A stretch of DNA of 64,000 nt from an uncultured Bacteroidales bacterium (GTDB taxonomy: Bacteria > Bacteroidota > Bacteroidia > Bacteroidales > Paludibacteraceae), in assembly GCA_946403315.1 (NCBI GenBank), contig CAMIZK010000001.1, positions 1,588 to 65,587 on the forward strand, read 5' to 3'. The notes under the pieces are model-generated. The model saw only the letters and a program-made list of their open reading frames with translations, had not been told where the DNA came from and did not search any database. Made by a program: the position numbers and the translations under genes. Positions 1 through 64,000 of the stretch are shown here, piece by piece. The first letter of the stretch is position 1, and each line of letters opens with the position of its first letter.

Positions 1-1019
1 AGAAGTTCAATCTGCCCGATTTTATCGAGAAGGTTGAGCATTCAGCCATCAGCCATCAGCCATCTGCCATTTTTATCTCTCCCATCCGGGAGGTGGATGA
101 CTTCCACGGTGCCTACAGCAAGGATGACCGGACAAGGTGTTTCCTTAAAGTACAAGACGGATGTAACTATTTCTGCTCTTACTGCACCATCCCTATGGCA
201 CGCGGAAAAAGCAGAAACCCATCGATTTCATCGTTAGTAACAGAAGCCCAAGAAGCCTTAGACGGCGGTGCCAAAGAGATTATTTTAAGCGGCGTGAATA
301 TTGGTGATTTTGGTAGATCAACCAATGAACATTTCATTGACCTATTACGCGCTTTGGATAATCTTCAATCTCCAATATCCAATGTCCAATCTCCAATGGA
401 TACGTACCGTATCCGCATCTCCAGCTGTGAACCGAACCTGCTGAGCGATGAGATCATCGATTTTGTAGCGCACAGTGCCCATTTTGCACCCCATTTCCAT
501 ATTCCGTTGCAGTCCGGCAGTAACACGGTGCTCAAGATCATGGGTCGCCGTTATACGCGTGAGTTATTTGCTGAACGCGTTGCGCATATTAAGACCGTCA
601 TGCCGCATGCCTTCATCGGCGTCGATTGCATGGTAGGTGTGCGTGGTGAGACCGCCGAGTGTTGGGCAGATTATGTCGATTTCATCGAGTCTTTACCCGT
701 TTCTCAATTGCATGTATTCACCTATTCCGAACGCGCCAACACGCGCATGCTCGAGATGGATCTGGAGGTGATTCCGCAAAAAGAACGGGAACGCCGCAGC
801 AAAGTGCTGCACGAGATATCGGCTCGTAAAACTGAGGCGTTCTACAAAGAACACGAAGGCTTTGAGGCCCTCGTGCTTTGGGAGTCCGGTAACGGACGAA
901 AGGCGAACGGTGACCGGCTAATGTACGGTTTCACCGAGAATTATATCAAGGTCAGTTGTCCGTACAATCGTGCTAAAGTGAACACGTTTGAGCGCATAAC
1001 CGTGCCGCATCTTCATTAG
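1..1019 (+). CDS. mtaB: tRNA methylthiotransferase of the MtaB/MiaB radical-SAM family; the 5' end lies outside the window
   Basis: The frame of ORF 93..1019 stays open back to nt 3 (KFNLPDFIEKVEHSAISHQPSAIFISPIREVDDF...). CNYFCSYC is a CxxxCxxC radical-SAM motif. SGVNIGDFG and PHFHIPLQSGS motifs are present, with a TRAM-like C-terminus. The gene carries three in-frame heptamer arrays. Confidence 0.8.
   Translation, partial: KFNLPDFIEKVEHSAISHQPSAIFISPIREVDDFHGAYSKDDRTRCFLKVQDGCNYFCSYCTIPMARGKSRNPSISSLVTEAQEALDGGAKEIILSGVNIGDFGRSTNEHFIDLLRALDNLQSPISNVQSPMDTYRIRISSCEPNLLSDEIIDFVAHSAHFAPHFHIPLQSGSNTVLKIMGRRYTRELFAERVAHIKTVMPHAFIGVDCMVGVRGETAECWADYVDFIESLPVSQLHVFTYSERANTRMLEMDLEVIPQKERERRSKVLHEISARKTEAFYKEHEGFEALVLWESGNGRKANGDRLMYGFTENYIKVSCPYNRAKVNTFERITVPHLH
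43..70 (+). repeat. Heptamer array, CAGCCAT x3 plus CTGCCAT, in frame in mtaB (SAISHQPSAI)
   Basis: Read directly: cagccat cagccat cagccat ctgccat. Confidence 0.9.
360..394 (+). repeat. Heptamer array of the AATCTCC family, 5 units, in frame in mtaB (NLQSPISNVQSP)
   Basis: aatcttc aatctcc aatatcc aatgtcc aatctcc. Confidence 0.9.
887..921 (+). repeat. Degenerate heptamer array of the GGCGAAN family in mtaB (GNGRKANGDRL)
   Basis: cggtaac ggacgaa aggcgaa cggtgac cggctaa. The peptide matches the ANGE-type arrays elsewhere in the window. Confidence 0.6.
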
Positions 1020-1881
1020 GCAGACATTCCAGTTTATACACCGGAACGAGTTCCAACACCTGCGCGATGGATTCATAGATATGATCCATCATCTCCGGCA
1101 TCACTTTCAGTCCACTTACCGAAGCGAGGATATACGGATACGCCTGCGACATACGCAGTTTATTAATCTTATTCTCAGGCGCTTGCGCTAACTGTACCAA
1201 TGCCTGCAGGGTCACAGACTGCTGCTTGTAGCACGGGGTCTTTCCCGACCACGGCGAACCATAGACACGGACCGTATTATCCTCCAGCACACGCACCACA
1301 GGATTATCGTCATTCAACAGCCACGACTCCGGAAAGGCTTTCTTCCACTGCTGGGAATGGGTACTCTTTCCCGTTCCCGAATGACCAAGGAACATATGGC
1401 CTTTGTCGTCCAGCACGGTAACGGACGAATGGAAAAGAAGGGTCTTCTTGTCTCCCGTGGCAAAGGCATAGACCAGCATCGCCGCATTATCAATGGCAAA
1501 ACGCGTATAGGCAGCACGGGAATACAGTTGCACATCCCTCCAATCCCGAGAGCAAACCATCGTGCTCACCACCTCTCCTTCCCTACTCATCGAGATACGG
1601 AACAGCCATGCATCCGGACGCTGATACATCTCTATACGCGGCATATCGTCATCCGAACGATCCGTATAAACATGCTCCCAGCCTTCGGGGGAAGGCATGG
1701 CTTCGTCATTGAAATGAATGACGAAGAGGGGGGACGGGTTACGGGTTACGGGTGAGAGGAAGGGAGCATAGTTCGGCAGCTGTTTCACTTGTTCTTCTGT
1801 CACTTCCATGCCGAAAACGAAATCGGCGACATTAAAATAATTTACCATTTTATCATTTACCATTTGTGCATTTATTTTCAA
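973..1881 (-). CDS. HPr kinase-like P-loop protein of unknown role
   Basis: GHSGTGKSTH resembles the HprK C-terminal-domain P-loop. The start overlaps the stop of the upstream addB-like gene by 4 nt (1878-1881). It has one in-frame heptamer array (SPVTRNPSP). Its 3' end overlaps convergent mtaB by 47 nt. Confidence 0.55.
   Translation of the reverse strand: MKINAQMVNDKMVNYFNVADFVFGMEVTEEQVKQLPNYAPFLSPVTRNPSPLFVIHFNDEAMPSPEGWEHVYTDRSDDDMPRIEMYQRPDAWLFRISMSREGEVVSTMVCSRDWRDVQLYSRAAYTRFAIDNAAMLVYAFATGDKKTLLFHSSVTVLDDKGHMFLGHSGTGKSTHSQQWKKAFPESWLLNDDNPVVRVLEDNTVRVYGSPWSGKTPCYKQQSVTLQALVQLAQAPENKINKLRMSQAYPYILASVSGLKVMPEMMDHIYESIAQVLELVPVYKLECLPNEDAARLCAQTCSL
1729..1756 (-). repeat. Heptamer array with sense unit CCCGTAA (plus strand GGGTTAC), in frame in the HprK-like gene (SPVTRNPSP)
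   Basis: Plus strand: gggggac gggttac gggttac gggtgag. Confidence 0.85.
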
Positions 1882-4664
1882 AATTCTTTGGGTTTACGGC
1901 CGCAGAGCACGAAGAAGGGACAGAATTTAGGACATCTGCCTTCTTCGCACGGCGGAAAATCGGTTGTTTGTAACACTTGTGCTACTTTCGCTTGTAAGGC
2001 CGGCATCAGTTTCTCTTGAATGGCGCTTACATCGTGAACCGTTTCATTCTCCAGATCGAGTGTCGTCACCATATCCGTCAGTTTGCATTTGCAGAAATAC
2101 AGATGCGGTTCAATCGGCAGGTGCGTATCATCATGTTGCCGCACGGCTTCGGAATAGATCAGCGTCTGCCGTACATAACCTTTGTCTTCGCTTTCCATCA
2201 AGTCCTCCCAGGTAGCCGACATCTTCTTGGCATGCGTGGTGTCGGAATACGAACCGGATTTATAATCCACCACACGCAAGTGCTGATCGCCTTCCGGACC
2301 GTATATATCCAGTCGATCGACACGTCCGCCGGTAAGCACTTCCCCTACTCCTTCCACCGGTACGGTAAACAGCCGTTCCTGCTCTAACAGATGAATCTGC
2401 AATCCGACTTTCGCATCTTCGCGGTCACGCTCCAAGATATTGGATACATAGCCTTTGATGACCACATTCTCCGACGCATGTTCATCGGGGTTATACAGGT
2501 TCTCCTCTTCGTTCATAATCCGGTAGGCCTCCATCAGCGCCTCATTCATCTTGGCTTCATCGGTACGGATTGCCTCGATTTCATCGGGAGAAACACGTAC
2601 CGGCGCTTTGTTATCGCATTGCAGATAGTTCTTATAGATATGCTCCATCATATGATGCACGAACGAACCCATCGTAGCGGCATTGAAGAGCACTTCCTTC
2701 TCATCTTTCGGCCGTACACCGCGGATATACTGGAAATAAAACGAGCGGGGACAAGCTATGAACGTATTCAGCGCCGAAGGCGAGATGAGATACCGTTTGC
2801 CGTCTGCACGACGCAGGACACCGGTTTCGTCCTTTGTTAACATGCTTAACAAAGAGACATTGGAGATTGGAGATTGGAGATTGGATATTTCTGTCAGTTT
2901 GGCATCTTCCTGCAGGGTATATTGTTGCACGGCAAATTCCTCCGAATAGAGCAGTTGCATCACAAACCGCGACATCCCTTTTCCGCCTTCTGCACTCTGC
3001 GCATTGGCGTACATAAGCGTTGCCTGACCGGTACGGTTCAACAGACGGAAGAAGTTATACGCATAGACCGTTGCCCGTTCATCCGGCGTCTGCATATGAT
3101 AGGTCTTACGCAGATAGAAGGGAATGAAGGACAAGTCATTCTGCCGTTGCGGCAGCACTCCTTCTTCCACATTTAATATCAGCAATCTGTCAAAATCCAA
3201 CAGACGCGTCTCGAGTACACCCATCACTTGGATGTCCGTCACCGGTTCGCCATGGAACGGCATCGTCACACTCTCCATCGTGCGGCGGATCAGTAACCGC
3301 AGCAGTTTGAGTGTAAACGGCACATCTCCTAAGCCGGTCTCCACCAAGGACCGCATCTGATAGATGATCTTATGCACCTGGTACTCCGACTCCAGCGCCA
3401 ATAACTCTTGCCAGGATAAAGGTGATTGGTCTTCTTCCGATTTCTTGGGGAAGATAGCCTGTGATAATTCCTCGATGAAATCGGGAGAAACCAGATCCTC
3501 CGCATGCCCTCTTACATGCTCATTGAGCCACGCCAGCACACGCGCATAGATGGCGGTGTTACGCAGCGGAAAACCTTTTGTGATATTAACAGGAGCCTTT
3601 TCGCCATCCACCGTAATCGCCGGTAACGCATATATAACCGGTTCTAACATCGTCTCATCGCAGATGACGACACCCACTTTCTGGCCCTTCGCCGTATAGT
3701 TCTCCAGTAACCACCGGTGCACATACTGCGCCTGGGATTCTCGAGAACTACATTCGATAAGGGTTACGGGGGACGAGTTACGGGTTACGGGAGATTGGAG
3801 ATTTTTACCTCCTAAAATATCCCTATTCTGCTTGGTGAAAGAGAAGGCTTTCTCGTTGGTCTGGAAATTCGGCACGTAGTCCCAGAAGAACAGCGCTTGG
3901 TCATTGTCTCTGAGCCGCAGCATCAGATCCCGTTCCACCGGTAAGAGGTAGTTAAAACCCACAAAGACAAACGTGCGGCCTTGTATCTGCTGTTGCACCG
4001 ACTCATCGTTCCAGTTCTCTAACACAGCGCGCTGCCGCATACCCGGATAGCCCTTTTGCTCCGCCTGCATCTGCGCTTTGAGAGCCTTGTACAGTTCGTA
4101 TAACTGCGTCCAAAGTACTTCATACTGCGCCTTGACGGAATCTCCATTCGCCTTTCGCCCTTCGCCATTGGCCATTAAGGCTTTCAGCCTTGACTCCGTT
4201 TCCGGATCCAACTGCCATTGTTCCAGTTCATGGGCGGCGATGGTGTTCTCGAAGAAATTCGGCACTTCCTCCGCCGGCATTGAGGCATCGATATTCGTGA
4301 AATCGGCCAACATCTGCCTACCCCAACCGTAGAAGAGATCCAATGACATTGGAGATTGGAGATTGGAGATTGGAGTAATCTGATTAATCAGATTATTCCG
4401 ATAAATCCGATATAATCTGACTATCGTAAACAGTTCATCTTCGGCATAGAGGGGACTGAGGTCATCCTGCAATTGGGTAAGCGTCCGTACACGCGGTGCC
4501 CACACCGCCTGCGCATGCCGTTCCTGCTGAAGCCGCAGCAGTTCGTCTTTCAGCACCAGACCGGCACGGTGAGAGGGTAAGACCAGCGTGGTGCGATTGA
4601 GCTGTTTCCACTCCATCTGATCTAAGATCGCCTCTGCTGTTTGTCGTAGAAAACTATTGTTCAT
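1878..4664 (-). CDS. AddB-like PD-(D/E)XK nuclease subunit
   Basis: The 928-aa protein has a C-terminal nuclease signature (GGRVDRLDIY...LRVVDYKSG) and terminal cysteines (FIACPRSF ... CEEGRCPKFCPFFVLC), as in the AddB Fe-S staple. It overlaps the addA-like gene by 4 nt. Four in-frame heptamer arrays are present. Confidence 0.75.
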   Translation of the reverse strand: MNNSFLRQTAEAILDQMEWKQLNRTTLVLPSHRAGLVLKDELLRLQQERHAQAVWAPRVRTLTQLQDDLSPLYAEDELFTIVRLYRIYRNNLINQITPISNLQSPMSLDLFYGWGRQMLADFTNIDASMPAEEVPNFFENTIAAHELEQWQLDPETESRLKALMANGEGRKANGDSVKAQYEVLWTQLYELYKALKAQMQAEQKGYPGMRQRAVLENWNDESVQQQIQGRTFVFVGFNYLLPVERDLMLRLRDNDQALFFWDYVPNFQTNEKAFSFTKQNRDILGGKNLQSPVTRNSSPVTLIECSSRESQAQYVHRWLLENYTAKGQKVGVVICDETMLEPVIYALPAITVDGEKAPVNITKGFPLRNTAIYARVLAWLNEHVRGHAEDLVSPDFIEELSQAIFPKKSEEDQSPLSWQELLALESEYQVHKIIYQMRSLVETGLGDVPFTLKLLRLLIRRTMESVTMPFHGEPVTDIQVMGVLETRLLDFDRLLILNVEEGVLPQRQNDLSFIPFYLRKTYHMQTPDERATVYAYNFFRLLNRTGQATLMYANAQSAEGGKGMSRFVMQLLYSEEFAVQQYTLQEDAKLTEISNLQSPISNVSLLSMLTKDETGVLRRADGKRYLISPSALNTFIACPRSFYFQYIRGVRPKDEKEVLFNAATMGSFVHHMMEHIYKNYLQCDNKAPVRVSPDEIEAIRTDEAKMNEALMEAYRIMNEEENLYNPDEHASENVVIKGYVSNILERDREDAKVGLQIHLLEQERLFTVPVEGVGEVLTGGRVDRLDIYGPEGDQHLRVVDYKSGSYSDTTHAKKMSATWEDLMESEDKGYVRQTLIYSEAVRQHDDTHLPIEPHLYFCKCKLTDMVTTLDLENETVHDVSAIQEKLMPALQAKVAQVLQTTDFPPCEEGRCPKFCPFFVLCGRKPKEF
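2854..2888 (-). repeat. Heptamer array with sense unit AATCTCC, in the addB-like gene (ISNLQSPISNV)
   Basis: Plus strand: gagacat tggagat tggagat tggagat tggatat. Confidence 0.9.
3761..3802 (-). repeat. Chimeric 6-unit heptamer array (CCCGTAA family joined in phase to the AATCTCC family) in the addB-like gene (NLQSPVTRNSSPVT)
   Basis: Plus strand: gggttac gggggac gagttac gggttac gggagat tggagat. This is 42 nt, or 14 codons. Confidence 0.9.
4141..4176 (-). repeat. Heptamer array with sense unit GGCGAAN, in the addB-like gene (MANGEGRKANGD)
   Basis: Plus strand: cattcgc ctttcgc ccttcgc cattggc catt. Confidence 0.85.
4350..4377 (-). repeat. Heptamer array with sense unit AATCTCC, in the addB-like gene (TPISNLQSPM)
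   Basis: Plus strand: tggagat x3 plus tggagta. Confidence 0.9.
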
Positions 4665-7600
4665 TTGACCTCCTCCAATTTATTCTTTCGTGCGTACCAT
4701 AGGTAACCGCGAACAGGGTTATAACCGATCCTGCGCAGTGCCTCTTTATATTCGTTCACCTGCGTATGGTATTTTTTATCCGGATGCTCTCCGAACTTAT
4801 AGTCCAGTACAATGGCTTCATGGGTGACGGGATTGATCATCACACGGTCCGGCCGCAGCTCCTGCCGGTCAATATAGATGGCTTCTTCGAGCCGCAACTC
4901 CCAAGGGGCCGTGAACCAGTCTTTCATCTGCTCATTGCCTTGCCATGCCGATGAAATCAGCGCTTTTAATTCCTCCCGTTGTGCTTTATCCTTGATCTGA
5001 CCATTACTTTCAAACATATCCAGAACGGCATCCAGTTCCTCGGCTTTTCGTACATGCGCGAAGATCTCATGGCATAGCGTTCCTTCATCCATACGTGCCA
5101 CACGGCGGTAGGCTTCATCGCCGTAATCGGTGTATAACGCACCTTCCTGGGACTGAACGAACTGCACTTGTTTGCCATCCGACCATAGTTCGGCCGTCTC
5201 CCCATTCGCCGTTAACCTTTCGCCATTCGCCTTTATCACCGGTGTTCCTACTTCGTAATCATCGGCACCGACAAAATCCATGATATAGCGTCCGACGTGG
5301 TTACAGGTACCCATGACGCCGTTGACCGTAACGGGATAGGAAGTATAGACAAAGAGATTATCTTCCGCCCGGGTGAGCGCCACATAAAGCATATTGAGGT
5401 TATCTATCCGCATGTTGGCATGCTCCTCCTCATGGGCCTCAGCATAGGCCGAATCACCCATCTCCGGTCCGTCTTGAATGGGCACATAATCATCGCCCAT
5501 GTTTAGTTCCGGAGCCACCGGACACCACACTTTCTGCGGATGCCGACCGGCTTCTTTAGGCCACATGCAGAACGGCACGAACAGCGTCTGCGCCTGCAGG
5601 CCTTTGCTGGCATGGACGGTCATGATACGGATGGCATCAGAGGACGTAGCCGGAATAGCTTTGGCATGCATGGTGTCTTCCCAATACGTGAGGAAATCCT
5701 CCTTGCTGCTGCCATATGCGCCTACGTACGCCCGTGTGCGATCCAATAAGTTATTGAGATACGCCGTCTCCGAACCGTGGTACTGGCCGTTCGCATCACA
5801 AAGCAGGATACGGATCAATTCACTGATGGTTTCAAAAAGCGGCGTATCGGGTGTGATGGAGGAACGTATTTGTTCGATGAAACCGATAGAACCTGTACGC
5901 ATCTCGATATACAAAGCCGCCACTAAATCGTTTTTCACCAGCACTCTCAGTCCGGCGATGACCAATTGCACATCTGCCGACGCTTCGAGTACATAACTGT
6001 CTGCACTGACCACCGGATAAGGCGACAGGTCACAGATAAGGTTAGCTTCTTTCTTCTCACGCACCAGAATGAGGATATCCGACAGGCGGGTTCCTTTTTC
6101 TACCAGTTCCCCAATGCGGTCAAACATATAGAGCGCCATTTCCTCTTTCGTTCCTTTTGGAAAGGCTTTGAACTGCACATACCCGCCGGGTTTCTTATCC
6201 GCCTGGTAGAACTGCGATAACTTCTCCTCCTTATATCCTTCTGAGTAGATACGTTCCGGAGCACCGTCTTTACGGATGATACGATCGAAGAGGGAGAGGT
6301 TGAATTTCACCACCTCTTCGGAACTGCGGAAGTTCTGGGTAAGCGATTTGAATTTTTTGTTCAATCGTTCCCCATTCGCCGTTAGCCTTTCGCCATTCGC
6401 CGTTAAACCGTCCATGATATGCCAGTCACCGTTTCGCCAACGGTAGATAGACTGCTTGATATCGCCTACCACGAGCAGGGTGTGACCGGCACCGGCCAAT
6501 ACATCTTCGAGGAGTTTCCGGATAACGGACCATTGCAGCTGGCTCGTATCCTGGAACTCATCCATCAGCACATGCTTGTACCGGATACCGGCTTTCTCCA
6601 AGATAAAGTCGGCATCGCCTTCGCGTAAGGCCTTGCTGAGCGTACCGGCTGTTCGTGCCAGCAGGGCGCAATTGGCTTCCGCCAGATTACGTTGGATGAG
6701 TGCCTGAAGGGACGCCATCAGTTCCTGATCACGCGAAAAACGGATGGTGAGTTGCAGCGTATTATATCTTCGCCCTACCCGTGCCGCCAGTTCCGTCGCC
6801 TGCGCCATCTCATCGGCATTACAACTCTTCTCACTCACACCGCGAAAACGGTCTCTGACCGGTACACTCTCCGGATCGGCCACACTGCGTTTGAGACGCT
6901 CGAAAGCGGCGGTCGTATTTCGGTTATAGGACTCAGGATTACAGTGTTTGAGCAAGTCTTTGAGTTCCCGGAACGAAGGATCGTTGGCCCATTGTTCCTC
7001 GATCGCCTTGCGTCTGCGTTCGATAGCCGCAGCATCAAAAAGAATCTGACCGTCTGCATCCAGCACCTGCACCGATTCGTTATACAGTTCCTTGGCCATG
7101 GCGCAGAGACTTTCCCTCACATCCCAATGACTCTCCTGATCGAGTTTAAGACGCATATATTCCTCCATGATCGCCCGGTCCGCAGGCGTCATGTCAGTGG
7201 TTAGCAACTGATCCACCGCCTGGCGTATCACATGGTCGATGTCCAGTTCGGTATTCAGTCCGGCACTCATCTGCAGCACACCGGCCAGACCGCTGAGCAG
7301 GGTCTGGAGAAAAGCGTCGATCGTCATGACGTGCACATTATCATAGTCCAAGAGCATGCGTTTGAAACATTCCCCTGCGCGCTGCGCCAGCAGTTCTTGA
7401 GGTGCTTCCGCATCACGCAGCATGAACTGCCGGGCACGATTCAGGAAATCCTCTTCCTGACCTTGCGAGATACCATGCAGGTACTTGATGATACGCTCAC
7501 TCATCTCCGACGTCGCCTTGTTGGTAAACGTAATAGCGAGAATAGAGCGATAGTCTTCACCGGACAGCAACAAACCTACATAATACGCTGCTAAAGTATA

Positions 7601-7669
7601 AGTCTTACCCGTTCCTGCCGATGCCTTACACACCGTCACCGGACGATTTATGTCGATTAATTGATCCAT
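4661..7669 (-). CDS. AddA-like UvrD/Rep-family helicase-nuclease
   Basis: Motifs seen are Walker A (ASAGTGKTYTL), motif II (LMDEFQDTS), TVHASKGLQ, YVALTRA, and a C-terminal PD-(D/E)XK-like element (RPDRV...IVLDYKFG). I place the start at ATG 7669 (MDQLIDINRP). The ORF-track extension to 7858 runs through the promoter. Confidence 0.85.
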   Translation of the reverse strand: MDQLIDINRPVTVCKASAGTGKTYTLAAYYVGLLLSGEDYRSILAITFTNKATSEMSERIIKYLHGISQGQEEDFLNRARQFMLRDAEAPQELLAQRAGECFKRMLLDYDNVHVMTIDAFLQTLLSGLAGVLQMSAGLNTELDIDHVIRQAVDQLLTTDMTPADRAIMEEYMRLKLDQESHWDVRESLCAMAKELYNESVQVLDADGQILFDAAAIERRRKAIEEQWANDPSFRELKDLLKHCNPESYNRNTTAAFERLKRSVADPESVPVRDRFRGVSEKSCNADEMAQATELAARVGRRYNTLQLTIRFSRDQELMASLQALIQRNLAEANCALLARTAGTLSKALREGDADFILEKAGIRYKHVLMDEFQDTSQLQWSVIRKLLEDVLAGAGHTLLVVGDIKQSIYRWRNGDWHIMDGLTANGERLTANGERLNKKFKSLTQNFRSSEEVVKFNLSLFDRIIRKDGAPERIYSEGYKEEKLSQFYQADKKPGGYVQFKAFPKGTKEEMALYMFDRIGELVEKGTRLSDILILVREKKEANLICDLSPYPVVSADSYVLEASADVQLVIAGLRVLVKNDLVAALYIEMRTGSIGFIEQIRSSITPDTPLFETISELIRILLCDANGQYHGSETAYLNNLLDRTRAYVGAYGSSKEDFLTYWEDTMHAKAIPATSSDAIRIMTVHASKGLQAQTLFVPFCMWPKEAGRHPQKVWCPVAPELNMGDDYVPIQDGPEMGDSAYAEAHEEEHANMRIDNLNMLYVALTRAEDNLFVYTSYPVTVNGVMGTCNHVGRYIMDFVGADDYEVGTPVIKANGERLTANGETAELWSDGKQVQFVQSQEGALYTDYGDEAYRRVARMDEGTLCHEIFAHVRKAEELDAVLDMFESNGQIKDKAQREELKALISSAWQGNEQMKDWFTAPWELRLEEAIYIDRQELRPDRVMINPVTHEAIVLDYKFGEHPDKKYHTQVNEYKEALRRIGYNPVRGYLWYARKNKLEEVK
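5196..5237 (-). repeat. Heptamer array with sense unit GGCGAAN and a 21-nt superperiod, in the addA-like gene (KANGERLTANGETAE)
   Basis: Plus strand: cgtctcc cattcgc cgttaac ctttcgc cattcgc ctttatc. Confidence 0.85.
6366..6407 (-). repeat. Heptamer array with sense unit GGCGAAN and a 21-nt superperiod, in the addA-like gene (TANGERLTANGERL)
   Basis: Plus strand: cgttccc cattcgc cgttagc ctttcgc cattcgc cgttaaa. This is 42 nt. Confidence 0.9.
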
Positions 7670-7687
7670 ACTAACGATTTTGCGGCG

Positions 7688-7720
7688 CAAAATTACAAAA
7701 AAAAATTGATATATGCAAAT
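7688..7720 (-). promoter_or_regulatory. Bacteroidota sigma-A-type promoter for the addA-like operon
   Basis: Sense strand: TTTGCATATATCAATTTTTTTTTG-TAATTTTG. The TTTG-to-TAnnTTTG spacing is 20 nt. The ATG lies 19 nt below the -7 box. Confidence 0.8.
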
Positions 7721-7763
7721 AATTGGAAAGAAAAATAAAAAAATGGAAAAAAATGCCTGTGCA

Positions 7764-7808
7764 CTTGCATATGTCAGAAAAAAGCAGTACCTTTGCACTC
7801 GCAAAGGT
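7764..7808 (+). promoter_or_regulatory. Promoter cassette with an overlapping hairpin (copy 1), driving the 2-hydroxyacid dehydrogenase gene
   Basis: cTTGCATATgtcagaaaaaagcagTACCTTTGcactcgcaaaggt. The spacing is 20 nt, and the inverted repeat is CCTTTGC-actc-GCAAAGG. It matches 16070-16114 at 44 of 45 positions. Confidence 0.8.
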
Positions 7809-7814
7809 TTGAAT

Positions 7815-8723
7815 ATGACAATAGCTTTTACGACACAGTTACCGAAAGAGGGCTTCAAACGATTGGAAGGCCATCTGCTGGACGCACCGAAAGAGGAAGC
7901 GGAGGTGCTGGTGAGTACGTTTGATTACAAGGTGACGAAACAGATGATAGACGCGATGCCGAAGTTAAGACTGATTGCTAATTTCGGCGCCGGATACAAT
8001 AACATCGACCTAGAGGCCTGTAAGTCACGAGGAATACGGGTGACGAATACACCGCAGCCGGTAATCGAACCTACGGCGGAGTTAGCCTTTGCGCTGATGA
8101 TCGATATCGCACGGAAGGTAAGTGAATTCGACCGGAAGGTAAGAGCCGGTCAAGCCGTATTCGGGGTAATGAACAACCTGAGTCATTCGCTGTACGGCAA
8201 GACATTAGGGATCTTAGGCATGGGTCGGATTGGTCAGGCATTGGCGAGACGTGCCAAGGCTTCCGGCATGAAAATCATTTACTATAACCGTCATCGTTTG
8301 TCCGATGAAATCGAGCAAACTTACGATGCTACGTACGTCGATTTTCAGATGTTGTTGCAGGATAGTGATTTTTTGAGTTTGAACCTGCCCTATACGCCCG
8401 AGGTGCATCATATTATCGGCAAGCCGGAGTTAGGTATGATGAAACGTAGCGCATACCTCATCAATACCGCACGCGGTGCACATGTGGATGAGGCAGCATT
8501 GGTGGAAGCATTGAAGAGCGGCATCATCGCCGGAGCCGCGATGGATGTATATGAACACGAACCTGCGGTTTCACCGGAACTTTTGGACTTACCGAACGTG
8601 GTGCTCAGTCCGCACACCGGTACCGGCACTTGGGAAGGACGCATCGCTATGTGCGAGAATGTATGCGACAACATCATCGCTTTTGAACAGAAGGAAATTA
8701 ATAAAATGAATATCGTATTATGA
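7815..8723 (+). CDS. D-isomer-specific 2-hydroxyacid dehydrogenase (glyoxylate/hydroxypyruvate reductase-like)
   Basis: GILGMGRIGQALARRA is an NAD-binding GxGxxG motif. NTARGAHVDEAAL, DVYEHEP and SPHTG motifs are present. I place the start at ATG 7815, just downstream of the promoter; the 7713 start is a spurious extension. Confidence 0.85.
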   Translation: MTIAFTTQLPKEGFKRLEGHLLDAPKEEAEVLVSTFDYKVTKQMIDAMPKLRLIANFGAGYNNIDLEACKSRGIRVTNTPQPVIEPTAELAFALMIDIARKVSEFDRKVRAGQAVFGVMNNLSHSLYGKTLGILGMGRIGQALARRAKASGMKIIYYNRHRLSDEIEQTYDATYVDFQMLLQDSDFLSLNLPYTPEVHHIIGKPELGMMKRSAYLINTARGAHVDEAALVEALKSGIIAGAAMDVYEHEPAVSPELLDLPNVVLSPHTGTGTWEGRIAMCENVCDNIIAFEQKEINKMNIVL

Positions 8724-9241
8724 AGAAACTTTTGATGATGGCAGCAGTGGCTATGATGGTAGCCGGCTGCGGAATGTTAAAGAACGGAAGTAATGCAACC
8801 GCAAGCAGTCAGCAGACAGCAACAAGCAGTCAGCAGCAGACGGCAGTTAATGCCGGTCAAGGAGCCGGAAAGGCGTTGTTGGCATTGTATAACCAGTACA
8901 AGGCAGACGGCAACAAGTATGACTACAAGAACATGCAGAACGCATTGAACACCGTGACACTGATTGCTAACTGCGAAGGACTGAAATCCAATTACAAGGA
9001 CAAAGAGTATCTGAAGGATTTCGGTAAAGGTTTGATCTCTTCTTCTTTAGGTATGGTGAATCAGAGCAATGTGGAGACGGTGACGAACAGTCTGGTGACG
9101 ATGGTGAAAGAAAACGAAACCGTACAAAACGCTACGCAGACGGCACAGAACACCGCTAACACGGCAGCCGGTTACGCCAATACCGCCTCCCAATACGCAG
9201 GCGCCATCAGTTCGTTACTCAGTGCATTTGGAGGGAAGTAA
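8720..9241 (+). CDS. Hypothetical lipoprotein
   Basis: It has a signal peptide and lipobox ([18 protein letters not shown]). The start overlaps the upstream stop in an ATGA arrangement. A low-complexity [14 protein letters not shown] segment is encoded by 7-nt-periodic DNA. Confidence 0.55.
8801..8842 (+). repeat. 7-nt-periodic (21-nt superperiod) nnnAGCA array in a lipoprotein gene ([14 protein letters not shown])
   Basis: gcaagca gtcagca gacagca acaagca gtcagca gcagacg. Confidence 0.6.
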
Positions 9242-10428
9242 TGAATATCACAGATCGTTTTTTGAAATACGTATCGTTCTGCACAACGAGTGACGAGAAT
9301 ACGGGCATGACCCCTTCGACACCGGGTCAGATGGAGTTTGCCAAGTATCTGGCGCAGGAGTTAAAAACCATCGGTCTCACCGAGGTTTCTCTCGATGAAA
9401 ACGGATATATTATGGCGACATTAGAGGCGAATGGCGAAGGGCGAATGGCGAAGGGCGAATGTCCTACCATCGGTTTCATCGCCCATATGGACACGAGTCC
9501 GGATGCCAGTGGTAAGCATATCAAAGCTTCGATCGTGAAAGCGGAAGAGCGCGATTATATCGATGCGCGTTATGCGGGTCAGGACGTGATTGTAACAGAC
9601 ACAACGACGCTGCTCGGTGCGGACGACAAAGCCGGTATCGCTGAGATCGTAACGGCGATGGAGTATCTGGTACAACATCCGGAGATCAAGCATGGCAAGG
9701 TGCGGGTAGGCTTTACGCCGGACGAAGAGATCGGCCAAGGAGCGGATCATTTTGACGTCAAAGCCTTCGGTTGCGATTTTGCGTACACCATGGACGGCGG
9801 TGCGATTGGTGAGTTGGAGTTCGAGAACTTCAATGCGGCATCGGCGAAAATCAAAGTGCATGGTCTGAATGTGCATCCGGGTTACGGCTATCATAAGATG
9901 CGCAACTCCATGCGCATCGCTTACCAGATTGCCGTCATGTTACCGCGTTTCCAGACACCGGAGCATACGCAGGGTTACGAAGGATTCTACCATTTGGTAG
10001 GCATGAACGGTACCGTAGAAGAAACCACACTCAGTTACATCATCCGGGATCATGACCGCACCCAGTTCGAATACCGCAAACGGGAACTGGAGCATTTGGT
10101 GCGTAAGATTAACACCGAGTTCGGAGAAGGCACAGCGGAGATCGAGATCAAGGATCAATACTATAACATGCGGGAGATGATCGAACCCGTCATGCACATC
10201 ATCGATCTGGCCAAAGAGGCCATGACTGCCGTGGGTGTAACACCTAACGTGAAGCCGATTCGTGGCGGAACAGACGGTGCACGACTGAGTTTTGAAGGTC
10301 TGCCGTGTCCGAACATCTTTGCCGGCGGAGAGAACTTTCACAGCCGGTACGAATACTTACCGGTACCGAGTCTTGAGGCCGCGGAACAAGTTATTTTGGA
10401 AATCATTAAAAAAGCATCAATATGTTAA
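9241..10428 (+). CDS. pepT: Peptidase T (tripeptide aminopeptidase, M20B)
   Basis: The N-terminus is [14 protein letters not shown]. Motifs [29 protein letters not shown] and RGGTDGA are present. It contains an in-frame heptamer array ([12 protein letters not shown]). Confidence 0.85.
9426..9460 (+). repeat. Heptamer array, GGCGAAT/GGCGAAG x5, in frame in pepT ([11 protein letters not shown])
   Basis: ggcgaat ggcgaag ggcgaat ggcgaag ggcgaat. Confidence 0.92.
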
Positions 10429-11507
10429 AAACAACACCGTTTACCGACATCCATATTGCCTTAGGCGCAAAGATGGCGGAGTTTGCAGGCTTTAATATGC
10501 CTATTCAATACCCTACGGGTATTAACCAAGAGCACATGATCGTTCGGGAGGGCGTAGGTGTGTTCGATGTAAGTCATATGGGTGAGTTCTGGGTAAAAGG
10601 CGAGAAAGCCTTGGACTTCTTGCAGTATATTACCACCAATGACCTGAGTATTATCGCAGCCGGCAAGGCGCAGTACACCTGCATGCCGAACGGTAAAGGC
10701 GGTATCGTGGATGACCTGATTATTTACAAATACTCGACCACCAAGTACCTCATGGTGGTCAATGCCGGAAATATCGACAAGGACTGGGCATGGGTGAACA
10801 AGATCGCTGAGGAGAAATTCAATGGTGCCGATCTGAAACTGGAAAACGCTTCTGACCGTTATGGCCAATTGGCCGTTCAAGGACCAAAAGCAACGGAGCT
10901 GCTGCAACTGCTGACGGATGCAGACCTCAAATCCATTGACTACTATGCCTTCCGGGAGTGGAGTTTTGCCGGAGTGCAGGGAGTGATCCTGAGTAACACC
11001 GGTTACACCGGTGCCGGTGGATTCGAACTCTATTTCCCGGCAGAAAAGGGCAAACAGATCTGGGATGCTCTGTTTGAAGTAGGCAAACCCTTTGGTCTGG
11101 CACCGATCGGTTTGGGTGCTCGTGACAGTTTGCGTCTGGAGAAATGGTACTGTCTGTACGGTCACGATATCGATGATACGACCTCTCCGTTAGAAGCCGG
11201 TTTAGGATGGATCACCAAGTTAGATGCCAAGGATTTCATTGACCGTGATTTCCTCAAAGCACAGAAAGCGGAAGGCGTGAAACGCAAATTGGTTCACTTC
11301 GAGTGTCTGGACCGTGCGATACCGCGTAACGGTTACGAGATCTGCAACGAAGCAGGTGAGGTGATCGGTAACGTGACGTCGGGTATCATGCTGCCGAACA
11401 CGAAAGTAGGTATCGGCATGGGATACGTAAAAACCGAATACGCGAAGAAAGAGAATATCATCTATATTAAGATTCGTGAGAAACTGATTCCGGCAAAGGA
11501 GGTTTAA
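10422..11507 (+). CDS. gcvT: Glycine cleavage system aminomethyltransferase T
   Basis: The 361-aa protein has [46 protein letters not shown] and [11 protein letters not shown]. Confidence 0.9.
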
Positions 11508-12289
11508 TGGGTAAGCGCGTAGCGTTGGTACTGGGTTCCGGTGGAGCGCGTGGATTAGCGCATATCGGAGCTATTGAGGCGTTAGAGGAACGGGGTTATG
11601 CGATAACGAGTATAGCCGGTTGCTCGATGGGTGCCATCATTGCAGGGATGTATGCGGCAGGTGAACTGCAAGAAGCCAAGAAATGGTTTTTGCAGGTGGA
11701 CAAGCAGTTGATACTCCGAATGATGGATGTCAACCTGCTCAGCCGTAGTTCGTTAGTAAAAGGCCAACGGATCATCCGGGAATTAGAGAAGATCGTGCCG
11801 GACCGGCTGATGGAGGAACTGAATATCCCTTGTTCTATAGTTGCCACAGACCTGATGCACACGGAGCAGGTGGTGTTCCGCAGCGGAAGCCTGTTCGAAG
11901 CCGTACGGGCATCGATCAGTATTCCGTTGTTCTTTCGTCCGGTGCAGATGGAGGATAAGCTGCTGATCGACGGCGGAATTTTGAATCCTTTACCGCTGAA
12001 TATCGTGCAACGCACGGAAGGAGATATCTTAGTGGCAATGGACATCAGCGGAAAAGACAGTATGCCGTTGGAGCGCAAAGTCAATTTCATCAGTATCTTA
12101 GACCGCATGAGCGACCTGCAGATTCAGCAGAACACCTTATTATCTTTGCAACTGACGCCACCCGACATCCATGCCGTGATGCGGCAGTACGCTTATACCA
12201 CCTTCGATTTTGACAAGGCGGAAACGATTATCGAGGACGGCAAACGAATTATGAACGAAGCATTGGATGGCTATGAAACGGCACATTAG
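11507..12289 (+). CDS. Patatin-like phospholipase
   Basis: GSGGARGLAHIG forms the oxyanion hole, GCSMGA is the GxSxG nucleophile, and LIDGG contains the catalytic Asp. Confidence 0.85.
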   Translation: MGKRVALVLGSGGARGLAHIGAIEALEERGYAITSIAGCSMGAIIAGMYAAGELQEAKKWFLQVDKQLILRMMDVNLLSRSSLVKGQRIIRELEKIVPDRLMEELNIPCSIVATDLMHTEQVVFRSGSLFEAVRASISIPLFFRPVQMEDKLLIDGGILNPLPLNIVQRTEGDILVAMDISGKDSMPLERKVNFISILDRMSDLQIQQNTLLSLQLTPPDIHAVMRQYAYTTFDFDKAETIIEDGKRIMNEALDGYETAH

Positions 12290-14141
12290 TATATTGGTCG
12301 GTGTTATATGTTCTGTACTTTCTCTACGCGCACAAGACACGGTGCGCGTGGAGGATTTTACGTTGGACGAACTGGAAGTGCTGGAGACCTTTGTGATACA
12401 CGATGACTTCAGTGGTCCGGAGAACAAAATGAAGTATTTTACGCATGACGAGATTCAGCATCTGCCGATTTCCAATGTGGCAGATGTGCTTACTTGCCTT
12501 TCCGGTATCGATGTGCGGTCACGGGGAACAAGTAACATACAGACGGATGTGAGTCTGTACGGCGGCACGTTTGACCAGGTGCTGGTATGCATTAACGGTA
12601 TTCCCGTCAACGATGCACAGACGGGTCATTATGCGATGAACCTGCCTATCACACCGGCGCTGATCGAACGGATCGAGGTGCGTCAAGGGAATGCGGCACT
12701 GACTGCCGGTGCATTCACCGGTGCAATTAACATCATCACACGGGAGAAGTGGTCGGATCAATACATGCTGCAGATGGATGCGGGAACGAATGCCGATATT
12801 CATCCGCTTTTTGCCGGCAGTTGGGCCCGGAAGGACGTGCATATGAACCTATCTGCCGAATATGCACGCAGTGACGGGTATTATGCCCCGACGAACGAGG
12901 CCAAGGAGCAAACGGCCTTGCGAAACACCGACTATCAGTTGGCGAATCTCTATTTTCAGACACGCTGGAGAGATCTGGATGCACAAGTGGGCGTGCAATA
13001 CAAAGATGCCGGTTTAGGTAGCGGATACGGATTTGCGAGCACCGATCAGTTCGATGCTACGCGTACGCTCTTCGCATCGATCCAAAACAGATGGTGCTTC
13101 GGACCGTATTGGCGTCTGAACGCACAAGCGTCCTACCGCACCAACTACGACCGGTACGAATGGCATCGGGGAGCAGTGACGAACCGGCATTGGACGCATT
13201 CCGTTCGAGCGGCATTGGAAACCCAATACGATCATCCTAATGCAGGAACAACCACTCTTCGTGCCGAGATCAAGGACGAAACTATCCGTTCCACGAACAT
13301 GGGAGCGCATAACCGGATCCATGCAACGTTCAGCGCCAAACATTTGTACACATACCGGGGATGGATTGCCTCCTTGGGTGCCGCCGGACATTATAATAAT
13401 TGGTTCGGATGGGACGGAACGGGATTTGCGTATGTAGGTTATGAATCGCTTTTTCTGACCGCCAGCCGTTCGGTGCGTATGCCTACGTGGACGGACTTGT
13501 TTTACAAGGCCGGTGTACAACGGGGAAGTGAGGATCTGAAAGCAGAGAAAGCATGGACCTTGGCGCTGAACGGGCACTATGAATGGCGTTGGCAGAATGC
13601 CGGAAAATTAAACATTGCAGGAAACGTCTTCTACCGTTGGGGACAGGATGTCATCGACTGGACTTATGATTCGACAGATCAGTTGTTCCATGCCACCAAT
13701 CAGAATACAGTGAACACATTCGGTGTGGAACTGAACGCCGCTTATCACCTGAACGAATGGTTAAAGAACATCAGTGTACGGTATGCTTACACGAACTTAT
13801 CGCTGGATGTTGCCAAGGAAAAAAGCAACTATTTGGACTACTTACGGCACAAAGTAATATTGAACATTGACCATGGTATTTATGTGTGGAAAAGAGGTTG
13901 TGTGGGTGCCAACTGGACTCTGCGCTGGCAGGATCGGGAAGGGAGTTATGTAGATATCTACGGCACTGCAGGCAATGCGTATCAACCGGTGCTACTGTTA
14001 GACGGCAGTATATATATGGAGTGCGCACGCGTGCGCGTGAGTATGGAATGCACGAATATGACCAATCGGCATTACTATGACTACGGGGGTGTTTTGGAAC
14101 CCGGTGCACACGGAAGGCTTAGTGTGCGTGCAAACTTTTAA
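12267..14141 (+). CDS. TonB-dependent outer-membrane receptor (small, about 620 aa)
   Basis: It has a signal peptide ending SLRAQD and a plug-like region (VADVLTCLSGIDVRSRG, ERIEVRQGNAA). The C-terminus has alternating beta-strand character and ends in F. An alternative start is ATG 12273. Confidence 0.7.
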   Translation: MAMKRHISILVGVICSVLSLRAQDTVRVEDFTLDELEVLETFVIHDDFSGPENKMKYFTHDEIQHLPISNVADVLTCLSGIDVRSRGTSNIQTDVSLYGGTFDQVLVCINGIPVNDAQTGHYAMNLPITPALIERIEVRQGNAALTAGAFTGAINIITREKWSDQYMLQMDAGTNADIHPLFAGSWARKDVHMNLSAEYARSDGYYAPTNEAKEQTALRNTDYQLANLYFQTRWRDLDAQVGVQYKDAGLGSGYGFASTDQFDATRTLFASIQNRWCFGPYWRLNAQASYRTNYDRYEWHRGAVTNRHWTHSVRAALETQYDHPNAGTTTLRAEIKDETIRSTNMGAHNRIHATFSAKHLYTYRGWIASLGAAGHYNNWFGWDGTGFAYVGYESLFLTASRSVRMPTWTDLFYKAGVQRGSEDLKAEKAWTLALNGHYEWRWQNAGKLNIAGNVFYRWGQDVIDWTYDSTDQLFHATNQNTVNTFGVELNAAYHLNEWLKNISVRYAYTNLSLDVAKEKSNYLDYLRHKVILNIDHGIYVWKRGCVGANWTLRWQDREGSYVDIYGTAGNAYQPVLLLDGSIYMECARVRVSMECTNMTNRHYYDYGGVLEPGAHGRLSVRANF

Positions 14142-14207
14142 AATGCACAACAAAAATGTTTTGTATTTCAAAAATTGACAGAAAAATGCAAAAAAAATGA
14201 CAAAAAG

Positions 14208-14239
14208 TATTGTTAATTCAAAAAAATGTTGTAACTTTG
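14208..14239 (+). promoter_or_regulatory. Probable promoter of the first acyl-CoA ligase gene
   Basis: aTTG-N19-TAACTTTG, in an A-rich intergenic region 53 nt upstream of ATG 14292. Confidence 0.55.
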
Positions 14240-14291
14240 CAGTTGTTTTTGAATACAAGCGCAATAATAAAGAAAAATAGAACATTACAAT

Positions 14292-15941
14292 ATGGAAACA
14301 GAGCATTATTTATCGGCCCTTAAACGGACAATGAGTAAACGTTGGGATTGCCTTTCGATGACAGATCTGGACGGTGACCATAAATACACATATGCCGATT
14401 TGGCAAGAGAGATCGTTAAACTGCACGTCACCTGGCGTGAATGCGGTATCAAAGAGGGCGATAAAATTGCCTTGGCGGGACGTAACTGTTCCAACTGGGG
14501 TTTGTTATTCTTGGCGGCTACCAGTTACAAAGCCGTGGTAGTAAGTATTCTTCCGGATTTTACGGCAGAGGGCATCTACTCGTTGGTAGATCATTCGGAA
14601 TCCGTTCTGCTCTACGTAGGTCCGAATGTGAAGAAGAAGATTGATCCGTCTCAGATGAAGGGGCTGAAAGCGACCATTTTCATGGATGAGATGTCGATTG
14701 TAGCATCGGATGACAAGTTCCGCAAGGCTTATGAAGGAGCCGAAGCTGCCTTCCAAAAAGCCTATCCGAACGGTGTATCTCTGAACGATGTCAATTTCCC
14801 GACGGATAATATCAATGACTTGGCGGTGATCAACTACACCTCCGGTTCGACGGGCAATCCGAAGGGTGTGATGCTGAGCAACTTGAACCTGTCGGGTAAC
14901 GTGGACTTTGCGAACCATCGTATTCCTCACCGTCCGGGTGACAAGGTGTTGTCAATGCTTCCGATCGCCCATATGTTCGGTTTGATGTATGAGTTCTTAT
15001 ATCAGGTATGCGACGGTGCGGAAGTGTATTTCCTGACGCAGGCTCCTACCCCGTCGGTGCTGATGAAAGCGTTTGCGCAAGTGAAGCCGTTCATGATTCT
15101 TACCGTACCTTTGGTAATCGAGAAGATCGTGAAGAAGGGTGTGTTGCCGAAGATCAGCAGTCCTATGGCCAAGATCATGTGGAAGACCCCGATTCTCAAG
15201 AATATCATCCGTGGCAAAGTGAAAGAAGGACTGGACAAGACCTTTGGCGGTCAACTCCGTTTCCTGATTATCGGTGGTGCCGCGTTGAACGGAGAAGTGG
15301 AGCAAGTATTACACGATATCAAGTTCCAATACTGCGTAGGTTACGGTATGACCGAGTGCGCTCCGCTGATCAGTTACGAGGACTGGTGGAAATATGCGTT
15401 CCATAGTTGCGGTAAGGAGTTAGAGCAATGCCGTGTTCGTATCGATTCCGAGAACCCGATCGCCAAAGACGGTGAGATCCAGGTAAAGGGTATCAACGTG
15501 ATGATGGGTTATTATAAGAACGAGGAAGCGACAAAGGCAGTATTCACCAAGGACGGCTGGATGCGTACAGGAGACCTGGGTGTGCTGGATAAAGAAGGAA
15601 ATATCTATATCCACGGCCGTTCAAAGAACATGATTCTGGGTCCGAGTGGTCAGAATATCTATCCGGAGGAGTTGGAGGATAAACTGAACTCAATGCCTTG
15701 CGTGATAGAGTCAATTGTGGTAGATCGTGACAATAAATTAGTGGCACTCGTATTCCCGGATACGTCCAAAGAAGGACAGAAACAATTAGGAAACCGGACC
15801 ATTACGGAGTTGATGGAAGAGAATCGTGTGATCGTGAACCGGAATCTGCCGGCTTACAGTCAGATCAGTGAGATTGAATTGGTTGCATCGGAGTTTGAGA
15901 AAACCCCGAAACGCTCCATCAAGAGATATTTATACAAGTAA
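14292..15941 (+). CDS. AMP-dependent synthetase/ligase (long-chain acyl-CoA synthetase-like)
   Basis: The AMP-binding signature INYTSGSTGNPKGV is present, along with GYGMTEC, TGDLG and a C-terminal KRSIKRY. Confidence 0.85.
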   Translation: METEHYLSALKRTMSKRWDCLSMTDLDGDHKYTYADLAREIVKLHVTWRECGIKEGDKIALAGRNCSNWGLLFLAATSYKAVVVSILPDFTAEGIYSLVDHSESVLLYVGPNVKKKIDPSQMKGLKATIFMDEMSIVASDDKFRKAYEGAEAAFQKAYPNGVSLNDVNFPTDNINDLAVINYTSGSTGNPKGVMLSNLNLSGNVDFANHRIPHRPGDKVLSMLPIAHMFGLMYEFLYQVCDGAEVYFLTQAPTPSVLMKAFAQVKPFMILTVPLVIEKIVKKGVLPKISSPMAKIMWKTPILKNIIRGKVKEGLDKTFGGQLRFLIIGGAALNGEVEQVLHDIKFQYCVGYGMTECAPLISYEDWWKYAFHSCGKELEQCRVRIDSENPIAKDGEIQVKGINVMMGYYKNEEATKAVFTKDGWMRTGDLGVLDKEGNIYIHGRSKNMILGPSGQNIYPEELEDKLNSMPCVIESIVVDRDNKLVALVFPDTSKEGQKQLGNRTITELMEENRVIVNRNLPAYSQISEIELVASEFEKTPKRSIKRYLYK

Positions 15942-16020
15942 AGGTTTTTTCATAAGAAAGACGTTATTTTCATAACGTTATTAGTGAGTAAGTAGATGAG
16001 ATTCCTTGGATGGGATCGAA

Positions 16021-16060
16021 GCTTGCGGGTAGTTGTGAAACCACCCGCTTGTTTTTTTTT
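16021..16060 (+). terminator. Probable intrinsic terminator after the first acyl-CoA ligase gene
   Basis: A GCGGGT ... ACCCGC stem with a 12-nt loop is followed by a run of nine T. Confidence 0.55.
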
Positions 16061-16069
16061 CGCATTTTT

Positions 16070-16114
16070 CTTGCATATATCAGAAAAAAGCAGTACCTTT
16101 GCACTCGCAAAGGT
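16070..16114 (+). promoter_or_regulatory. Promoter cassette with an overlapping hairpin (copy 2), driving the second acyl-CoA ligase gene
   Basis: cTTGCATATatcagaaaaaagcagTACCTTTGcactcgcaaaggt, placed 31 nt upstream of ATG 16145. Confidence 0.8.
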
Positions 16115-16144
16115 ATTAGTTATATTACAAATCAGGAAACATCA

Positions 16145-17785
16145 ATGGTTAAACATTATTTGCAATATTTGTCCGAGGTGATATATCATCAATGGAATGA
16201 CGCTGCCTTGACGGACTACAATGAAGATCATGAATACACCTTCGGAGAGTTAGCAACGGAGATGCTTCGCCTGCATGTATTGTTTGAATTATACGGGATT
16301 AAGAAAGGGGATAAGATTGCATTGGCAGGCCGTAACTGCGCCAATTGGGCGGTTGCCTATCTGGCTATCGCTTCGTATGAAGGTGTTTGTGTAAGTATTC
16401 TGCAGGATTTCACGGCGGAAGATATCGCGCATCTATTGGAGCATTCGGACTCGGAGATGCTGTTTGTCGGACCGTACGTATGGAAAGATCTGCAGCAGCA
16501 AACCATGCCGGCTAAGATCAAGGCAGTGCATTCGTTGGAAGACTGGCGAACGCTCTATCATGCGGAAGGAACCAAAGCCATAAGCGAAGACGCATGGCAT
16601 GAGGCTTTCAAGGTAAAATTCCCGCAAGGCATCGAACCGGAGGACATTGCCTTTTCTGCTGATCCGGATGCGTTGTCGCTGATCAACTACACTTCCGGCT
16701 CAACGGGTCACCCTAAGGGCGTGATGCTCAACGGACGCAGTCTGAGCAATAACGTGGAAGTAGGCATGAAGATGCTGCCGGTTGACCCGGGACAGCGCTT
16801 AGTGTCCATGTTGCCATTAGCGCATATGTTCGGTCAGATATGCGAGTTATTATATCCGCTTACGTCCGGTACACATATTTATTTCCTGACCAAATCCCCT
16901 ACTCCGTCTATCTTGCTGAAGGCGATGAAAGAGGTGCAGCCGTACCTGGTTGTGACCGTGCCGCTGGTGATTGAGAAGATCTACAAGAAGAACCTGGATC
17001 CGTTACTGAGCAAACGGGTGATACGTGCATTCTGGCATACCCCGTTCATTGGCGCTATCCTCAAACGTAAAGTCAAACGAGGTCTGAGGAACGCTTTTGG
17101 CGGTAAGTTACGCTATTTCATCTGCGGTGGTGCAGCGATGAATCCGGTGGTTGAGAAATGTCTGATGGATATCCATTTCCCCTTGTCTATCGGTTACGGC
17201 ATGACAGAATGCGGACCGCTGATCGGAGGTAATCCACCGAAGTACTTCAAAGCGCGTTCCGGCGGTGTACCGGTGATGAATATGGAGGTGAAGATCGACG
17301 AGCCTAATCAAGCCGGCATCGGAGAGATTCTGGTCAAGGGCGAGAATGTGATGTTAGGCTATTACAAGAACGAAGAAGCGACGAAAGCCGTGTTCACCGA
17401 AGACGGATGGATGCGTACGGGAGACCTGGGCCGACTGGATAAAAAGAAGAATATCTATATCAAAGGACGTTCCAAAACCATGTTTTTAGGTGCGTCAGGA
17501 CAGAATATCTATCCGGAAGAGATTGAGGACAAACTCAATAACCAGGAAGCGGTAGGCGAATCACTGATCGTAGAAAGGGAAGGCAAACTGGTGGCACTCG
17601 TCTTTCCGGATGAGACGCTGACCAAGCGCATGACGCTGGAAGAAGTGCAAAAGATCATGAAGGCGAATCTGGAGAAACTGAACAAGCTTATTCCTTCCTA
17701 CAGCAAGGTATCGAATATCGAGGTGCAGGAGAAACCTTTTGAGCACACACCGAAGAAGTCTATCAAACGGTTTATGTACAAGTGA
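16145..17785 (+). CDS. AMP-dependent synthetase/ligase, tandem paralogue of 14292..15941
   Basis: INYTSGSTGHPKGV, GYGMTECGP and TGDLG are present, and the protein is collinear with its neighbour. I place the start at ATG 16145 (MVKHYLQYL); the 16010 extension crosses a terminator and a promoter. Confidence 0.85.
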   Translation: MVKHYLQYLSEVIYHQWNDAALTDYNEDHEYTFGELATEMLRLHVLFELYGIKKGDKIALAGRNCANWAVAYLAIASYEGVCVSILQDFTAEDIAHLLEHSDSEMLFVGPYVWKDLQQQTMPAKIKAVHSLEDWRTLYHAEGTKAISEDAWHEAFKVKFPQGIEPEDIAFSADPDALSLINYTSGSTGHPKGVMLNGRSLSNNVEVGMKMLPVDPGQRLVSMLPLAHMFGQICELLYPLTSGTHIYFLTKSPTPSILLKAMKEVQPYLVVTVPLVIEKIYKKNLDPLLSKRVIRAFWHTPFIGAILKRKVKRGLRNAFGGKLRYFICGGAAMNPVVEKCLMDIHFPLSIGYGMTECGPLIGGNPPKYFKARSGGVPVMNMEVKIDEPNQAGIGEILVKGENVMLGYYKNEEATKAVFTEDGWMRTGDLGRLDKKKNIYIKGRSKTMFLGASGQNIYPEEIEDKLNNQEAVGESLIVEREGKLVALVFPDETLTKRMTLEEVQKIMKANLEKLNKLIPSYSKVSNIEVQEKPFEHTPKKSIKRFMYK

Positions 17786-17793
17786 TACCAACG

Positions 17794-17823
17794 AAAACGA
17801 CGACCTTATGGCCGTCGTTTTTA
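17794..17823. terminator. Bidirectional hairpin terminator between convergent genes (ligase 2 and ABC-2 permease)
   Basis: AAAACGACGACC-ttat-GGCCGTCGTTTT. The stem is 11-12 bp with one mismatch and is flanked by A and T runs on both strands. Confidence 0.7.
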
Positions 17824-18687
17824 TTATATCGTGTCGATAAAGAATTTCTGCTTGCGGTTAAACATGCGTATACCGATTAGCAGTAAAACGAACATGAAAC
17901 CGATGCTATATGCCAATGCGGTCCAACTGAACTGACCGGCACCGTAGGCTCCGTATTTGAAAGTCTCGATAAGAGCCGTGAGCGGATTAAAGAACATGAT
18001 CTTATGTAATGTTGGATCAGTCACCGAACTGAGCGGATAGACGATCGGGGTCGCATACATCCAAAGGGAGACAAAGACACCGAAGAAATTGATCAGATCG
18101 CGGTACTTCGTTGTCAAAGACGAGATGATCAACCCCAGACCCAATGCGATACCTTGCAGCGTCACTAACACGACAGGGAAAAGGAGCAGGTACCAGGTGG
18201 GGTGCAAATCGACTCCACGAATGACGAAGAGCACATAGACAAAGATGAACGTGAACAGTTGCAGCGAGAAACGGAACAAACGTGAGATGACTACCGAGAT
18301 CGGTGACACCAAACGTGGGAAATAAACTTTTCCGAACAAATTAGCGTTTTTCTGGAACGTGCCGGCTACATCGGTCAGACAGGTAGAGAAATACTCCCAC
18401 AAGCAGATACCGCTCAGGTAGAACACCGGTTGCGGAATATCATCCGTCTCAATACCGGCAATTTTACCGAACACCACCATGTACATGAACATCGTGAATA
18501 AGGGAGATATAAAATACCATCCCATGCCGAAGATGGTTTGCTTGTATTGGACTGTTATATCCCGTTTGACAAACAACCAAATGAGGTACTTCTTCTTCCA
18601 AAGTTCCTTCAATCCGAGACCTTTCGCGAAGGATTTAGGCGAGATCTCAGTAGTCCAATAGTTTTCTTGAGTCTGCGCCATGATCAC
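17824..18687 (-). CDS. ABC-2 type transporter permease
   Basis: It is a roughly 6-TM hydrophobic protein. The N-terminal motif (KELWKKKYLIWLFVKRDITVQYKQTIFGMGWYF) is typical of ABC-2 exporter permeases. It overlaps the upstream paralogue by 4 nt. Confidence 0.75.
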   Translation of the reverse strand: MIMAQTQENYWTTEISPKSFAKGLGLKELWKKKYLIWLFVKRDITVQYKQTIFGMGWYFISPLFTMFMYMVVFGKIAGIETDDIPQPVFYLSGICLWEYFSTCLTDVAGTFQKNANLFGKVYFPRLVSPISVVISRLFRFSLQLFTFIFVYVLFVIRGVDLHPTWYLLLFPVVLVTLQGIALGLGLIISSLTTKYRDLINFFGVFVSLWMYATPIVYPLSSVTDPTLHKIMFFNPLTALIETFKYGAYGAGQFSWTALAYSIGFMFVLLLIGIRMFNRKQKFFIDTI

Positions 18688-19532
18688 ACGGTATCCATGA
18701 AGGATTTTTGAACTTTGTTAAACAACATCAATCCGAAGACAAGGAGGATAAAGGTGCAGAACACACTGTATCCGAGCCAAAGCCAGGAGAACTGTCCTTG
18801 TCCCAAAAGCGAATATCGGATGGCCTCCACCACAGGGGTGACAGGATTGAGATACATGAGCAGATGCAGTTTTGGATTCGTCACCATGCTCATCGGGTAG
18901 ATAATCGGTGTGATATATACCCAAAGAGAGATGATCTTGGCTAACATGATCTGCAAGTCACGGTACTTGGTAGTCAGCGAAGAGAAGATCATGCCGAATC
19001 CGACTGCCATGAACGCCAATATCGCTACCAGCAACGGGAAAAGCACGATCTGCCAATGAATGAACAGTTCCGTTCCCGTAGCGGCATAGTAAATATAGAA
19101 CGCTGTGAAAATCGCCAATTGGATAGCGAAGGATAACAAGTTCGTGGTCACTGCCACCAAAGGCATGATGATACGTGGAAAATAGACTTTTCCGAAGATA
19201 TCGGCATTGGACACAAACGAGTTGGACGTTGCGCTGACACAACTGGCAAAATATCCCCACACCGATATTCCCAAGAGGTAGAACAAGATCGGCGGAACAC
19301 CGTCCGTCTCGATACCGGCTATACCTCCAAACACCGCCACATAGACGATCACCGACAAAATCGGTGTGATCAAGAACCACAAGGGTCCCAGGATAGTCTG
19401 CTTGTATGCTACACGGAAGGCACGGAGAACGAAAAGGATGAACATGTCGCGGTAGCGCCAAATCTCCTTCCAGTCCACGGCCAGCAGTTTATCCTTCGGT
19501 GTAATTGTCAAATCCCACTTCTGCTCACTCAT
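18684..19532 (-). CDS. ABC-2 type transporter permease (paralogue)
   Basis: It has the same architecture (WKEIWRYRDMFILFVLRAFRVAYKQTILGPLWF). It overlaps the MMPL gene by 8 nt. Confidence 0.75.
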   Translation of the reverse strand: MSEQKWDLTITPKDKLLAVDWKEIWRYRDMFILFVLRAFRVAYKQTILGPLWFLITPILSVIVYVAVFGGIAGIETDGVPPILFYLLGISVWGYFASCVSATSNSFVSNADIFGKVYFPRIIMPLVAVTTNLLSFAIQLAIFTAFYIYYAATGTELFIHWQIVLFPLLVAILAFMAVGFGMIFSSLTTKYRDLQIMLAKIISLWVYITPIIYPMSMVTNPKLHLLMYLNPVTPVVEAIRYSLLGQGQFSWLWLGYSVFCTFILLVFGLMLFNKVQKSFMDTV

Positions 19533-22500
19533 GTTTCTTCTCCTTTATATGACGCAAGATCGTCGGTTCTTCCGTGAACCGGTTTTTCTTACCATACACC
19601 ACCCATTTATCCAAAGCTACCAGGACCGCAGGCACAACGGTGAGGGTTAAAACCACCGCCATGAATGCACCGACAGCCAGACAGCCGACAATATTACGAA
19701 TCATCAGATCATCGACGCACAATGCCATCACACCGGGACCGATCACCATGATAAGGCCGGAGGTGAGGATGGTTCGAATCGATCCTCTGTATGCGGCACA
19801 AACAGCTGCTACAGGCAGCATGGTCTTACGACTTTCCCGATAGTAGTTCGCAAAGAGGATGCCGTAGTCGATAGATGCACCCATGAGAATAGCCTGTACG
19901 ATGAGGTACGCCAGATAAAGCATCTGCCCCGATAGGAAACCGGCCACCACTACATTGACATACACCGCTGTCATCACAGCAACGATCAATATCGTCGGCA
20001 CAATAACCGAACGGAAAGTCAATGCCACGATGAGGAAGATCGCCAGAATGGTCAGTAGCGTCACCTTACGGGTCTCCGCACCAAAGCCGTTCTTCATCTC
20101 ATGGTACATCACGGAACGGCCGATGATATAATGATCACCCTGTATATGCGCATCCGTCAGCGCAAACAGCGTATCTACAAACGCATAGGTCTCAGGAGAC
20201 TCAGCCGGCAAGGAGGAAAGCACCACAAAGAGGGAGAATTTCTTACCTCGCAACTGCCCCAGACCACTCTGTATCTGCTCCTTGATCATCGGAACACCCA
20301 TCACTAATGCCGGCGGTAACATCTCCTCCAAGCGTTCATCATAGATGAGTGTATCGCAGAGGTACATCAAGAGATCTTCAAATCCCACACGCATGGTATC
20401 ACATTGGCTGTGAACGGCTCCATGAAAATCATACAGCAGGGACATCTGTTCCGGTGTGATAGGATCGGAATAAACCTCCGACAGTTTCATGAGTCTATTC
20501 AGTTTAGCCGACATCTGTTCCGGCGTGTACTCTTTTCCACCAAAAGCCAATTCCATGAACAACTGCGCCTGCCGGTCTTCTCTGGTCATGCGTTTCTTCA
20601 CTACTACCTCCTTCGGCTTCTCCGGCATGGATGCCGCAGCACGAGTGGTATCGGTACTATGCAAGGAGCGCTGCAGTTCAGCAATGGTCTGCAGCAATGC
20701 CTCGGTGTTGATATCGGCAGGCGAAGCCACCTTGGGTTCTTCCTTCTTCGGCGGATTGGCAATAGTCCATACTTCCTCATCCGACAAGTCGGTAATACCG
20801 AATGCCTGAATAAGGATATTCATATCCGAAGGTGTCAAAGACGCATTGGCATCCGCCAGATCCATAAGATATGCGCGCTGCTGCAACAAGCGTTTCTGTT
20901 CCTCGCTTACCATTCCGGCTAAAGCAGGGCGCTTGAACAGGTCGTCTTTCAACAGATGCACATACTCTAACGGTGTCAGTTTACGCTTTCCTTTAGGCGC
21001 ATAGCCGTACACGAACTTCGTCTGCCAGGAGGTGGATCCCATGAACAGAGACATTTCGCTGACCGACATCGGCACACGGATAGCCGTTGTGTCCGTCAGT
21101 TTATGCATCTCCACTGCTACCGCCGAAGGTTTTTCCGCCTTCAGATGTTCAAAGAATGGAACAACCGCTACCTTATCAATCTCCACACGCGGTGCCAGCG
21201 AGTCATTTGTGACAGCAAGCGGAGCCGGAGTGACCATGATAGGAGCAATCGTTTCACGCGGTAAAACCACCGTATCTTCAATCGGCTCCGGTTTAACAGC
21301 AACGACCGGCGCCGGTTCGGGTTCTTCCGGGATTGCCGGAGTCTGATCCAACATCGATTGCAGGCGCTCTATCTGCTCCGTCATCTCATCGTCCAGATAG
21401 GAGGCAAACAACGGATTATTAACCACATGCGAATGCAGGAAATGCGCCAACTCAGGGAAACTCATCTTCGTAGGAATCGAATCCTTGGAGCGCAAATAAT
21501 AGACGATACGTACCATTTCCGGCGTGATCATATCGACCATTTCAGGAGGTATGGCCATACCTTCGGGTAGCATCTCCTTGAAATCCGTCATCAAGGTGCG
21601 GGCATGGGATGCCATCTGGGCAGGTGTCAGTTTCTGACTCATCAAAGTCGGATAACTAACTACCGTCTGCACACCCTGTTTATCCAATACCGCATCGGCC
21701 AAGCTGTATATCGAATTTTCTTCCTCCGTGCGATAGAGCACCACAAACGGATTCGGCGACGGGAATACTTTTTCTATCTCCGACTCTGCTTTTTCCGAGA
21801 AGAAGATGGTAGTCTGTTGCGAGAAATACCATCCTGCGACAGCCAGCAGGATAGCGCCGGCAGCCATCGGCAGTTTATGTGCCGCCACAAAACGGGCAAA
21901 TTTATCCGTAGGAGGTACGTAGGCCGGTTTAGCGGTTTTATTGATCGTACGGCGGAACAACATCATCAGCGAAGGCATGACGGTGAATGTACAGATCAGC
22001 GAGAAGACCACTCCCTTCGCCAATACCACTCCCATGTCGGCACCTATCTTTAGGCGCATAAAGCACAACATAAGCAAACCGACAACGGTGGTAAAAGCGG
22101 AAGATAAGATCGAAGGTGCGGCACGACGGATGGCATTATTGGCTGCAATCACGGCCGTACTACGATCCATGCGGTCATTCTGTTCCTGTCTGTATCGATT
22201 CAGCAGCACGATGCAATAGTCCAAGGACAAGACGGCTTGCAGGATAGGTCCGATAAAGTTTGTCGTCATGGACACGGAGGGCAATAATGCATTCGTGCCC
22301 ACATTGAGGAGGATGGCAATTCCGGCGGTCAATAGAATCACGATAGGTTCAAACCAGCTCTGCGCCATAACAAAGAGCACAAGCATGATCATGACACCCG
22401 CTATGATCATCACCGATAACGGAGGGGTAGCACCGTCTTGACTGGTCTCCACGATACAGTTTCCTCCAAATCGGTTACTGATCTGCGAACCCAAAGACTT

Positions 22501-22848
22501 CTGGTTTACATGATTCGGAACATCCAGGTCAAACACCGTAGCCGTGCTATCTTCCGAATATCGGAAAGTTACCCCATGTACATCGGGGTAGCCCGACAAC
22601 AATGTCTTGACTCCGGGAATCTCATTAGGCCGCAAGCCTTCGAACATCACATGGACGTTTGATCCGGAAAGTTGCGAAATAGATCCAAACTCCGCTTCCA
22701 GGGAGTCTTTTCCCATCGTCATCTGGGAGTCATCGGGCAGATACTTGCTCATGTCATTATTCACGTTAATACGGAATATCATAATGACACTAAGCACCGC
22801 TATCAGCAGTGTACCCAGAAATAGAATATAATGCGTTCTACGTCTCAA
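19525..22848 (-). CDS. MMPL/RND-superfamily membrane exporter with an enlarged central soluble region
   Basis: Two blocks of about 6 TM helices flank soluble domains. The TM stretches are SSD/MMPL-like (LDYCIVLLNRYRQE; GASIDYGILFANYYRE). The protein is 1107 aa. Confidence 0.7.
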   Translation of the reverse strand: MRRRTHYILFLGTLLIAVLSVIMIFRINVNNDMSKYLPDDSQMTMGKDSLEAEFGSISQLSGSNVHVMFEGLRPNEIPGVKTLLSGYPDVHGVTFRYSEDSTATVFDLDVPNHVNQKSLGSQISNRFGGNCIVETSQDGATPPLSVMIIAGVMIMLVLFVMAQSWFEPIVILLTAGIAILLNVGTNALLPSVSMTTNFIGPILQAVLSLDYCIVLLNRYRQEQNDRMDRSTAVIAANNAIRRAAPSILSSAFTTVVGLLMLCFMRLKIGADMGVVLAKGVVFSLICTFTVMPSLMMLFRRTINKTAKPAYVPPTDKFARFVAAHKLPMAAGAILLAVAGWYFSQQTTIFFSEKAESEIEKVFPSPNPFVVLYRTEEENSIYSLADAVLDKQGVQTVVSYPTLMSQKLTPAQMASHARTLMTDFKEMLPEGMAIPPEMVDMITPEMVRIVYYLRSKDSIPTKMSFPELAHFLHSHVVNNPLFASYLDDEMTEQIERLQSMLDQTPAIPEEPEPAPVVAVKPEPIEDTVVLPRETIAPIMVTPAPLAVTNDSLAPRVEIDKVAVVPFFEHLKAEKPSAVAVEMHKLTDTTAIRVPMSVSEMSLFMGSTSWQTKFVYGYAPKGKRKLTPLEYVHLLKDDLFKRPALAGMVSEEQKRLLQQRAYLMDLADANASLTPSDMNILIQAFGITDLSDEEVWTIANPPKKEEPKVASPADINTEALLQTIAELQRSLHSTDTTRAAASMPEKPKEVVVKKRMTREDRQAQLFMELAFGGKEYTPEQMSAKLNRLMKLSEVYSDPITPEQMSLLYDFHGAVHSQCDTMRVGFEDLLMYLCDTLIYDERLEEMLPPALVMGVPMIKEQIQSGLGQLRGKKFSLFVVLSSLPAESPETYAFVDTLFALTDAHIQGDHYIIGRSVMYHEMKNGFGAETRKVTLLTILAIFLIVALTFRSVIVPTILIVAVMTAVYVNVVVAGFLSGQMLYLAYLIVQAILMGASIDYGILFANYYRESRKTMLPVAAVCAAYRGSIRTILTSGLIMVIGPGVMALCVDDLMIRNIVGCLAVGAFMAVVLTLTVVPAVLVALDKWVVYGKKNRFTEEPTILRHIKEKKHE

Positions 22849-22868
22849 AATATTTGTCCGCTTTTTGT

Positions 22869-23846
22869 TTATTCAAACGCTCCCATGTGCAGCATAGCCA
22901 CCTCTTTGGGCGTAAGGAAACGCCATTTGCCGCGACCGACATTCTTCTTGGTTAAACCGGCAAAAGACACACGATCCAGGTTCACCACCTTATATCCCAC
23001 TTTCTCGAAGATACGACGGACAACACGGTTTTGTCCGGAATGGATCTCCAAACCGATGTGCTTACGATCGGTTTTGGGGAACTCCAATGCATCGGGAACG
23101 ATGCGCTCGTCATCCAGTACCACACCGGCACGTACAATCGCCTCATCCACTTCATCCAATTCGCGATCCAGCGTAACGGCATAGATCTTCTTCTTATGGA
23201 ATTTAGGATGGGTCAGTTTGGCTGCCAAATCGCCGTCATTGGTAAGCAGCAGCACACCGGTAGTATTACGGTCCAAACGACCTACCGGATAGATACGCTC
23301 AGCACAAGCATTACGTACAATATCAATCACCGTGTGACGCTCTTGCGGATCATCGGTGGTCGTAACGGTGTTCTTGGGTTTATTGAGCAGGATATATACC
23401 TTCCGTTCCCGACGAACCGGCTGGTCATGGAAACGGATATCATCCGTCGGCAGCACTTTGGCACCCAAGTTATCTACGGTCACACCATTCACAGTGATTA
23501 CACCTGCTTGGATAAAATCATCTGCTTCACGACGGGAACAGATACCGGCATTCGCCAGGTATTTATTCAAACGAACCGGCTTTGTCGGATCTTCCATTTT
23601 CTCCCGGTACACCTGTTGCTTGTGTGCCGAATAGAGATTATTGTTCCGTTTAGGTTTACCTCCGAACGGTTTGTTCGGGCGTTGAGGACGCTCCGTTGAT
23701 TCTCCGAATGAACGTTTCGGACGATCTGTAGAGGGATGTTCAGAAAAATCCCGTGTAAAACGCGGTCTGGGCGAAACGGGAGTTCCCTCTCTATGGAAAC
23801 GCGGACGAGGTCTGCGTTCTCCATCATTGTTCAAGTTGTTATACAT
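22869..23846 (-). CDS. rluB: Pseudouridine synthase, RsuA/RluB family, with a basic N-terminal extension
   Basis: The S4 domain (RLNKYLANAGICSRREADDFI) and catalytic motif (GRLDRNTTGVLLLTNDG) are present. The first 80 or so residues are Arg/Pro-rich. Confidence 0.8.
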   Translation of the reverse strand: MYNNLNNDGERRPRPRFHREGTPVSPRPRFTRDFSEHPSTDRPKRSFGESTERPQRPNKPFGGKPKRNNNLYSAHKQQVYREKMEDPTKPVRLNKYLANAGICSRREADDFIQAGVITVNGVTVDNLGAKVLPTDDIRFHDQPVRRERKVYILLNKPKNTVTTTDDPQERHTVIDIVRNACAERIYPVGRLDRNTTGVLLLTNDGDLAAKLTHPKFHKKKIYAVTLDRELDEVDEAIVRAGVVLDDERIVPDALEFPKTDRKHIGLEIHSGQNRVVRRIFEKVGYKVVNLDRVSFAGLTKKNVGRGKWRFLTPKEVAMLHMGAFE

Positions 23847-23900
23847 TCTTTTATTGCATTATGCGTATACTCACGTACGCGCGTTAATTATATAATGTGA

Positions 23901-23927
23901 AAAGGCAAAAGGCATTTTACGCCTTTC
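23901..23927 (-). terminator. Possible hairpin downstream of rpmF, fused to the heptamer array
   Basis: Sense strand: AAAGGC-gtaaaat-GCCTTT followed by tgcctttt. The stem is short and the T tract is weak. Confidence 0.3.
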
Positions 23928-23957
23928 ACCTTTCACTTTTCACTTTTCACCTTTCTC
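23923..23957. repeat. Intergenic heptamer array, (C/T)TTTCAC x5, abutting the rpmF stop codon
   Basis: ctttcac ctttcac ttttcac ttttcac ctttctc. The last unit contains the rpmF stop (complement of tca). Confidence 0.85.
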
Positions 23958-24138
23958 AGGCTTCAGCTTGCTCGATAGCCAATTTACCACGGTAGTAGCC
24001 GCAGGAAGGGCATACGGTGTGATAAATGTGCAGAGCGCCACAGTTCGGGCATGTTGCCAATGTAGGAGCTTTTACTACGTCATGGGTACGACGTTTCGCT
24101 TGTCTGGTGTGGCTTTGTCTTCTTTTAGGATGTGCCAT
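23956..24138 (-). CDS. rpmF: 50S ribosomal protein L32
   Basis: MAHPKRRQSHTRQAKRRTHD followed by a CPNCG...CPSCG zinc ribbon; 60 aa. Confidence 0.95.
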   Translation of the reverse strand: MAHPKRRQSHTRQAKRRTHDVVKAPTLATCPNCGALHIYHTVCPSCGYYRGKLAIEQAEA

Positions 24139-24151
24139 AATATTCTAATTT

Positions 24152-24179
24152 TTTGATTTCTGATTTGTAATTTGTTATT
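24152..24179. repeat. Intergenic AT-rich heptamer array, TnTnATT x4, between the DUF177 gene and rpmF
   Basis: tttgatt tctgatt tgtaatt tgttatt. Confidence 0.7.
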
Positions 24180-24181
24180 TA

Positions 24182-24637
24182 TCAATCATCAATCTCGGGA
24201 TCCAAATCGTCACATAGGTGATCATGGAGGAGAAGTTCCATCTGCTTATTGCACTCACCTTCTTGGTGACAGTGAACGATCGGAATATTGATACTTACTA
24301 TTTCATAGGCGAGCCAAGAGAGATCGAGACGTTGACTATTAGCTATTGGCTGTTGGCCTTCTTCGTCTTCGGAGAATATCTCTTGTTCGTCATTTATTTC
24401 AAGGGGCATCGGGTCGAGGCATCTATCACACACGACAAAGACAGTTCCATGAACCGCGATGTTGAGCTGATAGTCCTCCTCCCGGAGATTTAGCGTCGCT
24501 TTTGCTACCACCGTTCCACTTAGAATTTCCGACTTCTCTAAGGAAGCAAAGAACTCGTCATCTAACTGAATATCAAACTGATGCGTGCCTATAGGCAGAC
24601 GCGACAAGTCGATCATATAGTGGTCTTTCTCGCTCAT
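24182..24637 (-). CDS. YceD/DUF177 family protein
   Basis: It sits in the conserved position immediately upstream of rpmF. It is an acidic protein of about 150 aa with CDRCL and HC..EGEC motifs. I place the start at ATG 24637, downstream of the promoter. Confidence 0.7.
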   Translation of the reverse strand: MSEKDHYMIDLSRLPIGTHQFDIQLDDEFFASLEKSEILSGTVVAKATLNLREEDYQLNIAVHGTVFVVCDRCLDPMPLEINDEQEIFSEDEEGQQPIANSQRLDLSWLAYEIVSINIPIVHCHQEGECNKQMELLLHDHLCDDLDPEIDD

Positions 24638-24654
24638 AGACGCAAAATCGGGTG

Positions 24655-24687
24655 CAAAATTACAAAAAAAAAATGACATACGCAAAT
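24655..24687 (-). promoter_or_regulatory. Promoter of the DUF177-rpmF(-rluB...) operon
   Basis: Sense strand: TTTGCGTATGTCATTTTTTTTTTG-TAATTTTG, with 20-nt spacing. Confidence 0.8.
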
Positions 24688-24728
24688 TTATATATCATTT
24701 TTTTGCATTTTTCCTAATTTTAGGAATA

Positions 24729-26990
24729 TTACAGTTGTATCACAGTAAGTCCAGCTCCACCGTGATTCACGTCTCCATCTCCGAAATCGAGTGTACTCAT
24801 ACCCCGTTTGCGGCGTTGATGATTCAATGAAGACAGGTAATCTCGCGTCAGTTGTTTGAGTGCGCCGGTACCGGTACCGTGCAATATCGTCACTTCCCCT
24901 GCTCCCACCATCATCGCATCGTCCATATAAGCGATGAGGCGTTCCAACGCTTCGTCGGCACGCATACCACGTAAATCCAACGTACGTGAAAAAGACAAAG
25001 TACGCTGACGCACAATAGAGGTAGTGGACGAAGGTGCTGCAGGAACGGTGTTCTTGAGAATCTTTAGATCCTTAAAATCCTTGAGCCGTTGCGGCACACC
25101 CACCTGCTCTTTAAGCGCCTCCACTTTGGCCCGGGCCACTTTGGTCTTTTCCTTATCCGCCTTCGCTTCTTTGATCTCACGAATCGTGCGTTCAATGGTA
25201 GCATTGGATTGCTGTAACAGTTCTGCCGCCTGCTCACGTGCTTCCTCAAGAATCATTTTCTTCTGCTGCTTGACGCCTTTCAACTGCTCCTCGTACTGTG
25301 CCATGCGCTCCTCCAATACTTTCTCTTTTTGACGGATCGCCTGCCGTTTATTCTCCCAATAGCGCTTGTCGCGTGCGATGTCCTGCAGTTGTTTATCGTA
25401 GTCAATATGTTGCTCTCCGACGAGATCAGTAGCATATTGAATGATTTCCTCACCAAGTCCTATTTGCCTTGCAATTTCAATAGCAAACGAACTGCCGGCC
25501 TGTCCGATGGATAATTGGAAAAGCGGTTTCATCGCCCCCCGGTCATAAAGCATCGCACCATTCACCACTCCCGGAGTAATCTCCGCAAAATGTTTGAGGT
25601 TCGTATAGTGAGTGGTAATAACACCGAAGACGTGCCGGTTCACCAATTCACGCAGGATAGCTTCCGCAATAGCACCACCGATAAGCGGTTCGGTACCCGT
25701 TCCCATCTCGTCGATCAGCACCAAGGTATGGTCATCCGCCTGCCGCAAGAACGTACGCATGTTTCGCAAATGCGAGGAATAAGTGGACAACTCATCCTGT
25801 ATCGACTGCTCATCTCCGATGTCGATCATCAGCTGGTGAAACAATCCTGCCCTACTCTGCTCTGCCACAGGCACCAATAGTCCGCATTGAAGCATGTACT
25901 GCAGCAAAGCGACTGTTTTAAGGCACACCGACTTACCGCCGGCATTTGCACCGGAGATAACGAGCACATGGTTTTTATATGCATGGAGCCGTATGGACAA
26001 TGGAACAACCGTCTTTCCCTGCGGCGTATAATGCAGCCAAAGAACCGGATGACGGGCTTCCGACCATTCCAACATCGGTTCATTCACCAGTTCCGGTCGA
26101 ATCGCATGCAAGGTATCGGCCAAGGATACTTTCGCTGAAAGAAAATCCACCTGCGCTAACATTCGTTGCGAAGCAAGAATCTGCTCCGTTTGTGGGCGTA
26201 ACTGATCGGTCACGGCCTGCAAAATACGAATGCGTTCCCTTCGCTCAGCGCCTTCCAGTTCCCGAATATGATTGTTGGCATCCACCACTTGCTGCGGTTC
26301 GATATACACCGTTTTTCCGGTAGCTGACTCATCGTGTACGATGCCGCCTATCTTGCGTTTGAAACCGGGAGAGACCGGAATAACCAATCGTCCTTCACGC
26401 AAAGTAGGTGCCGCATCCGCATCCACAAATCCATCTGCTTTCGCTTGCCGCAAGATAGAAGCCAACGCACGCCCGACGGCACCCTGCTGATTCGCTATCT
26501 CCCGACGGATACGGTGCAATTCCGGAGATGCGTTATCCGCCAAACGGCCATAACGGTCAAGAATGCGATCGATCTCTTTCACTAAGTTTCCTAAGACTCT
26601 CAGGCTTCCTAAACCGCCCAGTTCTTTCAGTAGCGGATATTTCTTTTCATCTAATCCGGCGAAGAACTGTTCTAACTCCACCGCAAATGCCAGCGTATGC
26701 CTTAGATCATCCAGTTCCGCTTCATCCAGAAAAAGTCCTTCCACACGAATGCGTGCCACACATTCCCGAACATCGTTGATGTCCCCACGCGGAAAAGAAA
26801 GCATGGGATCAGCTTGCGCCAGACGCATTTGATCCGTCAATGAAAGGATACGTTGCACGGTTTCAAAATCCGTCTCCATGCGCATGGCATCCACCTGTTC
26901 ACGCCCCAACGGAGAAGCACAGCGACGCTGCAACTCTTCCCGAATAACCGAAAAGTCGATCTTTGATTCTATGTTGGAAGGATAATACAT
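24729..26990 (-). CDS. mutS2: Endonuclease MutS2 (MutS ATPase plus C-terminal Smr domain)
   Basis: Walker A (ISGANAGGKS), LIDEMGTGTEP, a coiled-coil linker, and a C-terminal Smr domain (LDLRGMRADEAL...ILHGTGTGALK) are present. Confidence 0.85.
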   Translation of the reverse strand: MYYPSNIESKIDFSVIREELQRRCASPLGREQVDAMRMETDFETVQRILSLTDQMRLAQADPMLSFPRGDINDVRECVARIRVEGLFLDEAELDDLRHTLAFAVELEQFFAGLDEKKYPLLKELGGLGSLRVLGNLVKEIDRILDRYGRLADNASPELHRIRREIANQQGAVGRALASILRQAKADGFVDADAAPTLREGRLVIPVSPGFKRKIGGIVHDESATGKTVYIEPQQVVDANNHIRELEGAERRERIRILQAVTDQLRPQTEQILASQRMLAQVDFLSAKVSLADTLHAIRPELVNEPMLEWSEARHPVLWLHYTPQGKTVVPLSIRLHAYKNHVLVISGANAGGKSVCLKTVALLQYMLQCGLLVPVAEQSRAGLFHQLMIDIGDEQSIQDELSTYSSHLRNMRTFLRQADDHTLVLIDEMGTGTEPLIGGAIAEAILRELVNRHVFGVITTHYTNLKHFAEITPGVVNGAMLYDRGAMKPLFQLSIGQAGSSFAIEIARQIGLGEEIIQYATDLVGEQHIDYDKQLQDIARDKRYWENKRQAIRQKEKVLEERMAQYEEQLKGVKQQKKMILEEAREQAAELLQQSNATIERTIREIKEAKADKEKTKVARAKVEALKEQVGVPQRLKDFKDLKILKNTVPAAPSSTTSIVRQRTLSFSRTLDLRGMRADEALERLIAYMDDAMMVGAGEVTILHGTGTGALKQLTRDYLSSLNHQRRKRGMSTLDFGDGDVNHGGAGLTVIQL

Positions 26991-27283
26991 CAGCCCAATA
27001 TTCTGCAGTCTTTGATAGCGGGTGCACCGACGGCTTCATTCAACTTTCGAACCAGTTCAAAGCGGTTTTCAAAGAGTTGCGCCTTGAGTGCCGCTGAGTT
27101 CACATGCACAATGAGCATGCCGTCTTTCACCTCGATACTTCGTGTTAGTTTGGAAATCGTTTCCCCCATCACCTGCGGCCATATTTCTTCGATCTGCACA
27201 TCAAGCACAGACTGTTCCAAACCGCTCTCACGGAGGTATTCCACAAGAGCGTCGGTGATGGAAAGGGTATTAGCGGGCGCCAT
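26990..27283 (-). CDS. DUF721-like small protein
   Basis: The 97-aa protein matches the size and pattern recalled for DUF721 (WPQVMGE...T....V.DG.L.V.V.S.A....L). Its gene is tightly packed between the glucosaminidase gene and mutS2. Confidence 0.5.
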   Translation of the reverse strand: MAPANTLSITDALVEYLRESGLEQSVLDVQIEEIWPQVMGETISKLTRSIEVKDGMLIVHVNSAALKAQLFENRFELVRKLNEAVGAPAIKDCRILG

Positions 27284-28310
27284 CGTCTTTCACTTTTTTG
27301 AGATACAGTTTCTGGCGGGTACGGAAGGTACGGATCGTCGGATCCAGACCATTCAGTTTCTGAATCGCTTCGATCATCACACATTCTTCCTGACTGAGTT
27401 TCCAAAGCGACTGGCCGGGAAACGTCATCACATACTCCTTAGTTCCCGTTGATTTCTTTGCAGCCAGATAGATTCGGTCCCCCGGCATCAGATCCCGTCC
27501 CAAAGCATCGTTATTCTCCCGCAGATCCCGTTCCCGTACATTCAGCCGGAAAGCCACATTCGCATAGGTATCCCCTTCACGAGCCGTAACATAACTCACT
27601 CCGTTGAATTTCTTTTTCGGATGTGCTAACAGAAAACTGTCACGTTCCTGACGAGCCGTCAAAGGCTCTTTAAATTCCGGTTCCGGATCGTTATGAATGA
27701 CCATGATCGGTTCGGTCTTATGAACCACCACCGCCTTGAGCGGTCGTTTCGGCTGTTCATACACTTGATGTACCTGCGCCTGAGGATCAAACATACCTAC
27801 CTCCGCCAGGGAAACCAAGGTATCCAAACGGTAGTCTTCAATAATCTTAATTAGTTTCGGTGCATAGTTCTTATCCGTTGCATAACCGCATTCTTTGAGC
27901 CGATATGCCCAGCCTTCGTAGTCTTCCGGTACAATCTCAAAACAGGTCTCATAACGAGGCCGCTGCAAGAATAGCGCATGGTCATTAAAGGACTCTGCCG
28001 CATTAGCGTACTGACGGAAACACTCGCCCTTCGAATCATCGTCATAATAATAGACCGCACCCATCCAGTCATTATTGCATTTAATGCCGAAATGGTTATT
28101 GGCATTAACCGCCAGTTCACTCTGTCCGGCACCGGACTCCAGCAAGGCTTGCGCCATGATGATAGAAGCCGGAATACCATAGGTGGCCTGGTTCTCGATA
28201 GCGGTATATTTCCATTGTTCGATATAATCGAGATACGCCTGGTTTTGCGCCATAAGACCCATCGAGCAGGTCCAACATAATGCTAAAAAGAGTATTTTTT
28301 TCATATTCAC
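27270..28310 (-). CDS. Secreted N-acetylglucosaminidase-domain protein with C-terminal LysM repeats
   Basis: It has a signal peptide, a glucosaminidase motif (IIMAQALLESGAGQSELAVNANNHFGIK), and two LysM-like segments (YVTAREGDTYANVAFRLNV; MTFPGQSLWKLSQ). Confidence 0.8.
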   Translation of the reverse strand: MNMKKILFLALCWTCSMGLMAQNQAYLDYIEQWKYTAIENQATYGIPASIIMAQALLESGAGQSELAVNANNHFGIKCNNDWMGAVYYYDDDSKGECFRQYANAAESFNDHALFLQRPRYETCFEIVPEDYEGWAYRLKECGYATDKNYAPKLIKIIEDYRLDTLVSLAEVGMFDPQAQVHQVYEQPKRPLKAVVVHKTEPIMVIHNDPEPEFKEPLTARQERDSFLLAHPKKKFNGVSYVTAREGDTYANVAFRLNVRERDLRENNDALGRDLMPGDRIYLAAKKSTGTKEYVMTFPGQSLWKLSQEECVMIEAIQKLNGLDPTIRTFRTRQKLYLKKVKDDGAR

Positions 28311-28335
28311 TTTTCAATTTCCACAAAAACGGGCA

Positions 28336-28367
28336 CAAAAGTACAAAAAAATTTGCATATATGCAAA
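28336..28367 (-). promoter_or_regulatory. Promoter of the glucosaminidase/LysM gene (half of a divergent pair)
   Basis: Sense strand: TTTGCATATATGCAAATTTTTTTG-TACTTTTG, with 20-nt spacing. Confidence 0.75.
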
Positions 28368-28383
28368 AAAAGCAGTAATTTTG
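28352..28383 (+). promoter_or_regulatory. Promoter of the lipoprotein / DAHP synthase transcription unit (other half of the divergent pair)
   Basis: TTTGCATATATGCAAAAAAAGCAG-TAATTTTG, with 20-nt spacing. It shares the palindrome TTTGCATATATGCAAA (28352-28367) with the minus-strand promoter. Confidence 0.75.
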
Positions 28384-28403
28384 TGCCGTAAAATTTAATT
28401 TTT

Positions 28404-28853
28404 ATGAAAAAATACGTATTTATCAGTCTATTCGCGTTGGTAGCAGTAGCATTTACCGCTTGTACAAGCGCCGACGCACCGCAACACAAACGGACCGTTG
28501 ATCTGGTAGCGAACTCCAATAGTTGGACCTTCGATGAGGGAGCCAACATGTATTTCTGCCATTTCGATGTGGCGGAAATCACTTCGAAAGTATATAACTA
28601 CGGTGAGTTCAGCGTGAACCGCGAATACAACACAGGTACACCGAACGCCTATCAGGTAGCATTGCCGGAAACAACCTATCAGCAGGTGGATCTGGATAAC
28701 GGCGACGGCACGTCCAGTCCTTATTATTTCCAACAGCATATCGACTATGCCGTAGGCATCGGGTTTGTAGAAGTATTCTGCACGATCTCCGATTTCTACT
28801 ATGAAGGCTTCAGTCCGGAAGGAATGCTGTTCCGTCTGCAGATGACCTATTAG
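28404..28853 (+). CDS. Hypothetical lipoprotein
   Basis: It has a signal peptide and lipobox (LVAVAFTAC) and a promoter 20 nt upstream. I recognised no family. Confidence 0.5.
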   Translation: MKKYVFISLFALVAVAFTACTSADAPQHKRTVDLVANSNSWTFDEGANMYFCHFDVAEITSKVYNYGEFSVNREYNTGTPNAYQVALPETTYQQVDLDNGDGTSSPYYFQQHIDYAVGIGFVEVFCTISDFYYEGFSPEGMLFRLQMTY

Positions 28854-28882
28854 CAGTCAGCCATCAGACATCAGACATACAT
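28854..28882 (+). repeat. Heptamer array of the CAG(C/A)CAT family between the lipoprotein stop and the conserved start of the DAHP synthase homology
   Basis: cagt cagccat cagacat cagacat acat. It is in frame with the downstream GPCSAES motif (QSAIRHQTY). Confidence 0.85.
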
Positions 28883-28919
28883 ATTAGGACCCTGTAGCGC
28901 CGAAAGTCGCGAACAGGTA

Positions 28920-29864
28920 TTGTTCACCGCGGAACAAATCAAAGCGTCCTGCGGTGATATTCCTTTTATATTTCGCGCAGGCGCGTGGAAGCCACGTACG
29001 AGTCCGCATACCTTTCAAGGTGTTGGTGACGAGGCTTTGGTATGGTTGCAAGAAGTCAAAGCACGTTTCGGCATTCCGGTAGCCACGGAAGCAGCGACAC
29101 CGGAACACGTAGAGAAAGCGCTGAAGGTAGGGATAGACTATGTATGGATAGGCGCCAGAACCAGCGCCAGTCCTATTGCTGTAGAAGCCATCGCGCAAGC
29201 GCTGAAGGATCATCCTCTGAAAGGAGTGCTGATCAAGAACCCGGTGAATGCCGATGCGCAGTTATGGTTAGGGAACATCGAGCGCTTGGAAAAAACGGGT
29301 ATTCCGGTGATGGCGGTACATCGAGGCTGCAATCACCAGCCGTGCTGGTCTTTGGCGCATGCGATCCGTACACAACGACCGGATATACCGCTGCTGTTAG
29401 ACCCAAGCCATATGAGCGGCAATGCGGCCAAAGTGCCGGAGTTGATGTCCAAAATAGAAGAATTATCGTTGGACGGTGCGATGATCGAAGTGCATTGTGA
29501 TCCGGCGAATGCGTTATCCGACAATGCACAGCAGATAACCCCTGATCGTATAAATCACCTTATTACATCGATAGCATTACCTGATCATCCTAGACTTTAC
29601 ACCTATGAATCACCTACCCAGGACCTGGAAGAGTTGAACTGGCTGCGGGCGGAAATCGATGAACTGGATGACCGTCTATGGGACACAATTTCAGCGCGCA
29701 TGGAAGTGAGCAAACGGATCGGAGCATGGAAGAAAGCGCACGGCGTAGCACCGCTTCAGCCGGAACGGTACCGGCAGATAGCTGATAAAGTACAACAAAA
29801 AGGAGATTTTGCACTCCGCATATGGGATTTGATACACGAAGAGAGTTTGAAACAACAAGAATAG
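28920..29864 (+). CDS. 3-deoxy-7-phosphoheptulonate (DAHP) synthase fused to chorismate mutase type II; the start is unresolved
   Basis: FRAGAWKPRTSP, WIGARTSASP and DPSHMSG motifs match DAHPS I-beta. The C-terminal segment (ELNWLRAEIDELDDRL...RI) is chorismate-mutase-like. Family similarity (ILGPCSAESREQV) continues upstream of the TTG at 28920 to about 28881, and no canonical start is available there (see findings). Confidence 0.8.
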   Translation: MFTAEQIKASCGDIPFIFRAGAWKPRTSPHTFQGVGDEALVWLQEVKARFGIPVATEAATPEHVEKALKVGIDYVWIGARTSASPIAVEAIAQALKDHPLKGVLIKNPVNADAQLWLGNIERLEKTGIPVMAVHRGCNHQPCWSLAHAIRTQRPDIPLLLDPSHMSGNAAKVPELMSKIEELSLDGAMIEVHCDPANALSDNAQQITPDRINHLITSIALPDHPRLYTYESPTQDLEELNWLRAEIDELDDRLWDTISARMEVSKRIGAWKKAHGVAPLQPERYRQIADKVQQKGDFALRIWDLIHEESLKQQE

Positions 29865-32722
29865 TGAAAAGATTTTTATATATACTGATTTTTTTCCTGG
29901 GTATTGCCGGGATGGCAAAGGCGCAGGATGGTAGCGGTCTAACGACCGGTATATCGGGTATCGTGGTAGATGAAAATACCGGAGAGACCTTACCGTTTGT
30001 GCAAATCTACTTCCTTAAGTCCACAACGAACAAAGGTATGATTGCATCGGAAGTAGGTACTACCTCCGATATTGACGGTAATTTCTCCATCAGCAACACG
30101 GAGGGATATATCACCGTCAATTTTCAGATGATAGGTTACAAGACGGAGATGTTAACCTTGCGCAAAGGCCAAAACCGCACCAACGTGAAGGTGAAACTGA
30201 AACCCGACGTCTATGGCCTACAGGATATCGTAGTCACACCCAAGAACCGCAAACGGGATTACAAACGCAAAGGAAACCCAGCGGTAGAACTGATCAACAA
30301 CGTCATTGCACGCAAAGATTCGTTCTGTGTACGAACGGCCGACCAATACACAGCTACCAGTTATTCGCGTATGTCCTTTGCGCTGGATAACATCACGGTC
30401 AACTGGGAAAAACCATTCTGGAAGAAGTTCAATTTTGTGCAGAAATACATTGACACGACGGGTGTTTATCCGAACGTGACGGTAAGTATTCGGGAGCATT
30501 TGAACGAAGAGTATTTCCAGCGCAAACCGCACCGTGAGAAGAAAGTGCTGCAGAAAAAACGTATCTTCGGTATCGAGGATGTGATCGGTTCAGGCAGTTT
30601 TCAAGAGAACGTCAACGCTATCTTCAAAGATGTGGACATCAATGACAATAGCATGAACCTGCTGTTCAATCGCTTCGTGTCGCCTTTGTCCTCTACACTT
30701 GCCACCACGTTCTACCAGTACTATATCATGGATACGATCATGGTGGACGGCTATCCGTGTATCGACTTGGCGTTTGTGCCGGTGAACTCCCAGAGTTACG
30801 GGTTTACCGGTCACCTCTATATCGTAAATGACTCCACTTTCCGGCTTAAGAAATACGCCATTAACGTACCGCCGGAGATCAACCTCAACTTTGTAAGTAA
30901 CTTCTCCATCGAGCATAGCTACACCCAGTTGGAGAACGGTTTATGGGCGCCGGATAGAACGACGACATATGCCAAATTCTATATTCTGAACAACAAACGC
31001 GGTATTTTAGCTCGTCAGACAAGGATTTATACCGGATGGGATCTGGAGACCCCAATTCCCCGGGAGACGTTCTCCAGTTTTAATGAAGATGAAGTGGAAA
31101 CGAATGACTCTACGGCCGTCCGGCTCAATGCCGCCGCTTGGGAGAGTTTGCGACCGGAACCGCTGACATTCTATGAGAGTTCCGTGGAGAACCTGGTAGA
31201 CGAATTTACCCACACGCCGGCGTTTAACAGTCTGGCGCTCTTTGTGAATGCCATCACGACGGAGTTTATTCCTACGGTACCTTCCTCTATCATGTGGGAG
31301 AGTAAGTTTGACATCGGTCCGATTTATAACTTCCTCAGTTGGAATCCGCTGGAAGGGGTGCGTGTGCGTTTCGGTGGTGCCAGTACTTCCAAGTTACATG
31401 ACCAGGTGTTCTTCCGCAGTTATGTGGCCTTCGGTACCAAGGACTTGAGACCGAAATACAATGCGACGCTGGTGTATACCTTCGACAAACACAAGAACCA
31501 TCCTTATACCGGTCTACGTCACCATATTCAGTTTAGTGCGCAGTACGATGTAGAGGAACCGGGACAAGTAACTGACGTCGTGACACGAGATAATATCCTG
31601 ATGTCTATCCCGTTGAGCAAACCGACGGTGGGCTTTAACCAATATGTCTTCCATGCCAAAGTGGATTATATGAAGGAATGGCCGAATAAGTTCTCCATTA
31701 AGACCGGTTTTGACTTCAACAACAACGAAGCCGCCGGCGCGTTAACCTACAAACGGATGAATTGGGCCATGCAACCCGACTCGTCATGGACGCTGTCGCA
31801 AAACATCATTCCTTCTTATCGTAACTATGAGGGATACCTGGAGTTCCAATACTCACCGGGTAGCCGTATTTCCATTGACCGGATGGGCTTTGAAAGTCCG
31901 TGGGGAATGGAGAAAGATGCACCTACGTTTAAACTCAAACACGTAGTGGGCTATCTGGACGACCGGCACACCGGTGGTGACGGATTTATCTATAACCGTA
32001 CCGAGTTCTCGTTTGACAAGCGCTTCTGGTTCTCCGCTTTCGGTCACTTGGATATGCGAATCCAGACCGGTATGGTGTGGCAGAAAGCACCGTTCACTAA
32101 ACTGTATATCCCGGAGAGCAGTACCAGTATTCTGCTGGCACAACGGTCGTTTAACCAGATGAAACCGATGGAGTTCCTCATGGACCAGCACGTTTCGCTT
32201 TTCGCTACCTATTACTTCAAAGGCTGGATCTTGAACCGCATCCCGGGTATCAACAAACTCAAGTTACGCGGTGTCGTTTCGTTTGCAGGTGTGTACGGTG
32301 GTTTGACCAAGAAGAACAACCCGTATCTCGAAACAGGAACAGGTCTGTATGAGTTCCCTCACACGCCGTGGGAGAAAAATGCAGATGGAACGGATAACAT
32401 GCAGGCAGCATTTGACAATAACGGCTATATCAAAGATAACTTCCGCACCTCGTCTCCGATTGGTAAACTGCCGTACATGGAGATAACGGCCGGCTTTGAG
32501 AATATCTTGAAATTTATCCGTATCGATTATATCCGCCGTCTCACATATAATGACTACGAGTTGCCGTATATGATCCAGAAGATGGAGCCGGATCCGGAGA
32601 ATCCGGTGCAGTTCAAACCTGCCGTAGATGAGAACGGTGATCCGGTGATGATTCACGGTCGCCGTAAGATCGGTGCCTGGGGTCGAAACGGAGTAAAAAT
32701 AACCGTGCGTTTTGCTTTATGA
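29822..32722 (+). CDS. CarboxypepD_reg-domain outer-membrane protein (DUF5686-like)
   Basis: A signal peptide (...GIAGMAKAQ) is followed by GIVVDENTGETLPFVQIYF...TSDIDGNFSI, which is carboxypeptidase-regulatory-like. The long C-terminal region is beta-rich. Alternative starts are GTG 29864 (overlapping the upstream TAG) and ATG 29912. Confidence 0.6.
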   Translation: MGFDTRREFETTRIVKRFLYILIFFLGIAGMAKAQDGSGLTTGISGIVVDENTGETLPFVQIYFLKSTTNKGMIASEVGTTSDIDGNFSISNTEGYITVNFQMIGYKTEMLTLRKGQNRTNVKVKLKPDVYGLQDIVVTPKNRKRDYKRKGNPAVELINNVIARKDSFCVRTADQYTATSYSRMSFALDNITVNWEKPFWKKFNFVQKYIDTTGVYPNVTVSIREHLNEEYFQRKPHREKKVLQKKRIFGIEDVIGSGSFQENVNAIFKDVDINDNSMNLLFNRFVSPLSSTLATTFYQYYIMDTIMVDGYPCIDLAFVPVNSQSYGFTGHLYIVNDSTFRLKKYAINVPPEINLNFVSNFSIEHSYTQLENGLWAPDRTTTYAKFYILNNKRGILARQTRIYTGWDLETPIPRETFSSFNEDEVETNDSTAVRLNAAAWESLRPEPLTFYESSVENLVDEFTHTPAFNSLALFVNAITTEFIPTVPSSIMWESKFDIGPIYNFLSWNPLEGVRVRFGGASTSKLHDQVFFRSYVAFGTKDLRPKYNATLVYTFDKHKNHPYTGLRHHIQFSAQYDVEEPGQVTDVVTRDNILMSIPLSKPTVGFNQYVFHAKVDYMKEWPNKFSIKTGFDFNNNEAAGALTYKRMNWAMQPDSSWTLSQNIIPSYRNYEGYLEFQYSPGSRISIDRMGFESPWGMEKDAPTFKLKHVVGYLDDRHTGGDGFIYNRTEFSFDKRFWFSAFGHLDMRIQTGMVWQKAPFTKLYIPESSTSILLAQRSFNQMKPMEFLMDQHVSLFATYYFKGWILNRIPGINKLKLRGVVSFAGVYGGLTKKNNPYLETGTGLYEFPHTPWEKNADGTDNMQAAFDNNGYIKDNFRTSSPIGKLPYMEITAGFENILKFIRIDYIRRLTYNDYELPYMIQKMEPDPENPVQFKPAVDENGDPVMIHGRRKIGAWGRNGVKITVRFAL

Positions 32723-33519
32723 TCATGAAAAAGACATTATTGACACTTATTATCGCTGTGCTGTCGCTGAGTATGGCAGCGCAGAACAAGGAGACGAAAC
32801 TGCAGATGACGCTGGATGAGATGAAAGCGCAGTTGGAGGATTTTGACACAGAACGTTTGCTGGATTCTTTGGACCAGGAGAAACTGCCGAAACTGGTATC
32901 CGGAGGTGTGTTCGGTGGTGGAAACATAAGCAATTTCATCATCACCCGAAACCATCGCCCGATGAGTTCATATATGCGTATCGGTGCTGAAGTAGGCGGA
33001 TTCCTGGATTTCGCCATCACCAAGCATTTTGCAGTACAACCCCAAGTGATCCTCACCGCCCAACAAAACTATTTTGCGGCTACGGACACCACAAACCGTT
33101 TGTGGTCTTTCGGTGTGGATATACCTATTTATTTCCTGGGGCGTTTCGGCAACATGGAGAAAGGCTATATCCAGTTTGGCGGTGGTATCTTCACGCATTT
33201 CACATACCTCAGTAACGTGCAAAACAAATACCATAATGTAGATGCCACGCAAGCGACAACGCCCGATGCAGCGCCTCATCGAATCTTGATGGAGGATACC
33301 TATGATTACAGCCGTCTGTACAGCCTGCATAACAACCATTTCGGTGTCTGTCTGATGGTAGGATATGAATGCCCGTTCGGAATGATCATCAACGCACAAT
33401 ACAAGGTGAGCCTATCTGACATCGCCGGTTTTTACAGCGAAAAAAAGGGCACCGCCGATGCCGATGCCCTTATTTACCCTCAGTCGATAAGCTTACACGT
33501 AGGTTATCGCTGGAAATAA
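32719..33519 (+). CDS. Outer-membrane beta-barrel (porin-family) protein
   Basis: It has a signal peptide (LSLSMAAQ) and alternating aromatic/glycine beta-strand patterning, and ends in YRWK. The start overlaps the upstream stop in an ATGA arrangement. Confidence 0.55.
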   Translation: MIMKKTLLTLIIAVLSLSMAAQNKETKLQMTLDEMKAQLEDFDTERLLDSLDQEKLPKLVSGGVFGGGNISNFIITRNHRPMSSYMRIGAEVGGFLDFAITKHFAVQPQVILTAQQNYFAATDTTNRLWSFGVDIPIYFLGRFGNMEKGYIQFGGGIFTHFTYLSNVQNKYHNVDATQATTPDAAPHRILMEDTYDYSRLYSLHNNHFGVCLMVGYECPFGMIINAQYKVSLSDIAGFYSEKKGTADADALIYPQSISLHVGYRWK

Positions 33520-35339
33520 TTATTACGAATCACTTTATCGGATAACACGAACGCGTCTTTCTCTTGAATGGCGCGTTTTTGTGTGCTATCCATCAGGTTG
33601 ATACCAAAGCCGTGCCAACGATAGTTCTCCACACCTAACACAGACTGATAGGTAGGATAGATATCCATCTGGTACGCATCCTCCGTATATCTCGGATTGC
33701 CGTTGATCTTCGGGGAATAGATGATAAGCGGTAAGCAATCATCTTCCGGTGTAAGCTCCGAAATCCATGTATCTGCCGGATCTGTATTGTTCTTCTTGAA
33801 ACGCTTGATATACTCATGCATCGAATCGCGTAACTCATAATGGAGGATACGGTGATCACCGGTGATGACGATGGTGTAGTTCTGCAGTACCGGATCGGAC
33901 TCCACCTTACGGATGAAATACCCTACTCCGGCATCCAAGGCATTGAAGCCACGGATGAAGTTGTACATCACCCAATACATACCCTTGCCGGAAATATCCA
34001 GATTGCTGTATTTCTCATTCAGGAACGGTGCGTGCGTAGATTGCGTGATACACTGGATATACCGGTGTCCTTCATCCACCAGGCTGTCCAGTTTCTGGAA
34101 CAGGATCGTGTCCACATCGCAATAACTGATGGTGGTGTCGTATCCATAAGCCGGCGACATCTGCGTTTGGTTCCATACACACGGATCGTGCGGCAGCAAA
34201 CAGATGGCACTGTCCGGCGCCAAGGTCATGATACCCGGATAGGTGTTGGTCGGATAATGCAGACAAGTAGCGCCGGCATTAATCGGCAGCAGACCCGTGT
34301 TCACAATCATCTGGCCGTCTGCCGAAGGCGCACCTACGATCTGCGTATGAATCCTATTGGCATAGAACACATGATCGTTCTGCGTAAACCGATATAGGTT
34401 CGGCATGATCTCCGGTGTTACTACCCAGTTCTCCAAACTCTCCAGCAGCACGATGATCAACGGACTATCCAGCGTATCCTGCGCTTCTACGCCCTTATCC
34501 AAGGTAGCCATCATCACCGAATCCTGTGCATTCAACGGCCGTTCCGGTTGCATATCTTTCAGCATCAGATAATAGTCGGTCGTGATATAGAACGGTGAAT
34601 AGAGGATACTCGTGTTAGCCACCGCCATGGGGAAATGGTTTCCATATACCCGTTCCCGGTGTTCCCGGATAAAAGGAAGAGGATCGTACTTCGATTCGAT
34701 ATCCTGTTTCGTCTGCGCATGAACAAACAAGAGTTCCGATCCTTGACGCAGACCGATAGAAACCAGCACAATAATCAACCATGCTTTCCAGTTTCGCTGG
34801 GTACGCTTCGGCAGATACATGAACAGCAAGCCAAAGAGGGCAGTCATTCCGAAGAACAGCAGATCAATATCCAGTTCCACATAGATCAGTACCGACCAGA
34901 AATAGCCGTGTAAGTTACCGGACATATTAAATGCCTCCGCATCCAGCAAAATATGGTTATTGCGCATGTAAATCAGGTTCGCTATCATCCAGGCGTCTAC
35001 CACCACAGACAGGAAGATCAACCACCGCTTGTTCCGCAGCAGGAAAGTAAAAGAAGCAAACAGAAGCGCCGCAGCGATCTTACTGATGATCATCGCGAAA
35101 CCGTTTTGCACGGAGGTGTAAATCTCAAACTCCCGGAACGCAAAATGGTCAAAAATCAGGGTTTGCACAAAGAACAGCACCGCAAACGCACCAAACACAA
35201 ACCATCCGGCACGGTTTCCCACAGCCATCCATTCGCGGCATTTATCGCGCCAAACTACATACGCCGCACGACGCTGTTTCATCGATTCAAGGTGTTTCTT
35301 ACAATCCATAATGAATCTTATTGTTTTAAATTTTAGCAA
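33504..35339 (-). CDS. LTA synthase/sulfatase-family membrane protein (phosphoglycerol or phosphoethanolamine transferase-like)
   Basis: About 5 TM helices at the N-terminus are followed by a sulfatase-type domain (LIIVLLESLENW, ITGDHR). The start could instead be the internal Met at MDCKKH. Confidence 0.65.
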   Translation of the reverse strand: MLKFKTIRFIMDCKKHLESMKQRRAAYVVWRDKCREWMAVGNRAGWFVFGAFAVLFFVQTLIFDHFAFREFEIYTSVQNGFAMIISKIAAALLFASFTFLLRNKRWLIFLSVVVDAWMIANLIYMRNNHILLDAEAFNMSGNLHGYFWSVLIYVELDIDLLFFGMTALFGLLFMYLPKRTQRNWKAWLIIVLVSIGLRQGSELLFVHAQTKQDIESKYDPLPFIREHRERVYGNHFPMAVANTSILYSPFYITTDYYLMLKDMQPERPLNAQDSVMMATLDKGVEAQDTLDSPLIIVLLESLENWVVTPEIMPNLYRFTQNDHVFYANRIHTQIVGAPSADGQMIVNTGLLPINAGATCLHYPTNTYPGIMTLAPDSAICLLPHDPCVWNQTQMSPAYGYDTTISYCDVDTILFQKLDSLVDEGHRYIQCITQSTHAPFLNEKYSNLDISGKGMYWVMYNFIRGFNALDAGVGYFIRKVESDPVLQNYTIVITGDHRILHYELRDSMHEYIKRFKKNNTDPADTWISELTPEDDCLPLIIYSPKINGNPRYTEDAYQMDIYPTYQSVLGVENYRWHGFGINLMDSTQKRAIQEKDAFVLSDKVIRNNYFQR

Positions 35340-35682
35340 TAAACATACATCCGGTGATCACCATCGCCACACCGATCCACTGCATATATCCCACCTGTTC
35401 GTGGAAGACAAACAGACCGGCAAGAATACCGAAGATAAAACCGAGACTGGTCAACGGATAGATCTGCGAGAAAGGATATTTATTCAATAACCACAGCCAG
35501 AACAAGTTCGCTGCGATCATGAGGAAGATGGCAAACATCAACCAGGCGTTCGTCAGCACGTGATGCCAAATAAACGACCAACTCCACTCCCAAGTCAGAC
35601 CCTTCATCGCCAATTTAAGGGCGACTTGACTGAAGGCCAACATTGCTGTCTGCAACAGCATCAAAAGAATCATTCCTATCAT
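35326..35682 (-). CDS. Small 4-TM EamA/DMT-type membrane protein (ArnE/F-like)
   Basis: The protein is 118 aa with four hydrophobic helices. It overlaps both neighbouring genes (4 nt and 14 nt), so it is part of the operon. Confidence 0.5.
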   Translation of the reverse strand: MIGMILLMLLQTAMLAFSQVALKLAMKGLTWEWSWSFIWHHVLTNAWLMFAIFLMIAANLFWLWLLNKYPFSQIYPLTSLGFIFGILAGLFVFHEQVGYMQWIGVAMVITGCMFIAKI

Positions 35683-36857
35683 ACCGTTATACCGTGTTTC
35701 AATTTATACGACTGTTGGATATCCCGATAGCGCAGGATCACTTCCTCGATCACATTCTCCCAGGAACGTGCGATTGTGGAAGAAGCCTTGTTGCCCACCT
35801 GCTGCAGCATCTTTGGATGCGTCATCAGATAGACGATACGATCCGCATAGGCCTGCACATCATTCGGCGTTAAGAATCCGTTCACATCCGTTTGGATCAC
35901 TTCCGCTGCCGTGGACTCCTGTAACATCAAGGCCGGCGTATGCATGGCTGCAGCTTCACGTACCACCAACGGTGCATTGTCATACAACGACGGGAAGAGA
36001 AACAGATCCGCTGCCGCATCGATACGTTTGAGCCGTCCCCGATCATGGATATTGCCTAACAAAGTCACGCGATCCTGCAGCCCCAGTTCATCGATCTTAC
36101 GATGAATCGCACTGACGGCATACCCCGTTCCTACCATGTACAGATGGAAGGGCTTATCCTTGATCAACGCCAAAGCATCCAGGATAAATCCGATATTCTT
36201 CTCCCATATATGCTGCCCTACAAAAAGCAGCATAATCTCGTCTTGTTTCAGACCTAACTCGGCACGCATCTGCGCACGCATCGATTCGATCAACTCCACC
36301 GGTGTGCAGAAATCATTACCGTTCTCCACCACATCCACGTGACCTTTGAAACCGTACTCCCGTAAGGTCGGTTCTACCGCTGCCTGCGGTATCCATACTT
36401 CATCCGCTTTCTCGAAGAACTTAATAATATGCTTCACCATCCAGTCCACGACCCGTTTATTGGGCACGTTATGCTCAAAATCCTGACGGTATTTGGAATG
36501 GAAAGTAGCCACCAAGGGGATGCTTTGCTTCTTCGCCGCCGAATAAGCCAGGTCACCCGTCACAAACGGACAGTGCGCATGCACCAGTTCAAACTCCTGC
36601 TTATGGAACTGCCGAAGGAAAGAGGGCGACAGATGCGGCATACCGTACCGGTAGGGTGCTCTAAAAGGAATCGTCACCGACGGCACCAGATCTATCGGAT
36701 AAGGCGCTGCCTTAATCACATCGTCCATTTCAGGCGCATAGTCCGTGATGACACGTACGTCATACCCTTTCTGCGTCAACCAATAAGCATAGTTCTGCGC
36801 CGTTAACGCTACGCCGTCCAAGATAGGCGGAAAATTATCGTTAAAGATACCAAACAT
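35679..36857 (-). CDS. Glycosyltransferase family 4
   Basis: It has a GT-B fold pattern, LLFVGQHIWEKN, and a FLFPSLYDNAPLVVREAAAMHTP motif of the EX7E type. I place the start at ATG 36857 (MFGIFNDNFPP), below the promoter. Confidence 0.8.
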   Translation of the reverse strand: MFGIFNDNFPPILDGVALTAQNYAYWLTQKGYDVRVITDYAPEMDDVIKAAPYPIDLVPSVTIPFRAPYRYGMPHLSPSFLRQFHKQEFELVHAHCPFVTGDLAYSAAKKQSIPLVATFHSKYRQDFEHNVPNKRVVDWMVKHIIKFFEKADEVWIPQAAVEPTLREYGFKGHVDVVENGNDFCTPVELIESMRAQMRAELGLKQDEIMLLFVGQHIWEKNIGFILDALALIKDKPFHLYMVGTGYAVSAIHRKIDELGLQDRVTLLGNIHDRGRLKRIDAAADLFLFPSLYDNAPLVVREAAAMHTPALMLQESTAAEVIQTDVNGFLTPNDVQAYADRIVYLMTHPKMLQQVGNKASSTIARSWENVIEEVILRYRDIQQSYKLKHGITV

Positions 36858-36880
36858 ACTCTGTTTCGATTTTGCGGGCG

Positions 36881-36912
36881 CAAAATTACAAAAAAAATCC
36901 CACATATGCAAG
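36881..36912 (-). promoter_or_regulatory. Promoter of the GT4 / DMT-like / LTA-synthase-like operon
   Basis: Sense strand: cTTGCATATGTGGGATTTTTTTTG-TAATTTTG, with 20-nt spacing. Confidence 0.75.
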
Positions 36913-36952
36913 CATACGCAGGATTTTTTTCGAATTTATGTACTTTTTTTAA

Positions 36953-39900
36953 TTAATACAGCATAATTTTACCGGAACTGAGTCGTGTCTTCTCATCGGC
37001 AAAGAAACAATAGATATACGGCTGACCCGGTATCACATCGATCAACAGACCGGAACGGGTATCCGTCACATCGTTCAGATGTTGCTGCATGTCTGCGCCC
37101 TGAATGATCTGTGCATCATTCGGGTTTGCAACCGGTACTCGGTCATAGAATACCATATGTCCGTACTGGTCGTAGAGGGCGATAGTCACACCCTGACGAA
37201 CGGTAGCCGCCAGAATCTGGCACGAACCCTGTACGCGTTTGAGCAGCACGTCGGCGGAGGTCACCTGCTCACCCGGTTTGATATCCGAGATCGCAAAGTC
37301 AATATAGTAATACCGCTCGCTTCCGTCAGCTGCCGTACAAATGATGGCACAAGTATCACCAATTACCACACGACCCAGATCGACTTCCGCATTCTCCGAA
37401 CGTGCTTCCGCATTAATCTCCGGTACCGCACCACCTTCTAATATATAATAGGTGTAGAACGTGGTCTCCGGATCAAAGTCAGCCAGCATATTTCCATCCA
37501 CTGTGATCCATGCCAAAGCATTGTCACCGTCTTGCGCCGTGATCTGACTGATCAGATAGGTGCAGGATGTATATCCGTCTTGCGCCACAACCACGATATT
37601 GATCACGCCGTCTGCATCGGTATAGATCGTATCTACGGCCAGGCTGTCGCTTAAGGTATAAGTCACAGTCTCCTGCGTGAAGTAAGCCGCACTGTCTGTT
37701 CCGTACGGATGCGCATACACATATTCGGTCTTCGTCGGACGGAAGTCCGCAAACTCCTCACCATTCATTGCCAGCGAGATCAACAAGGCGTCAGACGGTT
37801 TGACGAAATGGAAAGTGATCGTATAGATCGCCTGATCCTCACCGTTCGGTGCCGTCACCGTCACATCGATCTGCACATCGCCGTTCGGCAGGTAATGCAA
37901 GGTCGTATCCGCCTGCTGCTCCTCGTCGTAATAAACCGGAGTGATCGTCGGCAACTGCGCCTCTAAGCTCTGCTCCTTGTCGTATTGCAGGTTCACCAGA
38001 TAACTGTACACCTCCGGACGATACGGGAATTGCGACGTCGGATAGGTCGTTCCGTCCGCATCCGTCAGCACGATGTCACGCAACGTGGTGTTAGCCGATT
38101 TGAGGCGCTCAAACGTCATCTTATAGGTACTCTGATAATTAATATCTTCCGCCGTCACATAAACCAGCACCGTATCTTCTACCACTTGGATCTCGTACAC
38201 TTGTGCTTCCTCTTTCTTGATCACGGAAACTACCGGAACAGATGCTTCTTTCTCGATCTCCACCTTGTAGTTGAAGCGCTCCGAATCGAAGTAAGCCAAC
38301 GGTTTACCACCTAAGTTAATCATGTTCAGCGTCGCTACCGTGGACAGTTCCACCGGATAATGGATCGTGTACAGACGCGTCTTACCGGTAGCTGCCGTCA
38401 CGGTGATGATGGATTTGTAACCGAGCGACTTACCGCTTAACGAGTCTTCCGGCATCTGGGAAACAAGCACCGTCTGATAGTCGTCACCGGCGATGTATTC
38501 CACGTTCGGCATCTGACCGTTCAGCTCTGCGGCATATTCCGCACTGAGGGTCACGTAATAGTCTGTCGTAGCCGGCGCAAAGTTCGCCAATTGCTTTTGA
38601 TCCACAAAGATCATCTGCAGGTAATCCACATCGGATTTGTCGATGGTATACGAAACGGTGTACGTATTCTTCTTGCCGCTCTCCGAGGTGACGTAGATCT
38701 GACGAATGAGCGTGTTCGTGGTGTGCTCCACGGTATCCATATAAATGGTCTGCCAGTCGTCTTGTTCCTGCCAACTCAGATCCGGGAAAGCGATGGTACC
38801 TACCGGTAAGGAGAGTGCATAATACATTGTGCTCGCATCAAAGCCCTCCAAAGCCTGACCGTCCTGATAGATCATGTTCAGCTGATCGGCATCGGACTGC
38901 GTGAGGTGGAATACCACTACATAGGTATTCTCCCGAACCGTCGGATCTTCTGCCTGCACCTTGATGGTAGCCTGCAGTTTGTCGGTATCGATCTCGATGG
39001 ATTGGATCACCTGACCGGCTTCCGCTTTCTGCGCAGCCACTTCCGGCATCGCGTGTATACCTACCGGCAGATCTACCTGGTAGAAGTAATACGCCGGATC
39101 AAAACTGTCCAACGAGTCTCCATCCAGGAAGATCATACTCAGGTCAGCATTCTTCGACAACGGCACGGTAAACTTCAGCGTGTACGTATTAAGCGTTCCG
39201 TCCACGGCACGTACATCCAGCAATATCGAATCCGGACGATGAAGGATCTCTACCGTCTGACCGTCCATCTTGAGTTGTGCACTCACTTCCGGCAGCACGG
39301 TCGTGCCGGACGGCAGATGGATCTCGTAGTTGTTATTACCGCCGTTAAATGCCAGGTCGGCATTCAGTGCATGCTCAAACGTATCCATCGTCTGACCGTT
39401 CAGCAGGATATTCGCCAACTGCGCGTCGTTCGATTTGTTCTCGATGTAAATCATCACCTCGTACTTGGAATGGTCACCGTTCTCTGCCGTCACCTGTAAT
39501 GTATATTTGTACTGGTGGTTCTCCTGGATCGTTTCGATCTCCGTCGTCACGGTCTGGAAGCGGTCATCGGAAGTATAATCGATCTCGATAGAGGAAGAAC
39601 GAATGGACTGCGAATAGAAATGGCGTCCGGCTTCAAACTGCTCCACCGGTTCACCGTTCACCATGATACCCGTCAGATCCACACAACTGCTCTTGGCGGC
39701 TGAGATAGTGATGGTATAGGTGTTATCGCTTCCGTCGCCTGCCTGTACATACAGTTCGGTAGCCGAACCGTTGAGTTCACCGGTAGTCAAGGTCACGTGT
39801 TGCTCTTCGTCACCTACCACATACGTGATCGACGGCATCGTCGGTATAGCCGTCTTCACCGCCGGAACCGGCAGCTCAACGGTATAGTCAAACGTGGTCG

Positions 39901-42900
39901 GAACAAAACCATCCAATGCCACACCATCCAGCAGAATCGCCGACAAAGTAGCATTATGGCTCTTCGGACGACGAATGGTTACTTGATAGGTCTTAGTGGT
40001 ACTGTCTTCTGCCGTCACTGTCGCCGTATAAACAACCACTTCTCCTGCCGCCGTCGCTTGATTGGTCACAATGGTCTGAACGCTCTCTGCCTCCACTGCT
40101 TTGATGACAAACTCACCGTCCAACTCGATTGTATATTGGGTATCCGACGCACTGAATTCAGTATATGGTTCACCGTTAATCAGGATATTCGCCAGGTTCG
40201 CATTACCGCTCTTCTCCGTCGGATAGGTCAGCACGTAGGTATGATTGGTATTTCCAAATACTTGCCATTCCATGTGATCCGGCGCCTGGATATATACCAC
40301 CGAGTCCTTATCGAACTTACGCTCAAACAAGATCGCCTGAGTCGGTTTAGCCTCCGTTGCGGAATAGGTGTCGCCACCTAATGCCTGCCAAGGCGTACCG
40401 TTCTTCGTGAACTCCTTGATCTGACCGTTCGTCGTGATCGTCGGATCAATACGGTGGATCGTGTACGTCTGTTGGGTCACACCGTCCTGAGCAGTTACGG
40501 TGAATACCGCACCGTCTTTGGTATAATCGATATCGACTAACTGACCCTCTTTCTTGATGATCTCCACGATCGGCATAGTCGTTGCTTCTACGGAGTAGAT
40601 CAGCTGACCGGCATCTACCGTGTTGAGCGTACCGCTTTCCAAGGACCAGCTCTCCGGTTCGGCATCGTTGCTCTTGGTCTCACGGAATACATAGACGGTC
40701 GTTTTCTCACTGCCGTTCTCTGCGGCCACTTTCACCGTCACCGCATTACCGTTCTTGCTCATCGTGATCAACTGATGGATACTCTCCGGCGTGACGGTCA
40801 TACCCGGTAACTGCTTCGTACCGTACGGCAGTGCCACAAAGACGGTGTCGTCCTTGGTGGTGGTTGCATACGAACCGAAAGCAGCGGTGTAATCGAGTGT
40901 TGTCACCGGTGTACGTTTGAGCACCACCGTATAAACAGTACTATCCTTGGCGTTCTCACCGTAGTTAACCACTTTCGCTTGCAATTCTCCGTTAATCCAT
41001 TCGCCGTTATTGAGCCACTCGATAGTTTGCATTTGATCATGAACCTTACCGGTGAACTTCAGTTCCGGCAAACCTAAGATCACTTCATTCGCACCTAAGG
41101 TGTACGTAAACGTGTTACCGCTCTTCGTCGCCGATTGACCGTTCACCTTCACACCCGTCAACTCGGAGTTATAGACGAAATGAATATTGTTATAGATCAC
41201 ACTGGACTCGTAGATTGTTGTTCCGTTGAATTTAGACGAGTTCTCTTGATCGCAGGACGACAGCATCACATTGAATTTCGACACTGCGTTGGTAGGCAAA
41301 GTGATCGGTACATTCACCGTCTGCCACGTGTTGAGAGACGAGAAATCACCGGTATAACTGCTTTCTTTGTAATTCGATCCGTCCGACATCGTCAGCCACA
41401 TCTTCCAGTTGGTGATGTTATTAGTGGACAGCGGTTTGGCTTCAAACGCCAAGGATTCCGGAGTATTTTTGAAGTTCGTACCGGTAGAAGCATTCTTACC
41501 GACAGATGAAGATGTTTTTCCTGTACTACCTAAAGAAAGACTCATAGTACCCAGAGTCATTTGTCCGGATACGGAACAGTTCATCGGAGCGCCGCGTAAA
41601 GTAGAGAGCAGTACACCGTTCGAACCGGACGGAACAACCTCCATTCCAGTCGAATAGGTGAAGTCAATGCCCATGATACCCCACGTATATCCGTCGTCGC
41701 AGTCGGCCGGCACTTTCCAAAGCGAAGAGGGTTTATAGCCGTTTCCTTGTGCTGCCTTAGTCCAGTCCACCGTGAAATCAAAGATATTATCATAGTTGGT
41801 ATAATACCAACATACACTGTACGTCTCGCCGTTCGCTACCGTCAGCGTCACTTGCTTCTTCTTGTTATCCAAATTGGAAACCGTCACGTTAGCATTGCCG
41901 TAAGCCGTACCTGCGAAATCGGATTTGGCAGGCTGTCCCGTCACTTTGACGATGTAGTTATATACATCCGGACGGAAATTGGGTACCGTCACGCCTTTGA
42001 AGGTCAGGTTCTGCAACTTACCTGCGGTCTCATATGCCGGCATCTTAGGTACGACGGTATAGGTCACGTCGGACTCCCCTGCCCGGTTGGCGGCAGCAAT
42101 CACCGTTGCTCCGCGACGGATACCTCCGTTGTAGAAATAAACGGTTTGTTCGTTATAGTTCTTCTCCACATTTGTCACCTCAAAACTCTTGGCGCCGAAC
42201 GGCAGGTTCACGATGTTCTCACCCGCTACCGGTTGCAGTTCACCATTCACCGTAGCACCCGAAGCGTTCGTGTACGAATAAGCGATATGCTTGATCTTGT
42301 TCTCGCCTTCCGGAACGGCTACGTTGTAACGGATCGAATAGGTGCGGCTGTTCGTACCCTTCTCGTTGGTCACGATGATCTTCGTCTCACCCGTCAGCGG
42401 TGCTTCGATATAATGAACCGTCTGACCGGCTTGCGCCTTATACACCACGTCGTACGGTTCTACCTGCTCAAACGGCACGTTGAACGTGAACTCCGTCGTG
42501 TTCACATCTTTGGCTTCACCGTCTATCATCAGGGTTTGTAACTGCGTGTCATCCGATAACTCAACCGGGAAAGCAATCGTATAGTCTCCTTCCGAACCGT
42601 CTTGGGCTACCACATGAATCCGGGCCACTCCGTTGGGACGGCAGAAATAGGTTGTTACCGTCTGGTTGTCCGATTGCGGCACCGCGTTGATATTCGGAAT
42701 CACCTTCGCATCACGCGGCAAAGCGATGCTGTAGTTCGTCTTGTCGGCACGGAAACCATCCATCGACACACCGTCGATAAGAATGTCCGCCAACTGTACA
42801 TTATTACTTTTAACACGCGTGTACTCGATCGTGTAGATGTTCTGCGCTCCATTCTCGGCTTGTACCAGCACATGCTGCGTCGAGTCATTCTCCGCATAAA

Positions 42901-45900
42901 CCATCACTGCCTGACCGGGTTCCGGTACAGCAGTCACGTTCGGTAAGGCAGCACCTTCCGGTACCACAAATCCGCTGTAGTTATTCCGGGTCTTGCTATA
43001 GTTCAAGTCGTATCCTTCGATTGCCAGATCCTGCAGCGTCGCATCCGCATGCAGTGCGATAGTATAGGTCACGGTGTACGTCGCTTGACTTCCGTCTTCG
43101 GCAGCTACCGTAATACCGAATGTACCTGTTTCCAGCTGACCGCAGAAGATCACCTGCGTGTTCTCTTTCGCCAGATACGAGATCGCCGGATATGCACTGC
43201 CTGCCGGTAAATCATAAGCGTACGTCAACTGACCGGCATCAAAACCGTCTATCAGCGCACCGTCTGCATAGATCGCTTCCAGCGCTTTGTCCGACGAATA
43301 GAGACGGGTGAACGAGACGCTGTACGATGCTTTCTCACCCTCGTCGTTGGTCACATACACCCATGCCACGTCGCCTTTCCATAACACATTCACATGCTGC
43401 GATGCGTCTGCGGCAATACCTTCTACCGTCGGACGAACGCTCCTATACGTTGCCTCATAGGTCATCTGCGTCGGTGCAAAACCGGCGATGCTCACGCCGT
43501 TCACTAACAAGTCTTGCAACTGCACCGCCGTCGAGGCTACCGGCACAAACGTGATGGTGTACGTGTTGGCAGCACCTTCTTCCGGCAGCACCTTGATGGT
43601 AGCCACGCCGGCTGCGTACGGTGCCGTGATCGTCACCTGCTGACCGGCGGCTTTATCCACCGTGATTGCCGGACAGGTCTCACCCGGTAAAGTCAGGATA
43701 TATGTCAACGAATCCGAACGGAAACCGTCCAGTTCCACGCCGTCCAAGTAAATCATCTCTAAGAACGCGTTCTGCGATACCTGCACGATGAACGTGATCG
43801 TATATTCGCGTTTGGCACCGCTCTCGGCCGTCACCGTTATCTTCTGCACCTTGCCTTCTAATACACTCAGTACCCGTTGGCTCGCCTCGGCCTTGTCGTA
43901 CGTCACCGTCGGAATAGCACTCACGCCTTCCGGCAGATGATACTCATATGCGGTAGTCTGAGGATCAAAACCGTCCAAGGCTACCCCGCCCACGTAGATC
44001 ATGTTCAGGTTCACGTTCGTGCTGGTAGCTACCGAGAAATGGAGGATATACGTGCGGCTGGCACCACTCTGGGGACGAACCGTGATCTTGTAATCACCCG
44101 TCAGACCGCTGATCGTACGTACCGTCGCGGTCTGGAAGTTCTCGTTCTGCAGCGTATAGGTTACTTCCGGTAAAACGGTTGTTCCCTGCGGCAGGTTGAT
44201 ATAGTATTCCTCCGTCTGAGGATCAAAAGCAATATCGTATCCGGCTACACTCAGGTTCGCTAAGGTGTTATCCGTGTACGTCGTTACCGAGAAAGCAATC
44301 TGGTAGATCGTCGTGCTTCCGTCACCGGCAGTGACCGTGATACGGGTCTTACCGTTCAAACCTGCCGTCGTGATGCTGTAGGTCTGCCATTCGTCGCCGA
44401 GAACCGGTTCTATCGTCGGCAGTTCGGTCGTTCCTACCGGTAACGGATAGGCATACGACGTCTGATCCGGATTAAATCCTTCGATCGCTACTCCGCCGAT
44501 GAGGATTCCGTTCAGCGTCGAGCGGTCGGATTTCTCCGTGGAGAACACGATCTTATACACCGTCTGGTCTCCGTTGCCTGCCGTCACCGTGATACGTACC
44601 GTTCCGTCCAACGCACCATCCGGCAGGTCGGTCTTCTCGATCGTCTGGTAGTCATCGCCCTTGATCCAGGTGATCGCCGGCAAAGCGGTTGTACCTAACG
44701 GCATGTTCACGTAATAGGTCGTGTTCATCGGATCGAAGGTCGTGATATAGTCACCTGCCGACAGGTTCTGCAGATAGGTGTACGAAGAAGCCTCCAGACG
44801 GAAGTTCAGTTTATACACTTTCGCTACCGTATTCCCCGGCGTGGTCACGCTTACCGTGTAGGTTCCGCCGTCAATGATCGACGGTGCCTTATAGACGATC
44901 GTCTGCTCCCCTGCCGGATAAGCCGAAACACCCTCCACCGTCGGCATGGTGGTCGTGTTGGTAGGCAGCGACACCTTATATACCGCCTGCGAAGGTGTGA
45001 AACCCGGTATCGATTTTCCGTTCACCTTGATATCCTGCAGCGTGTTATCCGCTAACAGTCCCACTTTGAACGTGATGTTATACGTCGCTTTACCGGTTCC
45101 GTTAGCCGCCGTCACGTTGACGGTTGCTTTACCCGTCAGCGAAGCAGCCTGCGTGATCGTGTAGGTCTGTTCATCTTCCTGCTTCTCCGCATCCACTACC
45201 GGCACACCTTGCGCACCGTACGGTAGCTCTACCGTGTAGTTATAGGTACTCGGACTGAAATTCGAGATAGCGGCCTGTTGCTGATTGCCGTGGATATCCG
45301 TGTAAGAATAATAGATGTTCGCCAACTTGGCATTACTGCTCTTCTCGGCTTGGAACAGGATCTGATAGGTTGTGGTACTGCTGCCGTCTTCGGCACGCAC
45401 CACGATCGTGGTCGGTGTTCCGCCTACGGTACCGTTGGTGATCGTGATCTCGCTGCCTTGCAACTTACGACCCGGGAAGGACTTCGTCGTTCCTCGAGCA
45501 TTGGTCAATGAACCGGCACCGCGGAATGCCTCCACAGACGGAACGGCCGTCGTACCTTCCGGTACCGAATAGACCTGCACACCCGTGTTGTCGGGATCAA
45601 AACCCTTCCATTCCTTACCGCCCACACGCAGGGTCTGGATCTTGGAGGAATAGATCAAATTCACATCATCCACGTACAGTGAGTTGCCTTCATACAAACC
45701 GTCGTTGGCACGGAAGTTCGGATAGTTGGACGCCGAGAAGATCATGTTCATGTACTTCGGCGTGTTGTCGTTGAAGTAATAGATCGGCACTTTGATGTTC
45801 GTCCAGTTGCCGTAGTTGGCGCGTTCACGCCACATACCTTCGCATACCTGGTCACCGGCTACCGTCGTCTTACATTCGTTTCCGTTCATGGCGATACGGA

Positions 45901-46447
45901 TATCCGACTCCTCGTTGGTCTCGGAGTGGGAAGTACACTGGGTGTTCTTTCCCTTATAGGACGTACCCTGCGCTTGTTTCTCCCATGCGTAATACAAGAG
46001 GTAAAAATCCTCTTTGTCCCAATTGCTTCCCGTACGCTTGATCCATACCGACATCGTATCCGGACGATGGGTCCAACTCTGGCCGCCCGACGTACCGGCT
46101 GTCGCCTGGTTGATAGCCGTGATACTCGGCAAGTAGGCCCAAGGCTGACCGATCGCAAAATAACCCGGACTGGTCTCCGTGATACCCATGGCCCCCACCG
46201 ACTGATCCTGTACCATCAGACAGTAACCGCCGTTATGACCGCTCTCCTTATGGGCAAAGTTAAACTTCATACCCACCTGCTCCACGTTCGACGCATTCCA
46301 TCCTTTCGGCTGCGGCTCGCCGCTGAAAGCAGCTCCGGACCAATCCTCAAAATTAGCGTTGGTCACCTGATACGAGTCTGCCCACACGGCCAAAGGCATG
46401 CCGATAAGGACCAAAGAGACTAATACCTTACGTAAAAATGTACTCAT
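36953..46447 (-). CDS. Giant (3164 aa) secreted surface protein with two PCMD-like domains, roughly 25-30 cadherin-like beta-sandwich repeats and a T9SS-type C-terminal domain
   Basis: The signal peptide is MSTFLRKVLVSLVLIGMPLAVWA. The N-terminal segment (YQVTNANFEDWSG...PKGWNASNVEQ) is PCMD-like. A module of about 90 aa recurs, of the form L..I.V.G..I.GF.P....Y...LP.GT...P.V........Q...I.........I.VTAEDG....Y.I.F. A second PCMD-like domain lies mid-protein. The C-terminal roughly 90 aa (VTIALYDQYGHMVFY...SSGKIMLY) resemble a T9SS sorting domain. Confidence 0.75.
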   Translation of the reverse strand: MSTFLRKVLVSLVLIGMPLAVWADSYQVTNANFEDWSGAAFSGEPQPKGWNASNVEQVGMKFNFAHKESGHNGGYCLMVQDQSVGAMGITETSPGYFAIGQPWAYLPSITAINQATAGTSGGQSWTHRPDTMSVWIKRTGSNWDKEDFYLLYYAWEKQAQGTSYKGKNTQCTSHSETNEESDIRIAMNGNECKTTVAGDQVCEGMWRERANYGNWTNIKVPIYYFNDNTPKYMNMIFSASNYPNFRANDGLYEGNSLYVDDVNLIYSSKIQTLRVGGKEWKGFDPDNTGVQVYSVPEGTTAVPSVEAFRGAGSLTNARGTTKSFPGRKLQGSEITITNGTVGGTPTTIVVRAEDGSSTTTYQILFQAEKSSNAKLANIYYSYTDIHGNQQQAAISNFSPSTYNYTVELPYGAQGVPVVDAEKQEDEQTYTITQAASLTGKATVNVTAANGTGKATYNITFKVGLLADNTLQDIKVNGKSIPGFTPSQAVYKVSLPTNTTTMPTVEGVSAYPAGEQTIVYKAPSIIDGGTYTVSVTTPGNTVAKVYKLNFRLEASSYTYLQNLSAGDYITTFDPMNTTYYVNMPLGTTALPAITWIKGDDYQTIEKTDLPDGALDGTVRITVTAGNGDQTVYKIVFSTEKSDRSTLNGILIGGVAIEGFNPDQTSYAYPLPVGTTELPTIEPVLGDEWQTYSITTAGLNGKTRITVTAGDGSTTIYQIAFSVTTYTDNTLANLSVAGYDIAFDPQTEEYYINLPQGTTVLPEVTYTLQNENFQTATVRTISGLTGDYKITVRPQSGASRTYILHFSVATSTNVNLNMIYVGGVALDGFDPQTTAYEYHLPEGVSAIPTVTYDKAEASQRVLSVLEGKVQKITVTAESGAKREYTITFIVQVSQNAFLEMIYLDGVELDGFRSDSLTYILTLPGETCPAITVDKAAGQQVTITAPYAAGVATIKVLPEEGAANTYTITFVPVASTAVQLQDLLVNGVSIAGFAPTQMTYEATYRSVRPTVEGIAADASQHVNVLWKGDVAWVYVTNDEGEKASYSVSFTRLYSSDKALEAIYADGALIDGFDAGQLTYAYDLPAGSAYPAISYLAKENTQVIFCGQLETGTFGITVAAEDGSQATYTVTYTIALHADATLQDLAIEGYDLNYSKTRNNYSGFVVPEGAALPNVTAVPEPGQAVMVYAENDSTQHVLVQAENGAQNIYTIEYTRVKSNNVQLADILIDGVSMDGFRADKTNYSIALPRDAKVIPNINAVPQSDNQTVTTYFCRPNGVARIHVVAQDGSEGDYTIAFPVELSDDTQLQTLMIDGEAKDVNTTEFTFNVPFEQVEPYDVVYKAQAGQTVHYIEAPLTGETKIIVTNEKGTNSRTYSIRYNVAVPEGENKIKHIAYSYTNASGATVNGELQPVAGENIVNLPFGAKSFEVTNVEKNYNEQTVYFYNGGIRRGATVIAAANRAGESDVTYTVVPKMPAYETAGKLQNLTFKGVTVPNFRPDVYNYIVKVTGQPAKSDFAGTAYGNANVTVSNLDNKKKQVTLTVANGETYSVCWYYTNYDNIFDFTVDWTKAAQGNGYKPSSLWKVPADCDDGYTWGIMGIDFTYSTGMEVVPSGSNGVLLSTLRGAPMNCSVSGQMTLGTMSLSLGSTGKTSSSVGKNASTGTNFKNTPESLAFEAKPLSTNNITNWKMWLTMSDGSNYKESSYTGDFSSLNTWQTVNVPITLPTNAVSKFNVMLSSCDQENSSKFNGTTIYESSVIYNNIHFVYNSELTGVKVNGQSATKSGNTFTYTLGANEVILGLPELKFTGKVHDQMQTIEWLNNGEWINGELQAKVVNYGENAKDSTVYTVVLKRTPVTTLDYTAAFGSYATTTKDDTVFVALPYGTKQLPGMTVTPESIHQLITMSKNGNAVTVKVAAENGSEKTTVYVFRETKSNDAEPESWSLESGTLNTVDAGQLIYSVEATTMPIVEIIKKEGQLVDIDYTKDGAVFTVTAQDGVTQQTYTIHRIDPTITTNGQIKEFTKNGTPWQALGGDTYSATEAKPTQAILFERKFDKDSVVYIQAPDHMEWQVFGNTNHTYVLTYPTEKSGNANLANILINGEPYTEFSASDTQYTIELDGEFVIKAVEAESVQTIVTNQATAAGEVVVYTATVTAEDSTTKTYQVTIRRPKSHNATLSAILLDGVALDGFVPTTFDYTVELPVPAVKTAIPTMPSITYVVGDEEQHVTLTTGELNGSATELYVQAGDGSDNTYTITISAAKSSCVDLTGIMVNGEPVEQFEAGRHFYSQSIRSSSIEIDYTSDDRFQTVTTEIETIQENHQYKYTLQVTAENGDHSKYEVMIYIENKSNDAQLANILLNGQTMDTFEHALNADLAFNGGNNNYEIHLPSGTTVLPEVSAQLKMDGQTVEILHRPDSILLDVRAVDGTLNTYTLKFTVPLSKNADLSMIFLDGDSLDSFDPAYYFYQVDLPVGIHAMPEVAAQKAEAGQVIQSIEIDTDKLQATIKVQAEDPTVRENTYVVVFHLTQSDADQLNMIYQDGQALEGFDASTMYYALSLPVGTIAFPDLSWQEQDDWQTIYMDTVEHTTNTLIRQIYVTSESGKKNTYTVSYTIDKSDVDYLQMIFVDQKQLANFAPATTDYYVTLSAEYAAELNGQMPNVEYIAGDDYQTVLVSQMPEDSLSGKSLGYKSIITVTAATGKTRLYTIHYPVELSTVATLNMINLGGKPLAYFDSERFNYKVEIEKEASVPVVSVIKKEEAQVYEIQVVEDTVLVYVTAEDINYQSTYKMTFERLKSANTTLRDIVLTDADGTTYPTSQFPYRPEVYSYLVNLQYDKEQSLEAQLPTITPVYYDEEQQADTTLHYLPNGDVQIDVTVTAPNGEDQAIYTITFHFVKPSDALLISLAMNGEEFADFRPTKTEYVYAHPYGTDSAAYFTQETVTYTLSDSLAVDTIYTDADGVINIVVVAQDGYTSCTYLISQITAQDGDNALAWITVDGNMLADFDPETTFYTYYILEGGAVPEINAEARSENAEVDLGRVVIGDTCAIICTAADGSERYYYIDFAISDIKPGEQVTSADVLLKRVQGSCQILAATVRQGVTIALYDQYGHMVFYDRVPVANPNDAQIIQGADMQQHLNDVTDTRSGLLIDVIPGQPYIYCFFADEKTRLSSGKIMLY

Positions 46448-46511
46448 TTTAATATTTTTATTAAATTTATTACGTTTTTAGGCCCCAAAAGGGCGCATTT
46501 TTTATCGGGTG

Positions 46512-46543
46512 CAAAATTACTGCTTTTTTGTCAACCCCACAAT
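46512..46543 (-). promoter_or_regulatory. Probable promoter of the giant surface-protein gene
   Basis: Sense strand: aTTGtggggttgacaaaaaagcag-TAATTTTG, with 20-nt spacing. The AAAAAAGCAGTAnnTTTG block is the same as in three other promoters. The ATG lies about 65 nt downstream. Confidence 0.6.
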
Positions 46544-46633
46544 AGCGATTATTATGAAAAAGTACACGATTATTAAGCACCACTCTAAAGAGTGTTGCTA
46601 AATAGAGTTTACAAAATATCCGATTTTTAAGAT

Positions 46634-47797
46634 TTATGCAATATCTGAATGCTGACGGCTGACGGCTGATAGCTTTTTCAAATGACAGAGCATGAGACTG
46701 CCGTCTTCCCGGCGAAGGTGCATTCCGTTGCCTTCGCAGAACGAGAAAGCCTTGCAGTCTTTGCAGGGTTCCGTTTGCCGCATCCAACTGCGGTCACGGT
46801 ACGGTTTAAATCCGTTTTCCCAAACGGACCAGAAAGAGTCTTTGTAGATATTGCCCTGGTAGTATTTTCCCCGGATGGAGGTGCAGGCAGATATCGAACC
46901 GTCGATGAGAATAGAGGCAACGGAGATACCGGCTGCGCATTGGTAGAGATGATCCCGTACACGCCCTTCATAGTCCCCCAAATAGCCTTCGCACGAATAG
47001 CTCACATGCCTACCCGCTTCCCGTTCGCACACGATATAGTCCATTAGCTGTTTGAACTGCGCATCCATAAGGATCAATTCCGGATTTTCCGCTGCACGCC
47101 CCATAGGGTCGATACCGAAGACACGCCAATTGCGAACACCCAGTTCCCACAGCATCTCCCTTATCGCCGGTAAGTGGTCTATCGTGCGCTGGTTCACACA
47201 CGTCACCACATCCCAGGCTATCGGCTGACGGCTGACGGCTAAATGCTGACGGCTGACGGCTGAATGCTGACGGCTGACGGCTGAATGCTGACGGCTGTTA
47301 TAATCCGCAATCAGTTTGATTGCTCGTGTGGCACCTTCGAAAGCCAAAGGGTGCTGCCGCAGCCATACATGGTCCGCTTCCAAACCGTCACACGAGACGG
47401 TGATGGAGCGTAAACCGGCATCTAACAGTTCATGAAATTTCTTCTCCGTCAGCGCCAAACCGTTGGTCACCATTCCCCATGGATAGCCGCGTTGCTTGAG
47501 CGCCCTACCCACTTCCGCCAAGTCTTTGCGCATCAGCGGTTCACCGCCGGAGATAACGATCATCACTTCATGCGGATCCACGTGCGGTGTCACTTCCGTG
47601 TCGATGACCTTAAGAAAGTCTTCCGCCGGCATGTCCGGCGTCTCGATAGACGCAATGCAGTCGCTGCCGCAATGCAGGCAATGTACATTACATCGTAATG
47701 TGGACTCCCAGAACAGCTGGCGTAACGGATGCAACTCCTTCAAGTTATGCCTCCGCCAACGCTCTAACCACAGCGCTATCTTCAGCCTCAGTCTCAT
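46634..47797 (-). CDS. Radical SAM enzyme with a C-terminal SPASM domain
   Basis: CNVHCLHC is a CxxxCxxC motif, and ISGGEPL is present. The C-terminal Cys-rich SPASM-like region reads CAAGISVASILIDGSISAC...CKDCKAFSFCEGNGMH. The start overlaps the lipoprotein stop (ATGA, 47794-47797). It has two in-frame heptamer arrays. Confidence 0.85.
   Translation of the reverse strand: MRLRLKIALWLERWRRHNLKELHPLRQLFWESTLRCNVHCLHCGSDCIASIETPDMPAEDFLKVIDTEVTPHVDPHEVMIVISGGEPLMRKDLAEVGRALKQRGYPWGMVTNGLALTEKKFHELLDAGLRSITVSCDGLEADHVWLRQHPLAFEGATRAIKLIADYNSRQHSAVSRQHSAVSRQHLAVSRQPIAWDVVTCVNQRTIDHLPAIREMLWELGVRNWRVFGIDPMGRAAENPELILMDAQFKQLMDYIVCEREAGRHVSYSCEGYLGDYEGRVRDHLYQCAAGISVASILIDGSISACTSIRGKYYQGNIYKDSFWSVWENGFKPYRDRSWMRQTEPCKDCKAFSFCEGNGMHLRREDGSLMLCHLKKLSAVSRQHSDIA
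46644..46671 (-). repeat. Heptamer array with sense unit CAGCCGT, at the extreme C-terminus of the rSAM/SPASM gene (LSAVSRQHSDIA-stop)
   Basis: Plus strand: tctgaat gctgacg gctgacg gctgata. Confidence 0.85.
47217..47300 (-). repeat. 12-unit (84 nt) heptamer array with a 21-nt superperiod inside the rSAM/SPASM gene (SRQHSAV x about 4)
   Basis: Plus strand: gctatcg gctgacg gctgacg gctaaat gctgacg gctgacg gctgaat gctgacg gctgacg gctgaat gctgacg gctgtta. Confidence 0.95.
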
Positions 47798-47997
47798 TCG
47801 TACAGATTGAACGCAGGCGGAATACCGTACTTAACGTACACTTCCGGATCCGGTTTTACCGGCTGCACTTTTGTCGTATCCGACGGGTTCTCGTCCTTCG
47901 GCGTCTGCGGCACAGGCTTCGAAGAATGACAACCTGCTAAGGCCAAACTGGCTGCTCCTAACAGCACATTGATTCGTAATAAGGCTTTCTTTTTCAT
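47794..47997 (-). CDS. Small (67 aa) lipoprotein translationally coupled to the radical SAM/SPASM enzyme
   Basis: It has a signal peptide and lipobox (LALAGC), a Pro/Lys-rich spacer, and a C-terminal VYVKYGIPPAFNLYE. A strong promoter lies 23 nt upstream. Confidence 0.65.
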   Translation of the reverse strand: MKKKALLRINVLLGAASLALAGCHSSKPVPQTPKDENPSDTTKVQPVKPDPEVYVKYGIPPAFNLYE

Positions 47998-48019
47998 AAC
48001 CGAACTTCAAAATCTGCGG

Positions 48020-48052
48020 CAAAGGTACAACAAAAAAATGATATATGCAAAT
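48020..48052 (-). promoter_or_regulatory. Promoter of the lipoprotein-rSAM/SPASM pair
   Basis: Sense strand: TTTGCATATATCATTTTTTTGTTG-TACCTTTG, with 20-nt spacing. ATG 47997 lies 23 nt below the -7 box. Confidence 0.8.
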
Positions 48053-48078
48053 TTTTTATTGGGAATTTTGTTGGGAAA

Positions 48079-48516
48079 TTACAAATCGGGGTTTTCGACG
48101 CGGATGACGGCACGGATGAAGTTATCCGGACGGACATAGATAGTGTAGTTTCCGTCTTTGTCACGCGGTGCGATAGGATCGGGTTTTCCTTTGAGTTGGG
48201 CGTAGAAACGAGTCATGTAGGAGTCTAACAAGGCCTGTTTGGCAGGTTCGAGGGGCGTTTTGTTTTTGGCAGCATTGATGAGTTCCTGCGCAAGATGGGA
48301 GGCCTTTCCGAATGCGGTCATGTTGGCTTTTTCGCGGAGAAGAGGCGGATTTGTCTTGAAGTTACGGGGGTTTGGTTTAAAGACCTCCATACGTCCGACT
48401 TTGGTGATTTCACCATCAAAACCACGGAATGTTTTCTTGCGGATAGTCAGTCCGTTTCGAGTGTTCAACGAGCCTGTAATCTCTTCCACAGAAGAGTTGT
48501 ATTTGAGTTTTGCCAT
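48079..48516 (-). CDS. Conserved hypothetical 145-aa protein (paralogue of 62139..62576)
   Basis: It aligns collinearly with the other 145-aa ORF (MAK..Y, TG.L.TR, ITK, ALLD.Y..RF..QLKG.PDP.AP.DK.G, DNFIRA.I). It has its own promoter and a long repeat-bearing leader. Confidence 0.6.
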   Translation of the reverse strand: MAKLKYNSSVEEITGSLNTRNGLTIRKKTFRGFDGEITKVGRMEVFKPNPRNFKTNPPLLREKANMTAFGKASHLAQELINAAKNKTPLEPAKQALLDSYMTRFYAQLKGKPDPIAPRDKDGNYTIYVRPDNFIRAVIRVENPDL

Positions 48517-48562
48517 ATATGAAAAATAGTTGTTATTTCGAAGTTAAAAACCCTAATTATTT

Positions 48563-48617
48563 CGCACTTATCGCGCACAAATGACGCACTTATCTCGTAC
48601 TTATCACGCACTAATTT
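48563..48617 (-). repeat. Five tandem 11-nt repeats in the 5' leader of the 145-aa gene 48079..48516
   Basis: Plus strand: cgcacttatcg cgcacaaatga cgcacttatct cgtacttatca cgcactaattt. The sense-strand consensus is ATAAGTGCGnn. Confidence 0.85.
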
Positions 48618-48635
48618 TAGCATGTAATTATATTG

Positions 48636-48660
48636 GTATTATATACTATGTATATAATAC
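48636..48660. repeat. Perfect 11-bp inverted repeat with a 3-nt spacer in the same leader
   Basis: GTATTATATAC tat GTATATAATAC, about 20-45 nt downstream of the predicted transcription start. Confidence 0.85.
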
Positions 48661-48684
48661 TAGAGAGATGATTGATTTTCGGTG

Positions 48685-48716
48685 CAAAGATACTAAAAAT
48701 TTTTGGAATATGCAAG
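48685..48716 (-). promoter_or_regulatory. Promoter of the 145-aa gene 48079..48516 (long leader)
   Basis: Sense strand: cTTGCATATTCCAAAAATTTTTAG-TATCTTTG, with 20-nt spacing. The ATG is about 165 nt downstream. Confidence 0.7.
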
Positions 48717-48762
48717 AAAAATGCGAATAATTAAGAAAAAAGATGAAAAAAACGCGCGTGCG

Positions 48763-48794
48763 CTTGCGTATTCCAAATATTTTTTGTAATTTTG
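48763..48794 (+). promoter_or_regulatory. Promoter of the RelA/SpoT gene
   Basis: cTTGCGTATTCCAAATATTTTTTG-TAATTTTG, with 20-nt spacing. ATG 48813. Confidence 0.75.
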
Positions 48795-48812
48795 TGCGGA
48801 ATTTTGTGAGTT

Positions 48813-51053
48813 ATGCAGAAAAGTGAGTTCACAGAGGCTGAAGAGCAAATGATCCAACGCGAGTTTGAGGCGTTGCTGGACGACTATGCCCACACTCCCC
48901 ACCGGCAGAAAGTGGAGATCATCACGCATGCGTTCAATTTTGCGCACAAGGCGCACTACGGAGTGCGTCGGTTGAGTGGTGAGCCGTATATCATGCATCC
49001 CCTTGCTGTCGCGCGCATCTGTGTGCGTGAGATCGGTTTGGGTAGCACGAGTATCTGTGCTGCGTTGTTGCATGATGTGGTGGAAGACACCGATTATACG
49101 GTGGAAGACATCGCCGGGCTGTTTGGCGACAAGATCGCCCAGATCGTGAGTGGTCTGACGAAGATCAGCGGCGGAGTGTTCGGCGACCAGGCGAGTGAAC
49201 AGGCGGAGAACTTCCGTCATCTGCTGCTCACCATCAACGAGGATATCCGTGTCGTACTGGTGAAGATCGCCGACCGCCTGCATAACATGCGTACGTTGGG
49301 TGCCCAGCCGAAAGAGAAACAGTACAAAATCGCCGGTGAGACAGAGTATATCTACGCGCCGTTAGCGCACCGCTTAGGTCTGTTTCCGATTAAGACGGAG
49401 TTGGAGGATCTGAGTTTCAAATACGAACATCCGGAAACCTGGCAGGAGATACACGACAAGCTGGAGGCAGTAAAGGCATCGCAGTTGGAGAGTTTCGAGC
49501 AATTTGCCAAACCTATCCGTGAACGGTTGACGTCAATGGGTTACACCTTCTCGATGAAGGCGCGTATCAAAACCGTCTATTCGATCTGGAAGAAGATGAT
49601 GAGCAAGCAATGTGCCTTTGAGGACGTATATGACCTGATGGCCGTTCGAATCATCTTCACGCCGCACGAGACGATGAGTGAGAAAGACCAGTGCTGGATG
49701 ATCTATTCGGCCATCACGGAGTTTTATCGTCCTCACCCGGAACGGATACGCGACTGGATCTCGACGCCGAAGGCGAACGGATACGAGGCCTTGCATGTGA
49801 CGGTCATGGGCACTCACGGCGAGTGGATCGAAGTGCAGATCCGTACCGACCGCATGAACGAGATTGCGGAACACGGCTACGCGGCGCATTGGAAATACAA
49901 GACCGGGGTGTCAGACGATTCGGAACTGGATAAGTGGTTGCAGGAGATCAAGGATATCTTGGCGCACCCGGACACCAACGCGATGGATTTCATCGGTAAT
50001 TTCCGTTTGAACCTTTTTGCGCAAGAGGTGTTTGTCTTCACGCCGACCGGTGAGATCAAGACCATGCCTGCCGGATCGACCGCTTTGGATTTTGCGTTTA
50101 TGCTGCATTCCGAGATCGGAGAGCATTGTATGGGAGCCAAAGTCAACCACACGCTGGTGCCGCTTTCGTATCAACTGAAAGGCGGCGACCAGGTGGAGAT
50201 CATGACGTCCAACAGCCAGCATCCCCAGAAGGAGTGGTATAACATGGTGACGACGTCCAAGGCGCGTAACGGACTGAATGAGTACTTCCGCAAGGAAGAA
50301 CGCAAATATATCAAGCACGGAGAGCGTCTGTTCAACGATGCCGTCGCGATGGATAAGGACCTCGCCAAGAACCACGATCAGGCTTTGGCACGGATCTTGT
50401 CGTACTACCAAAAGAACAAACCGGATGAGTTATATCTGGAGATAGGCCAAGGTGCGATTAGGCTGGATAACCTCCGGGAGATCGTCTATCCGAGACGCAG
50501 TCTGCTGTCGTATGTGCCGTTTATCGGCAAGAAGCCGTCAGTAGTCAGCGTTCAGCCTTCAGAAGAAAACAAGGAGATCGTCAAGCCGCAGAAAGGACGG
50601 CACCGGATCATCCTGACGGATGAGAACTTAGGCAAGGAGTATATCCTCAGTCCCTGCTGTCATCCGATACCGGGCGATGAGGTGTTAGGCTACCTGGACG
50701 AGAAAGGCACGATGCATATCCATAAGATCGACTGCGACGAGGCGATGGTGCTCAAGAGCAGTTTCGGCAAACGGATCTACGAGGCGACGTGGAACACCCA
50801 TCGTGTGCAGTCGTTTGTGGAGACGATCGAGCTGAAGGGTATCGATAAGTTCGGTGTCTTCATCCGGGTACTGCAGAAGATCACGACGGATTTCCACATC
50901 AACCTGCGTTCGGTGAACGTGGTGAGTGACGACGGAATTTTCAAAGGCACCATGGAGATCTACGTCTATGACCGAAGCGAGTTGGAACAGTTATTGAAAG
51001 CGATCCGTCAGATTGAAGATGTCAAAGAAGTTAAACGAGTAATTAAAGAATAG
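48813..51053 (+). CDS. RelA/SpoT-family (p)ppGpp synthetase/hydrolase
   Basis: The HD domain (HPLAVARI...LHDVVEDT), synthetase domain (RIKTVYSIWKKM, YEALHVTV, EVQIRT), a TGS segment (VFVFTPTGEIKTMPAGSTALDFAF) and a C-terminal ACT-like domain are present. Confidence 0.9.
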   Translation: MQKSEFTEAEEQMIQREFEALLDDYAHTPHRQKVEIITHAFNFAHKAHYGVRRLSGEPYIMHPLAVARICVREIGLGSTSICAALLHDVVEDTDYTVEDIAGLFGDKIAQIVSGLTKISGGVFGDQASEQAENFRHLLLTINEDIRVVLVKIADRLHNMRTLGAQPKEKQYKIAGETEYIYAPLAHRLGLFPIKTELEDLSFKYEHPETWQEIHDKLEAVKASQLESFEQFAKPIRERLTSMGYTFSMKARIKTVYSIWKKMMSKQCAFEDVYDLMAVRIIFTPHETMSEKDQCWMIYSAITEFYRPHPERIRDWISTPKANGYEALHVTVMGTHGEWIEVQIRTDRMNEIAEHGYAAHWKYKTGVSDDSELDKWLQEIKDILAHPDTNAMDFIGNFRLNLFAQEVFVFTPTGEIKTMPAGSTALDFAFMLHSEIGEHCMGAKVNHTLVPLSYQLKGGDQVEIMTSNSQHPQKEWYNMVTTSKARNGLNEYFRKEERKYIKHGERLFNDAVAMDKDLAKNHDQALARILSYYQKNKPDELYLEIGQGAIRLDNLREIVYPRRSLLSYVPFIGKKPSVVSVQPSEENKEIVKPQKGRHRIILTDENLGKEYILSPCCHPIPGDEVLGYLDEKGTMHIHKIDCDEAMVLKSSFGKRIYEATWNTHRVQSFVETIELKGIDKFGVFIRVLQKITTDFHINLRSVNVVSDDGIFKGTMEIYVYDRSELEQLLKAIRQIEDVKEVKRVIKE
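50537..50564 (+). repeat. Possible decayed heptamer array, (G/T)TCAGnn x4, in the RelA/SpoT linker (PSVVSVQPSEE)
   Basis: gtcagta gtcagcg ttcagcc ttcagaa. The periodicity is weak. Confidence 0.35.
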
Positions 51054-51055
51054 AT

Positions 51056-52138
51056 ATGAAAAAGATTTTTAGCACTTTGTTCATGGCGCTCATAGCAGTA
51101 GCCATGATGGGTCAAGAGCCGGTCATCACGTTTGAGAAGACCGAGCATGACTTTGGTAAGATTCACGAAGAAGACGGCCGTGTGTCCGTTGAGTTTTCCT
51201 TTAAGAACGAAGGTATGTCACCGTTAGTTCTCAGTAACGTACGTGCCAGCTGCGGTTGCACCACTCCGAAATGGAGTAAAGAGCCGATTGAGCCGGGTCA
51301 GACCGGTAGCATCACCGTGACGTATAACCCCAACGGCCGTCCGGGTCGTTTCCAGAAGACCGTCACCATCACCTCCAATGCCAAGGAGTCCACTACCCGT
51401 GTGTATATCAAGGGTGAAGTGATTCCGAAGCAGGCAAAACCGGTGAACAAATACACCGTAGCCGTAGGTGAGCTGAACATGAAGGGTACGACACTCGATC
51501 TGGGTAAGATCAAGAAAGGCGAGCGTGCACACGGAGAACTGGAGTACACGAACCTCAAGGATGCGGAGCACAAAGTAGAATTGGCTACCAACGGTGCCGA
51601 TGATGCATACCTGGCATCGCAAGTAACGCTGCAGGATGTGAAGAAAGGCGAAGTAGGTAAGTTCGTGTTTGAGCTGAACACGGCTAACAACCGGCTCTAC
51701 GGCCCGGTTCAGTTCCTTGCATATGTAGTCATTGACGGTAAAAAAGAGATTGCTGATCCGTTCAAGCTGACTATCTCTGCAAATGTAGAGGAGGACTTCA
51801 GCAATATGACCACCGAGCAGAAACAGCAGGCACCGATCATTGAGTTGCAGAACGAGTACAAGTTAGGCACCATCGCAGCCGGTAAGAACCATAAGTTCTC
51901 CTTCCCGATCAAGAACAGCGGTGTGAACCCGTTGGAGATCCGTCGTATCTACTCGACCGACGAGACGATGAAGATCAAAGAGCCGAAAGCCATCAAGTCG
52001 GGTAAGAAAGGTTCCGTATCCATCGAGATCAGCACCAAGGGTCTGGAGGCAGGCGAATACATGCGTGACGTGATCATCATCACCAACGACTACCTGCACC
52101 CGATTCAGAAAGTAAGAATCAACTTCGCCGTTGAATAA
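51056..52138 (+). CDS. DUF1573 repeat protein (three Ig-like modules), secreted
   Basis: It has a signal peptide. The first module carries the DUF1573 signature (FEKTEHDFGKI...F.FKNEG..PLVLSNVRASCGCTTPKWSKEPIEPG). Two further modules are degenerate. Confidence 0.7.
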   Translation: MKKIFSTLFMALIAVAMMGQEPVITFEKTEHDFGKIHEEDGRVSVEFSFKNEGMSPLVLSNVRASCGCTTPKWSKEPIEPGQTGSITVTYNPNGRPGRFQKTVTITSNAKESTTRVYIKGEVIPKQAKPVNKYTVAVGELNMKGTTLDLGKIKKGERAHGELEYTNLKDAEHKVELATNGADDAYLASQVTLQDVKKGEVGKFVFELNTANNRLYGPVQFLAYVVIDGKKEIADPFKLTISANVEEDFSNMTTEQKQQAPIIELQNEYKLGTIAAGKNHKFSFPIKNSGVNPLEIRRIYSTDETMKIKEPKAIKSGKKGSVSIEISTKGLEAGEYMRDVIIITNDYLHPIQKVRINFAVE

Positions 52139-53229
52139 TGATTGATCATCCGGAAAATAGTGCCGAATACAAAGGGTTGACAGTGAATGCAGGTGTAGAA
52201 AACCTGCCTTCCGTCAACCCGTATGCCACTTTCCGCCGCAAGAAGACGGTACTGACACCCGAACAGTATTTCGAGGGTATCCGCCGGGGCGACATGACGA
52301 TTCTCAGTCAAGCCGTGACGCTGGTGGAGAGTAACCTGTTAGCCGACCAGGCGATTGCGCAGAAAGTGATTGAACTGTGCCTACCCTATGCCGGAAACTC
52401 CATTCGTGTGGGTATCACCGGTGTACCGGGTGCAGGCAAATCGACGTTCATCGAGGCCTTGGGCAGCGATTTATGCGACAAGGGGAAGAAGTTAGCGGTA
52501 TTGGCTATAGACCCGTCGAGCGAACGCAGCAAAGGATCGATCTTGGGTGACAAGACACGCATGAACGAGTTGTCCGTCAAGTCGAATGCCTTTATCCGTC
52601 CCAGTCCGAGTGCCGGATCATTAGGCGGTGTGGCACGTAAGACACGGGAGACGATCGTGCTTTGTGAGGCCGCCGGGTTCGATACCATCCTGCTGGAGAC
52701 GGTAGGTGTCGGTCAATCGGAGACGGCAGCGCACTCGATGGTGGACTATTTTCTGCTGTTGCAAGTGACGGGAACGGGTGACGAACTGCAAGGCATCAAA
52801 CGCGGCATCATGGAGATGGCAGACGGTATCGCAATCAACAAATGCGACGGTAATAATATTGAACGCGCACGCGCAGCGCGTGTGAGCTTCAAGAACGCGT
52901 TGATGCTCTTTCCGCCTTCGGAGTCCGGCTGGAAACCCGAGGCCATCTGCTGTTCGTCCATCGACCATAGCGGTGTGATGGATGTATGGAACAACATCGA
53001 AGAGTATATCGCGTTTACCAAAGCGAACGGTTTCTTTGACGCCCACCGTACGGAGCAGGCCAAGTACTGGATGTATGAGACGATCAACCAGGCACTCTTG
53101 GACGGATTCTACAAGAACGAGCACATGGAGCATCAGATCGAAGTAGCTGAACGCCAGGTGCTGAATAACGAAATAAGCAGTTTTATTGCTGCCCATAACC
53201 TATTAACTGCATATGGCAGGAACAAGTAA
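52138..53229 (+). CDS. meaB: MeaB/ArgK-type G3E GTPase (methylmalonyl-CoA mutase-associated)
   Basis: GITGVPGAGKST, ILLETVGVGQSE and AINKCDG motifs are present. The start overlaps the upstream stop in a TAATG arrangement. Confidence 0.8.
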   Translation: MIDHPENSAEYKGLTVNAGVENLPSVNPYATFRRKKTVLTPEQYFEGIRRGDMTILSQAVTLVESNLLADQAIAQKVIELCLPYAGNSIRVGITGVPGAGKSTFIEALGSDLCDKGKKLAVLAIDPSSERSKGSILGDKTRMNELSVKSNAFIRPSPSAGSLGGVARKTRETIVLCEAAGFDTILLETVGVGQSETAAHSMVDYFLLLQVTGTGDELQGIKRGIMEMADGIAINKCDGNNIERARAARVSFKNALMLFPPSESGWKPEAICCSSIDHSGVMDVWNNIEEYIAFTKANGFFDAHRTEQAKYWMYETINQALLDGFYKNEHMEHQIEVAERQVLNNEISSFIAAHNLLTAYGRNK

Positions 53230-54793
53230 GACAAGCAAACGCGCACCGCAGACCACCATCATCAAGGTGGGTGCCAACGAGGCGGGTAAGTTACCCCCTC
53301 AGGCGCAGGAGTTGGAAGACTCCGTCATCGGTGCGTTGATGATAGAGAAAGAAGCCTACGGAACGGTAGCCGATCTGTTACGTCCGGAGGTGTTCTATAA
53401 GGATCAGAACCGCATGGTTTTTGAAGCCATCCGTGAACTGGCGGCCAAAGACCAGCCGATCGACGTGATGACGGTAGGTGAGAAGATGAAGACGCAGGGC
53501 ACGCTGGAGAAAGCCGGCGGTCTGGTGTACTTAGCCGACCTGAGTAGACGTGTAGCGTCTGCGGCACACCTGCGTTACCATGCGCAGATCATCGCTCAGA
53601 AAGCGACGGCGCGTGACCTGATCGCGATGGCTGCACAGATCGAAGAGAAAGCGTACGACGAGACCCAGGATATCGATGACCTGATGCAGGAAGCGGAAGC
53701 CGGAATCTTCGAGATCACACAGAGAAGTCAGAAACGGGATGTGACACAGATCGACCCCGTCATTGAAGAGGCCTTCAAACGTATGGAGAAAGCGGCACAG
53801 AACACGGGTTCGATATCCGGTATTCCGTCCGGTTTCAACGCATTGGATAAGATCACGTCCGGCTGGCAGACACCGGATCTGGTGATCATCGCCGCTCGTC
53901 CGGCGATGGGTAAGACGGCGTTTGTGCTGTCCATGGCCAAGCATATGGCCATTGACCGGGAGATACCTACGGCGATCTTCAGTCTGGAGATGAGTAACGT
54001 GCAGTTGGTTAACCGTCTGATTATGAACGTGTGCGAGATCGAAGGCGAGAAGATCAAAACGGGTAAGATGAGTAAGGCGGACAGCCAGAAACTGAACACG
54101 AAGATCAATATCATGAAGGGTAAACCGCTGTACATGGACGATACACCTTCTCTGTCGATCTTTGAGTTGCGGTCCAAAGCCCGTAAGCTGGTGCATGACC
54201 ACGGTGTACGAATCATCATCATCGACTATCTGCAGCTGATGAACGCACAGGGTTCGTCTTTCGGCAGCCGTGAGCAGGAAGTAAGTATCATCTCCCGTGG
54301 ACTGAAAGGTCTGGCGAAGGAGTTGGATATACCGATTATTGCGTTGTCGCAGTTGAACCGTGGTGTGGAAGCGCGTACGGGTATTGAAGGCAAGACACCG
54401 CAGTTGAGTGACCTACGTGAGTCGGGTGCCATCGAGCAAGACGCCGATATGGTATGCTTTATCCATCGTCCGGAGTACTATCATATCTATACCGATGAGA
54501 AATCCGCTAAGGACCTGCGTGGTCTGGCACAGATCATTGTGGCGAAGCACCGTAACGGTGCTACGGATAGTATCTGGTTGCGGTTCCGAGGCAAGTATGC
54601 CAAGTTCCAGAACGAGGATGAGGCCATCGATCCGGATGAGTTGAATACACCGATGATCCCGGATGGCGGAGGCATGTCCATTCAGTCGAGCATGAACAGC
54701 GCAATGGGAGCCGTGTCCTTCGGACAACAGATGAATGCGGACGGCGCAAGTATGAACAGTTTAGGTGAAGATTTAAGTCAATATCAATTATAG
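53213..54793 (+). CDS. dnaB: Replicative DNA helicase DnaB
   Basis: PPQAQELEDSVIGALM (N-terminal domain), Walker A (AARPAMGKTAF), IIIDYLQLM, ALSQLNR, SDLRESGAIEQDAD and KHRNG motifs are present. Confidence 0.9.
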   Translation: MAGTSKTSKRAPQTTIIKVGANEAGKLPPQAQELEDSVIGALMIEKEAYGTVADLLRPEVFYKDQNRMVFEAIRELAAKDQPIDVMTVGEKMKTQGTLEKAGGLVYLADLSRRVASAAHLRYHAQIIAQKATARDLIAMAAQIEEKAYDETQDIDDLMQEAEAGIFEITQRSQKRDVTQIDPVIEEAFKRMEKAAQNTGSISGIPSGFNALDKITSGWQTPDLVIIAARPAMGKTAFVLSMAKHMAIDREIPTAIFSLEMSNVQLVNRLIMNVCEIEGEKIKTGKMSKADSQKLNTKINIMKGKPLYMDDTPSLSIFELRSKARKLVHDHGVRIIIIDYLQLMNAQGSSFGSREQEVSIISRGLKGLAKELDIPIIALSQLNRGVEARTGIEGKTPQLSDLRESGAIEQDADMVCFIHRPEYYHIYTDEKSAKDLRGLAQIIVAKHRNGATDSIWLRFRGKYAKFQNEDEAIDPDELNTPMIPDGGGMSIQSSMNSAMGAVSFGQQMNADGASMNSLGEDLSQYQL

Positions 54794-54820
54794 TCGAAAG
54801 ATAAAAGTCGAAAGATAAAA
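54793..54820. repeat. Direct 14-nt repeat x2 (two 7-nt half-units) between dnaB and asnS
   Basis: gtcgaaagataaaa gtcgaaagataaaa, immediately after the dnaB stop. Confidence 0.85.
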
Positions 54821-54824
54821 GAAT

Positions 54825-56222
54825 ATGCAAAGAACAGTAATTATCGATGCGTTAAAACGCACGGATTTTGGGTCAGAGATCAACGTGAGAGGATGGGTTC
54901 GCAGCCGTCGCGGCAATAAACAAGTGTCGTTTATTGCGCTGAATGACGGTTCGACGATCAAGAACATCCAGATCGTGGTGGACCTGGAGAAATTCGATGA
55001 GGAGCGACTCAAACCTGTGACTACCGGTTCGTGTATCTCAGCGACGGGTATCCTGGTAGAGAGTCAGGGAGCAGGTCAGGCGGTTGAGATTCAACTGAAG
55101 GATCTGGAAGTCTATGGTACCGCTGATCCGGAGAAATACCCGTTACAGAAGAAAGGTCTGAGTATGGAGTTTTTGCGTACTATCGCACATCTCCGTCCCC
55201 GTACCAACACCTTTGGTGCGGTATTCCGTATCCGTCATAACATGGCCATGGCGATTCACACCTATTTCCATGAGCATGGATACTTCTATTTCCACACGCC
55301 GCTCATCACGGCCAGTGACTGCGAAGGTGCCGGTCAGATGTTCCAGGTGACGACCAAGAACCTGTATAACCTCAAGTACGACGAGAACGGTCAGATCGAT
55401 TATAGCGACGATTTCTTCGGCAAACAGGCAGCGCTTACCGTTTCCGGGCAGTTGGAAGGTGAGTTAGGCGCCATGGCATTAGGAAAAATCTATACCTTCG
55501 GTCCTACGTTCCGTGCAGAGAACAGTAACACACCGCGTCACTTAGCGGAGTTCTGGATGATTGAGCCGGAAGTGGCGTTCATTCAGAAAGAGGAACTCAT
55601 GGACCTCGAAGAAGACTTCATCAAATACTGCGTTCGTTGGGCCTTAGAGCATTGTATGGATGACCTGGAGTTCCTCAACCAGTTTGTGGACAAGGGTCTG
55701 ATCGAGCGTCTGAAATCGGTGGTAGATACCGAGTTTGTCCGCCTACCCTACACCGAGGGTATTAACATCCTGCAGGAAGCCATCAAGAACGGTAAGAAGT
55801 TTGAGTTCCCCTGCAACTGGGGCGATGACTTGAGTTCGGAGCATGAGCGTTTCTTAGTGGAAGAGCACTTCAAGAAACCCGTCATCATGACCGACTATCC
55901 GAAGGATATCAAGGCGTTCTACATGAAGATCAACGAGGACGGAAAGACCGTGCAAGGTACCGACGTGCTGTTCCCGCAGATCGGTGAGATCATCGGCGGT
56001 AGTGTACGTGAGGAGAGTCTGGACCTGCTGAACGATGAGATTGAGCGTCGTCATATCCCGATGAAGGATATGTGGTGGTATTTGGACACCCGTCGTTTCG
56101 GTAGCGCACCGCACGCAGGCTTCGGTTTAGGCTTCGAGCGTCTGATGCTGTTCGTAACGGGTATGCAAAACATCCGTGACGTCATTCCGTTCCCGAGAAC
56201 ACCGAAAACGGCGGAGTTCTAA
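54825..56222 (+). CDS. asnS: Asparagine--tRNA ligase
   Basis: The 465-aa protein has an OB-fold N-terminus ([23 protein letters not shown]) and class II motifs ([34 protein letters not shown]). Confidence 0.92.
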
Positions 56223-56223
56223 T

Positions 56224-56258
56224 TGAAAAATGAAAAATGAAAATTGAAAATTGAAAAT
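56224..56258. repeat. Intergenic heptamer array, TGAAAA(A/T) x5, immediately after the asnS stop
   Basis: tgaaaaa tgaaaaa tgaaaat tgaaaat tgaaaat. Confidence 0.9.
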
Positions 56259-56291
56259 TTCATATCATAAAAACACTAACAAACAATCGTT

Positions 56292-59200
56292 ATGAGACAA
56301 AAACTCTTTTCTCTGATGGCGGTGCTGATGCTGAGTGTAGCAGTTATGGCACAGACATCACTCAAGGGCCGCGTTATCGATGACGCTACACAACTGCCGG
56401 TTGTGGGAGCCAAGATAACTTTGGCGAATCAGAACATCTCAACCACGACGAATGCAGCGGGTGAGTTCTCGTTGCTGTATCTGGAAGCGATGGATGAGGA
56501 GATTCTGATTGAAGCAGACGGTTATGTCGTTGATCTTCAATTGATTAATCTCTTAGAGAACCAAGTGAACACGATGGATGACATCTTGCTCAAACAAGAC
56601 ATTGTGTCGCAGGCACAGGATGAGATCCTGCTGAACCTGACGGAAGAAGAGATGACGGATGATGAAGGTCGTTCGCAATCCCAGGCTTCGTCATCGTCTG
56701 CCTCAACGGATGTGTTCAATTCGAACACCTCTTTCGCTTGGTCCACCGCACGTTACCGTAACCGTGGTTATTCCTCCAACGTAGAGAACTACTACATCGA
56801 GGGTCTGAATTTCAGTTCTCAGGAACGCGGTCAGTTCAACTACTCTGCTATGGGTGGTCTGAATGATGCCAGTCGTTACAAAGAGGTGCTGAACCCGATG
56901 GAGGCGACCAACTTCACCTTTGGTGGTATCGGTCAATCGACCAATTACATGATGGGTGCAAGTCGTTATGCGCAAGGATGGAAAGTAGGTGCAGCGGGAA
57001 CGAACCGTAACTACAAAGCCCGTGTGAACGCTACGTATTCGAGTGGTGTGATGAACAACGGCTGGGCAGTAACGGCACAGTTGGCTTACCGTTTCTCTCC
57101 GTACGTGGACAACAAAGGTATCATCGGTGAAGGTATCAAGTACTATTCGTTGGGTTACTTCCTGACGGCCGAGAAGATCTGGGACAACGCCCGTTTGAAA
57201 CTCATCACTTTCGGTGCTCCGACAGAGCGTGGTCAGAACGCAGCGGTGACGCAAGAGGTGTATGACCTGACGGGATCGATCAACTACAACCCCTATTGGG
57301 GCTATCAGGACGGTAAGGTACGTAACAGTCGTATTGTGAAGTCGTATGACCCGACGGTGATTGCTGCTTATGAGTACAAGATCGATGAGCAGCAGAAGAT
57401 CAAAGCAGCCGTTGGATACCATTATTCCTGGTATTCGAACTCAGCGCTGAACTTCTTCAACGCGCCGGATCCCCGTCCGGATTATTACCGTAACCTGCCT
57501 TCGTTCTACTGGGACGGTCAGATTGCGAATCCGAACAATGAGACTTCCGCCGGTCAACTATTTGACGAGAACGGAAACCACTATCCGTGGGGTCTGTTCA
57601 TCGGAGAAGATATGAAGGGTGTGAACTTAGGTAGCGGTTTCGTAGGCGACGACGGTAACTTAGTGGGTCCGTCGGTAGATAAAGATATGTATAACAACCT
57701 CGTTCATCTGTGGCAGACGCGTGATAACAAGACGACGCAGATCGACTGGGCAAATATCTATGCCGCCAACTACGCCAACAATGCCAATGATGCGGCAAGT
57801 GATACAATTACATCGGCACGTTATATCTTGGAACGCCGTCACAATGACATCCAAGAGGCCAACGCTTCGTTTAACTACGTGAACGAGCAGTTTGATCATC
57901 TGCGTATGACCTTAGGTGTAGAAGGTAAGTTCTCCCAAGGTATTCATTATAAGACGATTGATGACTTGTTAGGTGGTAACCAATGGATCGATATTGATGC
58001 GTTTGCGGACCGTGATATCAAGGAATTGGCATCGAACGGCGGATTCACACAAGCCGATATCATCAATGTTCGTAAGAACGAAGTAGCAGAAGACTATGAT
58101 CCGATCGTGAAAGCGGACGGTCGCCGTTACGGTTATGACTACCGCATTAACATGGGCAATGCGAAGGTATGGTTTCAGAACGAATGGACGCTGAATGAGG
58201 TGGATCTGTACTATGCGCTGCAGTTGAACTACAGCATGATGCAACGTAGCACGAACATGCTCAACGGTCGTGCATGGTACCAGACGAAGATTGCGAAAGA
58301 GAAAGCGTTAGCAGGCGAAGAGATTGATCCGGCTATCTATTACGGTCACAAAGCTTACGAGCAGATCGAGGCAGCAACGGCAGCCGGTACGTTAAAGTCC
58401 GGTACGACCTATGTGGGTGACGCTCACCATTTCTTGGATCCGGCGTTTAAGTTAGGAGCCAACTATAAGATCAACGGTCGTAACCACCTGAAGCTGAATG
58501 TATTGGCAGAGACACGTGCACCATTTGCGCGTGATGCCTATATCTCGCAGCGTGTGTATGACCGCGTGTTGGATCAAATCTACGCACACGATAACGCCAA
58601 GAGTCTGAAGGACTTCTATGCAGCCAGTGAGAAAGTTGTTTCTGCGGATCTGACGTATGAGTTTAACTACCCGATCGTTCGTGGTCGTGTTACCGGATTC
58701 TTCACCCAGAGTTGGGATGGTTCGGAATTGAACGGATACTATGACGACGAGGCACGTACGTTTGTGAACCAGGCGATGTCGGGTATCGGTAAACGTTACA
58801 TGGGTATCGAGGCAGCAGCAGCCGTTAAGTTGGGTACGTACTTCACCTTGACCGGTGTGGCTTCGGTAGGTGACTATCGTTATACGACAGACGCTACTTC
58901 GATCACTTCTGCGGAAAACGGTATGCCGATGACGCAGGATAAATCCACGAAGGCGTTAGTATTTGAAACCAAAGATAAGGTGTTGCTGAAGGGCTTGAAG
59001 TTATCGAACGGACCGCAGGCGAACGCCAGCTTGAAGTTGAGTTTCTTCCACCCGAAGATGTGGTTCGCTGATGTAACAGTTAGTTACCATGACTGGAATT
59101 TCCTCAGTGTAGCTCCGAGTCGTCGTATGCAAGGTCTGTACACCGGTGTACGTGTGGACGGAACGGATGTGAACGGTTGGTTCGGCGATGAGAACGCGAA

Positions 59201-59633
59201 TGCGATCGAGACTACAGACGGTCAGATGTTACGCGTGACGGTGGATGAAGCGGGTAACGCTGTTTATGAGAATGCGGTATTGGATGCCAACGGTGTTCCG
59301 GTACTGAAATATCCGTATAACCTGATGACGATGCAAGAGAGTCTGGCAGCAACGAATCCGTTGAACCGCTTCCTGATCGATGCATCGGTAGGTAAGTTGA
59401 TCTATCTGCCGAACCGTCAGTCGGTATCTATCAACCTGAGTGTAACGAACTTAGGCAACAACACGCATTTCAAGACCGGAGGTTATCAACAAGCCCGTCT
59501 GCCGCGTGCCGTTCGTCAGGGAGAGAAAGACTACCAGAACTCGATCATCACCGCCAACGCATGGAAATACCCGTCGAAGTACTACTATGCTTGGGGAGCT
59601 AACTTCTTCTTAACCGTAACGTATAAATTCTAA
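56292..59633 (+). CDS. Large TonB-dependent-receptor-like outer-membrane protein with an N-terminal CarboxypepD_reg domain
   Basis: A signal peptide (VAVMAQT) is followed by LKGRVIDDATQLPVVGAKITL...NAAGEFSL. The body is about 1000 aa and beta-rich, ending in TVTYKF (terminal aromatic residue). Confidence 0.6.
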   Translation: MRQKLFSLMAVLMLSVAVMAQTSLKGRVIDDATQLPVVGAKITLANQNISTTTNAAGEFSLLYLEAMDEEILIEADGYVVDLQLINLLENQVNTMDDILLKQDIVSQAQDEILLNLTEEEMTDDEGRSQSQASSSSASTDVFNSNTSFAWSTARYRNRGYSSNVENYYIEGLNFSSQERGQFNYSAMGGLNDASRYKEVLNPMEATNFTFGGIGQSTNYMMGASRYAQGWKVGAAGTNRNYKARVNATYSSGVMNNGWAVTAQLAYRFSPYVDNKGIIGEGIKYYSLGYFLTAEKIWDNARLKLITFGAPTERGQNAAVTQEVYDLTGSINYNPYWGYQDGKVRNSRIVKSYDPTVIAAYEYKIDEQQKIKAAVGYHYSWYSNSALNFFNAPDPRPDYYRNLPSFYWDGQIANPNNETSAGQLFDENGNHYPWGLFIGEDMKGVNLGSGFVGDDGNLVGPSVDKDMYNNLVHLWQTRDNKTTQIDWANIYAANYANNANDAASDTITSARYILERRHNDIQEANASFNYVNEQFDHLRMTLGVEGKFSQGIHYKTIDDLLGGNQWIDIDAFADRDIKELASNGGFTQADIINVRKNEVAEDYDPIVKADGRRYGYDYRINMGNAKVWFQNEWTLNEVDLYYALQLNYSMMQRSTNMLNGRAWYQTKIAKEKALAGEEIDPAIYYGHKAYEQIEAATAAGTLKSGTTYVGDAHHFLDPAFKLGANYKINGRNHLKLNVLAETRAPFARDAYISQRVYDRVLDQIYAHDNAKSLKDFYAASEKVVSADLTYEFNYPIVRGRVTGFFTQSWDGSELNGYYDDEARTFVNQAMSGIGKRYMGIEAAAAVKLGTYFTLTGVASVGDYRYTTDATSITSAENGMPMTQDKSTKALVFETKDKVLLKGLKLSNGPQANASLKLSFFHPKMWFADVTVSYHDWNFLSVAPSRRMQGLYTGVRVDGTDVNGWFGDENANAIETTDGQMLRVTVDEAGNAVYENAVLDANGVPVLKYPYNLMTMQESLAATNPLNRFLIDASVGKLIYLPNRQSVSINLSVTNLGNNTHFKTGGYQQARLPRAVRQGEKDYQNSIITANAWKYPSKYYYAWGANFFLTVTYKF

Positions 59634-59638
59634 GAACT

Positions 59639-60865
59639 ATGAGAAAGTCTATTTATACATATGCAATGTTGCTGGCAATGCCGGTCATTGCGCTTATGAC
59701 CTCTTGTGAACCGCGTGAGTTAACGGAGGACGATGTATTCGTTCAGGAGAGTTCGTTAGACCAGATCCTTCAGGAAGAGAACGGCGATCAGGGATATAAG
59801 ATCTACGATCTGAATGAGTTCCTGGATACGTTCATGACCGAGGAAGGAAGTTTCCACAGCGACACTTGTCCGTACCGTGAACGCTCGTACGATGCTACGC
59901 ACGGTATCTATCTGTATTCGGTGGATACGCTACCGACCAACGGTGCCGGTATCTATATCCGTGGTCGTGTGACGACCGACGACTACGCCGGAAACTTCTA
60001 CAAAGCAATGGTGATCCAGCAGATCGTGAACGGTGAGCAGCAGAACCTTCGTATCTCGGTGGATCTGGGTTCGAGTGCCGGAATGTACCAGTTAGGTCAG
60101 GAAATCATTATCCGTTGTAACGGTCTGGCTGTAGGTCGTTATGCGAACCAGCCGCAGTTATGTATCCCGTCGTACAACAACAATATCTACGCGATGAACG
60201 CAAGCCAGAAAGTGGGCTGGTGTCCGGGACGTATCCAAGGTTCGGTATTCCGTAGAGCAACGCGTATGATCGGTACGCCTGACGTGAAGGCAATTCAAGT
60301 GGACGAGTTGACTATGGCTGATTTGTACACACAGATCGCATTAAAGCCGACGGCAGACGCTGCAGGTATGGATGCGGTTCGTAAAATGGACGGTCGCCTG
60401 ATTCGTCTGAAAGATGTGCATTTCACAGGTCAATACGATGACAGCGGTACGCTGAAAAACTGCGACACCACGGATCCGGATTCGGAAGGTGGAGGCGGAG
60501 CGAATGTGTTTGCACCTTCGACGCAGAATATCGGATATCCGCAGAGCCGTCTGTTAGGTGACCAAGGTTCGAATAAGTTAATGTGCTCGAGTTCGGAGTA
60601 CGCTAAGTTCGCTTACTACTACCTGCCGGGTGCAGACAAGAACGGCGTGACGAACTGCAAGAACTACGAAGGTACCGTAACGGGTATCTTAGGCTGGTAT
60701 CTGGACAAGGCATCGGACTTGGCACAAGGCAAGTTGGACGGCTATGAGTGGTCGGTAACGCCGCGTGGTATCCCCGGTATCGGTGTTATGGATATCGATA
60801 TGAAAGATACGCACGACGAGCCGTGGGTTCCTAAAGAGTACGATCCTAAGACTCAAGAAGAATAA
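59639..60865 (+). CDS. Putative lipoprotein partner of the preceding outer-membrane receptor (DUF5689-like, tentative)
   Basis: A lipobox (LMTSC) lies 5 nt after the receptor stop, so it is probably co-transcribed. The family assignment comes from memory of neighbourhood patterns only. Confidence 0.45.
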   Translation: MRKSIYTYAMLLAMPVIALMTSCEPRELTEDDVFVQESSLDQILQEENGDQGYKIYDLNEFLDTFMTEEGSFHSDTCPYRERSYDATHGIYLYSVDTLPTNGAGIYIRGRVTTDDYAGNFYKAMVIQQIVNGEQQNLRISVDLGSSAGMYQLGQEIIIRCNGLAVGRYANQPQLCIPSYNNNIYAMNASQKVGWCPGRIQGSVFRRATRMIGTPDVKAIQVDELTMADLYTQIALKPTADAAGMDAVRKMDGRLIRLKDVHFTGQYDDSGTLKNCDTTDPDSEGGGGANVFAPSTQNIGYPQSRLLGDQGSNKLMCSSSEYAKFAYYYLPGADKNGVTNCKNYEGTVTGILGWYLDKASDLAQGKLDGYEWSVTPRGIPGIGVMDIDMKDTHDEPWVPKEYDPKTQEE

Positions 60866-61363
60866 ATGAACTGGTTAGATGTTCTCATCTTATTACCTGT
60901 TCTGTATGGCCTGATAAGAGGCTTTATGCGCGGGTTTGTCTCCGAGGTCATCGCCTTTGCGGTGGTGATCTTCGGAGCACTCGGCGCACGACTTATCGCT
61001 CCGCCTGTATCGGGCGCTATCCGGTCAGCGTTTAATTGGGATGAAGGAACGTGCGATGTGATTGCCTATGTGGTGGTATTTATCGTCGTAGCCGTCATCC
61101 TTTCCCTGCTGGCCAAACAGGTCAACCGGTTTGTGCATGCTATCCATTTAGCGTGGCTGAACAGCGTGTTAGGCGGAGTATTCGGAGCATTAAAAGCATG
61201 TCTGCTGGTACTGATCGTGGTGTTTGTATTTGAACGCACGAATGAGGAGTATCACTATCTGGACAATGCGCCAATTATTCAGAAATCCACTTTGTATCCG
61301 AAGGCATCGGAAGCGACGCATGTATTATTTTCTTTCTCTCGGGAGCAACTTGGGGAACTGTGA
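60866..61363 (+). CDS. cvpA: CvpA-family membrane protein
   Basis: MNWLDVLILLPVLYGLIRGFMRGFVSEV is present, with 4 TM helices in 165 aa. Confidence 0.75.
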   Translation: MNWLDVLILLPVLYGLIRGFMRGFVSEVIAFAVVIFGALGARLIAPPVSGAIRSAFNWDEGTCDVIAYVVVFIVVAVILSLLAKQVNRFVHAIHLAWLNSVLGGVFGALKACLLVLIVVFVFERTNEEYHYLDNAPIIQKSTLYPKASEATHVLFSFSREQLGEL

Positions 61364-61772
61364 GCAGACGCTGCAGACAGCGCTGCAACAGATTGAACAG
61401 GAAGTAGGGCACGTAGATCGCTGCTCTTCTTTTTTCTATTCCGAGCCTTGGGGTTTCGAGAGCACCCACGGGTTTTGTAACCTCTGCTGCCGCGTAGAGA
61501 CGGAGTTGATGCCGTTAGAGGTACTGCATAAGACGCAGGCGATTGAACGGGCGTTGGGACGAACGCATAAGAGCATGGATGGCCATTATGCGGACCGAAC
61601 GATCGATATAGATCTGATACGGGTTTTTGATAAGGAGGGGAAAGAGATAAAATTAGCTATCAGCCATCAGCCGTCAGCCATCAGCGATGAGCCTCAATGG
61701 CTTACGCTCCCCCACCCGCTTTGGGAGCAGCGGGATTTTGTGAAGCTTCCATTAGCTGAGATAATGTACTGA
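61320..61772 (+). CDS. folK: 2-amino-4-hydroxy-6-hydroxymethyldihydropteridine diphosphokinase (HPPK)
   Basis: YFLSLGSNLGN, YSEPWGF, RTIDIDLI and LTLPHPLWEQRDFVKLPLAEI motifs are present. I place the start at ATG 61320, overlapping cvpA by 44 nt. It has an in-frame heptamer array (LAISHQPSAISDE). Confidence 0.85.
   Translation: MYYFLSLGSNLGNCEQTLQTALQQIEQEVGHVDRCSSFFYSEPWGFESTHGFCNLCCRVETELMPLEVLHKTQAIERALGRTHKSMDGHYADRTIDIDLIRVFDKEGKEIKLAISHQPSAISDEPQWLTLPHPLWEQRDFVKLPLAEIMY
61654..61688 (+). repeat. Heptamer array of the CAGCC(A/G)T family, in frame in folK (AISHQPSAISD)
   Basis: tagctat cagccat cagccgt cagccat cagcgat. Confidence 0.9.
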
Positions 61773-62139
61773 GGCGATAGGATATCGTGATATGACGGTT
61801 TCCTTCGGCATTAATCCGCTTCATCTCGGAGCGGAATAGTTTGCCGTGTGCCGAGGTGTCACGGAGTTGGTTGACGGCGATGTAATAATGGATCATCTCA
61901 TGGAGGATCGTGTCTTGGATGAGTTCTTCAGGTAAGTCAAAGCGGGTGTTAATGCGGAGAACGAATTTCTCATTACGTACCGAGCCGAAGAGCCAGGTAC
62001 GATGCCGCACAAAAGTCACCTTGCCGAGGAAGGTGCGGGCATGGGAGAGTTTGATGGGTATCGGAGGAAGGGAGCCGCCGAAATAACGGGCGTTGTACTC
62101 ATCAAAGCGGGCTTGTATGTAATCGAGCGTGGGGACCAT
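61702..62139 (-). CDS. SprT-like zinc metalloprotease-domain protein
   Basis: YFGGSLPPIPIKLSHARTFLGKV is followed by an HExxH motif (ILHEMIHYY). The start ATG shares one nucleotide with the upstream TAA (TAATG). Confidence 0.7.
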   Translation of the reverse strand: MVPTLDYIQARFDEYNARYFGGSLPPIPIKLSHARTFLGKVTFVRHRTWLFGSVRNEKFVLRINTRFDLPEELIQDTILHEMIHYYIAVNQLRDTSAHGKLFRSEMKRINAEGNRHITISYRLSTLSQLMEASQNPAAPKAGGGA

Positions 62140-62576
62140 TATGATTTGAGTTCCTGATAGATCATGGCACGGATGAAGTTATCGAAGCGGAAATAGTACT
62201 TCTGCTTGCCTGATTTGTCGGTCGGGGCTTGTGGGTCAGGGGCTCCTTTGAGTTGCGACTCAAAACGACGGCGGTACTCATCGAGAAGGGCGTGTTGCTC
62301 ATCGGAGGCGGTGTCAGGGAACTTATAGGCATAGATGAGGGCGGTGGTACGCTTAGCCGCTTCGCCGAAATGCTGCAGGTGGGCCAACTCGTTGCCTTGA
62401 GGAGGTGTTTGGTTGTAATCGCGTTTGTGTTTCTGCAGATAGACTTCCGGATCACATTGTTTAGTGATCGCACCTCTCGTGTCATGTAGATGCTTGACAC
62501 GCGTAATGAGTTCGTGTCTTGTGTCAAGGGCGCCTGTTGTGAGGTCAATGCCTGCTGAATAAGTTACTTTTGCCAT
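62139..62576 (-). CDS. Conserved hypothetical 145-aa protein (paralogue of 48079..48516)
   Basis: See 48079..48516. It has the same length, shared motifs, its own promoter and a leader bearing 11-nt repeats. Confidence 0.6.
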   Translation of the reverse strand: MAKVTYSAGIDLTTGALDTRHELITRVKHLHDTRGAITKQCDPEVYLQKHKRDYNQTPPQGNELAHLQHFGEAAKRTTALIYAYKFPDTASDEQHALLDEYRRRFESQLKGAPDPQAPTDKSGKQKYYFRFDNFIRAMIYQELKS

Positions 62577-62669
62577 ATTGTGTGTATTTTTGAATTGCTT
62601 TTGGGTATTTAGAGGGTAAGGACTCTATAGTGCCGTTGTAAGGTGGTCCGTGGATGAAACCGATTATAA

Positions 62670-62735
62670 CCTACTAATTACCTACTAACCACCTACTAAT
62701 CACCTACTAAATACATACTAATCTCATACTAGAGT
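62670..62735 (-). repeat. Six tandem 11-nt repeats in the 5' leader of the 145-aa gene 62139..62576
   Basis: Plus strand: cctactaatta cctactaacca cctactaatca cctactaaata catactaatct catactagagt. The sense-strand consensus is TTAGTAGGTnn. Confidence 0.9.
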
Positions 62736-62750
62736 ATGCTAAATTTGATG

Positions 62751-62783
62751 CAAAGGTACAACAAAAAAATGAGATATGCAAGG
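62751..62783 (-). promoter_or_regulatory. Promoter of the 145-aa gene 62139..62576 and the coupled SprT-like gene (long leader)
   Basis: Sense strand: cTTGCATATCTCATTTTTTTGTTG-TACCTTTG, with 20-nt spacing. The ATG is about 170 nt downstream. Confidence 0.75.
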
Positions 62784-62812
62784 AAAAGATGAAAAAAATG
62801 CTAAAATTTATA

Positions 62813-62851
62813 AAAAACGGTATCCCGGGACAGCGGAATCACGGAATACCG
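62813..62851 (-). terminator. Possible terminator downstream of the WG-repeat gene
   Basis: Sense strand: CGGTAT...(long loop containing CCCGGGA)...ATACCG followed by TTTTTT. Confidence 0.35.
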
Positions 62852-62933
62852 AAGAAAGAGGAGAGAGCCCGAATATGATTCAGGATTATGGACGAAGCGG
62901 ATCTAGCGACAATGATGTCGCCAAAATGCACGA

Positions 62934-63983
62934 TTAGTCATTCATTTGGGCACATTGCAATGCTAATGGATAGTACGGGGTGCCTTCAAACCGCTGAAGC
63001 ATCAATTCTCTGCAATCAGGTTTCATATGTTCCGGTATTCTATGGGCACTGTTTTGCTGATTAACAGGTTCTTGCGGCCAACTATAGATCACTTCGCCTT
63101 GCAGGTTCATATAATAATACCAGTACGGTTGATTCCAATCAAAAATCAGGCAAAGTCCATTATGATAATAGCCACATACATTACTGGCCGGCTCTTGCAT
63201 CGGTTCCAATTCTAAGATCTTTTGTCCTTGCAAATTTATCAACGTACAAACGACTATACTATTTTCGTTCCGTGCACGGACCCAAGCATATCCATTACAG
63301 AAAGGTTCTGCGTATTCATATTGATAGGGAATCTGTAACGTACCATTTTTATCTATATAGCCATATTTTGCGTTAGCACCCACATTATTTTCTTTAACCG
63401 GCATAAGACCTCCGTCACCAAAGAAACTATTATATTCTATTGTTATAAAGGGTTCCGTAATTATATTTCCTTGGGTATCTATTAATCCAGCGTGATAATC
63501 TCCATTTTTCAATCGATATAACAATCTGTCATTTCCTGCGGATTGAAGAAATTTGTAAATCGTATCAATTACCACTTCGCCTTTGGTATTTATAGCACGA
63601 TATCTATCATAAACCAAGGACATATCATTCAAATCCATATAATCTTCAACTACGGCTAATCCATCACAGAAATCATCCCGTTTTTCATAGATATTACCAT
63701 CCACTCCATTAATATGGCTGGAAATGACCAATTCACCGGCTTTATTGAAATAGCCGAGCACAGATGAGGCCAAGCCGTCTTTGGTCATGACGCCCAATCT
63801 AATACCCGAATATTTACCATCAGGAATAATCGGGTTAAAATGCGTATCCATCATGCCAATATTGTCCACGCAACCAAACCTGCAACACCCATAGTAAAAA
63901 TAATGATCAGTAAAAGCATAATACTGTGGAAGAGAGAAAAGAATTTTTCCGTGTTTGTCAATAAAAGCTTGCTGATGACCCAT
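62934..63983 (-). CDS. WG-repeat (KWG-like) protein; the N-terminus may lie beyond the window
   Basis: Modules of the type KYGYIDKNGTLQIPYQYEYAEPFCNGYAWV, FNKAGELVIS and INTKGEVVIDTIYKFL recur. Confidence 0.6.
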   Translation of the reverse strand: MGHQQAFIDKHGKILFSLPQYYAFTDHYFYYGCCRFGCVDNIGMMDTHFNPIIPDGKYSGIRLGVMTKDGLASSVLGYFNKAGELVISSHINGVDGNIYEKRDDFCDGLAVVEDYMDLNDMSLVYDRYRAINTKGEVVIDTIYKFLQSAGNDRLLYRLKNGDYHAGLIDTQGNIITEPFITIEYNSFFGDGGLMPVKENNVGANAKYGYIDKNGTLQIPYQYEYAEPFCNGYAWVRARNENSIVVCTLINLQGQKILELEPMQEPASNVCGYYHNGLCLIFDWNQPYWYYYMNLQGEVIYSWPQEPVNQQNSAHRIPEHMKPDCRELMLQRFEGTPYYPLALQCAQMND

Positions 63984-64000
63984 TAGGTTCGCTTGATACC

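Follow-up and report, generated by a model that had tools for sequence, protein, structure and literature searches.

What does a radical SAM enzyme do when its gene overlaps that of a small lipoprotein, and is that lipoprotein its substrate? Enzymes of NCBIfam family TIGR04133 are very common in host-associated anaerobes and carry no assigned function. Here, we describe one of them and its neighbor in a 64-kb stretch of DNA (64,000 nucleotides, "the window") from an uncultured Bacteroidales bacterium of the Paludibacteraceae (GenBank assembly GCA_946403315.1, contig CAMIZK010000001.1). The pairing of such enzymes with lipoproteins is already known from NCBIfam; added here are a short variant of the lipoprotein and a conserved Y-G-x-P motif, which makes the question of function directly testable.

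Gene layout and the short lipoprotein

The ORF coordinates (Table 1) agree with a sequence-only reading of this DNA, which had described a lipoprotein and radical SAM/SPASM pair joined by an ATGA overlap: the lipoprotein stop codon TGA (47794-47796) shares bases with the enzyme ATG (47795-47797). The promoter which that reading placed at 48020-48052 corresponds to a putative element at 48020-48051, about 23 nt from the lipoprotein ATG, with the form TTTG-N20-TAccTTTG, which we take to fit the Bacteroidetes promoter consensus. A scan for sigma-70 promoters and terminators told little about this Bacteroidales-like genome and was replaced by the pattern TTTG-N18-22-TAnnTTTG, which occurs 8 times in the window versus 0.70 expected from shuffles; the copies at 7688, 24655 and 28336 are nearly the same as the one at this locus. 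Neither the window's 145-aa upstream ORF nor the extra upstream genes found in 12 related loci (a TPR protein and a 171-aa protein) gave an informative family match.

Table 1. Features of the lipoprotein and radical SAM/SPASM locus, in window coordinates
Feature	Position	Strand	Details
Bacteroidetes-type promoter (putative)	48020..48051	(-)	-33 TTTG (48048-48051), 20-nt spacer, -7 TAccTTTG (48020-48027); consensus match
Pre-lipoprotein gene (putative substrate)	47794..47997	(-)	67 aa ORF
Predicted lipoprotein signal peptide (residues 1-22) and lipobox Cys23 (codon 47929-47931)	47929..47997	(-)	R-x-N-V-L-L-G...L-A-G-C, family-typical
Hypervariable low-complexity Pro/Lys/Glu-rich tether, residues 24-52	47842..47928	(-)	Sequence composition
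Y-G-x-P motif K56-Y57-G58-I59-P60, proposed modification site	47818..47832	(-)	Conservation and enrichment
Radical SAM/SPASM enzyme gene, TIGR04133	46634..47797	(-)	387 aa ORF
N-terminal basic amphipathic helix, residues 3-22, LRLKIALWLERWRRHNLKEL	47732..47791	(-)	AF2 pLDDT >90; conserved in relatives
Radical SAM motif C36-x3-C40-x2-C43	47669..47692	(-)	Kept in 67-69 of 69 diverse relatives; predicted cluster site
Tandem repeat, in-frame	47222..47297	(-)	7-nt unit CAGCCGT, effective 21-nt period, 3.5 copies, 98% matches (TRF)
SPASM auxiliary-cluster region	46685..46993	(-)	C269; C287-x12-G-x4-C305; C345-x2-C348-x5-C354; Gly358; His360; C371
Second CAGCCGT heptamer repeat copy	46651..46669	(-)	3' end of enzyme gene

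The lipoprotein ORF (47794-47997) encodes MKKKALLRINVLLGAASLALAGC(23)HSSKPVPQTPKDENPSDTTKVQPVKPDPEVYVKYGIPPAFNLYE, in which a K/R-containing n-region (MKKKALLR) and a hydrophobic h-region (INVLLGAASLA) lead to the lipobox LAGC23 (signal peptidase II substrate pattern [LVI][ASTVI][GAS]C), with predicted lipidation at Cys23. As first read, the translation has a lipobox, a Pro/Lys-rich tether (8 Pro and 4 Lys in the 29 residues 24-52) and no Cys apart from lipobox Cys23. The tether region is unalignable between relatives, and the short partners of related enzymes have a composition of 12.7% P and 9.7% E. A direct homology search with the 67-aa protein returned 4 relatives only, and the family was recovered via enzyme neighborhoods; P0001 and P0002 are close homologs, 88-90% identical.

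An rSAM/lipoprotein pairing in HMM collections had been mentioned by the sequence-only reading, and it exists as TIGR04133 'rSAM_w_lipo' and TIGR04134 'radical SAM-associated putative lipoprotein', both hypothetical equivalog (hypoth_equivalog) models that are computationally defined and have no assigned function. When both proteins were searched as that reading had suggested, the enzyme fell in TIGR04133 and the lipoprotein outside TIGR04134: profile searches of the 67-aa protein against NCBIfam and Pfam gave no family match, and TIGR04134 membership was rejected, with no match at E≤0.1 (cutoff 39.8 bits). Judged by its sequence, the window lipoprotein is a short variant without the TIGR04134 beta-sandwich domain. 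It has the signal-peptide-plus-KYGxP N-terminal portion of the model but, unlike the ~150-aa beta-sandwich lipoproteins of that family, lacks the CarboxypepD_reg-like beta-sandwich of ~110 aa and the ...KLKKK tail. A 71-aa short partner at another locus (L009, 3789-4004) scores 16 bits over TIGR04134 positions 2-38, compared with 85-87 bits for true members from related loci. That reading knew of no biochemical characterization, and none was found in the searchable literature, where the TIGR04133 and TIGR04134 accessions and names returned nothing relevant and the sole mention of TIGR04134 was in a type IX secretion paper. Literature on graspetides and on the Bacteroidetes iron stimulon was considered and set aside as unrelated to the TIGR04133 system.

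Conservation of the pair and of the Y-G-x-P motif

About 150 related loci were compared by fetching flanks and scanning both sides, with the lipobox filter loosened to admit the 'GYGC' lipobox of locus L083. Gene neighborhood had been proposed as the check on the pairing, and the pairing was found conserved: window-like Bacteroidales loci have a same-strand upstream lipoprotein with Y-G (YG-lipoprotein) in 62 of 78 cases, adjacent in 50, and a second clade (led by P0125, ~50% enzyme identity) has one upstream in 46 of 70 loci and directly downstream in 11 more, for about 57 of 70. The pairing had been placed in Bacteroidetes, where it is present, but the family extends to another phylum, as Treponema loci L161, L162 and L164 encode lipoproteins with YG directly after the lipobox, and that of L164, TAC-GDNPLPVYGAPVVAMYGVPG, overlaps the enzyme start codon. 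The 4-nt overlap geometry, as in ATGA, is found at 21 junctions in related loci, and TIGR04134-paired loci such as L083 have an upstream lipoprotein gene with overlapping stop and start codons. Within the fetched flanks, 16 of 78 and about 13 of 70 loci have no YG-lipoprotein; an adjacent lipoprotein without the motif is found at 9 and 4 loci, and a sub-cutoff Myxococcota relative has no YG-lipoprotein partner. All neighbors besides the YG-lipoprotein differ between clades. No accompanying gene (transporter or cofactor pathway) is conserved across 81 loci, and a giant downstream protein is common to 17 of them.

The partner lipoproteins fall into several architectures (short Pro-rich tails, the TIGR04134 beta-sandwich, 'CYGPAP' proteins with acidic tails, and coiled coils), and the only features common to all are a signal peptide of distinctive type and the Y-G-x-P motif, in 1-5 copies. 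A first set of 84 partners contains 168 YG copies, and in an enlarged set of 151 unique partners Pro is by far the commonest residue at +3, with 173 copies. The consensus is [K/L/E/M]-Y-G-[V/P/I/T]-P, with a longer form [IPV][MV][VAC][KL]-Y-G-[VPI]-P. Gly is invariant at +1 of the Tyr across partner motif copies, and +2 is highly permissive, admitting V, P, T, I, S, C, A, Q and M as well as Gly (3 cases), with Val/Ile the commonest (116 of ~243 copies). In the short partners, 131 of 183 Tyr are followed by Gly. The median distance between the lipobox Cys and the first Y-G is 11 residues, and 23 of the 168 copies have Cys at -2. By comparison, Y-G-[VIPA]-P occurs 5 times in 173,911 ORF residues (0.029 per 1000 aa, or ~0.001 expected per 44-residue tail), and the motif is enriched roughly 1000-fold over background in partners; of the 12 lipoprotein-like ORFs in the window, only the enzyme-adjacent one has it. 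The C-terminal element VYVKYGIPPAFNLYE singled out in the sequence-only reading is conserved in its K-Y-G-I-P-P portion, whereas its first Tyr and terminal LYE are kept only in the closest relatives.

Partner signal peptides are also distinctive in a position-specific profile of 51 short partners. A PhiPhiGPhi pattern is present in the signal peptide of 72% of YG-lipoproteins and of 20% of the remaining predicted lipoproteins; for Asn at -16 to -10, the figures are 50% and 12%. This family-specific signal peptide may also be a recognition element.

The enzyme and its predicted fold

The enzyme matches TIGR04133 at 512.7 bits (cutoff 425; E 4e-154), reaching model position 349 of 350 with the match split in two by a repeat insertion, and this is its only NCBIfam family above cutoff, all others scoring at most ~102 bits. 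Pfam matches to Radical_SAM (PF04055; 55.5 bits, cutoff 29.5) and SPASM (PF13186; 31.1 bits, cutoff 21.5, residues 287-349), along with the CX3CX2C motif, bear out the original assignment of a radical SAM enzyme with a SPASM-type domain. Relatives number 6794 clusters at E≤1e-30, human-gut contigs included. In 69 diverse relatives, Cys residues of the SPASM region are kept in 66-68, His360 is present in 66, and position 269 is C, E or D (47, 14 and 8). Position 358, the canonical fourth Cys of CX2CX5CX3C, is G, S, A or P and never Cys, and the window enzyme accordingly has an incomplete form of the 7-Cys motif CX9-15GX4C ... CX2CX5CX3C ... C, with Gly358 as the CX3C residue. His360 and C/E/D269 are candidate replacement cluster ligands.

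The window enzyme differs from TIGR04133 relatives by an inserted repeat and a divergent C-terminus, both specific to its lineage. The in-frame tandem repeat is translated as SAVSRQH repeats within a surface loop that varies between relatives (residues ~165-195, pLDDT about 58), where a 95%-identical relative (P0005) lacks 14 aa and other relatives have unrelated insertions. The second copy of the heptamer gives rise to the C-terminus ...KKLSAVSRQHSDIA, at which relatives end ...HRLGQK. For sub-cutoff relatives, the next-best NCBIfam families are the heme b synthase AhbD and NirJ (151-187 bits). Long relatives fused to a second rSAM domain, an M50 peptidase or TrmK are all distant and below the cutoff, and their fusions were left out of the evidence.

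The AF2 model has a pLDDT of 94.4; an input of 49 sequences with 80-98% identity gave a pLDDT of 57 and was discarded, and the higher value was obtained after diverse representatives were added. In the model, the N-terminal helix (H3-22) leads directly into a core strand (E27-33), with no RRE/PqqD-like domain ahead of the radical SAM core, and no PqqD-type Pfam match was detected. The fused or adjacent RRE of a leader-dependent RiPP system was thus found at neither place, and no third gene is conserved across the 81 loci. The best solved-structure match by Foldseek is anSMEcpe (4K36-4K39; E about 2e-14, TM 0.64-0.70, ~400 columns, 18-19% identity), with the small-molecule enzymes BlsE (7VOB) and DesII scoring almost as well and the sactisynthase SkfB (6EFN) as the third-best structural match. 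The radical SAM epimerase EpeE also matched (E about 1e-9), with much lower TM and higher rmsd than anSME. A PDB sequence search recovered only the radical SAM core of BlsE (best), MoaA and PqqE, the last of which is among both the sequence and the structure matches.

A putative modification cassette and its alternatives

From their sequences, the lipoprotein and enzyme genes probably form a minimal cassette for motif-directed cytoplasmic modification of pre-lipoproteins, and gene neighborhood and motif conservation point to Y-G-x-P as the likely substrate site. This is in keeping with the sequence-only reading, which had named the lipoprotein as the candidate substrate. The pre-lipoprotein would be synthesized in the cytoplasm, where the TIGR04133 enzyme, which has no signal peptide and no RRE, would bind the unfolded chain at Y-G-x-P (K56-Y57-G58-I59-P60), perhaps assisted in recognition by the signal peptide. 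SAM would be cleaved to a 5'-deoxyadenosyl radical that abstracts a hydrogen atom within the motif, and the oxidative modification would be completed as an electron exits via the SPASM auxiliary clusters. After export, the modified chain would pass through the ordinary lipoprotein pathway (Lgt, signal peptidase II, N-acylation), giving a lipid-anchored envelope peptide or protein with one to five modified motifs. If the motif is the substrate site, modification would have to precede export, because the cytoplasm is where radical SAM enzymes act. The incomplete 7-Cys SPASM motif and the absence of a close characterized peptide cyclase in NCBIfam count against a modification reading, as do the loci without a YG-lipoprotein or with a neighboring lipoprotein that lacks the motif, the AhbD and NirJ scores of sub-cutoff relatives and the Foldseek scores of BlsE and DesII.

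Within known systems, the window enzyme is a full-length member of the TIGR04133/TIGR04134 system and shares its overlapping upstream lipoprotein gene. A precedent for the cassette is found in DAG-RiPPs, in which precursors with lipoprotein signals (DybA and others) are modified by MNIO enzymes (DybH) encoded in two-gene clusters without a partner protein (PNAS 2026, PMC13056109). In that work, modification and lipidation were experimentally shown, a minimal motif being modified in the cytoplasm before the chain enters the lipoprotein pathway; the motif is found on peptides and on proteins >30 kDa with hypervariable N-terminal regions, and the mining covered MNIOs only, with radical SAM enzymes not mentioned (PMC13056109). 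Similarly, the system described here has a putative precursor with an SPII signal and lipobox, a single candidate modifying enzyme of the cytoplasm encoded just downstream, no partner or RRE protein, a minimal motif preceded by hypervariable sequence, both short peptides and larger proteins as partners, and prominence in Bacteroidota. The DAG-RiPP enzyme is a multinuclear non-heme iron enzyme, whereas a radical SAM/SPASM enzyme is found here, and the C-terminal Cys-based CPxCGxG motif there contrasts with the Cys-free, repeatable Y-G-x-P, often near the mature N-terminus. Precursor architecture and conserved motif are both present at the level of the genes, the defining examples of the class being those with an MNIO, and on our preferred reading the window system would be a radical SAM counterpart of the MNIO DAG-RiPPs.

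The anSME enzymes are protein-modifying SPASM enzymes rather than RiPP maturases, and abstract a C-beta hydrogen (PMC10114670). They provide the best full-length structural match, with a radical SAM core plus SPASM and no RRE, and a short linear motif in the substrate. Like the pathway proposed here, anSME acts on signal-peptide-bearing proteins before export. Unlike anSME substrates, the lipoprotein lacks the motif C/S-x-P/A-x-R, and the window enzyme family lacks the fourth Cys of CX2CX5CX3C and has the conserved His360. With TIGR04133 as the sole NCBIfam family above cutoff, the relationship to anSME is one of fold, and the logic of the cassette is best read, by analogy, as anSME-like motif-directed protein modification.

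Triceptide synthases (3-CyFEs) act on aromatic-X-X motifs that are often repeated per precursor, with Tyr-first (YDR) and Ala-third (HAA) motifs known (PMC11499958). Y-G-[V/I/P/T/S...] fits their Omega1-X2-X3 pattern, and the copy number of 1-5 per partner is likewise comparable. There is no detectable family relationship, as WgkB is the only such enzyme among the top NCBIfam matches (45.9 bits vs cutoff 650). Characterized triceptide synthases depend on an RRE or a leader, whereas the window enzyme is without an RRE and its putative substrates are lipoproteins, not leader-core peptides. PqqE and MftC are also radical SAM/SPASM enzymes, with chemistry centered on a Tyr of a small ribosomal peptide, but the window enzyme scores only 64.7 bits versus a cutoff of 381 (PqqE) and 67.9 versus 265 (MftC). 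PqqE and MftC both depend on a PqqD-like chaperone as a separate protein and on a set sequence context, E-x3-Y or C-terminal V-Y, and the window system has neither.

As to chemistry, our leading guess, a tentative one, is a -2 Da Tyr-centered crosslink within the motif, e.g. from the Tyr ring to C-beta of the +2 residue, as in triceptides. Such chemistry is weakly constrained because Gly, which occurs at +2, could not accept a C-beta crosslink. An outcome other than a crosslink at the same site is possible, if still doubtful: oxidation at Tyr C-beta or Gly C-alpha is somewhat unlikely, and epimerization, as by YydG and EpeE, is improbable. The two-electron oxidation could yield dehydro- or hydroxy-Tyr, or else alpha-hydroxyglycine and then a backbone break that frees the domain from its lipid anchor. 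Consistent with these outcomes, anSME catalyzes a two-electron oxidation and not a crosslink, Foldseek also retrieved EpeE, the residue at +2 is most often Val or Ile and hydrophobic residues are the targets of the known SPASM epimerases, and the invariant +1 Gly fits steric access to the backbone or Gly as the target. However, the invariant residues are Tyr and Gly and not the hydrophobic +2 residue, the EpeE-type matches are much poorer in TM and rmsd than anSME, and proteins with several motifs would be cut to pieces if every Y-G were cleaved, a seemingly wasteful outcome.

It is unlikely, though less so than the readings that follow, that the lipoprotein is not a substrate, with the enzyme acting on a small molecule (tetrapyrrole, sugar nucleotide or lipid) or another protein, and the lipoproteins functionally tied to it as parts of the envelope that bind the product, use it or rely on it. 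The AhbD and NirJ scores of sub-cutoff relatives, the closeness of BlsE and DesII to anSME in Foldseek and the rank of BlsE in the PDB sequence search would fit this, as would the loci with a solo enzyme (16-19%) and a TIGR04134-type beta-sandwich that could be a binding domain. Against it, short partners, including that of the window, have no folded domain but just a signal peptide, low-complexity tether and motif, and all that stays conserved across at least four architectures and two phyla is a single 4-residue motif, as would be expected of a modification site. Furthermore, no other conserved gene accompanies the pair, and mature lipoprotein and cytoplasmic enzyme are in different compartments, so that a direct relationship is possible only before export.

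A thioether link, as in sactipeptides or ranthipeptides, from the sulfur of the lipobox Cys or a -2 Cys to a motif carbon is very improbable. SkfB is a close structural match, some motif copies (23 of 168) have Cys at -2, Y-G comes immediately after the lipobox Cys in 'CYGPAP' proteins, and 11 residues is a typical macrocycle size, but the donor Cys expected in the core is missing from the window protein, the thiol of whose sole Cys is needed for diacylglyceryl transfer, and proteins with up to five motifs have one invariant Cys. The sequence-only reading had argued against a thioether, and its argument holds, with Cys at -2 in only 23 of 168 motif copies and most copies having no nearby Cys. 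Equally remote is the suggestion that Y-G-x-P has no direct functional meaning and is a structural, sorting or binding motif of lipoproteins that merely adjoin the enzyme: passive synteny among related Bacteroidales (e.g. the giant downstream protein) and the loci without a partner fit it, but adjacency outlasts ~50% enzyme divergence, changes of gene order and partner architecture and the jump to Treponema while other neighbors differ, 4-nt overlaps recur, and NCBI curators defined TIGR04133 and TIGR04134 by their pairing.

Returning to motif-directed modification, we speculate, with considerable doubt, that Y-G-x-P is a 'sequon' for an unrecognized modification made by an RRE-less radical SAM/SPASM enzyme on pre-lipoproteins before export. 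Thousands of Bacteroidales and Treponema of the gut, rumen and mouth would then make lipidated peptides and proteins by radical SAM chemistry, and these products would amount to an rSAM arm of the DAG-RiPPs. Their chemistry may lie outside known rSAM peptide reactions, and the products may have a structural envelope role, e.g. as a rigid or covalent tether that ends a periplasm-spanning Pro-rich linker.

If Y-G-x-P is a modification site, the radical SAM superfamily would gain motif-directed lipoprotein modification and with it a new substrate class, and the RiPP scheme that runs through the lipoprotein pathway would no longer be confined to MNIO enzymes. It would also mean a new covalent feature on a family of envelope lipoproteins in Bacteroidales and Treponema and, for engineering, a small two-gene tool with a tag of 4 residues.

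Gene pair, promoter and neighbours

The lipoprotein and enzyme genes lie where a sequence-only reading had placed them (see table), with the lipobox, the Pro/Lys tether (8 Pro and 4 Lys in residues 24-52, then the tail VYVKYGIPPAFNLYE) and the SPASM region all present. The TGA stop of the lipoprotein gene shares an ATGA with the ATG of the enzyme gene, and Cys23 is, as that reading held, the sole Cys of the 67-aa lipoprotein. The one promoter proposed ahead of the pair matches TTTG-N20-TAccTTTG, which we take to be the Bacteroidetes promoter consensus and which has 8 copies in the window (0.70 expected), several of them near-identical to this one. A sigma-70 scan was set aside as not relevant to such a genome. 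Promoter-like elements with the highly stereotyped pattern TTTGCATATATCA-(T-rich)-TGTAnnTTTG recur in the window.

Just upstream of the promoter is a 145-aa ORF, which has no Pfam or NCBIfam match and is not kept beside the enzyme in other loci. The gene directly downstream, on the same strand, encodes a giant 3164-aa protein with many Cadherin-like beta-sandwich repeats; a TAatTTTG box of its own precedes the ATG by ~70 nt, homologues stand after the enzyme gene in 17 of the 81 loci compared, and no NCBIfam model matched its C-terminal 149 residues. The heptanucleotide repeat CAGCC(G/A)T has 12 matches in the window (0 expected) and is absent from 165 of 165 related loci, and is therefore specific to the window's genome.

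Coordinates of features in the window and in loci of related enzymes (L-numbers; positions within each locus)
Feature	Position	Strand	Details
Lipoprotein gene	47794-47997	-	67 aa; signal MKKKALLR / INVLLGAASLA / lipobox LAGC, Cys23
Motif K56-Y57-G58-I59-P60	47818-47832		Lipoprotein tail
Enzyme gene	46634-47797	-	387 aa; CX3CX2C at C36/C40/C43; Pfam Radical_SAM and SPASM matches
Loop, residues 165-195	47213-47305		Between radical SAM core and SPASM half
CAGCC(G/A)T repeat	47222-47297		In radical SAM gene, in-frame; SAVSRQH repeats in loop
CAGCC(G/A)T repeat	46651-46669		In radical SAM gene, in-frame; altered C-terminus
CAGCC(G/A)T repeat	61661-61685		Once in folK, in-frame; AISHQPSAIS
CAGCC(G/A)T repeat	43-60		Left edge of window
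Promoter-like element	48020-48051	-	TTTG-N20-TAccTTTG, within 81-nt gap upstream of lipoprotein gene; also of stereotyped form
Stereotyped promoter-like element	7688-7719		
Stereotyped promoter-like element	24655-24686		
Stereotyped promoter-like elements	28336-28383		Back-to-back divergent pair
145-aa ORF	48079-48516	-	
3164-aa protein gene	36953-46447	-	
Coiled-coil-like lipoprotein	L108 3676-3954		
Coiled-coil-like lipoprotein	L109 4671-4937		
Charged-repeat YG-lipoprotein	L073 3500-3979		
Lipoprotein without Y-G-x-P	L005 3540-3986		
Lipoprotein without Y-G-x-P	L008 3515-3991		
Lipoprotein without Y-G-x-P	L010 3543-4001		
Lipoproteins without Y-G-x-P	L015, L023, L025		
Tandem YG-lipoprotein genes	L009 2895-4004		
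Tandem YG-lipoprotein genes	L150 1594-2710		
Tandem YG-lipoprotein genes	L112, L136 about 4590-5590		

The enzyme family and conservation of the pairing

With 512.7 bits (cutoff 425) the window enzyme ranks as a full member of TIGR04133 ('rSAM_w_lipo') in NCBIfam, where all other families score at most 102 bits. The named rSAM/lipoprotein pairing of the earlier reading therefore exists: TIGR04133 is its enzyme and TIGR04134 its lipoprotein. This large family is strongly conserved, with relatives in 6794 protein clusters at E<=1e-30 (the best 120 of them 75-95% identical) and 251 at E<=1e-30 in a second search of 1.84 billion representatives. Members above the cutoff reach down to ~45% identity, and below it are unclassified TIGR04133-like enzymes. 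Some distant relatives (P0240, P0156, P0212, P0168) are fusions with an M50 membrane metalloprotease, a second radical SAM/SPASM module or a TrmK-type methyltransferase, all scoring under the TIGR04133 cutoff (247.6 bits for P0240). Rumen and gut MAGs of Paludibacteraceae and Bacteroidales are the closest genomes. The pairing was earlier ascribed to Bacteroidetes, where it is indeed present, but NCBI-named members also occur in Treponema and a Myxococcota MAG, and TIGR04133 is thus not confined to Bacteroidota. A literature search found no functional study of the family or the pair, in line with the earlier statement that no biochemical characterisation was known.

The earlier reading's own refutation test, lack of conservation of the pairing in related genomes, was run, and the pairing survived. 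A lipoprotein with a Y-G motif (YG-lipoprotein) lies upstream on the same strand in 62 of 78 evaluable loci of window-like genomes (adjacent in 50) and upstream in 46 of 70 loci of the clade led by the related protein P0125, where 11 more loci have one directly downstream. A 4-nt overlap identical to that in the window is found at 21 junctions. Treponema loci also carry such lipoproteins: one overlaps the enzyme start and reads TAC-GDNPLPVYGAPVVAMYGVPGNYFILDGKV (L164), one is a CarboxypepD_reg lipoprotein with CVYGG (L161), and one, downstream, begins SC-YGVV (L162). A Myxococcota relative, below the family cutoff, is preceded by a small membrane-anchored protein with neither lipobox nor YG. 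Besides lipoproteins, no gene is broadly kept next to the enzyme (81 loci). At some loci 2-3 YG-lipoprotein genes stand in tandem beside one enzyme gene, which suggests that one enzyme may serve several substrates.

Partner lipoproteins and the Y-G-x-P motif

The window lipoprotein matches no curated family (NCBIfam, Pfam), TIGR04134 membership being rejected for want of a match, and a direct search returned four relatives only. Partners were therefore collected from enzyme neighbourhoods, comprising 80 named-genome loci, 80 metagenome loci (a 52%-identical member leading) and Treponema contigs. TIGR04134, 'radical SAM-associated putative lipoprotein', describes ~150-aa proteins with a CarboxypepD_reg-like beta-sandwich and the end ...KLKKK; short partners cover model positions 2-38 only, that is, the signal peptide and K-Y-G-x-P. 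Partners include short proteins with Pro/Glu-rich tails (the window's kind), TIGR04134 beta-sandwich proteins, tiny proteins whose mature end begins C-Y-G-P-A-P, proteins with a central beta-sandwich and motifs on both flanks, and Lpp-like coiled-coil proteins ending VVYGPRPT.

Besides the signal peptide, all partner types have just one thing in common: Y-G-x-P, in 1-5 copies. The 84 unique partners of the first set hold 168 Y-G copies (consensus [I/P/V]-[M/V]-[V/A/C]-[K/L]-Y-G-[V/P/I]-P-[P/V]-[E/P]), and Gly follows 131 of the 183 tyrosines of short partners. Across all sets (151 unique partners), position -1 is K/E/L/M, +2 is V/P/T/I/S/C/A, and at +3 Pro leads with 173 copies, followed by Ala (19). 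As background, the long ORFs of these loci (173,911 residues) contain Y-G-[VIPA]-P 5 times, and among 12 lipoprotein-like ORFs in the window the enzyme-adjacent one alone has the motif. The median distance from the lipobox Cys to the first motif is 11 residues. The C-terminal tail, earlier singled out as the likely target region, does hold the conserved motif, but its other tyrosines, Y54 and Y66, are not conserved, even in a 90%-identical homologue.

Partner signal peptides are also distinctive, with a PhiPhiGPhi element in 72% (20% of other predicted lipoproteins), Asn at -16 to -10 in 50% (versus 12%) and a median lipobox Cys position of 25 (versus 21). The enzyme family and its lipoprotein pairing are already known from curated HMM libraries; new here are the window partner as a short variant outside TIGR04134, and Y-G-x-P with the distinctive signal peptide as the features that unite all partners in both Bacteroidales and Treponema.

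In the P0125-like clade (L081-L160), 26 of 48 partners have at least two acidic residues among the six that follow the lipobox Cys; for the window-like clade (L001-L080) the figure is 4 of 83. Such residues resemble the Bacteroidetes surface-export signal (as cited in PMC13056109), and by this analogy the outer-membrane face at which the products sit may differ between the two clades.

Individual partners vary further. Two 88-92-aa lipoproteins directly downstream of the enzyme (L108, L109), with a long coiled-coil-like segment and the end KVVYGPRPT, recall Braun's lipoprotein. A 159-aa YG-lipoprotein (L073) has a highly charged middle repeat (EEARMKAEEEARRKAEEE...) between N-terminal MCLYGPP and C-terminal VLYGALP. 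In several loci the gene next to the enzyme on its upstream side encodes a beta-sandwich lipoprotein of 145-158 aa that lacks Y-G-x-P (weak TIGR04134 match, 21 bits), often with a YG-lipoprotein further upstream.

Enzyme structure and candidate modification

An AF2 model from a shallow alignment (pLDDT 57) was discarded; with diverse representatives added, pLDDT was 94.4 and pTM 0.92. In the model, residues 3-22 form one basic amphipathic helix ahead of the radical SAM core; there is no RRE/PqqD-like domain, and the loop (residues ~179-193) where the window gene's repeat is inserted has low confidence. The loop region at residues 165-195 is an insertion hot-spot also in the relatives P0007, P0036 and P0072: the 95%-identical P0005 has 14 residues fewer, P0007 has 3 copies of a different 7-aa repeat (TTNDQRP), and other relatives have unrelated inserts. 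The SPASM region reads C287-x12-G-x4-C305, C345-x2-C348-x5-C354 and C371, with Gly358 in place of the fourth Cys of the canonical CX2CX5CX3C. Among 69 relatives none has Cys there, His360 is nearly invariant and position 269 varies (C/E/D); one auxiliary cluster probably has a non-Cys ligand or an open site. Foldseek against the PDB ranked anSMEcpe first (4K36-4K39; E ~2e-14, TM 0.64-0.70, ~400 columns), with BlsE, SkfB, SuiB, DesII, PqqE and EpeE lower, and a sequence-only PDB search matched solved structures in just the core.

Radical SAM enzymes act in the cytoplasm and the mature lipoprotein sits outside, so any direct relationship would have to involve the precursor, before export. The unfolded pre-lipoprotein would then be modified at the motif by the enzyme, and normal lipoprotein processing would follow. 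A 4-residue motif across unrelated architectures, hypervariable surroundings, the lack of a recognition domain, the anSME-like fold and the two-gene cassette all argue for motif-directed modification. The lipoprotein is probably the enzyme's substrate.

A comparable logic of modification and then lipoprotein processing is known for MNIO enzymes such as DybH, shown experimentally to modify the C-terminal CPxCGxG of lipoprotein-signal precursors (PMC13056109). Their clusters hold precursor and enzyme alone, without a partner protein, the motif occurs on peptides and on proteins >30 kDa alike, and the products are triacylated 'DAG-RiPPs' (PMC13056109). Mining in that study was limited to MNIOs; radical SAM is nowhere mentioned, and the approach is said to be one that could extend to other enzyme families (PMC13056109). 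Here the logic is proposed for a different enzyme class (radical SAM, not MNIO).

Any specific chemistry is doubtful. The leading guess is a Tyr-centred -2 Da crosslink, since Y-G-X fits the aromatic-X-X pattern at which triceptide synthases join an aryl group to C-beta, often in several motifs of one precursor (PMC11499958); the window enzyme, however, is unrelated to known cyclophane synthases (NCBIfam), and Gly at +2, rare but present, speaks against a strict C-beta acceptor. The reaction may instead be an epimerisation, or a two-electron oxidation like that of anSME at Tyr C-beta or Gly C-alpha. Distant relatives score like AhbD/NirJ, and the fold matches include BlsE and DesII; both lend support to a non-peptide substrate, yet such a substrate sits badly with partners made up only of a signal peptide, a tether and the motif. 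The earlier argument against a thioether link holds, such a link being unlikely when most motif copies have no nearby Cys and the lipobox thiol is required for lipidation. Passive synteny is an unlikely explanation of the pairing, as gene order, partner architecture and phylum all change. With the Y-G-x-P motif identified, 'rSAM next to a lipoprotein' is no longer a vague notion but leads to a precise and cheap test of motif-directed modification of the lipoprotein precursor.

Follow-up and report, generated by a model that had tools for sequence, protein, structure and literature searches.

Paralogous 145-aa proteins of a putative nucleic-acid-binding family in Paludibacteraceae lie behind clade-specific tandem 11-nt arrays

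Among the closest described systems, the parC repeats of plasmid partition loci double as an autoregulatory operator. The ribbon-helix-helix repressors omega (pSM19035, 7-bp heptads), MetJ (met-boxes) and CopG likewise use tandem sub-sites: direct and inverted short repeats overlapping the promoter or transcription start, which are bound by cooperative dimers and serve autoregulation. At the RNA level, evenly spaced short repeats in the unstructured 5′ leader of trp are read by TRAP, a single oligomeric protein whose 11-mer ring takes up (G/U)AG triplets spaced by about 5 nt. RAYT genes are single-copy and flanked by a short repeat that is dispersed in intergenic regions, and their clades go with repeat classes. 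The parC of plasmid R1 is composed of 11-bp repeats bound by ParR, which requires at least two of them, and in paralogous ParR families only the cognate parC is bound, so that several ParR/parC pairs can coexist in one cell (PMC9426499).

The window analysed here, a 64,000-nt stretch from an uncultured rumen Bacteroidales bacterium (Paludibacteraceae), encodes two 145-aa proteins on the reverse strand: paralogue 1 (48079..48516), whose start codon is the ATG at 48516 in both the open reading frame list and the sequence, and paralogue 2 (62139..62576), 42% identical to it (E = 4e-33). A search of the window found no third paralogue. Bacteroides promoters follow the consensus TTTG/TAnnTTTG (−33/−7) with 17–23 nt spacing, and both genes carry both elements of such a Bacteroidetes sigma-A promoter at a spacing of N20. 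Direct reading of the sequence gives a Bacteroidetes-type promoter for paralogue 1, CTTG-N20-TATCTTTG, at 48685..48716 (−), with the −7 box TATCTTTG at 48685–48692 and the TTG at 48713–48715, precisely where it had been predicted. The paralogue 2 promoter, TTG-N20-TACCTTTG, is positioned at 62751..62782 (−), with the TTG at 62779–62781 and the −7 box TACCTTTG at 62751–62758. The original prediction had also singled out the paralogue 1 leader as unusually long, and this holds for both genes: the −7 box ends 168 nt before the ATG in paralogue 1 and 174 nt before it in paralogue 2 (leaders of about 165–175 nt), versus 18–64 nt for the seven other genes of the window that have a recognisable promoter of their own.

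The paralogue 1 leader contains five 11-nt direct repeats at 48563..48617 (−), an array whose predicted coordinates were reproduced exactly. In the sense direction the units are AAATTAGTGCG (48617–48607), TGATAAGTACG (48606–48596), AGATAAGTGCG (48595–48585), TCATTTGTGCG (48584–48574) and CGATAAGTGCG (48573–48563), all on the reverse strand and followed there by a degenerate sixth unit, AAATAATTAGG, at 48552..48562 (pattern match at 48552–48570 with 3 mismatches). TRF assigned the array a score of 58 with period 11 and 4.5 copies, and a two-unit pattern of the paralogue 1 unit matched 5 times versus 0.44 expected, with 5 or more matches in 0 of 100 shuffles. A perfect palindrome with 11-bp arms, GTATTATATAC-ATA-GTATATAATAC (48636..48660, −), lies between promoter and array. 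Logan RNA contigs cover paralogue 1 at 48089–48529 only, mostly coding sequence, and do not inform on its start of transcription. DNA depth is in excess over this array, where orphan arrays (those away from a family gene, described below) and the conserved leaders of other species are not separable.

At paralogue 2 the same succession of promoter, leader and array is found with another repeat sequence, as had been proposed, and with six units versus five. These units, (T)nATTAGTAGG, occupy 62670..62735 (−); TRF reported 62669–62731 with scores of 77–91, and the pattern matched 4 times versus 0.01 expected. The array head contains a short palindrome, CATACT-CT-AGTATG (62725..62738, −), in which an inverted half-unit faces the first unit, and similar ATACT/AGTAT heads are present in other clade-2 loci. 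The array is followed on its 3′ side by a tail, TTATAATCGGTTTCATCCACGGACCACCTTACAACGGC (62632..62669, −), that is common to orphan arrays. The window searched with both unit patterns holds no additional array of either unit. In three metatranscriptomes, RNA contigs extend from the coding sequence through the leader into the array and end at 62709–62727, before the promoter, none of them crossing the −7 box. Since these contigs include the array, transcription of paralogue 2 starts upstream of the repeats and not downstream of them. One genome thus has two different units, each immediately 5′ of one paralogue; the cell would therefore need two specificities, for which the paralogues are the simplest source.

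Homologue searches returned 112 and then 295 proteins, all unnamed or named as proteins of Paludibacteraceae MAGs; the 145-aa proteins constitute an undescribed family that is restricted to Paludibacteraceae among its named members. An upstream 11-nt array is present at 38/38 clade-1 loci (the clade of paralogue 1), 23/23 clade-2 loci (that of paralogue 2) and in 7/7 further, distant clades with upstream DNA, so these homologues do not contradict the association of gene and array proposed from the two paralogues. For 66 of 68 genome loci, the strongest period-11 signal within the ~8 kb of the locus falls 20–311 nt 5′ of the ATG. The pairing of a constant period and copy number with a changing sequence, noted before for the two paralogues, extends to the whole family: each protein clade has a different unit built on a common GAT(T/A)A frame, while period 11 and 4–12 copies are kept. 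The consensus is ngaTaAGTgCG for clade 1 (194 units from 38 loci, 4–6 copies per locus) and tnaTTAGTAgG for clade 2 (150 units from 23 loci, 4–12 copies per locus), and other clades have GATTATTGGGT, GATTCTTATGT, GATTACTATGT and TAATCACATAG. Unit variants hold the same order by position across species, which marks the arrays as inherited and selected, not as products of fresh slippage. Within the clade-2 unit, AGGUGAU was rejected as a Shine-Dalgarno-like element because the spacer GA is variable. A literature search for such repeats in Paludibacteraceae returned nothing relevant.

In gene-linked loci the array is always 3′ of the −7 box. Clade-1 arrays start 4–5 nt after this box, at about +1, in 17 loci and 67–96 nt after it in 19. 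Metagenomic loci agree, with a −7 box 5′ of the array in 14 of 17 gene-linked cases, as in most genome loci, and a full Bacteroidetes promoter pattern reading into the array in 11 of the 17.

Both proteins are basic by computed pI (10.0 for paralogue 1 and 8.9 for paralogue 2). Searches of Pfam, NCBIfam, PHROG and PADLOC with the 145-aa protein gave no match, nor did Pfam against 98 family members even at E = 5, Y1_Tnp included; the only match in a PDB sequence-profile search, mitochondrial bL27 at E = 1.8, was taken as noise. The structure prediction that had been suggested yielded a confident AlphaFold2 model of paralogue 1 (pLDDT 85.9), with strands at residues 15–17, 23–31 and 37–46 followed by helices at 60–85, 91–108 and 130–141. 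The model thus displays a long conserved β-hairpin with invariant R26, K28 and R51, then three helices. Foldseek with two AlphaFold2 models found no fold match (best E 1.3 in PDB and 0.15 in BFVD).

In ParR/parC systems (R1, pB171, pSK41 and the C. perfringens pCW3 family), direct repeats at or upstream of the promoter of the protein's own operon are bound cooperatively by a small protein; the trait observed here is a clade-specific direct-repeat array 3′ of the gene's own promoter. Unlike ParR, the modelled protein has no ribbon-helix-helix fold and the 98 members have no Pfam match at E = 5; the genes have no adjacent ParM or ParA, are chromosomal and monocistronic, and arrays of the clade-2 unit stand as orphans at many unrelated loci. 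The clade-2 array head, an inverted half-unit followed by direct units, is reminiscent of the omega operators. The unit here, however, is 11 bp, versus 7–8 bp for the ribbon-helix-helix repressors, and the 145-aa proteins, with their predicted β-hairpin and three helices, have neither sequence nor structural similarity to them. RAYT/REP systems differ in that the 98 members contain no HUH/Y1 transposase domain, and in that REPs are palindromic pairs on both sides of the gene whereas these are tandem direct 11-mers on one side. TRAP differs in its unit (11 nt here), in the lack of a fold match and in the arrays found here outside leaders. Plasmid iterons are 17–22 bp, versus 11-bp units here; the searches yielded no Rep domain, the settings of clades 1 and 2 are chromosomal, and the likeness to iteron/Rep origins is confined to a basal clade that adjoins DUF3987.

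Most probably the family represents a new type of regulator, still putative, that binds nucleic acid sequence-specifically and has its own operator. The explanation we favour, tentatively and at slightly less than an even chance, is that the paralogues bind DNA: each would recognise a tandem operator of its own and repress the gene that encodes it, and would probably occupy dispersed sites as well. These small, basic, lineage-restricted proteins would bind nucleic acid sequence-specifically, each paralogue recognising its own 11-bp unit, and several protomers would sit side by side on an array, each taking up one helical turn of the double-stranded DNA. With the array at or just past the transcription start of its own gene, occupancy would block promoter escape or elongation and so produce negative autoregulation, which the original prediction had raised as a possibility; orphan arrays of the same unit in front of other promoters would offer this protein additional sites. 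Three elements of this are inferred: binding by the encoded protein, DNA and not RNA as its target, and repression as the outcome. The basic character of the protein and the hairpin with its invariant R26, K28 and R51 are counted in favour; that the model matches no known DNA-binding fold counts against. Covariation of clade and unit would also be expected from a duplicated gene that is co-inherited with its leader.

The same arrays may be read at the RNA level, with several protomers per leader binding the single-stranded 5′ leader units of their own mRNA and thereby controlling translation, stability or elongation. In all gene-linked loci the array is in the 5′ UTR and in sense orientation, the RNA contigs of three runs contain the paralogue 2 array, and the two leaders are by far the longest in the window. 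Transcription in one orientation and a C-poor, unstructured sense strand suit single-stranded RNA recognition equally well. The unit is conserved at 8 of 11 positions, as a contiguous 8-nt core with a 3-nt spacer, which is much for one face of a DNA helix and fits RNA recognition. We nevertheless consider autoregulation through RNA unlikely, though a serious contender. The array-to-ATG distance varies from 16 to 217 nt across loci, so direct occlusion of the start codon is not general. Orphan arrays are very rarely behind a promoter (3/85) and face either way with respect to the genes beside them. The clade-1 palindrome, found at 31 of 38 loci with arms that change together, is 3′ of the −7 box in 19 loci and 5′ of the promoter in 10, and its symmetry is kept in both positions; orphans and a palindrome on either side of the promoter favour a DNA-level over an RNA-leader reading. 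No RNA-binding fold was matched, and Rfam gave no match in the window at the gathering score or in 8 loci at E ≤ 0.1. RNAalifold on the leader alignment gave a consensus of −1.6 kcal/mol with 0 compensatory pairs, that is, no conserved RNA structure, and the folding z-scores of the leaders are −0.95 and −1.17. In its minimum-free-energy fold, the paralogue 2 leader pairs the array with anti-units in the tail; this pairing was discarded, the alignment giving it no support. A DNA target is thus favoured by a period of about one helical turn, the placement and orientation of the orphans, the palindrome, the basal DUF3987 clade and the lack of RNA structure.

The array is not private to the gene, and the clade-2 unit stands mostly in orphan arrays: among the matches listed from a sample of rumen metagenomes, 85 of 102 clade-2-unit arrays have no family gene within 500 nt and 17 are gene-linked. 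The orphans are mainly upstream of the promoters of other genes, in either orientation and with mixed orientation of the flanking genes; 29 of 85 lie within 300 nt behind an outward-pointing promoter. Tails resembling that of paralogue 2 (~35 nt) occur in 23 of 113 cases, of which 11 are orphans; one orphan, L187, is identical to the paralogue 2 tail over 32 nt. At least two orphan flanks, the L187 tail type included, have DNA contig depth similar to that of this organism, and exact protein matches on orphan-bearing contigs are to "Bacteroidales bacterium". One class of orphans is flanked differently, by cgtgctaataa...TTCCCGAGTGGATAAC, and its source may be lineages that lack the family; the 85 orphan versus 17 linked arrays, together with this class, make another reader of the unit possible. 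A composite module of array, tail and outward promoter was rejected, its ~135 nt spacing being an artefact of measuring from the seed pattern, and the sequences between tail and promoter are not conserved. Insertion boundaries were not derivable from a comparison of orphan L078 with the window because its upstream neighbourhood differs.

Such dispersal, the tail common to linked and orphan copies and the organism-like depth of orphan flanks would also be expected if array, head and tail formed an autonomous intergenic repeat, BOX/REP-like or the site of another host factor; the leader of the 145-aa gene would then simply contain one copy, which the gene product does not read. Copy numbers of 8, 11 and 12 among close relatives, and a gene-plus-array cassette whose position differs among related genomes, are consistent with this. 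That account leaves unexplained why almost every clade has an array with its own unit in the same place, and why strong period-11 arrays occur only in front of family genes across 582 kb of flanking sequence from genome loci; neither transposase, terminal inverted repeats nor target duplications were seen around the arrays. We judge it to be improbable, though still worth keeping in view.

Rather doubtful is the proposal that the family is a new DNA-binding class with its own fold, its paralogues diversified with an 11-bp address code, or alternatively an array-spreading protein. Each paralogue may then polymerise on its own array, silence its own gene and mark dispersed arrays, for example at giant surface-protein genes, the mraZ-rsmH spacer and dnaN; under the alternative, the protein may spread arrays as RAYTs do REPs, by a different chemistry.

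The neighbours of the paralogues in the window are RelA/SpoT, a lipoprotein with an rSAM gene, and SprT. The lipoprotein-rSAM pair does adjoin paralogue 1, as pointed out originally; a functional link is not borne out. The pair has a separate promoter at 48020..48051 (−), which marks the downstream boundary of the unit, RNA contig depth rises to 24–51 past this promoter versus 2–4 over paralogue 1, and no more than 13 of 38 clade-1 loci have the rSAM gene nearby, at a variable distance of 0.5–4.3 kb. On the grounds of the promoter and the 13/38 occurrence an operon with paralogue 1 was rejected, and an operon of paralogue 2 with SprT was likewise rejected, SprT being near 3 of 23 clade-2 loci. 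Clades 1 and 2 occupy stable chromosomal neighbourhoods (MoxR/Bat operon, rSAM gene, giant surface-protein gene) with no recurrent NTPase family. The basal clade directly follows a DUF3987 P-loop protein with a C-terminal HTH and a 372-aa protein of unknown function, and its spacer contains extra iteron-like inverted 9-nt arrays; some distant paralogues share islands with genes for restriction-modification, GmrSD, Fic or RhuM. The setting of these basal and distant members, like the 11-bp repeats of R1 parC bound by ParR (PMC9426499), recalls centromere- or origin-binding adaptors of mobile-element descent with arrays as partition or iteron sites, an origin that is very improbable given the stable neighbourhoods of clades 1 and 2, the absence of an adjacent partner NTPase, a model that is neither ribbon-helix-helix nor ParB-like, and no family member in 2.9 million viral contigs.

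If the arrays are independent of the protein, the finding is a lineage-specific dispersed repeat and a hypothetical protein. If the proteins do read their own arrays, they would represent an undescribed fold for recognising a tandem 11-nt code, and at least eight unit types, each paired with a natural specificity variant, would offer a direct start for a recognition code. In that case the orphan arrays would delineate a regulon, or a system for marking the genome, invisible to annotation pipelines, and the family would provide the first regulatory handle on the uncultured rumen Paludibacteraceae.

The 145-aa ORF on the minus strand at 48079-48516 (paralogue 1) is preceded by a Bacteroidetes-type promoter read from the sequence, CTTG-20 nt-TATCTTTG, with its -7 box at 48685-48692; the consensus of such promoters is TTTG / TAnnTTTG. 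The end of this box lies 168 nt from the ATG, and the same distance is 174 nt for paralogue 2 (62139-62576, minus strand; 42% identity to paralogue 1, E = 4e-33) and 18-64 nt in the seven other genes of the window with a recognisable promoter of their own. Within the paralogue 1 leader are five 11-nt units (48563-48617, minus strand) followed by a degenerate sixth; TRF reports period 11 with 4.5 copies. The two-unit pattern has 5 matches in the window where 0.44 would be expected, a count that 100 shuffles never reached. Paralogue 2 has six units of nATTAGTAGG (62670-62735, minus strand; TRF and pattern matching). The original prediction of a clear promoter, a long leader and five units was borne out in every detail, as was that of a second paralogue with the same architecture and a different repeat. 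Neither a third paralogue nor an additional array of either unit was found in the window. Arrays with a tandem 7-nt unit are very common: the window has 10 strong ones (among them 42-70, 360-397, 2859-2889, 4348-4375, 9426-9461, 23922-23955, 47222-47297, 56221-56259 and 61655-61693) and 583 kb of related genome loci have 86, the same counts for periods 8-10 and 12-16 being 0-10; that at 47222-47297 (CGGCTGA x 10.9) is internal to the rSAM gene, where it codes for SAVSRQH as a repeated peptide.

Paralogue 1 matched no Pfam, NCBIfam, PHROG or PADLOC model, and scanning 98 members one by one at E <= 5 gave no recurrent family. Among 1.84 billion representative proteins, a profile search returned only 203 clusters at E <= 0.001; the source-named members are all hypothetical proteins of Paludibacteraceae MAGs, rumen or gut MAGs of Bacteroidales/Paludibacteraceae account for all 68 genome loci, and a search of IMG/VR viral contigs found no relative. 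The AlphaFold2 model, built from a 98-sequence alignment, is confident (pLDDT 85.9, pTM 0.71) and is composed of a short strand, a long β-hairpin (23-31 / 37-46) and helices 60-85, 91-108 and 130-141. Foldseek found no match to it, the best E-values being 1.3 in PDB and 0.15 in BFVD, and a sequence profile search of PDB gave noise only. The proteins are basic (pI 10.0 for paralogue 1, 8.9 for paralogue 2), with invariant residues that include R26, K28, G35, E44, R51, P57, E62, Q107, Y127 and R135. In P0308 (314 aa), one of the protein matches, a family-like N-terminal half is coupled to a region resembling pseudouridine synthase by eye, which could reflect either a fused gene call or a true neighbour; in another, P0380 (2350 aa), 40 stretches match the β-hairpin part of the profile (positions 19-58).

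The 11-nt array is characteristic of the family. Of the 68 genome loci, 66 have the top period-11 signal of their ~8 kb at 20-311 nt upstream of the homologue's ATG, and across 582 kb of loci surrounding family genes, strong period-11 arrays are confined to positions in front of those genes. The predicted combination of constant period and differing sequence holds family-wide, the unit varying with the protein clade: clade 1, that of paralogue 1, has 194 units in 38 loci (4-6 copies per locus, consensus ngaTaAGTgCG), clade 2, that of paralogue 2, has 150 units in 23 loci (4-12 copies, consensus tnaTTAGTAgG), and more distant clades, which a third protein search together with contig look-ups brought in, have GATTATTATGT, GATTCTTATGT, TAATCACATAG, GATTATTGGGT, kATTACTATGw, GATAAGTTAAA and the degenerate TTATTCATAGG. 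Period and copy number are thus kept and a GAT(T/A)A frame is common, while four to five positions vary with the protein clade. The position-specific variants of clade 1 (unit 1 AAATTAGTGCG, unit 4 TCAT.., unit 5 CGGT..) stand in constant order across species, which indicates that the arrays are old and under selection. Three close relatives with the same flanks (L054, L055 and L140) carry clade 2 arrays of 12, 8 and 11 units, so these arrays grow and shrink on short time scales. Since one genome holds two different units, each directly before one paralogue, the simplest account is that each paralogue would read its own unit.

The -7 box precedes the array in all gene-linked loci; the array begins 4-5 nt past the box (about +1) in 17 clade 1 loci and 67-96 nt past it in 19, and ends 16 to 217 nt from the ATG. 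RNA contigs from three metatranscriptomes extend from the paralogue 2 CDS into the array (62156-62709, 62372-62727 and 62500-62715) and none crosses the promoter, so this array belongs to the mRNA; for paralogue 1 they cover the CDS only. Recognition of the leader by the protein at the RNA level would suit the gene-linked array, which is transcribed in sense orientation in every case and is both C-poor and unstructured, but we consider it improbable. Double-stranded DNA is favoured as the target by the helical-turn period and by the lack of conserved RNA structure: neither paralogue's leader folds significantly (z = -0.95 and -1.17), the clade 2 leader alignment yields no conserved structure (-1.6 kcal/mol, 0 compensatory pairs), and Rfam has no match for the window or the eight loci searched. 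The clade 1 palindrome points the same way. A perfect palindrome, GTATTATATAC-nnn-GTATATAATAC (48636-48660, minus strand), recurs in 31 of 38 clade 1 loci with covarying arms (TATATTATATA / TATATAATATA; TACTATATAC / GTATATAGTA), between the -7 box and the array in 19 loci and upstream of the promoter in 10; because its symmetry is kept whether or not it is co-transcribed with the gene, its most likely mode of action is as DNA. L021, L024 and L065, three loci that represent two protein clades, have a conserved G+C-richer insert of ~140-150 nt between array and ATG, containing CCCTCT..GGCTTAGAGG.. and ..CGAAGAGCGrG.GCAT.. and ending near ATAGC; it is missing from the close relative L020, has no Rfam match at E <= 0.1 and resembles a small RNA element, mobile or structured. 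Pyrimidine-rich, nearly G-free tracts, often 11-12-nt repeats themselves (CCCCTTCACmG, CCCTTTGCTAC), adjoin the G-rich arrays in four leaders (L008, L009, L020 and L023) and also lie upstream of five arrays that have no family gene nearby (orphans L085, L099, L102, L158 and L172).

Such orphan arrays change the picture drawn from gene-linked ones. Scanning metagenome contigs for three exact clade 2 units gave at least 120 loci, and of the 102 listed matches with enough downstream DNA, 17 had a family gene within 500 nt by the family HMM and 85 were orphans. Among these listed matches, a -7 box lies within 120 nt upstream of the array in 14/17 gene-linked and 4/85 orphan cases, and within 300 nt downstream in 0/17 and 40/85. 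By the full promoter pattern, a promoter reads into the array in 3 of the 85 listed orphans, a same-strand promoter just downstream points away in 20, and an opposite-strand promoter just upstream points away in 9; the flanking genes are in mixed orientation. This placement and mixed orientation also favour a double-stranded DNA target. Recurrent sites among the listed matches include the mraZ-rsmH spacer, with at least five loci from several different rumen Bacteroidales (L105, L110, L117, L159 and L177), where the array is antisense to both genes and ends ~25 nt from the rsmH start codon, as well as dnaN (L147), rplM (L077) and, in L162, the upstream region of a gene orthologous to that of the window's 3164-aa surface protein (36953-46447). 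Orphans recur beside such orthologues (also L093, L095, L138 and L180), and clade 1 genes often lie 0.5-4 kb upstream of this surface-protein gene (15 of 38 loci), which may hint at a regulatory link to giant surface proteins. Directly after six orphan arrays (L101, L109, L135, L190, L193 and L150) follows an 11-nt array of another unit (GAGTGGATAAC x3, which is DnaA-box-like (GTGGATAA); GAATGAATACC; TCGGGTGGATG), showing that arrays of different units can be concatenated.

Gene-linked and orphan copies have a ~35-nt tail in common, that of orphan L187 being identical to the window's across 32 nt. In DNA runs holding this organism, contig depths for the L187 flank and a second flank are 23.9, 21.6 and those of the paralogue 2 gene 18.3, 17.1, compatible with two or more orphans in its genome; a second orphan class with other flanks (..cgtgctaataa GAGTAGGTGA .. 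TTCCCGAGTGGATAAC ..) may belong to other lineages. That array and tail form an autonomous dispersed repeat which the protein does not read is doubtful, as it leaves unexplained why almost every family clade has its own version at the same place. The family resembles RAYT/REP in pairing a gene with a dispersed cognate repeat, but has no HUH domain and no palindromic REPs.

The 145-aa genes appear monocistronic. The downstream lipoprotein-rSAM (TIGR04133) pair has its own promoter (~48020-48051) and an RNA contig depth above that of the 145-aa gene; an rSAM gene lies 0.5-4.3 kb from 13 of 38 clade 1 loci, whose loose chromosomal neighbourhood has a MoxR operon on one side and the rSAM and giant surface-protein genes on the other. 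SprT is near 3 of 23 clade 2 loci, and the position of the clade 2 cassette varies between related genomes. Islands that carry restriction-modification, GmrSD, Fic or RhuM genes contain some of the distant paralogues. A basal clade directly follows a DUF3987 P-loop protein with a C-terminal HTH, with inverted 9-nt arrays in the spacer: seven loci (L062-L065, L068, L075 and L199) have two facing sets of three repeats of locus-variable sequence (GCACTATTT x3 / AAAGTGCC x3; GTACATTTT / AAAATGTAC; GCGGTTnTT / AAAACCGC), which resemble iterons or a second operator, perhaps one for that HTH. This context, too, favours double-stranded DNA. For clades 1 and 2, we regard a function in partition or at an origin as very unlikely.

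Ribbon-helix-helix repressors with tandem sub-sites exist, and their logic is close to that of the family. Closest in logic is ParR/parC, in which ParR binds to direct repeats located before its own operon, R1 ParR requires at least two 11-bp repeats, and paralogous ParRs bind cognate parC only (PMC9426499). The family belongs to neither, having no ribbon-helix-helix fold, partner NTPase or plasmid context. The predicted cognate pairing of protein and repeat, with possible autoregulation, is partly supported. Our tentative reading is autorepression through a double-stranded DNA operator: a protein filament would assemble on the array at or after the transcription start, its occupancy would repress the paralogue's own gene, and the orphan arrays would be additional sites of the same protein. 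We file the family as a putative tandem-operator protein whose fold is undescribed and whose arrays form a dispersed set.
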